Of a DNA stretch of 26,493 bases, positions 1 through 26,493 are shown one piece after another. Source of the stretch: a virus (lineage: Duplodnaviria > Caudoviricetes). The translations under genes and the position numbers were made by a program. Position 1 is the stretch's first letter. The number at the start of each line of letters is the position of its first letter. Where the stretch lies: positions 1-26,493 of the IMG/VR virus record IMGVR_UViG_3300028595_000056. One strand, written 5' to 3'. The notes under the pieces were generated by a model that saw only the letters and a list, made by a program, of their open reading frames with translations, made no database searches and was not told where the DNA came from.

Positions 1-514
1 CCTTATCGCCTCGTCGAAGGTTGAGAGCTACACTAGAGCAATTAAAGAGATTGACGACCGATTTAACGACATTGAGGACCGTGATGGCAACATGCCAGAG
101 CCGCCCCAGATCGTTAAGGACTATCTGGCTTACCGCAAGCTGAGGTTCAGCGAATCTGAGTTGGATGTGGCGATTGAGTTCCTTGGCCCACTGAACCAGT
201 TACAAAAGAAGTTCCTCGGACTGAGGAAGCTTCAGACGGGCATGGCAGTTGTCAGGGAGTTCCTGGAAGTAGACCCGAACCTGAAACACAAGGTTCGCAT
301 GTCGAAGACGCTTGAGAAAGCTTTGGAAGAGGTGGGATTCTATCAGGACGGCATCGTACCGGAACCAGAATATGAAGAGACTCTGGCAGCTATTGCAGAG
401 GCAGCACGACAGGAGCAAGCTACAGAAACCGCTATTGAAATGGCAAAGGCTGTGCCTGGACTATCAAAGGGCATGGACGGGGCTAGTCCGATGGCGAAGA
501 TGTTAGATCAATAA
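1..514 (+). CDS. Portal (head-to-tail connector) protein, C-terminal part (5' truncated)
   Basis: Frame of ORF 92..514 is open back to position 2. VAIEFLGPLNQLQK resembles the IEYISPLAQAQK motif of T7/Bbp21-type portals. Ends in an Ala/Gln/Glu-rich helical tail and lies upstream of scaffold and MCP. Confidence 0.8.
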   Translation, partial: LIASSKVESYTRAIKEIDDRFNDIEDRDGNMPEPPQIVKDYLAYRKLRFSESELDVAIEFLGPLNQLQKKFLGLRKLQTGMAVVREFLEVDPNLKHKVRMSKTLEKALEEVGFYQDGIVPEPEYEETLAAIAEAARQEQATETAIEMAKAVPGLSKGMDGASPMAKMLDQ

Positions 515-828
515 TGAATTGCGCCCGTTGTAATAATATCGTTCTACGCGCAGAGGTCAAAGAGGGCCTTTGTCCTAAATGCCAAAACGAACTACCTGAA
601 GTAACACAGGCCCGCATTGCCATATCTTCTGGCCGCGACCTGTTAGCCAAGATGTTCATTGACGGCGGTATATTCTCACAGATGCAGGATGCTAGGGATA
701 TGGCCGTTCAGAACTTCTTACTTTCAATAGTACAGGAAGCCCTCAACCAAGACCCAAGAAAGTACAAAGCCTTGGTCGAGCGGTTTGTAGACAATGTTAT
801 AGAAATTTCAGGAGCAAAACATGAGTGA
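514..828 (+). CDS. Bbp19-like small head-module protein with N-terminal CxxC..CxxC zinc ribbon
   Basis: TAATG coupling to the portal stop. CARC...CPKC at the N-terminus, then SGRDLLAKMF...IFSQ...AVQNFLLSI, resembling the Bbp19 family found between portal and scaffold. Confidence 0.6.
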   Translation: MNCARCNNIVLRAEVKEGLCPKCQNELPEVTQARIAISSGRDLLAKMFIDGGIFSQMQDARDMAVQNFLLSIVQEALNQDPRKYKALVERFVDNVIEISGAKHE

Positions 829-1606
829 AGAGGCAACGGCCCAAGAGGCAACGGCGGAGGCTGATGCTCATTGGACAACCGGGAATGAAGAGTTTGCGGC
901 AGACGAGGTTGTGAGTAAAGCGGTCAGCAAATTCGACTCGCCTTACAAGTTAGGGAAGTCTTACGCAGAACTAGAAAAGAAGTTGGGATCTGAATTTAGA
1001 ATCCCAGACGACGTTAGCAAATTATCAGACGAACAGAAGGAGGCATTGAACGCCAGAGTCAAGGAGTTGTCCGGTGCGCCGAAGTCTATTGAAGACTATC
1101 AATTGGACATCCCCGAGGAAATGGTATCGCTAATCGACCAGGACGCAGTTCAGGCGATCAAAGAGACGGCGCTAGAGAAGGGAGCGACTCAAGATCAACT
1201 GAACGCTATTACCAAGACTTATATGGATAATCTCGCCGCTGCTTATAACAAGCAGGTCGAGGCCCGTAATGAAGCCTTGGATGCCTACAAGAAAGAATTG
1301 GGGTCAAAGGCCAGTGAGGTGCTGGGAACCGTAGACTCCGCAGGCAAGACGGTCGAACTCGGTAACGTGCAGAAGGCGGCTATGCAACTCTCAAAAGAGT
1401 TGGGTTTGGACTACGTCGATTCAGACGGTAAGCCAAAGTCAAAACTTTGGGACGAGTTGGAGATGACCCGCCTTGGCGATAAGGTGTCTCTCTGTAAAGT
1501 GTTTGATTGGATTTATAAGGAAAAGTTTGCTGAGGGCGCACCTACCCCCAGCGCCGGGACGGCACAGGAGTCTGAGTCGTTCTTCGATTACCCCAGTATG
1601 AATTAA
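821..1606 (+). CDS. Capsid scaffolding/assembly protein
   Basis: GGAG SD. Acidic and helical, with KSYAELEKKLG and APKSIEDYQL motifs typical of podoviral scaffolds. Lies directly upstream of MCP. Confidence 0.8.
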   Translation: MSEEATAQEATAEADAHWTTGNEEFAADEVVSKAVSKFDSPYKLGKSYAELEKKLGSEFRIPDDVSKLSDEQKEALNARVKELSGAPKSIEDYQLDIPEEMVSLIDQDAVQAIKETALEKGATQDQLNAITKTYMDNLAAAYNKQVEARNEALDAYKKELGSKASEVLGTVDSAGKTVELGNVQKAAMQLSKELGLDYVDSDGKPKSKLWDELEMTRLGDKVSLCKVFDWIYKEKFAEGAPTPSAGTAQESESFFDYPSMN

Positions 1607-1607
1607 A

Positions 1608-1700
1608 TCATCCAGGCAACCCGCAAGGGTCTGGTCTTAGGATGAGCCTGCTTCTGGCAGATAACTCTCCGCACAACATTAACCCAAACCGGAGATTATC
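1608..1700 (+). promoter_or_regulatory. Structured 5' leader of the major capsid gene (GNRA hairpin plus SD-sequestering stem)
   Basis: ACCC-GCAA-GGGT at 1619-1630, extended by CCAG/CTGG. CTGC/GCAG at 1648-1660. GATAA-C-TCTCCG (1660-1671) is complementary to CGGAGA-TTATC (1690-1700), which covers the SD up to the ATG. Confidence 0.6.
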
Positions 1701-2717
1701 ATGTCAGAATATAATATCAATTCCCAATGGACTCTCCTTGAGAGAGCCAAGCGTTCGGCTGATGGCAAGACCATTCTGCCGATCCTCGACGTAATGGACA
1801 AGCGCGGCGTTCAGGACTTCCTGAAGGATGTCCCGTACTTTGCGGCCAACATGGGCCTCCAAAACCGCATTGTCCGAACCACTTCCCATCCCTCTAGCAC
1901 TCGGCGCTCGTTCTATCAGGGCGTTGGCGCTACTGCGGTCACGACTCAGGTGGTCTGGGAACCGTTGATTCTCTTTGAACAGCGTTCCTCGATTGACGAA
2001 GATCACCTCGACACCGTGGATAACCCCAAAGAGGCACGTCGCCAAGAGGATGAAGGTCACATGGCTGGACTCCTTGAGGACTACGTTACCGCCATGTTCA
2101 CCGACGCTCGTACATCGGGCGAGGAGTACATTGACGGTTTCGCGGCCCGCACCTCGACTCTGTCCTATCCCGGCCATACCACCACAACGTATCCCTACTG
2201 TTGGAACACCGGTGGAACCACGGACCTGTCCTCACTGTATATCGTAGAATGGGGCGGTCAGGCTTGCCACGGTCTGTATCCCGGTGCCAAAGCCGGGAAC
2301 ACGGGCATGTTCGGCATCTCTGCTCGGGACAAGGGCAAAGAGCCTGTCTTGGATTCCTCTGACAACACCTACTATGCCTACGTAAGTCAGTTCAAGAAAT
2401 GGGCTGGCCTCGCTGTTCACGACGACCGCAAGTTCTGCCGCATTGCCAACATTGAGTCTTCGATTACTTCCACCAACGGGATTGATGAAGATTTGATTAT
2501 CCAAGCGATCAACCACGGCAAGTTCAATCTGAGCAGCTCTCGCATCTATGTCAATCCTTACCTCAAGTCGCAGATCGACAAAAAGGTAAAGGACAAGGCT
2601 GGCTCGGCGTGGAGCATTGTGGATACGTTCGGCAAGGCTGTTCCTGCCATCTGGGGCATTCCGGTCCGCGTTCTGGACGATACCATTCTGACCAACAGTG
2701 AGACCGAGGTAAGCTAA
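1701..2717 (+). CDS. Major capsid protein (BPP-1 Bbp17/epsilon15-like HK97 fold)
   Basis: 338 aa. TLLERAKR start, GGTTDLSSLYIVEWGGQACHGLYP, WAGLAVHDDRKFCRIANI and GIPVRVLDDTILTNSE match the Bbp17-type MCP pattern. Confidence 0.92.
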   Translation: MSEYNINSQWTLLERAKRSADGKTILPILDVMDKRGVQDFLKDVPYFAANMGLQNRIVRTTSHPSSTRRSFYQGVGATAVTTQVVWEPLILFEQRSSIDEDHLDTVDNPKEARRQEDEGHMAGLLEDYVTAMFTDARTSGEEYIDGFAARTSTLSYPGHTTTTYPYCWNTGGTTDLSSLYIVEWGGQACHGLYPGAKAGNTGMFGISARDKGKEPVLDSSDNTYYAYVSQFKKWAGLAVHDDRKFCRIANIESSITSTNGIDEDLIIQAINHGKFNLSSSRIYVNPYLKSQIDKKVKDKAGSAWSIVDTFGKAVPAIWGIPVRVLDDTILTNSETEVS

Positions 2718-2729
2718 GGAGTTTTTACC

Positions 2730-3161
2730 ATGAGAGACGCATTTGAATTTTCCAACGCACAAGCGCTTGCTACTCTTGACAGCACCGGCGTTGTGTCAAC
2801 GAACATTTGGGATCTGGAAGAGGACGCTGTTACGGACGGTCAGGTTTACGGATGGCTGAACGTGAAGATCCTCTCCACGACCAATACAGGCGGCGATAGC
2901 GGGCTTTACATCGAGCTTCGCTCTGCCGACAACACGAATATGTCCACCACGCCGATTTACCTTGGCGCTGCCCTTCTGACCCAGGCTGAAATTGTTGCCG
3001 GCGCGGTAGTGTCCATCGGGGTTCGTAAGTCGAACTGCGAGAAATATATTGGTGTGTGGTACAAAACAGTTAGCGAATCCCTTACCGGGGCCACTGCCGT
3101 AGATGCATGGTTCTCCCAGGCACCCGCCGGGGAACTGCGCATCCAGAAGAAGCCGAGCTAA
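2730..3161 (+). CDS. Bbp16-like capsid cement/decoration protein
   Basis: 143 aa. DAFEFSNAQAL...VSTNIWDL start and KYIGVWY..V...LTGATAVDAWF end match the Bbp16 jelly-roll family. Directly follows MCP; AAGGAG SD. Confidence 0.85.
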   Translation: MRDAFEFSNAQALATLDSTGVVSTNIWDLEEDAVTDGQVYGWLNVKILSTTNTGGDSGLYIELRSADNTNMSTTPIYLGAALLTQAEIVAGAVVSIGVRKSNCEKYIGVWYKTVSESLTGATAVDAWFSQAPAGELRIQKKPS

Positions 3162-3173
3162 AGGAGGTGTAGT

Positions 3174-3698
3174 ATGAGACTTCGCACTTTCATTGCTCTC
3201 TTGATCTTGGTTGCTGCCGGGATTGGGTTTGCTACGTTTACAAACTCAATGGATGGCGACCCGACCTCTTGGTATTGGACGGGCGGCACCAAAGACACCG
3301 GGCTTCTTTGGGCAAGAGAAGTAGAAGATTACCTTGACGGCACAACTGGTGTGGTTGTGAAGAACGCCGTAGAGGTATTCGACGCAAATGACACTTTAAC
3401 TGCTGCGGAAACAGGAAAGGTTTGCGTATCTGACGGGAAGGGGTCTGGCGACCTTGTTTTAACCCTCCCCGCCGCTGCTGCGGGCCTGACTTATACGTTC
3501 TACGATGCAAATGCGACCGCTGGCGATGATCTTTGGATCACTGCTGGCACGGGCGACACCATTAACGGCGGCACCGCTGCTAAGTCGTACAAATGTACCG
3601 GGGACGCTGTCAAACAGCACGTTACTCTTGTCGCTGCTGACGCGACACGCTGGGTCATTGTTGCTGAAAACGGCACATGGGCCAACGACAACAATTAA
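3174..3698 (+). CDS. Putative head decoration/fibre protein with Sec signal peptide
   Basis: Strong AAGGAGGT SD. MRLRTFIALLILVAAGIGFA signal-like N-terminus. TLTAAETGKV...LTLPAAAAGLTYTF...VTLVA...WVIV beta-domain commonly seen in phage proteins encoded after capsid genes. Confidence 0.7.
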   Translation: MRLRTFIALLILVAAGIGFATFTNSMDGDPTSWYWTGGTKDTGLLWAREVEDYLDGTTGVVVKNAVEVFDANDTLTAAETGKVCVSDGKGSGDLVLTLPAAAAGLTYTFYDANATAGDDLWITAGTGDTINGGTAAKSYKCTGDAVKQHVTLVAADATRWVIVAENGTWANDNN

Positions 3699-3718
3699 CT
3701 TCCCTACCTTTAGGCCGC

Positions 3719-3750
3719 GTGGGGGGCTTCGGCCCCCTGCCCGCCCTTTT
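3719..3750 (+). terminator. Probable intrinsic terminator/attenuator after the high-copy capsid genes
   Basis: GGGGGC-TTCG-GCCCCC (3722-3737, C-UUCG-G tetraloop), extendable by G-U pairs. Only a short TTTT at 3747-3750, offset from the stem. Confidence 0.6.
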
Positions 3751-3753
3751 GTT

Positions 3754-5274
3754 ATGACTAAAAAAGACATCACCATCCCGTTCCTTGCAATCATTGCTGG
3801 CATCATTGTAGGCATGTCCTGCATGGCGCACTCGGCTGACTATTACATCAATGGTTCGACCGGGCACGATACGAACTATGACGGCACCAGCCCGACAGTG
3901 GACGGTGGCGGTGTAGGGCCGTGGGCAAGTCTCAGCAAGGCCACCAGTACGCTCACGGCGGGGCAAGTTGTTGAGGTTGCGGGGGGCACATACGTTGGTG
4001 ATAGCAATCGCATTTCAGAGACAACTTCTGGGTCTGATGGCTTACCAATCACATACCAAGGTGCCAGCGGCGAAACTGTGATACTAGATGGCTCTACGAT
4101 GTCTGGTTCTCCGGTGTACTTAAACGGCGCGTCGTGGATTACGGTAAAGAATTTCACGATAAATGACAGCGCCATTCAGGGCGTTGCTATGGCCGGGGAT
4201 ATTTCTGGTATTGTTTTGGAAGACCTGCATATCGACAATCCCAAAAACGCCGGGATTCATTGTGACCTTGCTGGGTCGGTGTCTGACTTGACGGTTACAG
4301 ATGTCAACATTGTTGACCAGAACTCCACCGGAAACACTGGCGCTCTATATTTCAACGACTGCAACACGATAACCTTCACTCGTGTTACGATAACGAACCC
4401 TGCCCGTGACGGCTTCTGGGGGTACGGCAACTCTGATGTTACGTTTGATAGCTGCTACATCGAGGGGCAACAGGAAAACCCAGACCACCAGGATGCCATC
4501 CAAATTGGTGACTGCAATGGCCTGGTCATTAAAAACTGCATCCTACACTCAACCAGCCAAAACATCTACTTTGGCGTGAACAACACACTCTACGACCAGA
4601 GCGAAGAACGCGACGTGTATATTTATGGCAACACGATATACAACGAGTATTGGTTTGATTTCAACGAATATGGTAGCCAGGGGATAATTTTCTCCGAGGC
4701 AACTGCCGTAACGGGGGCAGAGGACACAGATGTAAACGGGATGTATATATTCAATAATACAATCTTGTATTGCGGGTTCAACGCTATCCTGGTCCAACCG
4801 TCAGAATCGCCAAGAGATAATGACGCCAACAACATTGTAATTATGAACAACATCATCGTGGACAGCCCCAGCACTCTTGATGGTGGCGACCAGGACGACA
4901 AAATACACTCTGACTGGAACTGGTACTGGACATCAGGTACAGGACAGACAGGGAGTGGATTGCCTGGGCAGGCAACTTCGGCTACGGCTACAGCACCGGC
5001 ACTTGAAGATGCTAATAGTACGTCTGGCACGTCTCCTCAGTTTACGAACTATAATGCGACAACATACAACTGGACTGTAGCCACATACACGGGCGATAAC
5101 ATTGAGAACCAGGGCTGCGGCCTAGCCGCCCTGCAAGCGAAGATCCCCGGCATTAGTTCGTGGACCGACCGAAGCGGCAACACGCATGACGGATCTGAAC
5201 CCGGAGCGTATGCATACTCTGCGGGCGAGGCACCATCAACGAGGCAATGGTTATTGATGCGAGACAACAGATGA
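3754..5274 (+). CDS. Exported right-handed beta-helix (pectin-lyase-fold, tailspike/depolymerase-like) protein, 506 aa
   Basis: Start moved from 3505 to ATG 3754: MTKKDITIPFLAIIAGIIVGMSCMAHS-ADYYIN. GPWASLSKA, AGGTY, SGSDGLPITY, HQDAIQ, IYGNTI, IFNNTI and IMNNII beta-helix rungs. EPGAYAY near the C-terminus. Confidence 0.8.
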   Translation: MTKKDITIPFLAIIAGIIVGMSCMAHSADYYINGSTGHDTNYDGTSPTVDGGGVGPWASLSKATSTLTAGQVVEVAGGTYVGDSNRISETTSGSDGLPITYQGASGETVILDGSTMSGSPVYLNGASWITVKNFTINDSAIQGVAMAGDISGIVLEDLHIDNPKNAGIHCDLAGSVSDLTVTDVNIVDQNSTGNTGALYFNDCNTITFTRVTITNPARDGFWGYGNSDVTFDSCYIEGQQENPDHQDAIQIGDCNGLVIKNCILHSTSQNIYFGVNNTLYDQSEERDVYIYGNTIYNEYWFDFNEYGSQGIIFSEATAVTGAEDTDVNGMYIFNNTILYCGFNAILVQPSESPRDNDANNIVIMNNIIVDSPSTLDGGDQDDKIHSDWNWYWTSGTGQTGSGLPGQATSATATAPALEDANSTSGTSPQFTNYNATTYNWTVATYTGDNIENQGCGLAALQAKIPGISSWTDRSGNTHDGSEPGAYAYSAGEAPSTRQWLLMRDNR

Positions 5275-6032
5275 AACAGTTCATAATCGCAATTCTACTG
5301 CTATTAGTTGGCCTGACTGCCTATGCAGCCAATAACCCGACCGATGCCGTGTCCTGGTACAAGTTTGAGTCTGGGGCGCTGACGACCGACTCCCAGGGCT
5401 CCAACACCCTATTCATGACCGGCACCGTAGACGCCAATACCGCCGATTATCAAGAAGGTGCGGCGTCGGCGTTCTTCTCTGGCGGCTCCAACTACTTCAC
5501 CCAGGCCGACCTGGACATCTTCGCAGATGGCGACAGCAACGACTTCACCGTGACCTGCTGGGTGTTGCCGCGAGATACGGCGGCTACGCGCACAATCTGG
5601 GAGCAGTACGACATCGCCGGGGACCAGAGGGGATTCAAGGTGCAGCATGATGCTAGCGGCAACATCGTGGCTTATGCTGGGTACAATGGCGGCGCGGAGT
5701 ACGATACATACAATCCGTCTGGGATCACCTTAGCCGACGATACGTGGTCGTTTTTGGCTGTTACGTTCACAGACGTCAATGACGGCTACACGTTCTATGA
5801 GTATGACGGCTCAGCGCACTGGGCCGATGGTGTCCTGGATGAACCCATCCACCACTCAACCGACGACTTTCAGATAGGCGTGGCCGGGACCATTCAACTG
5901 TTTAATGGTTGTATCGACGAGATGATTATCTGGAACAAAACGCTGACCCGCGACGAGCTAGACCAAGTGCGACAGGGCACGTACGGCGCGGCAGATGAAT
6001 CCAGCGGCGACTTGGTGATTGTACTTAAATGA
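5271..6032 (+). CDS. Exported LamG/concanavalin-A-like lectin-fold protein, 253 aa
   Basis: ATGA overlap with the upstream stop. Signal MKQFIIAILLLLVGLTAYA. VSWYKFE, DFTVTCWV, WSFLAVT and FNGCIDEMIIWNKTLTRDEL are LamG_3 motifs. Confidence 0.85.
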   Translation: MKQFIIAILLLLVGLTAYAANNPTDAVSWYKFESGALTTDSQGSNTLFMTGTVDANTADYQEGAASAFFSGGSNYFTQADLDIFADGDSNDFTVTCWVLPRDTAATRTIWEQYDIAGDQRGFKVQHDASGNIVAYAGYNGGAEYDTYNPSGITLADDTWSFLAVTFTDVNDGYTFYEYDGSAHWADGVLDEPIHHSTDDFQIGVAGTIQLFNGCIDEMIIWNKTLTRDELDQVRQGTYGAADESSGDLVIVLK

Positions 6033-6118
6033 TGAAATATGCATTTTACATTTTGGTCGAGGTCGTTTCAATCGATGCCGGGCACACCCTTGATGTAATT
6101 ATGGCGGCTGCAAAATAA
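6029..6118 (+). CDS. 29-aa translationally coupled mini-ORF (possible deletion remnant)
   Basis: ATGA overlap with the LamG stop. Reads MMKYAFYILVEVVSIDAGHTLDVIMAAAK*. Its stop lies 2 nt before the next ATG and it fills the gap exactly. Confidence 0.5.
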   Translation: MMKYAFYILVEVVSIDAGHTLDVIMAAAK

Positions 6119-6120
6119 CT

Positions 6121-7620
6121 ATGAGAACATTCAAACTTCACATTCTATTCCTGCTTGTTCTAGCGGCCACAACAGCCACGATCTATGGGTCTGTGATGTT
6201 GGTCGTTGATGAAGAGAAGCGATCCTGGGGCAATCAGTTGATGATTACCCCTGGCGAGTATGGCTTCGGCATGAATACGGTTGCTGGGTCTGGTCGGCAT
6301 CTTGATCCTCCTGCGACGACGATATTTCATGTAAACGATATAAATGATTACAATGATGCAGAGTTCGCGGCCACGCCAGAAGACTACTACGGGACTTTAC
6401 GATATGCCATAGAAGAAGTAAACTCCCCAAAGACTATTGTTTTTGACGTTAGTGGTTATATAGCCACTAAGAGTCCAATATTTATAGGCTATAACGATCC
6501 AAATTTATCAGAGCAGAAAGGGTCTTATATTACAATAGCTGGACAAACAGCCCCTTCGCCTGGCATTTGTATAAAAAATTACGGATTAACTATTGAGAGA
6601 TGGGCGCATGATATATTGATACAGCATGTTCGCATTAGGCCAGGAGATCAATCTTTCACAGACTTAAACTGTCCAGATTGCCTAAAAGAATCTATAGGAG
6701 ACTGTGTTACAGCACTGTGGTCATACTATCCAGAATCCGACCCTCCAGTTTTACCGCCCAGAAAAATCGTCATGGATCATTGTTCGTTTACTTGGGGCGG
6801 CGACATGAATTTGCAACTTGGGGCTGTTGAAATGTCGATAATAAACTGTATCACAGGCGAGGCATTGCACAGCCCGTTACATCCAAAGGGGCCACACTCA
6901 AAAGGAATGTTACTTAGTGGATATGTCAATACTCCCGTGCCCGATAGAAATATACTTGTGGCAAAAAACTTATTTATAAGCAATGTTGATAGGAATCCCC
7001 GCATCGTTGCTCGCAATGCAGTTGTTGTCAATAATGTTTTTATTGATATTTGGTCTGGTATAAACTCAGATGACACTGAATGGCCAGACATACCACAAAA
7101 TACGTCTATTGCTGCAAACTATGCCATTGAAAGCGACGCCATGGACCCTGCTTTAGGCAACGGGCAGTTTCACGCTGTGTCGTTGATGAGCCAAGGCAAT
7201 CAGCTATACATTGGCGGTGATAGTTTCTATTATGGGGAGTTACAAACAGAGCCATATTATCACCCTAATGAGTATTGGGTGAACATAGATTATCCAGAAG
7301 GGTTGTTGGATTCACCTTCCCTTTGGCCGTATTATTTTCAGAAAAAAACAGCGGCAGATGCGTATACGTATGTGCTAGAAAATGTTGGCGCATTCCCTAG
7401 GGACTCTGTTGACAGCCGGTTAGTCACGACAGCAACGAATATAACTCCTGGTGAGCCGAATGGAATTATCGCAAGCGAGGATGAGGTTGGAGGTTATCCA
7501 GCGTTTGCAGAAAATGTGTCTGTGTGGGAAGAACCTGCGAACCCGAACGATTTACACGTATCTGGATACACAAATTTGGAGGTGGCACTACATGAAGCTG
7601 CTGCTGCTATTGAGCCTTAG
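6121..7620 (+). CDS. Exported pectate-lyase-like protein (polysaccharide lyase family 1 type)
   Basis: Signal-like MRTFKLHILFLLVLAATTATIYG. PGEYGFG, GTLRYAI, IVFDVSGYI, ITIAGQTAP, HVRIRPGD, DHCSFTWGGD, HSKGMLL, RNPR, PRDSVDSR and SGYTNLE match bacterial PL1 pectate lyases. Confidence 0.85.
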   Translation: MRTFKLHILFLLVLAATTATIYGSVMLVVDEEKRSWGNQLMITPGEYGFGMNTVAGSGRHLDPPATTIFHVNDINDYNDAEFAATPEDYYGTLRYAIEEVNSPKTIVFDVSGYIATKSPIFIGYNDPNLSEQKGSYITIAGQTAPSPGICIKNYGLTIERWAHDILIQHVRIRPGDQSFTDLNCPDCLKESIGDCVTALWSYYPESDPPVLPPRKIVMDHCSFTWGGDMNLQLGAVEMSIINCITGEALHSPLHPKGPHSKGMLLSGYVNTPVPDRNILVAKNLFISNVDRNPRIVARNAVVVNNVFIDIWSGINSDDTEWPDIPQNTSIAANYAIESDAMDPALGNGQFHAVSLMSQGNQLYIGGDSFYYGELQTEPYYHPNEYWVNIDYPEGLLDSPSLWPYYFQKKTAADAYTYVLENVGAFPRDSVDSRLVTTATNITPGEPNGIIASEDEVGGYPAFAENVSVWEEPANPNDLHVSGYTNLEVALHEAAAAIEP

Positions 7621-8677
7621 TTTTTGCACATTATGTGTTGCTGATGAATATGTTCGTTATGTGGATAGAGATGTTTCCGGTGGATTGGGGAATGGCCGCG
7701 ACCTTGATAACGCTTATTCATCTTTATCTGCATTAGAAATCGCAGAAGAAACTGATTTAACCGAAGACACAAACAATCTTGTAGTTTATCTAACTGCATC
7801 AAGCGGCACGGAGGATGAAACATCTGTCTATTGGGATGAATGGACAATGAGCGCAGACTATGACGTTACGCTTATTGGAGATGGATCATATACACTTCAT
7901 AATAATGACACTGATGACACTGCGTTTAGACTACGGGATACGCACATAACATTCATTGGAATAAACTTCAAAGTGACAGCAACTGGATCATCTGATCGTT
8001 ATTGTTTCTTTTCTAGTGGATTCCCTGCTGGATCTTGGTTAATTGATAGTTGCACATTTGAAGGCGTATCAAGTAGTTCTGGTTCAGTTTATGGAATATA
8101 TCAAACAGACCCAGATGGAACAAACTTAACTGTTGTTAATAGTATATTTACTGGATTTGTTAATTCTACAGACGATGAACACGGAGGAATATGCAATACT
8201 GCTGGGACGCCATCAATCTATAATTGTACTTTTTATGGGAATAGATTTGGCACAATAGGATCATTTAGTGCAATAACAAACTGCATCGCCGGAAACAACT
8301 CTAACGCAGATTTTGGCACAACAACGAATGTAACTTATTGTTGTTCTGACGATAAAAGCGGGAGTGATGCCCAAGGTCCAATTGGTGGAGACTGGACAAA
8401 CGAGATGACATCCCCGTCAACTGGCGATTTCACTCTTGTTGTTGACGGGAATTGCGTTGGCAACGGCACAGACGACCCTGGCTCTGGCCTATACGATGAC
8501 GACATAGAAGGAACCGCCAGGTCATCAACTTGGGACATCGGTGCTTACGAATACGTAGCACCAGCAGCAGGCGGCACCACAATAACCCCCGGCGCAGTCC
8601 AGCGTAGACTGCGATCTGAATATCTACTTCTTCTATTACCTTTGACAATTCCATTTATCCGCAGGAGAAAAAAATGA
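7592..8677 (+). CDS. Exported beta-helix protein with choice-of-anchor-Q-like end and C-terminal hydrophobic/basic tail, 361 aa
   Basis: Start moved to ATG 7592 (GGAGGT SD upstream). MKLLLLLSLSFCTLCVA signal. AYSSLSALE, IYNCTFYGN and DIEGTARSSTWDIGAYEY. Ends YLLLLLPLTIPFIRRRKK. Confidence 0.75.
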   Translation: MKLLLLLSLSFCTLCVADEYVRYVDRDVSGGLGNGRDLDNAYSSLSALEIAEETDLTEDTNNLVVYLTASSGTEDETSVYWDEWTMSADYDVTLIGDGSYTLHNNDTDDTAFRLRDTHITFIGINFKVTATGSSDRYCFFSSGFPAGSWLIDSCTFEGVSSSSGSVYGIYQTDPDGTNLTVVNSIFTGFVNSTDDEHGGICNTAGTPSIYNCTFYGNRFGTIGSFSAITNCIAGNNSNADFGTTTNVTYCCSDDKSGSDAQGPIGGDWTNEMTSPSTGDFTLVVDGNCVGNGTDDPGSGLYDDDIEGTARSSTWDIGAYEYVAPAAGGTTITPGAVQRRLRSEYLLLLLPLTIPFIRRRKK

Positions 8678-9885
8678 AACGATTAACGATTTTGGCATGT
8701 GTATGTATGCTGGCTCTTGCGGGGTACGTTGGGGCCTTAGAGATCCGCTCCTATCCAGGGGCCACGAACCTGACAATCCCGGTCAGGGCGTTTGATGTTA
8801 ACGGCGACCCTAACACATCTGTTGTCGTGACAGACTGGGAGGGGTTCTACAAAAAAGAGGGTGCGGCACCCGTGTCGTTTGGTGCACTTACACCGAAAGA
8901 CGCACACGCAGACACGCACGTAGACGGCAACGCAATCGGAGATTCCAACGGGTGGGTGGATATTGATGTTCCAGATGCAGCGTTCAGTGGCACAGTAGGC
9001 ACAACCGTCGTGATTGGCGCTGTTGATGGAACGTCTGACGACACCAAAGACAAAATTATAGAAACTACGGTGTGGCTGATACAGGATGCAAATGGGCTGC
9101 TACAGGTGGTGGTTGTCGATGCATCTAGCGCTGCGCCGCTTATTACCTCGGACCAGCTCTACACGGGTTCTGAGTTAGGCGACAAGATTGTGGCTGACAT
9201 GGACGCCAACAGTACGCTTCCAGAGCAGACTGTGACGGCTCTTGTTGCTGATGCAAACTGGACTAGCCTAGTGACTGATGCGAACACTGCGGCACAGGCA
9301 TCAGGAGCTACCCCGGCAGCTATTGTAACCGAACTTGTAACAGACGCCAACTGGACATCTCTGGTAACTGATGCCAATACTGCGGCTATCGGGGTTGCAA
9401 CCGTAGATAACGGTGCCATTGCCGATGAAGTAGTGACACACATGGACGCAAACTCCACACAGCTTGCTGCCATTGTGGAGGACACCGGAACTACCATCCC
9501 TGGCACGATTACTACCATTGACAACGAAATCGCTGTTATTGATGGCATTGTTGATGATATTAACGGATTTGTAGACACCGAGGTCGCTGCAATACTTGAA
9601 GATACAAACGAAGTTCAGGCTGATGGCGTTATGATTACTGCCGCAGCGGTAAATGCTGTCTGGGCTAAAACCATGTCTGACTTGTCTGCTGGCAACCCGC
9701 AAGTAACAGAAAGCGTCCTTGCTGCATTGACAAGAATTTGGCTTGCTAACTTCGGTAAGGTTGTTACCAACGGCACGAACGATGAGATCGAATGGTACAA
9801 TGATGCCGGAACAAAGATAGCCGAATCGCCATTCTCGGACGACGATACTGACTTTACCAAGAACAATGCTGGGGCGAATGACTAA
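8674..9885 (+). CDS. Exported acidic fibre/stalk-like virion protein with internal repeats
   Basis: AGGAG SD and ATGA overlap. Signal MKRLTILACVCMLALAGYVGA. N-terminal beta domain, heptad-like IAVIDGIVDDI segment, and C-terminal VWAK...AALTRIWLANFGKV...IEWYNDAG domain. Confidence 0.65.
   Translation: MKRLTILACVCMLALAGYVGALEIRSYPGATNLTIPVRAFDVNGDPNTSVVVTDWEGFYKKEGAAPVSFGALTPKDAHADTHVDGNAIGDSNGWVDIDVPDAAFSGTVGTTVVIGAVDGTSDDTKDKIIETTVWLIQDANGLLQVVVVDASSAAPLITSDQLYTGSELGDKIVADMDANSTLPEQTVTALVADANWTSLVTDANTAAQASGATPAAIVTELVTDANWTSLVTDANTAAIGVATVDNGAIADEVVTHMDANSTQLAAIVEDTGTTIPGTITTIDNEIAVIDGIVDDINGFVDTEVAAILEDTNEVQADGVMITAAAVNAVWAKTMSDLSAGNPQVTESVLAALTRIWLANFGKVVTNGTNDEIEWYNDAGTKIAESPFSDDDTDFTKNNAGAND
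9181..9465 (+). repeat. Nested A-B-B-A coding repeats (MDANST x2; DANWTSLVTDANTAA x2)
   Basis: DKIVADMDANST...VTALVADANWTSLVTDANTAA...VTELVTDANWTSLVTDANTAA...DEVVTHMDANST. Protein identity is kept despite many synonymous DNA differences. Confidence 0.85.
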
Positions 9886-10127
9886 TGAAGAAGAAACTTT
9901 TCATAGTCGCTGTCTTGCTGCTCACGTGCGCTGTGGCGTGGGCAGCAATGGACTCAGAGAACAAACGTCGCGCAGCACAGGGCAACATGCTCCCGGTAGC
10001 AGACGCTAACATAGGTCTTTTTGATAGGGGGATGCTTGCTGGAGTCTACATAGCAGACGGCAACGTTGCCGCGCCTGTTGAAGTTAATAGCGTCATTATA
10101 AGGTGGCACCACCACTATCACGACTAG
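9885..10127 (+). CDS. Small exported phage protein with His-rich C-terminus
   Basis: TAATG coupling. Signal MKKKLFIVAVLLLTCAVAWA. Mature AMDSENKRRAA..LPVADANI..FDRGMLAGVY; ends WHHHYHD. Confidence 0.7.
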   Translation: MKKKLFIVAVLLLTCAVAWAAMDSENKRRAAQGNMLPVADANIGLFDRGMLAGVYIADGNVAAPVEVNSVIIRWHHHYHD

Positions 10128-10136
10128 GAGAAAAAA

Positions 10137-10577
10137 ATGAAGAAAGCAGTAATATGGCTAATGTGTTGCCTCTTAGTTGCTGTGGCGCTTGGGGCAACAA
10201 AAGACGACAGAAACGACGGTATGAGGCCAATTGGGAAGTTGCAGTTCACCCAACAGTCTTGGGCGTCTGGTGTAACGGACGCCGCAACGACATCTATAAA
10301 CAACTGCAACATGCTCATCGAGCGGATAGATGTTGTCGCGTCGAACTCTACCAATGCGATTACATGGTCCGTGGCTATTGCCGACGAGAACGCCGCCGAT
10401 GTCATTCCAACGATCTCAAGTATCCCAGAGAATGATACTACGACTAAGCTTGCCACGAAGGCTACGGCAGACTTTGACGCCATCCCGGTGAATAACACCC
10501 TGACGGTCACAATCACCCCCTCTGGCGATCCAGGCGCGTCTGGCGCAACTGTCGATGTCATCCTTTACGGACCCTAA
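10137..10577 (+). CDS. Exported beta-sandwich virion-type protein
   Basis: AGGAG SD. Signal MKKAVIWLMCCLLVAVALG. Alternating beta-strand pattern (IERIDVV, ITWSVAI, TLTVTIT, TVDVILY). Confidence 0.7.
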   Translation: MKKAVIWLMCCLLVAVALGATKDDRNDGMRPIGKLQFTQQSWASGVTDAATTSINNCNMLIERIDVVASNSTNAITWSVAIADENAADVIPTISSIPENDTTTKLATKATADFDAIPVNNTLTVTITPSGDPGASGATVDVILYGP

Positions 10578-10579
10578 TT

Positions 10580-11221
10580 ATGGCGACCAAGACTGAGATA
10601 TGCAAATACGCTTTAGCCAAGATAGGCGGCGGCGCACAGTCCAACCAGATCACGGATGTTGACACAGATGGTACAACTACGGCTGATCTGTGTGTGGACT
10701 TCTATGATATTGTGCGCAAGGAAGTGATCTCTCGCGGGTATTGGATTGAGGCCACCAAGTACGCCGATCTGGACAACGCCACCGTAACGGACAAAGGTGC
10801 CTGGTCGTATGCCTCAGATGCGCCCACCGACTATCTGTCCAGGCTCAAGGTCATCTATGAGCAGACCCATACCGTGATGCACCCAGAGAAGATCCAACCG
10901 ATTCGCCACCAGATGATGGGCAGCTATGTCTTTACCGACCTATACACGAACAGCGCTGGCGATAAGGTTCACGCCATGTACGTGTACGACCTATCTACAG
11001 AGGCCAGCTTTTCTGTTCAGTTGGTAGAGGCCATTGCCACAAAGCTTGGTGCCGAGCTTGCCCCGGTGATTATCACAGAGGACGGCGGCTATCACCGAAG
11101 GATGAACCTGCTCAACGAATACGAAAAGTTCCTGCCCCAATGGCTGGGCGAGAACCAAATGTCTAACTATCGGGACGATCAGGGGGCTGCTACGTGTTTA
11201 ACTATCGCACGCTGGGAATAG
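10580..11221 (+). CDS. Tail tubular protein A / adaptor (T7 gp11-like)
   Basis: MATKTEICKYALAKIG, CVDFYDIVRKEV, WSYA..PTDYL and FS..LVEAIATKLGAELA motifs. Lies directly before the nozzle gene; no signal peptide. Confidence 0.85.
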   Translation: MATKTEICKYALAKIGGGAQSNQITDVDTDGTTTADLCVDFYDIVRKEVISRGYWIEATKYADLDNATVTDKGAWSYASDAPTDYLSRLKVIYEQTHTVMHPEKIQPIRHQMMGSYVFTDLYTNSAGDKVHAMYVYDLSTEASFSVQLVEAIATKLGAELAPVIITEDGGYHRRMNLLNEYEKFLPQWLGENQMSNYRDDQGAATCLTIARWE

Positions 11222-14079
11222 TCTTAATCCTCGGGGCCGTCGCTTTCGCGGCGAACATAACCCTTACCTCGTTTAATTCGGGCGAAGTCTCTCCGTACAT
11301 GAAGTACCGCAGCGACTTTGCCAAGTATGATAGTTCCCTCCAGACTCTCCAGAACATGATTGTACTGCCCCAAGGGCCTGTAACCCGCAGGCCGGGGACG
11401 AAGTACATTGCCACCACTCACACTGACTACCACCACCTCAACTGTCGCCTGATCCCATTCAAGTATTCAAGCGATGACGCCTACGTGCTGGAGTTCGGGT
11501 CGTCTTACATGAGGGTCTTCCGTAACGGCGGCAGGGTAATGGACCCCAACGACGGCAATGAACCCTATCAGATTTCAACCCCGTTTGCGTCTGCTAGTAT
11601 CTATGACATAAAGTTCGTTCAGTCTGCCGATGTCATGTACTTTGTAGACGGCGACTATCACCCACAAAAGCTTACCAGAACTGACCATGATTCGTGGGCG
11701 TTTGAGTCACTTTATTTTGATGGCACAGGCCCATTTATTAGCGAGAACACTACTGATGTAACGCTATCTTTTACGGGCACTACTGGCGACGTGAATGTAA
11801 CGGCGTCAACAAGTGACTTATTTGAGATTAACGATACTTGGTCTGTGTGGTCTGCAAGCCACGCCTCAGGGCCGAATACATTAACCGGCGACCTTACCTC
11901 TGACGCCAACTCTGCCGAGATTATTGTACAGGGAAGCTATTATTTCTCTACACATGGGACTTGGACGGGGCAGGTTACGCTTGAGCAGTCTATTGATGGT
12001 GGCGATACGTGGGTTGCTGCGCTGCCCACAGTTTATTCCAAGGGCGACAACAACGTATCAGAATACGGTATAGAAGACGATATAGGTGTTTTGTATCGTG
12101 TTAAAATGACCAATTACGGTTCTGGTACGTGTACATATTCACTTGCGCGGTCCAGTGATAGAGCAACTGGCGCTTTCTATATCAGCGGGTGGGAGGACGC
12201 CAACACCGTAGAGGCCACCATCCTGAGCGACCTTAGCTCTACATCGGCCACAACTCTATGGTCTAGGCCATACTGGTCTTTAGGAACTAGCTTCCCAAGG
12301 GCGATTGCCCTTCACGAACAGAGGCTTTTCCTTGGCGCGTCAGACGCCTATCCAAACACGATTTGGGCGTCAGCTACAGACGACTTTGAGAATATGCGTG
12401 CTGGCACATCAGATGACACGGCGTTTACCTTCCTTCTTTCTGGCAACAACTCAATTCAATGGATGATCTCAGACGAACACCTGTTCCTTGGGACTCTCGG
12501 GGGCGCTGGCAGGCTTGCCGCTGCTGGCACTGACGAGGCCATCACCCCAACGAACATAGAATACAAGCACCAGGGCAAGCACGGCAGTTCTTCGGTTCAG
12601 GCCGTGAGTGCTGGCGATGCCATCCTTTACCTTGAGCGCGGCGGCGTAAACGTCAGGGAGTTCACATATTCCTTTGAGCGAGATAAATACGTATCTCCAG
12701 ACCTAACCGTTCTTGCCGAACACATCACATCTCCCGGCATTATCGACATGAGCTATCAGTCGAACCCACATCCCATTCTGTGGTGTGTTAGGAGTGATGG
12801 GGTCATGGTGTCTTTGACCTATAGCCGAGAGAACGACATTGTAGCTTGGGCCAAACACGTTACAGACGGCGAGTTTGAATCTGTCTGTGTGATCCCCGGC
12901 GACGACGAAGACGAAGTATGGGTCACGGTTGCCAGGACCATTGACGGCAATGATGTGAGATACGTCGAACAGTTCCAAGATATGGACTGGGGCACAGCCT
13001 CATCGACTGGTGTTGTAGCAAATGCAGACAGCAACAGCTATGCCATTAGCGATGTAAACAACAAATCAACCAACGGTGTCTATGCAATAGGAAATGATTT
13101 CATAGAGCCGAACGAACAGAAAAATCCCTTGGCCCAGATTACTGGCGTGCAGGGAACGACAGAACTGAACGGGAATGTTTATTCACTTTTGGTTGAAGTT
13201 GCTGATCGCAACCAAGTTTATCTATTGAATCCAGATACTGCCGAGTACATCGACACAACAAATTTTGGCACTTATACGGGTGGCGGGACTATCCGCGAAG
13301 TCAATGTAACCCCGGCGGGTCTGTCTCAGGCCGATTGTTTCTTTGTGGATTCAGGTCTTTCATATAACGGGGGAACTTCTTTTCCTATTGACTATGTCAG
13401 GCGAACCTCTGCTGGGTGGCTGGTTGTTCCTAATAATGATTTTAATGACGGCGATCTTGTCGTCATCTATGGCGCAAGAAACATGACTGAAATTAACGGT
13501 CAGTCTTATGCCGTTAAGCCTGCCGCTGATGCGAACCATTTATATCTAAGGAATACCGCCAATACGGAGTTTGTAGACACAAGCGGATGGAATGCGTACC
13601 TTGGTGGTGGCCGCGTTTATCATGCTGCTATTACATTCTCAAACCTTGACCACTTAGAAGGCAAGACGGTTTCTGTTCTTGCTGACGGGAACGCCCTTTC
13701 TGACGAGGTTGTTTCCGGTGGGTCAGTGACTATAGATAAATGCGCCCATGACGTTCATATAGGTTTACCATACACTTCTGTCGTTGAGACAATGCCGTTG
13801 GTATATAATACCAAGGAAGGCTCAACCATGTCTTCGACTACCCGCATTGCGGAGGTCAGAACTAACTTCTATGAAACGCTGGGTTGTGAGGCAGGAACGA
13901 CGGCGTCTACTGAATCTGTTTTCTTCTATAAACCCACAGAATACACCGACAGCGTGGCCCCTCTTTATACGGGGTGGACGACACTACCAATGCTTCAGGG
14001 GTACTGGAACGACCCATCTCTGTACTTTAAACAAGAGAAGCCGTACCCTATGACAATAAGGGCAATCGTGGCTAAATGA
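11194..14079 (+). CDS. Tail tubular protein B / nozzle (T7 gp12-like) with N-terminal signal peptide and two FCCH-like insertions
   Basis: GTG start with AGGGGG SD. SFNSGEVSP..R.D..Y..N..PQG..RRPGT, RLIPF, YVLEFG, QSADVM, EQRLFL, VAWAKHVTDG, LDHLEGKTV.VLADG and GLPYTS are nozzle motifs. Confidence 0.92.
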   Translation: MFNYRTLGIVLILGAVAFAANITLTSFNSGEVSPYMKYRSDFAKYDSSLQTLQNMIVLPQGPVTRRPGTKYIATTHTDYHHLNCRLIPFKYSSDDAYVLEFGSSYMRVFRNGGRVMDPNDGNEPYQISTPFASASIYDIKFVQSADVMYFVDGDYHPQKLTRTDHDSWAFESLYFDGTGPFISENTTDVTLSFTGTTGDVNVTASTSDLFEINDTWSVWSASHASGPNTLTGDLTSDANSAEIIVQGSYYFSTHGTWTGQVTLEQSIDGGDTWVAALPTVYSKGDNNVSEYGIEDDIGVLYRVKMTNYGSGTCTYSLARSSDRATGAFYISGWEDANTVEATILSDLSSTSATTLWSRPYWSLGTSFPRAIALHEQRLFLGASDAYPNTIWASATDDFENMRAGTSDDTAFTFLLSGNNSIQWMISDEHLFLGTLGGAGRLAAAGTDEAITPTNIEYKHQGKHGSSSVQAVSAGDAILYLERGGVNVREFTYSFERDKYVSPDLTVLAEHITSPGIIDMSYQSNPHPILWCVRSDGVMVSLTYSRENDIVAWAKHVTDGEFESVCVIPGDDEDEVWVTVARTIDGNDVRYVEQFQDMDWGTASSTGVVANADSNSYAISDVNNKSTNGVYAIGNDFIEPNEQKNPLAQITGVQGTTELNGNVYSLLVEVADRNQVYLLNPDTAEYIDTTNFGTYTGGGTIREVNVTPAGLSQADCFFVDSGLSYNGGTSFPIDYVRRTSAGWLVVPNNDFNDGDLVVIYGARNMTEINGQSYAVKPAADANHLYLRNTANTEFVDTSGWNAYLGGGRVYHAAITFSNLDHLEGKTVSVLADGNALSDEVVSGGSVTIDKCAHDVHIGLPYTSVVETMPLVYNTKEGSTMSSTTRIAEVRTNFYETLGCEAGTTASTESVFFYKPTEYTDSVAPLYTGWTTLPMLQGYWNDPSLYFKQEKPYPMTIRAIVAK

Positions 14080-14426
14080 TAAGAGAGTTCACAGTACAAG
14101 ACGGAGTAGACATTTTAGGGTCTGAGGCCAGGGAAGACGCCGAACTGAACCAGATGTCAGGGCCGGGATATACAATGCTCAAAGGCGGCAAGACTGTAGC
14201 CTGCGGTGGTATCAAGATCGCTGGGGTTGGGGAAGCCTGGTTTGCTGCTGGCGAAGAAGCCAAAGATTATAAGATACAGATAGCCCGAGAATCCCGCGCA
14301 TGGCTGGATAGGATCATGGAGCAGCACCGTCTCTGGCGGCTCTTTGCCTATCCTGGCACGCACGAATCTGCAAGGCGGTTCCTGAAGTACATGCAATTTT
14401 ACCCTTACGACATTTACATGAGGTAG
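14076..14426 (+). CDS. gp13-like GNAT-fold virion assembly protein
   Basis: VACGGI...GVGEAW...ARRFLKYMQF; located between the nozzle and the ejection proteins. Confidence 0.7.
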   Translation: MIREFTVQDGVDILGSEAREDAELNQMSGPGYTMLKGGKTVACGGIKIAGVGEAWFAAGEEAKDYKIQIARESRAWLDRIMEQHRLWRLFAYPGTHESARRFLKYMQFYPYDIYMR

Positions 14427-14428
14427 AC

Positions 14429-14926
14429 ATGGACCCTTTTACAATAGCTATGGTTATCATGGCAGCGCTCGGCGCTGGCACCTCTGCTTACGCACAGAAA
14501 AGTGCAGCCGATACCCAGAAAAAGATGCTGGACCGCCAGGCAGAGGACGCCAAAATTGCCGCCGACGCCCAGAAGACAGCCGACAAGCTAAAGGCCCAGA
14601 AGGTCCGTGAGCAGGGGGAGAAACTCAAGGCCCGCCAAAGGGTGGCCTACGCAAAGAGCGGCGTCGTGGGCAACGTAGGAACGCCCCTCCTGGTTCAGAC
14701 AGAGGCCGCTAGAGCCGTCGAAGAAGAAGCCATGCTAGTTTCCCGGGAAGGCGATTTAGCGGCCATCAGTGGCCGCACACGGGCCGACCTGCTTCGCTGG
14801 CAAGGTGGTGTGGCATCTCGCGCCGGGGCATGGAAAGCTGGCAGCACGGCTCTCTCTGGCTTCTCTGCTGCCGGTAGCCTTTTAAGAGATAGTTCGGGCA
14901 AAAAATACGACGAGGTAGTAAACTAA
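14429..14926 (+). CDS. Internal virion/ejection protein (gp14-like)
   Basis: MDPFTIAM..AALGAGTSAYAQ start, QRVAYAKSGV...GTPL motif, Ala/Gly-rich. Confidence 0.8.
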   Translation: MDPFTIAMVIMAALGAGTSAYAQKSAADTQKKMLDRQAEDAKIAADAQKTADKLKAQKVREQGEKLKARQRVAYAKSGVVGNVGTPLLVQTEAARAVEEEAMLVSREGDLAAISGRTRADLLRWQGGVASRAGAWKAGSTALSGFSAAGSLLRDSSGKKYDEVVN

Positions 14927-16371
14927 TGCCTAAGATACCAATGCCAAATGACACCGCCACGCCCTCGGGCAAGTCTGGCGTGTCCACCGTCGTCAGCCCT
15001 GATTATTACGTTAGGGACGACCTTGCGAAGTCCCAGTTCTTCGACACGGTTACTAGGGAAGCTGTGCGCTGGGGGCAGCAGGCTAACCAGATTAACGCTG
15101 CCGCGAAGGTGTCCAAGTTCCAGAACGACCTACAAGAAGGCTGGAACATGACCGTAGCTGAGATGGAGCAGGACAACGACCCTGACAAGTACCCTCAGTA
15201 TTTTGAAGCATTCAAGCAAGGCATGGAAAGCCGCCTTGAACAGATGCAGGGGCCTGCCAAACAGATAGCTGCTAACAAACTCAACAGAGACATAGGGCAA
15301 TACCAGGGGAGGATGGAGTCATTTAAGCGGGGGCGGCAGAAAGACAATTTGCTTTCTGAGTATGAAAGGGCTGTTGAGAGCCTTAAAAAAGACGAGTTCA
15401 ACCCTGGCACTGTGCTAGAAGAAATTAGCGAACGTATTCGCCAGTCCGGTATATGGTCTGATGAAGAAGCCGCCGCAAGGCTTGAGAATGACATATACGC
15501 TGTGAACCTGGAAAGAACGCTAAACGAATCTCTTTCTATGCCCCTTAAGGATGCAGTTGACTACATCAAAGACTCGCCGCTTACCGAAGATGACAAGCGA
15601 AAGGTTGAGTCCAATGTTCGCCATCAAGAGCGAATGCGACAAGAGGACTTAGAAGCCCAGAACGCAGAAACAAGGCTGGACCTGCTAAAGCGTTCTGCAT
15701 CTGGCGTGGCAACGCCGAGAGAGATTGAATTGGCTGTTGCAGCAGAGATACTAACCCCCGGCCAGGGCGTGGCGTACCAGAAACTATTGTTGCCTCCCGA
15801 TATTGCGTTCACGCCCATTACGGAACTATCTAAGGCACTCAAGATACAGAACGCCGTTGCCCTTGGCAAGCCGCTTGAAGAAGCAGAAGTGGAGTTATCA
15901 GCACTCAACCTTACAAGGGCAGACCGCGAAAAGTTCGTTGCGGAGATCCATAAAGAGCATGACATCGCCCTTGCGTCCATTATAAAGAACGCCCGCAGTC
16001 GCATGGAGGAAATCATACGGGAAAAAGACCCGTTCTCTGGCGCGTTCACAGACGACGAGCGACAACAGATAGCAGCAGCTGAAGCGGACGTTGAGCTTAC
16101 CAATCTCATCCTAGACATGGTGGCTAAAGGCAAGCAGATCAACGAGGACGACCTTATCAAGCAGGCCATTGACAAGGCGCTAATAAAGAAAATGGGCATT
16201 GTATCAGACGAAAACAACAATCGGAAGACAGCGTTTAATCCCAAAAAAGTAGGGCAACCCAAAAACATTAGCGAGTTTATGACAAACCTGAAGAAGTTCA
16301 CCGACGCGGACGACCGAGAAGGGTTTGACGAGTATTGGAATAAATGGCTGAAGACACTACTACAGCAATAG
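14926..16371 (+). CDS. Internal virion/ejection protein (gp15-like)
   Basis: MPKIP start, 481-aa charged helical protein, TAATG coupling, position in the module. Confidence 0.7.
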   Translation: MPKIPMPNDTATPSGKSGVSTVVSPDYYVRDDLAKSQFFDTVTREAVRWGQQANQINAAAKVSKFQNDLQEGWNMTVAEMEQDNDPDKYPQYFEAFKQGMESRLEQMQGPAKQIAANKLNRDIGQYQGRMESFKRGRQKDNLLSEYERAVESLKKDEFNPGTVLEEISERIRQSGIWSDEEAAARLENDIYAVNLERTLNESLSMPLKDAVDYIKDSPLTEDDKRKVESNVRHQERMRQEDLEAQNAETRLDLLKRSASGVATPREIELAVAAEILTPGQGVAYQKLLLPPDIAFTPITELSKALKIQNAVALGKPLEEAEVELSALNLTRADREKFVAEIHKEHDIALASIIKNARSRMEEIIREKDPFSGAFTDDERQQIAAAEADVELTNLILDMVAKGKQINEDDLIKQAIDKALIKKMGIVSDENNNRKTAFNPKKVGQPKNISEFMTNLKKFTDADDREGFDEYWNKWLKTLLQQ

Positions 16372-19300
16372 GAACCGCAGACGAGATATGGGGCCAGCTA
16401 AAGTCTGAGCCTAAAATTCCGACAGCGGAAGATGTCTGGTCTGCGTTTCAACAGGTCAAGAAGCAGCGGAAGGCTTTTTATGACCAATGGAACATAGACC
16501 CCGAGACTCGCAGGCAGAGGTCGGCTGAGGTGGTAGACATCTCAAAGGACTTGTTTGCGCCGGTAGACACGGTGGTAAACAACTATTCCTTTTTGACTGC
16601 CGATCCACAAGACCTGCGGGAAGAAGTCTTCAAGCAATATGAGAAAGAGCCTGGGGTATTGGACACACTCTTTGCCAAACCCCTTCCAGACGGCACCATC
16701 GAGCTTTCTCCCAACATTGAGGGAATCCCCGCAAAACCCCAAGAGGACGAGTTACTTCCCGGCCCTATGGAATTTAAGGATGAGGGTTTTGCCAAGAACT
16801 ACTGGAAGAATCTAAAACAACTGTTTGTTGCTGAAGGCCCGGCATACGTTGACGACAGCCGTATGGCGAAGTTTGACGAGATGTTCAATACGGTTGTAGG
16901 CCAACCCCTCCGCTTTGGACTGAAGCTTGCCAAGGGCATGACCTTTGGCACCCCAGACATGGCGTGGGCTGGCCTAAAACGTGCCCTGCCGGAAGATCAG
17001 TGGAATGAAGTCAAGGACATGAACCTTGACGAAGCGATGGACTGGGCGGCTGGTTACAATCCCTCGGCCTTTAATTCCATGCTGGGTGATATTGCCCAAT
17101 TCTCGGGGGCGATTGGCTCTGCCAGCAAACTAATTCCCACCCCAGAGGGTTTATCCACGATTGGGAAGGCTGCACACTCTGCCCTTCAATTTGGAGCCGC
17201 CAGGACAGCCACAGAGGGCGCAAAACTCGCATCCGAGAAGATAGACCCCACCGAGGCCGATTACGGCTACGAGGGCGCTACGGCGGTTATGAAGGACATG
17301 GCGCTAGGGGCGATATTTTCATTCGCCAAGTCGGGCGGTGAGGCTTTATGGAATCGGCACCTCATGGAGGCAGAGAGGGTTCGTGTGCTAGAACTTCTCG
17401 GCCTTGAGGGTAACGCCACAGTCCCAGAGATCAAAGAGGCTGCGCGGCGGTTTATGAAGATTAACCGGCCCAACGCTTCTGGTGATATACAGAACGCCTT
17501 TTCTGATGCCATCACTAAGCGCATTCGTATGTTAAGGGGGGAATCCACGGATATAGTGTTCCGTGGTGCCAAGGTTAAGGTCAACGCCCCAAAGCCCCTC
17601 CTTCCCCCATTTGAGCAGGAAGTGGCCGAAAGGGTAATGGTTGAGGCCGAGGAACTTACCAGAAACGCCCTGGTCAATCGCCACATTGCCCAATACCAAG
17701 GCTATCAGCGGAACCCATCCGAGGCCATGCTCAACAAGATCATGGAGACTCGGAAGCACATCGACGCGGTGGACAGGGTAACAGATCCACTTGACGGTCG
17801 GCCTTTCGTTCCCCCTGAGATTGAAGCCCTGGAACTCCAGAGGAAGTACAAGGACGTTCCTGCGGTCGCAGACACCATGAAGCTGCCGACCGTGGATGCT
17901 GGCACCGCTGGCATAGGAAAGCCTGCACAGGGCTTCCAGAAGGTCCAGACGGCTGCTACAGGCAAGAAGGCTATCCGCAACAAAGAGGGCCGCACAGCCG
18001 ACCAGATGAAGGCTGACACGCCCACCTCAGAGATTGCCCTGTCGCCCAAAGAGCAAGAGTTAAAGTTCAGGGAATGGAAAGAGCGTAAGCGTTACGATAC
18101 CCTACTCCAGAGAGTGGAACAGGGGAATATGAATGCCCTCCAACAGTTAAAGGCGTTCGTCTCTGGTACTAACTTACCCACCTATGAAGACTTGCTTGCA
18201 AGGGCCACAGAGGGCGATGAACAAGCCGTTCAGGACATTATCGAGGGCCGGTACTTCCACACCACCGTTGATGACCCAAAGATCTTAGAATACATCAAGC
18301 AGGGCAAGAGAATTAACCCACTGAAGCGGTTGCCGTGGGATACAGTAAAGGAGCCGAAGGTTGAAGCAAGGAAAGACGTTGATAGAGGTATTTCAGGAGA
18401 CGGGAAAGGAAAAGCAATTAGCGTGCCTCCAGCAGAGGGAACAATTAGAGGATACCACGGAACATGGAAAGAATTTCCTATTGAAAAGTTCAACAGAAAA
18501 CAACAGGAAAAGAACAGAATAGAGGGCGCGGTTGATACAATGGGTATTTGGTTTTCTAGCACAAAAGAGGGCGCTGGGGCGTATGGGCCAATTACTGTAG
18601 AAGCAGACCTGTCTATAAACAAGCCATACAGATTTAAAGGCAAAGGTGCGTGGAAAACAATGTCCTACGCTGCGGACCGCGCTGGTGGTGGAGAAGCGTA
18701 CAGAAACAAACTAATAAGCGAGGGGTATGATGGGATTTCAATAAAAGGTGACACAGTTGACGGCGTTGAACAAGATGTTTACATAGCCTTTGAGCCGTCG
18801 CAGATTAAAAAACCTGGACAACTAACCCGCTTTCAACGCGGCATGACCCCACTCATTCCTATGATGGCCGAAGAGTTAAAGGAACTCGGCACTAAGGGGG
18901 TCACCAATTCCATAGACTTCGCAAGGGCATCTTCTGAAATTGCCCAGAATTTACTACAAAAGGGCGTCACCCGTTTTAGAACAATGGGGCCTGGCGGGGA
19001 GCAGATCGCAGATGACATTGAATACATATCCTTTAAGGTTGAGCAGAACTCCAACGTAGACACGTTAGGGGTGGCAGACGCGTATAAGGGCATGTCCAAG
19101 GCCCAAAGGGAGATGATAGGCAAATGGGCCAACGAGAGGCTCGACAAGGCCCCTCCCAAGGCCATACAAGACGCAGAGAAGGCCCTGAACGAGATCATGG
19201 ACCGCGCTATGGAAGAGGCGGCTGAACTCGGGATGAAGCGTGTTATCTACACTCCCAAGAGAACGCCCGGCGGGATTGAACGGGTCAAGGAGGTAGTCCC

Positions 19301-21260
19301 TGTTGGTGGGTCTGGCAGGTGGTATCCGCAGATCCCCAATAAAGCCGGGGAAAAGTTCTTGAACGCAGCAGAAAAGAAGGGCAAGAGTGACCCGAAGGTA
19401 TTCCAATGGGCAGAGGCACAAGTAGTAGACGGCAAGTTCAAGACCGTGGACGATGCCGTAACTGCCCTACAGGACTTCCGCAACAACCAACTGCGCGGAG
19501 TAAACGGATACCTGGAAAAATCCAGAGTGGACCTGCCAGAAGAATACATCGAATGGGACGGACTCAAGACGCTTCCCCATCTTATCAGAAAGAACTGGTC
19601 TACGGTCGAAGGCGTGAGGAAGTGGGGATATGACGCAGAGGGCAGGTCATTCCCTGGGGCCAACAAACTCCTAGAACAGATCAGAACCGACAAGGGCAGC
19701 ACGCACGAAGCGAATGTAAGAGAGTTTATCAGGTCTAACTTTGGCCTTGGGTCTAACGCCAATCTCGCAGAGAAGAAGCTGTCTGACATTGTTAGGGGTT
19801 ATCAGTTCACTACAAAGGTATCCATGTCGCCTTTGACGATTGCCAGGAACATGCTGGATCGTATCGCCAAGGGCTATATGATTTCCCCTGTGGCTACCAT
19901 CCAGGCGATGAAGGATTACCCCCCGTTCTTGAACGCATTTATTGAATCGGCCCGCCTCTTAGAGAGGGAGATGATAGAACGTGGCGCTGTGTTTGGTCAC
20001 GGGTCTTTATCTGAGGGTTACGAACCTGGGTCTGTTGCATCAGAATTGGCGGCGGCTCCATTTACAACGTCTGAGCGCGGCAACCAAGCCTTTATAGCGC
20101 TGGTGTCTTACCGCAAGCTAATGGCAGATATTGCCAACCTGCACAAGCAAAGCCCGCGACTGTGGAAGATACTAACAGGCAACACCGAAAGGGCCATTAA
20201 AGAACGCCTGAAACCCCTTGGCGAGAAAACCCTAGCCAAGATAGAGAGCGGCGAACAGCTTACCCAGGAGGAAATTAGCTGGTTCTTGCACCAAGCCGTA
20301 AGAGACAAGGCGTTCCCGAAGATCGCGTCTACTAAAGAGGCGTGGTATGACTCCCACCCACTACGCAAGATTTTCATGCAGTTTAAAACGTGGTCAGCAA
20401 GACAGACGGCCATGCTCTACAACGATGTCTTGAAGTATACCGCCAAGACCGGCGACCCTACGCGGATTATAAACTACCTGGTTGGCATCTTTGTTGCTGG
20501 TGAACTGTATAACATCCTTAGAGACACGGTAAAAGACCGCAACGAGTCTGTGTATTCTCAGTTAAAGCTTTCTAAGGAAGAGCGAAAGATCGGCAGGGCC
20601 ATCCTTAAAGACTTGGTCGACGGCGGGTTGGTTGGTATGTTAGCAGACTTCACCTACGGCATATTCGACTGGGGCATCGGCCCGACAGGCTCCACGGCCA
20701 AAGAGGGGTTAAAAACGGCATCACGCATAATCAAAGAGTTTGACTTGAAGGGAGAGGTTGTAGGCGAACTGGCAAAGAAGGAGTTGACCCCAATCCAACA
20801 GATAGAGTCGGTAATGAAGAAGTTCGATAAAGACTCTATGTACACAGACTACAGCAAGTGGCGGTCAAGGGCGTGGGAGTTTGCCAATGACGCAAAAACG
20901 CCGGAGGAAAAGCTGTACGCATGGACAGACCGGGCCTTATTTGGTCGTAACCGTATTAACCCCGGTGAACACTCAATGGCCTATGAGATGATTAACCGCC
21001 AAATCATCGCCGGTGATATAGACGATGCTGCTGAATACGTCTCTTTGTTGGTGTCTCGCGCTGACACGCCAGAAGAGTTGATGAAGATAAGGACTGGACT
21101 TAAGAGTTCAATGACGCGTCGCGGTCCACTTGGCGGCTTAGGGAAAGAGAGGGGTAATTTCCTGGGCAAACTCACCACTGAAGAGAGAACCGAGGTGTTA
21201 GATTTAGAACGGGACTATAGAGAGGCGTACAAAGCCGCCATTAACCGAGGGTGGAAGTAG
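16344..21260 (+). CDS. Large internal virion/ejection protein (gp16-like, polyvalent) with J-like and ADP-ribosyltransferase-like domains
   Basis: 1638 aa and last of the ejection genes. LLGLEGNATVPEIKEAARRF (J-like); GYHGT...GIWFS...GYDGI...YIAFEPSQIK (ART-PolyVal-like); FMQFKTW motif in the C-terminal helical region. Confidence 0.8.
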   Translation: MAEDTTTAIGTADEIWGQLKSEPKIPTAEDVWSAFQQVKKQRKAFYDQWNIDPETRRQRSAEVVDISKDLFAPVDTVVNNYSFLTADPQDLREEVFKQYEKEPGVLDTLFAKPLPDGTIELSPNIEGIPAKPQEDELLPGPMEFKDEGFAKNYWKNLKQLFVAEGPAYVDDSRMAKFDEMFNTVVGQPLRFGLKLAKGMTFGTPDMAWAGLKRALPEDQWNEVKDMNLDEAMDWAAGYNPSAFNSMLGDIAQFSGAIGSASKLIPTPEGLSTIGKAAHSALQFGAARTATEGAKLASEKIDPTEADYGYEGATAVMKDMALGAIFSFAKSGGEALWNRHLMEAERVRVLELLGLEGNATVPEIKEAARRFMKINRPNASGDIQNAFSDAITKRIRMLRGESTDIVFRGAKVKVNAPKPLLPPFEQEVAERVMVEAEELTRNALVNRHIAQYQGYQRNPSEAMLNKIMETRKHIDAVDRVTDPLDGRPFVPPEIEALELQRKYKDVPAVADTMKLPTVDAGTAGIGKPAQGFQKVQTAATGKKAIRNKEGRTADQMKADTPTSEIALSPKEQELKFREWKERKRYDTLLQRVEQGNMNALQQLKAFVSGTNLPTYEDLLARATEGDEQAVQDIIEGRYFHTTVDDPKILEYIKQGKRINPLKRLPWDTVKEPKVEARKDVDRGISGDGKGKAISVPPAEGTIRGYHGTWKEFPIEKFNRKQQEKNRIEGAVDTMGIWFSSTKEGAGAYGPITVEADLSINKPYRFKGKGAWKTMSYAADRAGGGEAYRNKLISEGYDGISIKGDTVDGVEQDVYIAFEPSQIKKPGQLTRFQRGMTPLIPMMAEELKELGTKGVTNSIDFARASSEIAQNLLQKGVTRFRTMGPGGEQIADDIEYISFKVEQNSNVDTLGVADAYKGMSKAQREMIGKWANERLDKAPPKAIQDAEKALNEIMDRAMEEAAELGMKRVIYTPKRTPGGIERVKEVVPVGGSGRWYPQIPNKAGEKFLNAAEKKGKSDPKVFQWAEAQVVDGKFKTVDDAVTALQDFRNNQLRGVNGYLEKSRVDLPEEYIEWDGLKTLPHLIRKNWSTVEGVRKWGYDAEGRSFPGANKLLEQIRTDKGSTHEANVREFIRSNFGLGSNANLAEKKLSDIVRGYQFTTKVSMSPLTIARNMLDRIAKGYMISPVATIQAMKDYPPFLNAFIESARLLEREMIERGAVFGHGSLSEGYEPGSVASELAAAPFTTSERGNQAFIALVSYRKLMADIANLHKQSPRLWKILTGNTERAIKERLKPLGEKTLAKIESGEQLTQEEISWFLHQAVRDKAFPKIASTKEAWYDSHPLRKIFMQFKTWSARQTAMLYNDVLKYTAKTGDPTRIINYLVGIFVAGELYNILRDTVKDRNESVYSQLKLSKEERKIGRAILKDLVDGGLVGMLADFTYGIFDWGIGPTGSTAKEGLKTASRIIKEFDLKGEVVGELAKKELTPIQQIESVMKKFDKDSMYTDYSKWRSRAWEFANDAKTPEEKLYAWTDRALFGRNRINPGEHSMAYEMINRQIIAGDIDDAAEYVSLLVSRADTPEELMKIRTGLKSSMTRRGPLGGLGKERGNFLGKLTTEERTEVLDLERDYREAYKAAINRGWK

Positions 21261-21280
21261 TAAAGGCGTAAGGAGAGGAA

Positions 21281-21610
21281 ATGAGTGCAACAGATCAAGC
21301 GAAACTAAGACTCTGGATACGTGACGGCATTGCCATTATCATGTTCATGATAGGCGGGGTGAGCCTTTGGCACAACTCCGAGATAAAGCATGAAGCGTCC
21401 AAGCATGACAGACTGGAACTCCACCGTGTTATAGAAGAAACCAAAGAAAAGGACGAAACATCAACCATGAAGGTGATGGCTGAGATAAACCGCCACCGCA
21501 CGCTGGGCTGTGATGTCGCCATTCAGGCCGCTAAGGATGTGGCGGTCATAAAAAAGGACATTGAGTACATCAAGCAAGGGATTGGCAGGATTGAAGACAA
21601 GCTGCCTTAG
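21281..21610 (+). CDS. Single-TM, coiled-coil membrane protein (holin-like)
   Basis: AAGGAGAGG SD. GIAIIMFMIGGVSLW TM segment; DVAVIKKDIEYIKQGIGRIEDKL coiled coil. Last gene of the late operon. Confidence 0.55.
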   Translation: MSATDQAKLRLWIRDGIAIIMFMIGGVSLWHNSEIKHEASKHDRLELHRVIEETKEKDETSTMKVMAEINRHRTLGCDVAIQAAKDVAVIKKDIEYIKQGIGRIEDKLP

Positions 21611-21840
21611 TCGCCTTCCTGCTCAAGCTTGTCCATGTCTTCTATGACTTGGTAATAAGCCACCTCAAGCGCAACACCCTGGTCGTCCAACATACCGTTG
21701 TGCGAATATATTGCTTCTATATGCGCATCTATGCACTGTCGCAGTTTTTTCCACCTATCCCTCAGCCGCTCGTTCTCGGCTAACAGTTTCTCAATGCGAG
21801 CTGCCATCTTAGCCTCTTTGCCTACTGGTCCTGTTATCAT
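21607..21840 (-). CDS. Small phage hypothetical protein (AENERL cassette 3)
   Basis: AAAGGGGG SD in the junction repeat; coiled coil LLAENERLRD. Confidence 0.7.
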   Translation of the reverse strand: MITGPVGKEAKMAARIEKLLAENERLRDRWKKLRQCIDAHIEAIYSHNGMLDDQGVALEVAYYQVIEDMDKLEQEGD

Positions 21841-22088
21841 CTCAGTCCCCCTTTCTGCTCAAGCAACTGCTTCAACTCTTTGTAGTATGTCTGTGTGGTC
21901 AAATTGTCCACATCCATCAAATTTAGCAGTTTTAGTGAGGTCTCCCGCAGCCGCTCGTTCTCGGCCTCAATCTCAGTGAATAGATCAACCCGAACGTACC
22001 CAACTGGGGCTTTGTCTTCTGGCTCTGACATCACCCAGGTGTCTTCATATTGCCAAGACATCATGAGCCTTTTTGGTGCATCCTTCAT
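21837..22088 (-). CDS. Small phage hypothetical protein (AENERL cassette 2)
   Basis: AAAGGGG SD in the junction repeat; APKRL..W..YVRVDL motif, then EAENERLR. Confidence 0.75.
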   Translation of the reverse strand: MKDAPKRLMMSWQYEDTWVMSEPEDKAPVGYVRVDLFTEIEAENERLRETSLKLLNLMDVDNLTTQTYYKELKQLLEQKGGLR

Positions 22089-22104
22089 CTCAATCCCCTT
22101 TCTG

Positions 22105-22380
22105 CTACCACACTAATTTTCTACCACAAATATGACAGTACTTTTGGTCACGCACTTGTGTCCCGCAGTGGTAGCAGTATGGCCTAGAGCGGTTTACGTT
22201 TCCGTCTGCATCTATCGGATAGGCTACTTCAATTTCTATTGCTGACTCCAATTCATCCACCCGTTTCAGCAGCCGCTCGTTCTCGGCGCGGAGGGTGGAT
22301 AGTTCTTTGTTAACCCTGTGAAAGTTTGGTAATCTTCCACACCATTCATCTAGCGACATCTCTCTATTAGACCCATCCAT
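22105..22380 (-). CDS. Small phage protein with C-terminal zinc ribbon (AENERL cassette 1), 91 aa
   Basis: Start moved to ATG 22380 behind the junction-repeat SD. MDGSNREMSLDEWC...RAENERLL...CYHC...CHICGRKL. Confidence 0.7.
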   Translation of the reverse strand: MDGSNREMSLDEWCGRLPNFHRVNKELSTLRAENERLLKRVDELESAIEIEVAYPIDADGNVNRSRPYCYHCGTQVRDQKYCHICGRKLVW

Positions 22381-22423
22381 CTCAATCCCCTTTCTGCTCA
22401 ATTGATCCAGACGATAGTGAAAA

Positions 22424-22861
22424 TTATGTTTCGTTGTTCTCTGGCACGTCCACATACTCAGTTTTTGGCGTATACGGGAAGGTGACATCCACGCGACTAT
22501 CTCGGCTCGTATAGCAACACCCGTCTGGTTCGCGGAACACTTTGCCTTCAATGTCATAGGCGTGGTCGCCATCCTTAAATACGTGGCTGCATCGCCTGTT
22601 CTGGTATCTACCTGGGGATATTTCATTCCACTCGTTGTCCTCGCCCGTCAACGGGACAAGAGGCTCAAAGCTGGCAAGCTTTTTAAACCGCCCGATCACA
22701 TAGGGTGCGGTCGTTCCGCTATGTCCTTGGTTGCCGAACACCTCCAACAATGCCAGGATGTCAGCGCAAATAGCCTCCTGCATTTCACAGTCATACTTGC
22801 CCTCGGCGTCGATCCACCCGCAGGCCCGAAATTCTTGTTTCGCATGCTCTATTAGATTCAT
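22424..22861 (-). CDS. Conserved phage hypothetical protein (GHSG motif)
   Basis: GGAG SD. VFGNQGHSGTTA, PLTGEDNEW, YQNRRCSHVFK and VTFPYTP form a recurrent phage family pattern. Confidence 0.75.
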   Translation of the reverse strand: MNLIEHAKQEFRACGWIDAEGKYDCEMQEAICADILALLEVFGNQGHSGTTAPYVIGRFKKLASFEPLVPLTGEDNEWNEISPGRYQNRRCSHVFKDGDHAYDIEGKVFREPDGCCYTSRDSRVDVTFPYTPKTEYVDVPENNET

Positions 22862-22888
22862 TCTTATCGCTCCGTCTCAAAATAAAGG

Positions 22889-23095
22889 TTATGTTTCTCT
22901 GTCATTCCAGTCTGCAACGGCACCAGCCTCGCCGTCCATCCTTGATGGCCCATGCACGTCACAATCACGGCACCACACATACCAATAAGGCCACGACCGT
23001 GCTTGTGCCTGTTCCTCACACACGACAATGTCATTACCGCCACAAAACGGGCATGGTTTAAGTTCGTTGCTTATCTTGTTGTCGCGGTTGCCCAT
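22889..23095 (-). CDS. Lar family restriction-alleviation-like zinc-finger protein
   Basis: ELKPCPFCG...VWCRDC...GP...AVADWNDR; GGAGG SD before ATG 23095. Confidence 0.8.
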   Translation of the reverse strand: MGNRDNKISNELKPCPFCGGNDIVVCEEQAQARSWPYWYVWCRDCDVHGPSRMDGEAGAVADWNDRET

Positions 23096-23211
23096 TGCGC
23101 TAAATCCTCCCAAGTATTGTCCGGTTCATATTCCTCGCGCCAATCAAAATCGTACTCATGTCTACAGTGGTCCCGCGATTTGCAGTTGCTGCACTGTTCT
23201 GGCTCACTCAT
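23071..23211 (-). CDS. 46-aa hypothetical protein (CxxC...C)
   Basis: Read by hand: GGAAGGA SD, MSEPEQCSNCKSRDHCRHEYDFDWREEYEPDNTWEDLAQWATATTR*. Confidence 0.5.
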   Translation of the reverse strand: MSEPEQCSNCKSRDHCRHEYDFDWREEYEPDNTWEDLAQWATATTR

Positions 23212-23299
23212 TATCTGTCCTTCCGAGAATTGAGATTATGTTTCATTGCACTCACTTCTGTATTTATGGGTGCATATATGCACAGTTCTAGGTTTGAGT

Positions 23300-23512
23300 T
23301 TATGGTTCATTCCAATAACCTGTCCAAATCCACAGTAACATCACACGCAGCCACCACATGATTATCAACCCAGCTTCCATTCCGTGGCCGTCTGGGAACC
23401 CATTGCGCGTATAGCTAGATGATACTATGTGGTCTGGTATAAAGTGTGTGCCAATAATAATCAGCATCGCGCCAATAGCCCAAATCAGGTTATGTTTAGT
23501 ACACCACCGCAT
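23300..23512 (-). CDS. Small two-TM membrane protein
   Basis: LIWAIGAMLIIIG and AGLIIMWWLRVMLLWIW hydrophobic segments; overlaps the upstream gene. Confidence 0.55.
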   Translation of the reverse strand: MRWCTKHNLIWAIGAMLIIIGTHFIPDHIVSSSYTRNGFPDGHGMEAGLIIMWWLRVMLLWIWTGYWNEP

Positions 23513-23600
23513 TATCTCTTTCTTCTATCAGGTATCCACACTGCCAGCATTGGTGGGGCCATTCTTCTACTAAACTTCCCCCGCCACAACTTGGGCACAC
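23496..23600 (-). CDS. 34-aa zinc-ribbon protein
   Basis: GTG at 23600 just after the sulfotransferase stop, with AAGGAAGG SD; CPSC...CWQCG. Confidence 0.5.
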   Translation of the reverse strand: MCPSCGGGSLVEEWPHQCWQCGYLIEERDNAVVY

Positions 23601-23602
23601 AA

Positions 23603-24268
23603 CTACCCTTCCTTTGACGGGTGCTGGCTTGTTCGGCTCAACGCACGTTTGGTGGCTTCTATGTCCGCATCCGTAAAGGCAGGTTGCCAGCACAATCGCA
23701 AAATACGCTGCCCAACAGTGCGGTGGTTTCCGGTGATGACGTGTTGTGTGGTCACGTCGCAGTCTTTGTACAAGTTTGGTAGCTTTTCTCCAACGAAACA
23801 TTCTATCTGCTCCTTTACGGCTTTGTTGTTGTCCCGAAGGTCATCTAGATTAACTGATACATACGAAACTCTGCGGGCCTTGAGGTATATATAATTACAC
23901 GCCCTAATGAATACGGGCGTTAAATAGAGCTTCAGTCGGCTGCTATATGGCGGGTTCCTCTTAACCCTTGATTGAATGCACTGCCACAGGTTGCGCTTGA
24001 GCCATATAACCCTTACGTCGTGTTTAGACCTGAGCCATTGGCCCAGTCTCCACAAGCTCTTGGACGAGTCTATCCACACGCGCTCTCTCGGCTCACAGGT
24101 CAAGTTAAAAACAAAAGGCTTGCCGTCAGACGTCTCGGGCCATGTCCTGCCCCATATCCAGCTAGAAGTCTCTCCCAGATTCCTAAATCCTTTGTGGTTG
24201 CCAAGAGCAAACCCAACAACCGTGGAGCCGCACCGCGCTTGTCCTAGAATATAAATTACTTTTGCCAT
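23603..24268 (-). CDS. PAPS-dependent sulfotransferase family protein
   Basis: IYILGQARCGST (5'-phosphosulfate-binding loop), LGE, IDSSK and VIWLKRN (3'-PB-like). Also H..TGNHR. Confidence 0.8.
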   Translation of the reverse strand: MAKVIYILGQARCGSTVVGFALGNHKGFRNLGETSSWIWGRTWPETSDGKPFVFNLTCEPRERVWIDSSKSLWRLGQWLRSKHDVRVIWLKRNLWQCIQSRVKRNPPYSSRLKLYLTPVFIRACNYIYLKARRVSYVSVNLDDLRDNNKAVKEQIECFVGEKLPNLYKDCDVTTQHVITGNHRTVGQRILRLCWQPAFTDADIEATKRALSRTSQHPSKEG

Positions 24269-24735
24269 AATATTTCCTTGGTTGCGTTTATCACCGTAGC
24301 AGGTGGGATGTGGTTTAGGTTGCCACTGTAAGGATCGCTAGACTTAACCCTGCGTGGCATACCCGCCTTTTCGTCTGGGATATACAGACACGTTACATTG
24401 GCTCCATTGGGGACTCTTAATGCAGGAGATACGGGACCGAACAGGGCCACACAGGGAACATTGTACCTGATTGCTATGTGCATTGGCCCAGAGTCCGTAC
24501 AAACAAGAACATCAGACATACAGATAATACTGATCAACTCTTTTAATGTGGTCATGTTTGTTCTGTTCTCACACTTGCACCGCATGGGTTCAGGGGAGTG
24601 ACCCACGATAGTTACATGGTTCTGGGATAAGCCCTGGACCACCTCATACCACCACCTCCACCGCCTTCCTGGCGACTTGGAGTATGGGTATACCGTCACG
24701 CGCCGACGAGTTGGTTGTTCAAGTCGTATTGACAT
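24256..24735 (-). CDS. Glycosyltransferase family 9, C-terminal Rossmann half
   Basis: VTVYP..K...RRW, TTLKELISII..SDVLVCTDSGPMHIA...VPCVALFGP. Start uncertain (ATG 24735, or frameshift from the upstream ORF). Confidence 0.8.
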   Translation of the reverse strand: MSIRLEQPTRRRVTVYPYSKSPGRRWRWWYEVVQGLSQNHVTIVGHSPEPMRCKCENRTNMTTLKELISIICMSDVLVCTDSGPMHIAIRYNVPCVALFGPVSPALRVPNGANVTCLYIPDEKAGMPRRVKSSDPYSGNLNHIPPATVINATKEILWQK

Positions 24736-25079
24736 CCGTAACCAATGCCTCCTTGAAAGTGATAGGGAGCGCCTGCTTTGTAAAGAACCCACTGCCGAAT
24801 AGGGCTGGCATCAAACTGAACTGTTAGGTAGGGTTTATATTTCCGCATCTCTCGCACCACACCTAAATACCGGGTCAACCCCCACACCAACAAACCTTTC
24901 TTGGTCCAATTTTTGATTCCCAAGTCAATGCAGCCATGCGCGAATCCGTACACTGTCATGGCGTCTTCTGGGTTGCTGTGCAAGATGACTATGTTGTACA
25001 TCTTGGACAGGTGTTTCACGGCATCATAAGCCATGAACATATCCCCGATTCCGTTTGGTGGACATACTATACAGACCAT
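24696..25079 (-). CDS. Glycosyltransferase family 9, N-terminal half
   Basis: PNGIGDMFMA...VKHL is the GT9 N-terminal GxGD motif. Overlaps the C-terminal half in another frame. Confidence 0.7.
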   Translation of the reverse strand: MVCIVCPPNGIGDMFMAYDAVKHLSKMYNIVILHSNPEDAMTVYGFAHGCIDLGIKNWTKKGLLVWGLTRYLGVVREMRKYKPYLTVQFDASPIRQWVLYKAGAPYHFQGGIGYGCQYDLNNQLVGA

Positions 25080-25336
25080 TTGCTAATCCTCATCCATCGC
25101 CATGTGAATCCTAATCCGATGGCGTGGCCTAAAAGAGATACGGGTTCATAGATTTTCGTGTTGAGATACAGAAAGTAGGCCGCGCTCAAAATTTGAGATA
25201 TGGCACCTACATTGAACACCCACGGCCTGCAATCTATATGACCTAGCTTTGTGCTGGTTCTCTCTCTGACAATCCTCATGCCAAGGTTGATAGACTTAGA
25301 TGCAAAACCCAACAAGATAACCCAAAGAGGAATCAT
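25067..25336 (-). CDS. Small membrane protein, lipid A biosynthesis N-terminal (LAB_N / PQ-loop clan)-like
   Basis: LLGF...S.KLG...AAYFLY...EPVSLLGHAIGL...R resembles the LAB_N pattern GF..SE..G..Y...DPVFILGQ..GL..Y.RN. Three hydrophobic segments. Confidence 0.5.
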   Translation of the reverse strand: MIPLWVILLGFASKSINLGMRIVRERTSTKLGHIDCRPWVFNVGAISQILSAAYFLYLNTKIYEPVSLLGHAIGLGFTWRWMRISKWSV

Positions 25337-25377
25337 TATGGTACGAAAGACCTATTAGCCTCATTATGAGGCGCTAA

Positions 25378-26157
25378 TCAGTCCTCAAAGAACATCATCT
25401 GGTCATCGTCAGCCTTGAGCATTGACGGTCGGTCACGATCCAGCCACCACTGCCAGTATTCTTCTGCCGATTTGAATTTTTTCTTTGCAGAACTATTATA
25501 TGTCTTTTTTACGGCCCGCTCCCATGCTCTTGCTATTTGAGGCCACCGCTTCATTTGTAGCTCTACATCCCTTGTCATCGGACACAAAACACAACCGAGC
25601 CTTTTAAATCCCTCGTCGTATAACTTACAATATTCGATATTATTTGAGCGAATAAAGTCCCATACTTCAGTGTCTTTCCAATCTATGATAGGGTGGAAGT
25701 AGTGCTTAGACTTGTCTCTCATACAAGCCTCAACCATTCTGCGTTTTGACCTTCGTGCGCTTTCCCCCCATCTTACGCCTGTAACAACTATTCGGCCTGA
25801 ACCGCCACCCTCTTTTAGCTCTTGGCAACAGAACCTTGCCTGCCTCCTTGGCGGCATCTGTCGCTTTACTATCAACTCCCACATGGTCATCTTTGGCCGA
25901 CCGATTACAACGTCTGGCTGTGCTTTTACGTGCTGTACCAGTTCTGGCGGGTCACAAGTTGTCAGGTGGTGGTGGGCGTCATACTTAACCCCAGACATTC
26001 GCACAAGGTTTAGGATGGTATCGCTGTCCTTCCCGCCAGAATAGGCCACGTAGTAGCCTTCCTCTGGCTCAAATTCCTTGATACGGTCTATTGCCCTCTC
26101 AACGATATTTCCAAACAGATCGTTCATTTTATGTGTCCAATGCACTATTAGCCTCAT
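25378..26157 (-). CDS. Phosphoadenosine phosphosulfate reductase family protein (phage CysH/DndC-like)
   Basis: AYSGGKDS PP-loop, RFCCQELKE, TGVRWGES.RR, PIIDW and GFKRLGCVLCP. Start is 26157 or 26127. Confidence 0.88.
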   Translation of the reverse strand: MRLIVHWTHKMNDLFGNIVERAIDRIKEFEPEEGYYVAYSGGKDSDTILNLVRMSGVKYDAHHHLTTCDPPELVQHVKAQPDVVIGRPKMTMWELIVKRQMPPRRQARFCCQELKEGGGSGRIVVTGVRWGESARRSKRRMVEACMRDKSKHYFHPIIDWKDTEVWDFIRSNNIEYCKLYDEGFKRLGCVLCPMTRDVELQMKRWPQIARAWERAVKKTYNSSAKKKFKSAEEYWQWWLDRDRPSMLKADDDQMMFFED

Positions 26158-26163
26158 TATCTT

Positions 26164-26345
26164 TCACGCCACGGCTTCTACACCAGAGCCGTGACCAGAG
26201 CCAGAGCCAGAGCCATAGCCATCGTCAGAACCATCGCCAGCGTCAGAACCATCGCCAGATCCATCGCCAGAGCCATCGCCATAGCCAGAGCCTCACAAAC
26301 GTACTTAACTCCATTGATCATAAGTCCATTAATTTCTTGTTTCAT
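26164..26345 (-). pseudogene. Probable deletion fusion: phage gene N-terminus joined out of frame to a Gly-rich repeat gene
   Basis: ATG 26345 reads MKQEINGLMINGVKYVCE, then ALAMAMALAM... to TAG 26178. The alternative frame reads GSGYGDGSGDGSGDG...VEAVA* but has no start. Confidence 0.55.
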
Positions 26346-26405
26346 TTTTCTGCCTTTCGTCTTATTTCTGAATGTTATTTGTCGTTTGCACTATTAGCCT
26401 CATAA

Positions 26406-26493
<88 letters not shown>

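Follow-up and report, generated by a model that had tools for sequence, protein, structure and literature searches.

Sec-type leaders on the tail nozzle and other late proteins of a podovirus suggest that outer virion parts may be exported before assembly is finished

Introduction

Tailed phages, as generally taught, finish their assembly in the cytoplasm before lysis, and the nozzles of known podoviruses are taken to be assembled there as well. The stretch of viral DNA analysed here at its full length of 26,493 nucleotides (IMGVR_UViG_3300028595_000056:1-26493, further called the window) raises the question of whether this also applies to a podovirus in which nine late genes, the tail nozzle included, begin with signal peptide-like leaders. 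No description of exported tail parts joined late was found for tailed phages in the literature searched, and the accessible parts of PMC13730344 and PMC6116005 contained nothing on exported virion proteins.

Results

Leaders of the late genes

The genes of the window are listed in Table 1. Leaders were recognized by a rule of our own, which asks for a basic n-region, an h-region of at least 2.4 and small residues at positions -3/-1. It called nine out of nine late genes, none of the ten other genes of the structural module (portal end, ORF 514, scaffold, MCP, cement, adaptor and gp13-, gp14-, gp15- and gp16-like genes; Fisher P 1e-5) and none of the 73 antisense ORFs used as a control. All nine starts and cleavage motifs listed in the original prediction were found as described, and the scaffold, MCP, cement, adaptor and gp13/15/16-like proteins were leaderless, as it had stated. 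The leaders were 17–27 aa long and had a net charge of +1 to +3; over the best uncharged stretch of 8 residues, their hydropathy was 2.65–3.81. Three of the nine ORFs had longer in-frame starts upstream (3505, 5247 and 7451); the starts at 5271, 7592 and 3754 were preferred because the former two abut the previous stop, while the latter follows a hairpin. This hairpin is a possible, albeit weak, terminator candidate that would group the 3174 gene with those of the MCP and cement proteins, weak since the terminator scan did not pick it up; both promoter and terminator scans of the window remained at chance level.

Past the leader, the best 17-residue hydropathy of the nine proteins did not exceed 1.62, which means no later membrane anchor of the filamentous-phage type. 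The eight leaders other than that of the nozzle were free of twin-arginine motifs and lipoboxes, as judged by eye. The N-terminus of the gp14-like protein in the window was hydrophobic yet non-basic. The rule also flags some non-exported proteins, namely gp14 in 4 out of 21 related loci and, in the window, the ORF 21281–21610, seemingly a single-pass membrane protein.

Table 1. Features of the window, with positions counted from its first nucleotide
Feature	Position	Strand	Leader	Basis and remarks
Portal protein, C-terminal part	92..514	+		PF12236 weak, phrog_332; gene start outside the window
Scaffold-like	821..1606	+	none	phrog_3742 and position; name from gene order
Major capsid protein (MCP)	1701..2717	+	none	PF20911 E 1.7e-50, phrog_212
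Cement-like	2730..3161	+	none	phrog_427; name from position
Spike/decoration-like	3174..3698	+	3174–3233	Fold match; 2 DAN motifs
Hairpin, GC-rich, UUCG loop and short U run	3712..3751	+		-24 kcal/mol, z -2.05
Right-handed beta-helix protein	3754..5274	+	3754–3834	PF13229 E 2e-11; tailspike-like or secreted enzyme
LamG/ConA-like lectin-domain protein	5271..6032	+	5271–5327	PF13385 E 3e-16
Pectate-lyase-like protein	6121..7620	+	6121–6189	phrog_27797; NF041900 far below cut-off
Family-less protein	7592..8677	+	7592–7642	No match in Pfam, PHROG, NCBIfam
Fibre-like protein (putative role)	8674..9885	+	8674–8736	8 DAN/DPN motifs
Small protein	9885..10127	+	9885–9944	No family match
Small protein, unnamed viral family	10137..10577	+	10137–10193	Atlas clusters mostly viral, recognition below threshold
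Head-tail adaptor	10580..11221	+	none	phrog_394 E 4e-21
Tail nozzle	11194..14079	+	11194–11250 (19 aa)	phrog_376 E 5e-187; 5 motifs
gp13-, gp14-, gp15-, gp16-like internal/ejection proteins	14076..21260	+	no Sec-type leader	phrog_308, phrog_418, PF24072 weak, PF18760 (in a 1638-aa protein); gp15/gp16 names from position and size
Small single-pass membrane protein, last in the late operon	21281..21610	+		Hydrophobic residues 17–27

The nozzle and its homologues

The window nozzle matched the Carin-1 nozzle 8ck1 in sequence (E 5.7e-165) and in its propeller fold (Foldseek TM 0.78), while its gene is placed between the adaptor and the ejection proteins, as in the T7 gp12-type module; gene order, PHROG families and fold were all similar to the nozzle modules of T7 (gp12), Carin-1 (gp44, 8ck1) and epsilon15 type. 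In contrast, the known nozzles are leaderless and align only from query residues 16–26 on, while the window nozzle has a leader and matches phrog_376 from residue 20, i.e. just past it. The leader pattern, which the original prediction had proposed to look for in homologues from related phages, was found again in 110 out of the 264 closest nozzles (self included), with 141 lacking it and 13 unclear or set aside. A basic n-region was present in 108 of these 110 leaders and a -3/-1 site in 109; there were 13 acidic among 2020 leader residues, no twin-Arg and four lipobox-like motifs. Identity was 0.17 in the leader versus 0.53 just downstream, and the -3/-1 site was located upstream of the first invariant glycine by 7–18 residues, at the position where leaderless nozzles begin. 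In three protein families the leader precedes an ordinary mature start. Judged by their sequences, the nine leader proteins very probably undergo Sec export and signal-peptidase cleavage. That the leaders instead act as uncleaved membrane anchors or docking helices, keeping the proteins tethered or carrying lipid into the particle, is highly unlikely: residues 4–18 are helical in the nozzle model, at low confidence, but the nearly universal -3/-1 site coincides with the start of leaderless nozzles, a basic n-region would still place the protein body outside, and the motif excess described below lies in the mature regions.

Even less credible is the usual cytoplasmic assembly from a leaderless form started internally, with the leader form being a by-product or a superinfection decoy. 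Nozzles starting at the mature N-terminus do occur within the clade (in the close relative G837 and two database proteins), and within the start zone of leaderless nozzles 7 out of 27 loci contain an ATG in frame. However, ATG, GTG and TTG are all absent in frame from the segment of the window nozzle that separates the leader from the conserved FNSGE motif, Met in the zone of leaderless starts was at chance level among leader-bearing nozzles (21 in 110 versus 15.8 expected), and each of the seven near-complete relatives has a single nozzle gene, which is leader-bearing. A dual start of the nozzle was likewise unsupported, given the chance level of Met and the absence of an internal start in the window. 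In G837 the leader is missing from the nozzle together with the gp17-like fibre, and the sequences indicate that it was lost from both jointly; export of the nozzle is therefore not indispensable in the clade. A single origin of the leader was not supported, with 14 changes on a 295-tip tree versus 78–87 with shuffled labels; the tree contained several separate leader-bearing groups, its deep support being weak.

Distribution of leaders in related loci

The compartment split was compared between 26 loci, chosen for a leader-bearing nozzle, and 185 leaderless loci. In the former, leaders were called in 0/4 portals, 0/9 scaffold, 0/12 MCP, 0/11 cement and 0/20 gp13 genes; a single call among 17 adaptors was probably false. 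The portal of the window itself is not judgeable. Among the non-core genes (those lying between the MCP and nozzle genes or, in loci with no MCP found, those preceding the nozzle), 46 out of 72 had a leader, compared to 17 out of 764 in the leaderless loci, and PHROG tail-spike families were leader-bearing in G828, G830 and G758. The model of the 3174 protein (pLDDT 84.5) resembled a domain of CBA120 TSP4 (Z 12.6, rmsd 2.1, 99 aligned) and the Pa223 capsid spike (Z 10.8, rmsd 2.6, 94 aligned), and 42 out of its 54 matches, self included, had a leader. For the 8674 protein it was 13 out of 46 (self included), most others beginning at the mature N-terminus, and only one of four 10137 homologues in leader-bearing loci was called. 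The proposed split by virion topology, with leaders on outer parts and none on head, adaptor and ejection proteins, is thus supported at the sequence level by the 26 loci, by the leaders preceding mature starts in three families and by the motif-marked protein set.

The beta-helix, LamG and pectate-lyase families are widespread among secreted bacterial proteins, and four of the nine leader proteins resemble secreted lectins or enzymes of the ordinary kind, which speaks against export of virion parts. There is a minor chance that the virion parts are limited to the nozzle and a small number of spikes or fibres, several of the proteins 3754, 5271, 6121 and 7592 being secreted host-surface morons. 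Apart from their domains, this would agree with the location of 6121 (GC 0.43) and 7592 in a lower-GC stretch, with the short hydrophobic plus basic C-terminal tail of 7592, and with a lack of homologues of the four in all 211 loci, except one for 5271. On the other hand, the four genes occupy the slot between capsid and adaptor, where 25 out of 37 genes of the relatives are leader-bearing, the tail-spike families of relatives with the same domains carry leaders, and morons cannot account for the nozzle. Such morons are compatible with our best explanation.

The DAN/DPN/EPN motif and the host

The leader-bearing proteins had an excess of DAN/DPN/EPN tripeptides, which is new here. In the window, they contained 21 versus 3.6 expected, while the leaderless proteins had 2 versus 3.0; only 7592 and 10137 among the nine lacked the motif. 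The same was seen in leader-bearing nozzles (236 versus 72 expected) and in 52 other leader-bearing proteins (61 versus 19.7), in contrast to leaderless nozzles (55 versus 62) and 113 leaderless fibre-like controls (23 versus 24.4). In the presumed host order the excess was present in 161 exported-type proteins (94 versus 31.4 expected), compared to 87 versus 76.7 in 567 others and 13 versus 11.0 in 65 exported-type proteins of control genomes; two of the nine order genomes, G550 and G815, showed no excess, the samples being small. DAN dominates the phage motifs (16 out of 21 in the window), while DPN is favoured in G002 and G003. Export-type leaders, combined with a motif that also abounds in exported proteins of the presumed host group, make it probable that the outer parts mature outside the cytoplasm.

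The motif is similar to the sequon of PglB N-glycosylation, D/E-x-N-x-S/T, in the acidic residue at -2 of Asn and the restriction to exported proteins, but differs in that Pro is common at -1 and the +2 Ser/Thr is mostly missing, being present after just 80 of the 306 D[AP]N sites in phages and 18 of the 107 sites in host proteins. The complete sequon was nevertheless in excess (12 versus 4.6 expected in the window, also 194 versus 112). No full PglB/STT3 was found in 101 incomplete genomes of the presumed host order; eight had weak partial matches, seven PMT_2-like and one O-antigen-ligase-like on scanning, and five MAGs gave no STT3 match. The D-S/T-[AILMVT] motif, presumably that of Bacteroidota O-glycosylation, was depleted in the nine proteins (11 versus 20.3 expected). 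Disulfide maturation as a reason for export was rejected, as there was no even-cysteine bias (even/odd counts 30/31 in 69 leader-bearing phage proteins, 55/55 in 110 nozzles and 73/69 in 161 host proteins). Of the periplasmic modification suggested in the original prediction, a motif-directed one fits the data, while disulfides do not. We lean slightly towards the view that DAN/DPN/EPN serves as the acceptor site of a modification, most likely a glycan, which the host adds in the periplasm.

The excess in exported host proteins was seen in one Phycisphaerae order, probably Sedimentisphaerales, and absent from the controls; there is a good probability that the host is of the Sedimentisphaerales type. 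Five members of the window clade were MAG-binned, three in the Phycisphaerae order, as phage-only contigs without host flanks, and two labelled Desulfobacterales and Neomarinimicrobiota; no leader-bearing prophage integrated with host flanks was seen among the contigs examined. Of the 13 judgeable nozzles binned in the same order seven were leaderless, as were all 11 other nozzles from 401 Planctomycetota genomes. A 47,021-bp contig is a candidate fuller copy of the phage; a single-protein scan of viral contigs found none.

Discussion

Partial parallels exist in two different types of phages. In the cultured tailed Cellulophaga phage phi18:3 (NC_021794), gp085, gp086 and gp087 are leader-bearing and annotated in the record as MS/MS virion proteins, while nine other checked MS/MS-annotated virion proteins, large tail proteins included, are leaderless. 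Its host belongs to the Bacteroidota, it has an ordinary endolysin, and DAN/DPN/EPN is rare in it (two in the three proteins). Virion proteins of the Inoviridae have signal peptides and pass through the inner membrane. The coat and adsorption proteins of the latter are alike in bearing signal peptides, but they remain anchored in the membrane and are assembled around ssDNA as the particle is extruded, in contrast to the window phage with its portal, PF20911 capsid and soluble mature proteins.

It is probable that the nozzle, fibres and spikes are exported and tagged in the periplasm, joining late to heads built in the cytoplasm. The head, with its leaderless head, adaptor and ejection proteins, would be built and filled inside, while the nozzle and the eight fibre-, spike- or enzyme-like late proteins would be exported via Sec, trimmed and tagged in the periplasm. 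The virion would likely benefit by having its outer surface coated in a host-like manner. According to the accessible parts of PMC6702177 and PMC10575957, the nozzle of T7-like phages caps the adaptor and holds the fibres; the former also describes the T7 adaptor as reopening the portal valve and the nozzle as securing the DNA. Since the T7 nozzle secures DNA, timing becomes a problem when the adaptor is leaderless but the nozzle is exported. We give an even chance to a solution in which filled heads wait with a shut portal valve and the adaptor, nozzle and fibres close on them as the inner membrane opens, which would happen at the end of infection.

It is rather unlikely that in this clade of planctomycete podoviruses the virion is finished outside the cytoplasm, with DNA-filled heads docking at the inner membrane or crossing it, and with a nozzle sealing them that was exported and received an as yet undescribed host modification at D/E-P/A-N. 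That reading also holds that release may proceed without classical lysis and that deletion of the leaders in nozzle and fibre switches the route off. More doubtful still is a membrane-coupled, possibly non-lytic process, with heads docking on or crossing the inner membrane singly and being finished in the enlarged planctomycete periplasm. It would remove the DNA-leak gap, and, in the parts of the sources consulted, Planctomycetes are described as having an extended periplasm with inner-membrane invaginations (PMC12673574) and a Phycisphaerae isolate as reportedly releasing a different, 21.9-kb phage without lysis (PMC10945688). Lysis families gave no match in two selections of proteins from relatives (133 and 115), and in three complete records four endolysin families, whose controls worked, gave none either; a fifth family search, likewise negative, had a silent control. 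The lysis search covered subsets of ORFs, with no leaderless uncultured phages as a matched control, and the window represents half a genome. However, the late operon ends with a gene for a small single-pass membrane protein in several relatives as well as in the window, and no candidate for a membrane-crossing machine was seen. The one in the window, ORF 21281–21610, with no family match and no counterpart in five related records, is a holin candidate by its position only.

Returning to the preferred late joining of exported parts, an exported DNA-sealing nozzle would, if true, divide the assembly line between two compartments, and the question of what keeps a filled head closed would need a new answer. 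Parts of the claim can already be tested, since Sedimentisphaerales and the phage phi18:3 are both available in culture. The motif shared by phage and presumed host proteins suggests a protein modification, so far undescribed, in an anaerobic order of planctomycetes and offers a sequence-only handle to assign hosts to uncultured phages.

Leader-bearing late genes in the window

The window, an entire linear virus record with an estimated completeness of 50%, contained a podovirus structural operon consisting, in order, of the portal end, scaffold, major capsid protein (MCP; PF20911), a cement-like gene, eight more genes, adaptor (phrog_394), nozzle (phrog_376) and four internal-protein genes, whereby the names scaffold, cement, gp15 and gp16 were assigned from position. 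Its closest cultured relatives by nozzle were the Pelagibacter Skadi phages (36%), followed by epsilon15-like phages (~30%), and the nozzle resembled the solved Carin-1 nozzle in both sequence and fold (TM 0.78).

The nine signal-peptide-shaped leaders of the original prediction (genes starting at 3174, 3754, 5271, 6121, 7592, 8674, 9885, 10137 and 11194, the last being the nozzle) were all found as claimed and all called by our own rule: a basic n-region, a run of eight uncharged residues with hydropathy ≥2.4 and small -3/-1 residues. The rule called none of 10 other structural-module genes and none of 73 antisense ORFs, but it did flag ORF 21281; false calls among other phage genes amounted to a few percent (17/764 and 39/576, leaderless loci). 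The leader-bearing proteins are very likely exported. Filamentous phages send virion proteins through Sec, and in the record of the cultured tailed phage phi18:3 three leader-bearing proteins carry MS/MS-based virion annotation, while nine other MS/MS virion proteins and the endolysin are leaderless; thus, virion parts with leaders exist in a cultured tailed phage.

The nozzle leader among homologues

The nozzle is the key case for the export reading. Its phrog_376 match begins at residue 20, directly past the predicted cleavage site. The homologue set of 264 combined the best 120 of 328 with 144 more among the best 150 of 18,139 and is hence biased to close relatives; 110 of them, the window's own nozzle included, had a leader, 141 began at the mature N-terminus, and the other 13 were excluded (12 ambiguous, one misaligned). 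The shape of the 110 leaders was conserved and their sequence was not, with an identity of 0.17 in the leader vs 0.53 immediately downstream; 108 were basic, 109 had a -3/-1 site, four were lipobox-like and none was twin-Arg. Since no conserved internal start was found in leader-bearing nozzles and each of seven near-complete relatives had a single nozzle gene (with leader in six), the leader-bearing nozzle must be the virion form. In a propeller-region tree the window fell inside a 72-tip clade (support 1.0) with 69 leader-bearing tips, and the leader-bearing groups outside it lay apart, indicating several leader gains or losses.

In the close relative G837, nested in this clade, both the nozzle and the gp17-like fibre have lost the leader, starting at the mature N-terminus; three further late proteins and one small lipoprotein-like gene retained theirs. 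In T7-like phages this fibre docks between adaptor and nozzle (excerpt of PMC10575957). The joint loss, a single case, fits a common compartment, and it shows that nozzle export is dispensable.

Proposed compartment split in related loci

The proposed split by virion topology was also seen in 26 related loci, where core proteins were mostly leaderless and non-core genes between MCP and nozzle mostly leader-bearing. These loci were selected for a leader-bearing nozzle, so that the nozzle row was circular and was left out; 185 leaderless loci served for comparison. Leaders were called in portal 0/4, scaffold 0/9, MCP 0/12, cement 0/11, adaptor 1/17, gp13 0/20, gp14 4/21, gp15 0/2 and gp16 0/2, vs 25 of 37 non-core genes in the MCP-to-nozzle interval (1/8 in leaderless loci). 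Where no MCP was found, 21/35 genes upstream of the nozzle were called vs 16/756 in leaderless loci; upstream of the MCP, the values were 5/35 and 2/13, respectively. Leaders were present on known tail-spike families in the relatives G828, G830 and G758, in 42 of 54 matches of the 3174 protein, whose predicted fold resembles phage spike and baseplate domains, and in 13 of 46 matches of the 8674 protein.

Coordinates and side observations in the window and in related loci
Locus	Position	Feature	Reading
Window	C-termini of 3754, 5271, 9885, 7592	Linker, then a short hydrophobic stretch containing basic or His residues	May be attachment hooks; for 7592 alternatively a sorting signal
Window	6029-6118 (+)	29-codon ORF between two leader-bearing genes; short basic and hydrophobic stretch at start	Possibly a remnant
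Window	16344-21260 (+)	gp16-like ejection protein; ART-PolyVal ADP-ribosyltransferase domain, residues 704-823	
Window	22424-22861 (-), 22889-23113 (-)	Tad3 (anti-Thoeris) family match (E 1e-36) adjoining Lar-like restriction alleviation gene	
Window	23603-26157 (-)	Cluster: PAPS-reductase-family gene (PF01507), GT9 heptosyltransferase-like gene, ORF 23603-24268	Could modify host or virion glycans
Window	24696-25079, 24256-24792 (-)	GT9 heptosyltransferase-like gene as two overlapping ORFs; PF01075 on 24256-24792	
Window	23603-24268	ORF of the same cluster	Start resembles a sulfotransferase loop
L351; L168	9365-10324; 2875-3828	Adaptors with extra ~100-aa N-terminal domain, homologous to mature start of leader-bearing fibre-like protein (E 2e-20; 3e-13)	
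L171	6500-8998	Solitary leader-bearing nozzle from the window's clade, the sole virion gene of a 14-kb element with integrase	Possibly a phage satellite with own nozzle
L431 (G837:C12)	17798-20000	Leaderless nozzle and gp17-like fibre	
L353 (G829)	1277-1570, 1567-2094	Two small genes without Pfam match; leader-bearing phage outside the window's clade	Possible lysis genes; by eye, similar to a peptidase M15-type and a permuted papain-like enzyme
L271-L383	Regions of G002, G003, G758, G571, G795, G812, G728 (one Phycisphaerae order)	DPN/EPN/DAN excess in exported-type host proteins	

A tripeptide motif in leader-bearing proteins and in the putative host

A DAN/DPN/EPN motif, of a tripeptide type that occurs in Sedimentisphaerales proteins, was first spotted by eye in the window, which makes its count there post hoc. 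The nine leader-bearing proteins contained 21 copies (3.6 expected), the ten others 2 (3.0 expected). The excess was confirmed in sets that had played no part in its discovery, whose sequences are related rather than independent, so that significance is overstated. With EAN included, the counts were 236 (72 expected) in leader-bearing nozzles and 55 (62 expected) in leaderless nozzles; at least one site was present in 78/110 vs 32/141, at 69 positions. In 52 other leader-bearing proteins the motif occurred 61 times (19.7 expected), and in 113 leaderless proteins of fibre-like type 23 times (24.4 expected).

MAG bins contained five members of the window's clade, which is suggestive for the host but no proof. 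The genome tool placed G758, G002 and G837 in one order, although the labels conflict (G758 proteins Phycisphaerae; G002 and G003 Pirellulales), and the remaining two were labelled Desulfobacterales and Neomarinimicrobiota. The GC of the order (0.43-0.55) fits Sedimentisphaerales, to which it was tentatively assigned; these are described as strict fermenters with the lowest GC within the class (PMC11266412, in part). A nozzle was present in 18 of 401 genomes of the order, a leader being found in 6 and absent from 7, while in 5 the start could not be seen, and the leader-bearing nozzle contigs viewed had phage genes only, with no host flanks.

In 40-280 kb from each of nine genomes of the order, six of them picked since their contigs had surfaced in an enzyme search (two of these without motif excess), the motif count was 94 (31.4 expected) in 161 exported-type proteins and 87 (76.7 expected) in 567 others. 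The eight control genomes gave 13 (11.0 expected) in 65 exported-type proteins, one genome yielding none of this type. The hosts preferred DPN (46/9.5) over DAN (25/13.8), the phage DAN. Because unrelated exported proteins of a single lineage share the excess, the tripeptide is most simply explained as a modification site, the best guess being a glycan; in the order it is a candidate undescribed modification motif, of interest by itself. The motif shares the acidic -2 residue of the PglB rule (as given in a portion of PMC4894442), but the +2 Ser/Thr is mostly missing. A search for STT3/PglB in 101 genomes of the order gave PMT_2-like and O-antigen-ligase-like enzymes only. Disulfides as the reason for export were rejected.

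Proposed assembly route and lysis genes

Head, portal, ejection proteins and adaptor would be made in the cytoplasm, while nozzle, fibres and spikes probably undergo export in unfolded form, with cleavage, folding and tagging to follow in the periplasm. The closed portal of T7 retains the DNA for a short time until it is reopened by the adaptor, and securing the genome falls to the nozzle (excerpt of PMC6702177), so the adaptor probably does not sit on filled heads long ahead of the nozzle. Filled heads would then wait closed until the inner membrane opens, narrowly preferred over their completion at the membrane. The searches for lysis genes do not decide between these two routes: none was recognised by Pfam in 133 proteins of relatives (G828, 43/56 called ORFs; G830, 41/64; G758, 30/47; G004, 9/54; G829, 10/59), by PHROGs in 115 proteins or by five family searches, all without matched control. 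In listings and abstract openings of the open-access literature no paper on an exported nozzle, such an assembly route or such a motif was found; subscription papers and supplements may bear on it.

The mechanism as a whole, with exported and periplasm-matured outer parts, cytoplasm-built heads and late joining, appears reasonably probable from the sequence data. Its boldest version, in which filled heads cross or dock at the inner membrane and are sealed by an exported, host-modified nozzle, with release perhaps proceeding without classical lysis, seems unlikely. The leader pattern is real and shared across the clade, and both independent sequence marks point to maturation outside the cytoplasm.

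Follow-up and report, generated by a model that had tools for sequence, protein, structure and literature searches.

A predicted Sec signal peptide on a podovirus tail nozzle and a possible two-compartment route of virion assembly

Late genes of the window

The window, the whole 26,493-nucleotide stretch of viral DNA analysed here (IMGVR_UViG_3300028595_000056), carries podovirus virion genes, and every feature described below lies on the plus strand. It begins inside the portal gene, of which a C-terminal fragment is present (2..514; phrog_332, PF12236), and continues with genes for a scaffold-like protein (821..1606; phrog_3742), its role suggested by position, a major capsid protein of the GP7 family (1701..2717; phrog_212, PF20911 with E 1.7e-50) and a cement-like protein (2730..3161; phrog_427). 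We take PF20911 to be linked to epsilon15 gp7, and the cement-like role is suggested by position and by a presumed resemblance to BPP-1 Bbp16. The scaffold-like, capsid and cement-like proteins carry no signal peptide.

The eight genes that follow were all called signal-bearing by a rule of our own, which was positive for 24 of 1445 genes in other viral loci. They encode an accessory protein of 174 aa (3174..3698), whose Atlas look-alikes are viral hypothetical proteins and whose single-sequence fold was poor (pLDDT 47); a beta-helix protein that may be tailspike-like (3754..5274; PF13229); a LamG/concanavalin-like protein (5271..6032; PF13385); a pectate-lyase-like protein (6121..7620; phrog_27797); an accessory protein of 361 aa with no family match (7592..8677); another of 403 aa (8674..9885), which contains eight DAN/DPN sites, some within a repeat, and whose Atlas look-alikes are viral and belong to unnamed clusters, with a recognition score under threshold; and two small proteins of 80 aa (9885..10127) and 146 aa (10137..10577). 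Relatives of the last gene in other signal-clade phages received a signal call in two of five cases. Together with the nozzle, nine late genes of the window are thus signal-bearing, unlike the canonical single-compartment podovirus, whose tail parts lack export signals.

The order adaptor, nozzle, internal virion proteins is present in the window. The head-tail adaptor of the T7 gp11 type (10580..11221; phrog_394) has no signal; its single sequence matched no solved structure, but a profile of 38 adaptor relatives matched the Carin-1 connector (8CK1_E, E 5e-34). Downstream of the nozzle lie a gp13-like internal virion protein (14076..14426; phrog_308), a gp14-like ejection protein (14429..14926; phrog_418, weak PF24072) and two large proteins of 481 and 1638 aa (14926..21260), putative ejection proteins by position, which contain no DAN/DPN site; none of the four received a signal call. 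After the last virion gene, a small holin-like candidate (21281..21610) has an N-terminal hydrophobic stretch and no family match, and the gene in the matching slot of relative L306 gave a weak 'hol-like chemotaxis' match (E 4.8e-4).

The nozzle leader and its distribution among relatives

The nozzle ORF (11194-14079) encodes a podovirus nozzle of the Carin-1/T7 gp12 fold. Its model (pTM 0.76) matched 8CK1_A in Foldseek with E 1.5e-60 and a TM score of 0.81 on the target, the top 17 matches were all phage tail or portal-tail structures, and the nozzle profile A1 matched 8CK1_A with E 1.3e-167. An E1_FCCH-like domain is inserted at residues 648-703. By homology to 8CK1 and T7, the protein would form a hexamer on the adaptor ring that closes the DNA channel.

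The initial annotation had placed the start at GTG 11194, behind a Shine-Dalgarno-like AGGGGG, and had read a hydrophobic leader from it, and the sequence bears this out. The AGGGGG (11181..11186) is spaced 7 nt from the GTG, an in-frame TAA lies upstream (11164-11166), and the collection's own gene call (P0001) uses the same GTG. The 19-residue leader (11194..11250) contains a single Arg, R5, a hydrophobic core from L7 to V16 and A17-F18-A19 at its end; residues 4-15 are a helix in the AlphaFold model. It thus has the positive n-region, hydrophobic core and small -3/-1 residues of a Sec/SPase I signal, and the missing Cys at the cleavage site and missing twin-Arg make it neither a lipoprotein nor a Tat signal. 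The leader is followed by ANITLT and then SFNSGEVSP, a motif that begins at 11269 (residue 26). As had also been claimed, no Met precedes this motif; the first is residue 36 (ATG 11299). The match to phrog_376 opens directly after the leader, residue 20 aligning to profile position 4 (E 5.4e-187), and the best 40 of 227 records matching the nozzle mostly begin at query residues 16-26, past the leader, with two beginning at 5 and 13. On the signal rule, the sequence itself and the conservation of this type of leader in the clade, we predict a Sec/SPase I signal peptide whose removal would leave a mature nozzle at 11251..14079.

The hydrophobic extension is kept in close relatives: read by eye, 52 of the 58 closest homologues listed have it, vs 7 of 61 farther ones. 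The other six close homologues comprise four called from internal starts and two starting at the ordinary position. Among viral contigs, a scan with the single protein found nothing, and alignment-based scans found the relatives. Of 58 dereplicated signal-bearing nozzles, 56 had a net positive n-region; a cleavage site was called in 53, and 52 of these had Ala or Gly at -1. Predicted cleavage fell 6-7 residues before the motif in 44 of 58, a count that is partly built in because the cleavage-site picker favoured sites about 7 residues before the motif. Signal-less members of the family start 7-8 residues ahead of the motif in 81 of 98 cases. A single origin of the leader is not supported, L206, L054 and P0115 being placed among signal-less nozzles. 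Two signal-bearing nozzles (L167 and L083) lie outside an intact virion module.

The leader could in principle be an accident of the coding region shared with the end of the adaptor gene, the true nozzle start lying downstream. The start is a GTG, and because the adaptor ends at 11221, 28 nt at the 5' end of the leader also form the last adaptor codons. However, the leaders of clade nozzles are mutually unrelated in sequence, and of 32 signal-bearing loci only 5 have a nozzle start that reaches more than 8 nt into the preceding gene, the other 27 overlapping by 8 nt or less, so the leader is not a by-product of gene overlap. An upstream in-frame start passing the signal rule occurred at only 1 of 171 signal-less nozzle loci, and a start at ATG 11299 would remove the conserved F27-N28-G30-P34 motif. 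Neither that ATG nor ATA 11218, the starts that were to count against the leader, need be invoked: relatives use ATG, often just past an in-frame stop. The artefact reading is largely refuted and retains a negligible probability.

One member of the clade is leaderless. L403 branches within the signal clade (SH-aLRT 99), and neither its nozzle nor its fibre has the leader; both align from the predicted mature starts of signal-bearing relatives. Its nozzle residue 4 aligns to residue 20 of a signal-bearing relative, which supports the earlier proposal that cleavage restores the canonical N-terminus. The leaderless state of L403 suggests that export is dispensable for its type of nozzle. L403 also fits a dual fate, in which a leaderless nozzle pool, arising from an alternative start or from inefficient export, builds virions in the cytoplasm and the exported pool serves a different purpose, for instance receptor masking or superinfection exclusion; the in-frame ATA at 11218 and the two signal-bearing nozzles outside an intact virion module could be read likewise. 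Yet signal-bearing nozzles have no Met or other common start codon at the canonical position, a start at 11218 keeps most of the hydrophobic core, and every fibre and accessory gene would need the same doubled fate. We regard a dual fate as very improbable.

The leader is part of a wider partition of the virion, counted by gene family across 33 signal loci. The tail fibre family carried a signal in 5 of 5 members there vs 1 of 59 elsewhere. Calls in the signal loci were absent for portal (0/8), scaffold (0/14), cement (0/9), capsid (0/13 and 0/3) and gp13-like proteins (0/22), and the adaptor received one in 24. Genes between cement and nozzle were signal-bearing in 55 of 67 cases in 19 signal loci, and those between capsid and nozzle in 5 of 292 cases in 110 other loci. 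Because head proteins lack the predicted signal that the nozzle carries, the outer tail is probably built outside the cytoplasm.

A DAN/DPN motif and the probable host

Signal-bearing proteins of these phages are rich in D[AP]N. The motif occurs 109 times in 60 signal-bearing nozzles vs 24.3 expected (4.5-fold) and 19 times in 98 signal-less ones vs 24.8 expected (0.77-fold). The nine signal proteins of the window hold 19 sites, four of them in the mature nozzle, vs a single site in the ten others; shuffles of the nine gave a mean of 2.4, and 0 of 2000 reached 19. Little or no motif was found in several signal-bearing phages (L015, L040, L168 and L194).

Several signal-clade phages sit in genome bins of one Phycisphaerae order, and the host is probably a member of the Phycisphaerae. 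Nozzle matches also occur at the level of the order, one of them at G608:C1 near 207 kb. The nearest relative of the window, L080, was binned in a Desulfobacterales genome, and window positions 1-20000 gave five short DNA matches (74-91% identity) to 401 genomes of the order, which provides no direct host link. In the candidate host G001, the motif is enriched in secreted proteins (36 vs 8.6) and near expectation in cytoplasmic ones (14 vs 12.2), and across 23 genomes of the order, DPN ranks first among the trimers of 109 secreted proteins. The match between phage and host is imperfect: the phages prefer DAN (110 vs 29), and in the order-wide host set DPN and EPN are preferred, with no DAN excess (13 vs 11.5). 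In the low-GC genomes of a mixed class-wide sample, enrichment was 1.77x in secreted vs 1.59x in 'cytoplasmic' proteins. The DAN/DPN enrichment of signal-bearing nozzles, together with the prominence of DPN in secreted proteins of the order, gives indirect support to passage through the periplasm, and the sites may be modified.

As in PglB N-glycosylation, Asp stands at -2 of Asn in exported proteins. Passages of PMC4894442 give the bacterial PglB sequon as D/E-X-N-X-S/T and exclude Pro at -1 for C. jejuni PglB; the phage sites, unlike that sequon, often have Pro at -1 and mostly lack S/T, which stands two residues past Asn in 49 of 143 phage sites. Classical PglB glycosylation is not supported. 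The sequon (X not P) stood at 1.87x in signal-bearing nozzles, 1.52x in signal-less ones and 1.04x in G001 secreted proteins. Neither the five genomes G001-G005 nor 151 from the order yielded a full-length STT3/PglB; these genomes are incomplete bins. Weak partial matches occurred in 12 of the 151, and the one checked was PMT-like (PMT_2-like). Disulfide formation as a reason for export in this clade is likewise not supported by Cys content (nozzles 0.70% vs 0.66%, all signal proteins 0.86% vs 0.59%) or parity, odd counts being as frequent as even ones in exported parts.

The motif also bears on whether the leader is a tether, uncleaved or slowly cleaved, that would concentrate nozzle and fibre proteins on the inner membrane for assembly on its cytoplasmic side with no translocation. 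Such a tether would avoid the problem of retaining DNA, agrees with the modelled helix at residues 4-15 and easily explains the joint loss of leaders in L403. The positive-inside rule is established, however, and under it a short hydrophobic core preceded by a positive n-region sends the C-terminal part outward. Small -1/-3 residues are kept just ahead of the canonical N-terminus, and a secretome-type motif tracks the leader within one protein family. We consider a tether improbable.

Assembly route and comparison with known systems

Assembly of tailed phages is regarded as a wholly cytoplasmic process. Here we lean, with a little better than even confidence, towards a route in which the outer parts of the tail undergo export and cleavage and encounter DNA-filled heads once the inner membrane has broken down; export and cleavage of the nozzle are predictions from sequence, and the timing of tail joining is our reconstruction. 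The nozzle would cross the inner membrane via its Sec-type leader, be cleaved after A19 and wait in the periplasm alongside the remaining outer parts that bear a signal. The leaderless components, namely capsid, portal, adaptor and ejection proteins, would remain cytoplasmic. Contact between the two pools would come only once the inner membrane is breached late in infection, when the tail would be completed, and until then the closed state of the portal would keep DNA in the head. A long wait fits poorly with T7, because its portal valve, as described in PMC6702177, holds DNA for only a 'brief time', bridging a brief gap, and is opened by the adaptor. The adaptor of these phages would for that reason have to bind late, with the nozzle.

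The same export evidence would serve a second route, in which heads filled with DNA bud or are extruded through an intact inner membrane and tails are added continuously in the periplasm, with no lysis-linked mixing. The ORFs scanned in four near-complete relatives included no recognisable canonical endolysin or holin, which counts against late joining, and the absence of a canonical endolysin among the 44 ORFs scanned in the G001:C18 phage and the 88 in G493-G495 fits the second route. We know of no precedent for passage of tailed-phage heads through an intact membrane. The family table showed no conserved gene for a multi-pass membrane protein or ATPase suited to transporting heads, relative L296 has a signal-bearing SLT transglycosylase (E 7.3e-9), with which two candidate lysins gave no alignment, and weak holin-like and spanin-like matches occur. 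The enlarged, convoluted periplasm of Planctomycetes, shown for other classes of the phylum (PMC5394234), would suit this second route, but we judge it unlikely. A filamentous-type extrusion phage was rejected, given portal and capsid in the window and terminases in relatives.

Returning to export followed by late joining, we offer a broader proposal tentatively, at somewhat below even confidence: that a widespread group of tailed dsDNA phages, many probably infecting Phycisphaerae, builds a two-compartment virion, sending nozzle, fibres and surface enzymes through Sec for host decoration at an undescribed DAN/DPN site that secreted host proteins also carry, and finishing the particle outside the cytoplasm, a trait that would have arisen more than once and can be lost as a block. 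In the titles and abstract openings of the open-access literature, we found no account of signal peptides on tailed-phage nozzles or fibres and nothing on the DAN/DPN motif or this host group. If true, an essential DNA-sealing part made in another compartment would mean a new assembly route and a new timing of maturation. How long the portal of a tailless head can retain packaged DNA, and whether phages draw on periplasmic host modification for their own surface, become testable questions. For annotation, signal-bearing late genes are not always morons. The motif may mark a modification system of one Phycisphaerae order and could aid host assignment of uncultured phages.

Carin-1 (PDB 8CK1, chains A and E; phrog_376 and phrog_394) is the closest solved structure for nozzle and adaptor; its conserved motif lies at about residue 15 of the chain, which was read from residue 14 onward, vs residue 26 behind the leader here. 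The nearest cultured nozzle relatives are Salmonella phage epsilon15 and the Pelagibacter podophages (Skadi, HTVC), at 29-42% identity. The T7 gp11/gp12 tail (PDB 6R21, 7BOY) shares the nozzle fold, and T7 has the same order of adaptor, nozzle, gp13-like and ejection proteins. T7 assembles within one compartment, whereas nozzle and adaptor are here predicted to enter different ones. Coat proteins of filamentous (Ff) phages use Sec signal peptides, and virion proteins would similarly be routed through host secretion machinery in the phages described here. Ff phages, however, have no head, portal or terminase, and all of their coat proteins await assembly in the membrane; in the present phages, signals are confined to the outer parts of a tailed dsDNA virion.

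The nozzle leader and its phylogenetic distribution

The nozzle ORF (11194-14079, +; 961 codons) is opened by an in-frame stop at 11164-11166, an AGGGGG at 11181-11186, and the GTG at 11194. Its first 19 residues form the leader, which ends in A-F-A and is followed by ANITLT-SFNSGEVSP; profile phrog_376 aligns from residue 20 onward, starting at profile position 4. This context bears out the initial annotation, which fused a leader to the conserved nozzle start, and the next Met, residue 36, lies beyond the motif as it had stated. In the AlphaFold model (pTM 0.76), residues 4-15 form a helix preceding the nozzle fold. The top structural match was the Carin-1 nozzle (8CK1_A, E 1.5e-60), with T7 gp12 structures among the next matches. 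The leader is a real feature of the sequence, and an artefact is extremely improbable. The domain inserted at residues 648-703 matches FCCH of ubiquitin-activating enzyme E1 (PF16190; UBA1/6/7 chains matched); it is present in many clade nozzles and seemingly followed by a second, similar segment near residues 745-815.

A protein search with the nozzle yielded 328 homologues, 120 of them listed. Judged by eye, the closest 58 listed comprised 52 with a hydrophobic leader, four called from an internal start, and two with a normal start, so close relatives do not lack the extension; the farther 61 included seven leaders. Of the 237 loci retrieved, 32 distinct ones carried a leader in addition to the window (L165, a duplicate of L003, was kept in the control group). 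Leader sequences differ among nozzles, and overlap with the upstream gene exceeds 8 nt at only 5/32 loci. The n-region was net positive in 56 of 58 dereplicated signal-bearing nozzles; 53 of the 58 received a cleavage-site call, and the residue at -1 was Ala in 27 and Gly in 25. Called cleavage leaves 6-7 residues ahead of the conserved motif in 44 of the 58, a figure partly built in because the site picker favoured positions near 7; signal-less nozzles have 7-8 in 81/98.

On a FastTree phylogeny of 161 nozzles, the trait required 5 changes, versus a shuffled mean near 50. Mapping the extension onto clades, as initially proposed, concentrated it in the window's well-supported group (45 rows: 42 signal-bearing, 3 undetermined), and the leader is a clade trait. 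Signal-bearing L206, L054, and P0115 were placed apart among signal-less nozzles, while signal-less P0060 fell inside the wider group. Beyond the main clade, the off-tree L130 also bears a signal; L054 has signals on several accessory genes, and L206 on few. The signal-bearing nozzle genes of L167 (6500-8998) and L083 (3240-7094) are not surrounded by an intact virion module.

L403 (G453:C12, 329-3768), a member nested in the clade (SH-aLRT 99), lacks the leader on both nozzle and tail fibre and serves as a natural control for export. Residue 4 of its nozzle corresponds to residue 20, and residue 2 of its fibre to residue 22, in signal-bearing sisters. This alignment from the predicted mature starts speaks for both the predicted cleavage points and a joint loss, and agrees with the earlier proposal that cleavage, itself predicted, regenerates the canonical N-terminus. 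It suggests that export is a life-cycle choice rather than a folding necessity.

Signals on outer parts and the DAN/DPN motif

The window's podovirus late operon runs portal, scaffold-like, GP7-family capsid, cement-like, eight accessory ORFs, adaptor, nozzle, and internal and ejection proteins. The gene upstream of the nozzle is the adaptor: a profile built on 38 relatives hits the connector of Carin-1, part of the structure that the nozzle also matched. Signals were called by our own rule, distinct from SignalP (positive n-region; uncharged 8-residue core with mean hydropathy of at least 2.4; small -3/-1). In the window, the nozzle, 8/8 accessory ORFs, and a small ORF at 21281 were positive; head, adaptor, and ejection genes were negative, and no T7 gp17-type fibre was recognised. 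Across the 33 signal loci (window plus relatives), 134/436 plus-strand genes were positive, compared with 24/1445 genes from viral and metagenome loci outside this set. Genes between cement and nozzle were positive in 55/67 cases (19 signal loci), and those between capsid and nozzle in 5/292 (110 other loci). The tail fibre family scored 5/5 in signal loci versus 1/59 elsewhere, four scanned fibres matching phrog_1640. Portal (0/8), scaffold (0/14), capsid (0/13 and 0/3), cement (0/9), and gp13-like proteins (0/22) were negative in signal loci; the adaptor (1/24) and gp14-like ejection protein (4/25) positives are taken as false calls. The leader is thus restricted to outer parts.

The tripeptide DAN or DPN occurred 143 times in 118 signal-bearing phage proteins (37.6 expected) versus 21 in 230 proteins from these phages that lack a signal (29.4). 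Within the nozzle family, counts were 109 against 24.3 in 60 signal-bearing members and 19 against 24.8 in 98 signal-less ones; ordinary tail fibres gave 16 against 14.8. The window has 19 in nine signal proteins (shuffle mean 2.4; 19 reached in 0/2000 shuffles) versus 1 in the other ten. Since 59 sites in 44 aligned nozzles spread over 25 positions, the motif is not one inherited site. This composition is an independent sign of export; that the leader is a tether without translocation appears unlikely. Some signal-bearing phages lack the motif. L015, L017, and L040, whose capsid family is unlike the window's, have almost none, and the L017 nozzle is split over two ORFs. Small signal-bearing ORFs off the virion operon also carry it (L389, 12999-13597; L395, 9862-10524). 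Cysteines showed no enrichment in nozzles.

Other window genes were also annotated. The largest putative ejection protein (16344-21260, +) contains an ADP-ribosyltransferase domain of polyvalent proteins (PF18760, E 6.8e-11, residues 704-823) and is probably injected into the bacterial host. A Thoeris inhibitor Tad3 (PF25185, E 1.1e-36; 22424-22861, -) adjoins a Lar-like restriction alleviation protein (PF14354; 22889-23113, -) as an anti-defence pair. A cluster at 23603-26157 (-), possibly for phage-encoded glycan modification, comprises a PAPS reductase-domain protein, a family 9 glycosyltransferase whose reading frame is apparently split in two (24256-24792 and 24696-25079, overlapping), and an ORF called sulfotransferase-like from a sequence motif, for which the family search gave no match. 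A repeated low-complexity stretch occupies the right contig end (26091-26405).

Candidate host

An apparently complete 44.7-kb clade member lies in G001, a Phycisphaerae bin whose order is compatible with Sedimentisphaerales in GC content and genome sizes. Nozzle matches occur in 22/401 genomes of that order: signal-bearing in G001, G002, G005, and G611, the nested signal-less one in G453, and ordinary nozzles in others. Bins assigned to Desulfobacterales (here L080, the relative nearest to the window), Anaerolineaceae, Neomarinimicrobiota, Omnitrophota, and Dependentiae contain further members, and all binned members are phage-sized contigs or fragments. No prophage flanked by host DNA turned up among them, and comparing window positions 1-20000 with the 401 genomes gave five short DNA matches (74-91% identity) but no established CRISPR spacer.

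In ~360 kb of G001, the motif was found 36 times in secreted proteins (8.6 expected) and 14 times in cytoplasmic ones (12.2). Among 109 secreted proteins from 23 genomes of the order, DPN ranked first among trimers (29 vs 8.1) and EPN third (23 vs 6.8). DPN was also raised in the 'cytoplasmic' set (28 vs 11.8), where two proteins, probably missed secreted ones, hold 20/44 DAN/DPN sites. DPN/EPN is a signature of secreted proteins in this order (G001 loci L247-L262 and L265-L266; L353-L388), uneven between genomes (15 in 4514 aa of G416; 0 in 2850 aa of G129). Counts were 1 against 3.3 in proteobacterial flanks and 2 against 3.6 in high-GC Phycisphaerae. The match is imperfect: phages favour DAN, for which the order-wide secreted set has no excess (13 vs 11.5). 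In a sample drawn across the class, low-GC genomes gave 1.77 times expectation in secreted proteins and 1.59 times in 'cytoplasmic' ones. Overall, Phycisphaerae are a reasonably likely candidate host.

Full-length STT3/PglB was found in none of 5 and none of 151 genomes, and Pro at -1 of the motif breaks the C. jejuni PglB rule as outlined in PMC4894442; the motif therefore suggests a periplasmic mark for which classical PglB glycosylation is not supported. Planctomycetes are described as having an enlarged periplasm (PMC5394234), and the available part of a 2025 review (PMC12673574) mentions phage once, for plasmid genes.

Proposed assembly route and comparison with known phages

A working leader would put nozzle and adaptor into separate compartments, so that they would have to come together later. 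Inner-membrane breakdown, during which the outer envelope would keep exported and cytoplasmic parts together, is the simplest way for this to happen and is considered somewhat more probable than not. Passage of DNA-filled heads through an intact membrane is less probable, though the foremost alternative, and a nozzle with dual fate is improbable. Lysis genes offer little guidance: scanning 44 ORFs of the G001 phage and 88 of G493-G495 gave no canonical endolysin or holin; a signal-bearing SLT domain occurs in one other relative, and relatives gave a few weak holin-like or spanin-like matches. The question raised initially of how DNA is retained still stands, since in T7, according to the account in PMC6702177, DNA is held by the closed portal for a short time only, and the adaptor opens the portal again. 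Either the adaptor would have to bind late, or a plug of unseen kind would hold the DNA.

No published description of signal peptides on tailed-phage nozzles or fibres was found in open-access titles and abstract starts, although supplementary tables could list such calls. Cultured-phage nozzle matches are distant (28-42% identity among 40 listed of 227). Every part belongs to a known family, but the predicted assembly route does not.
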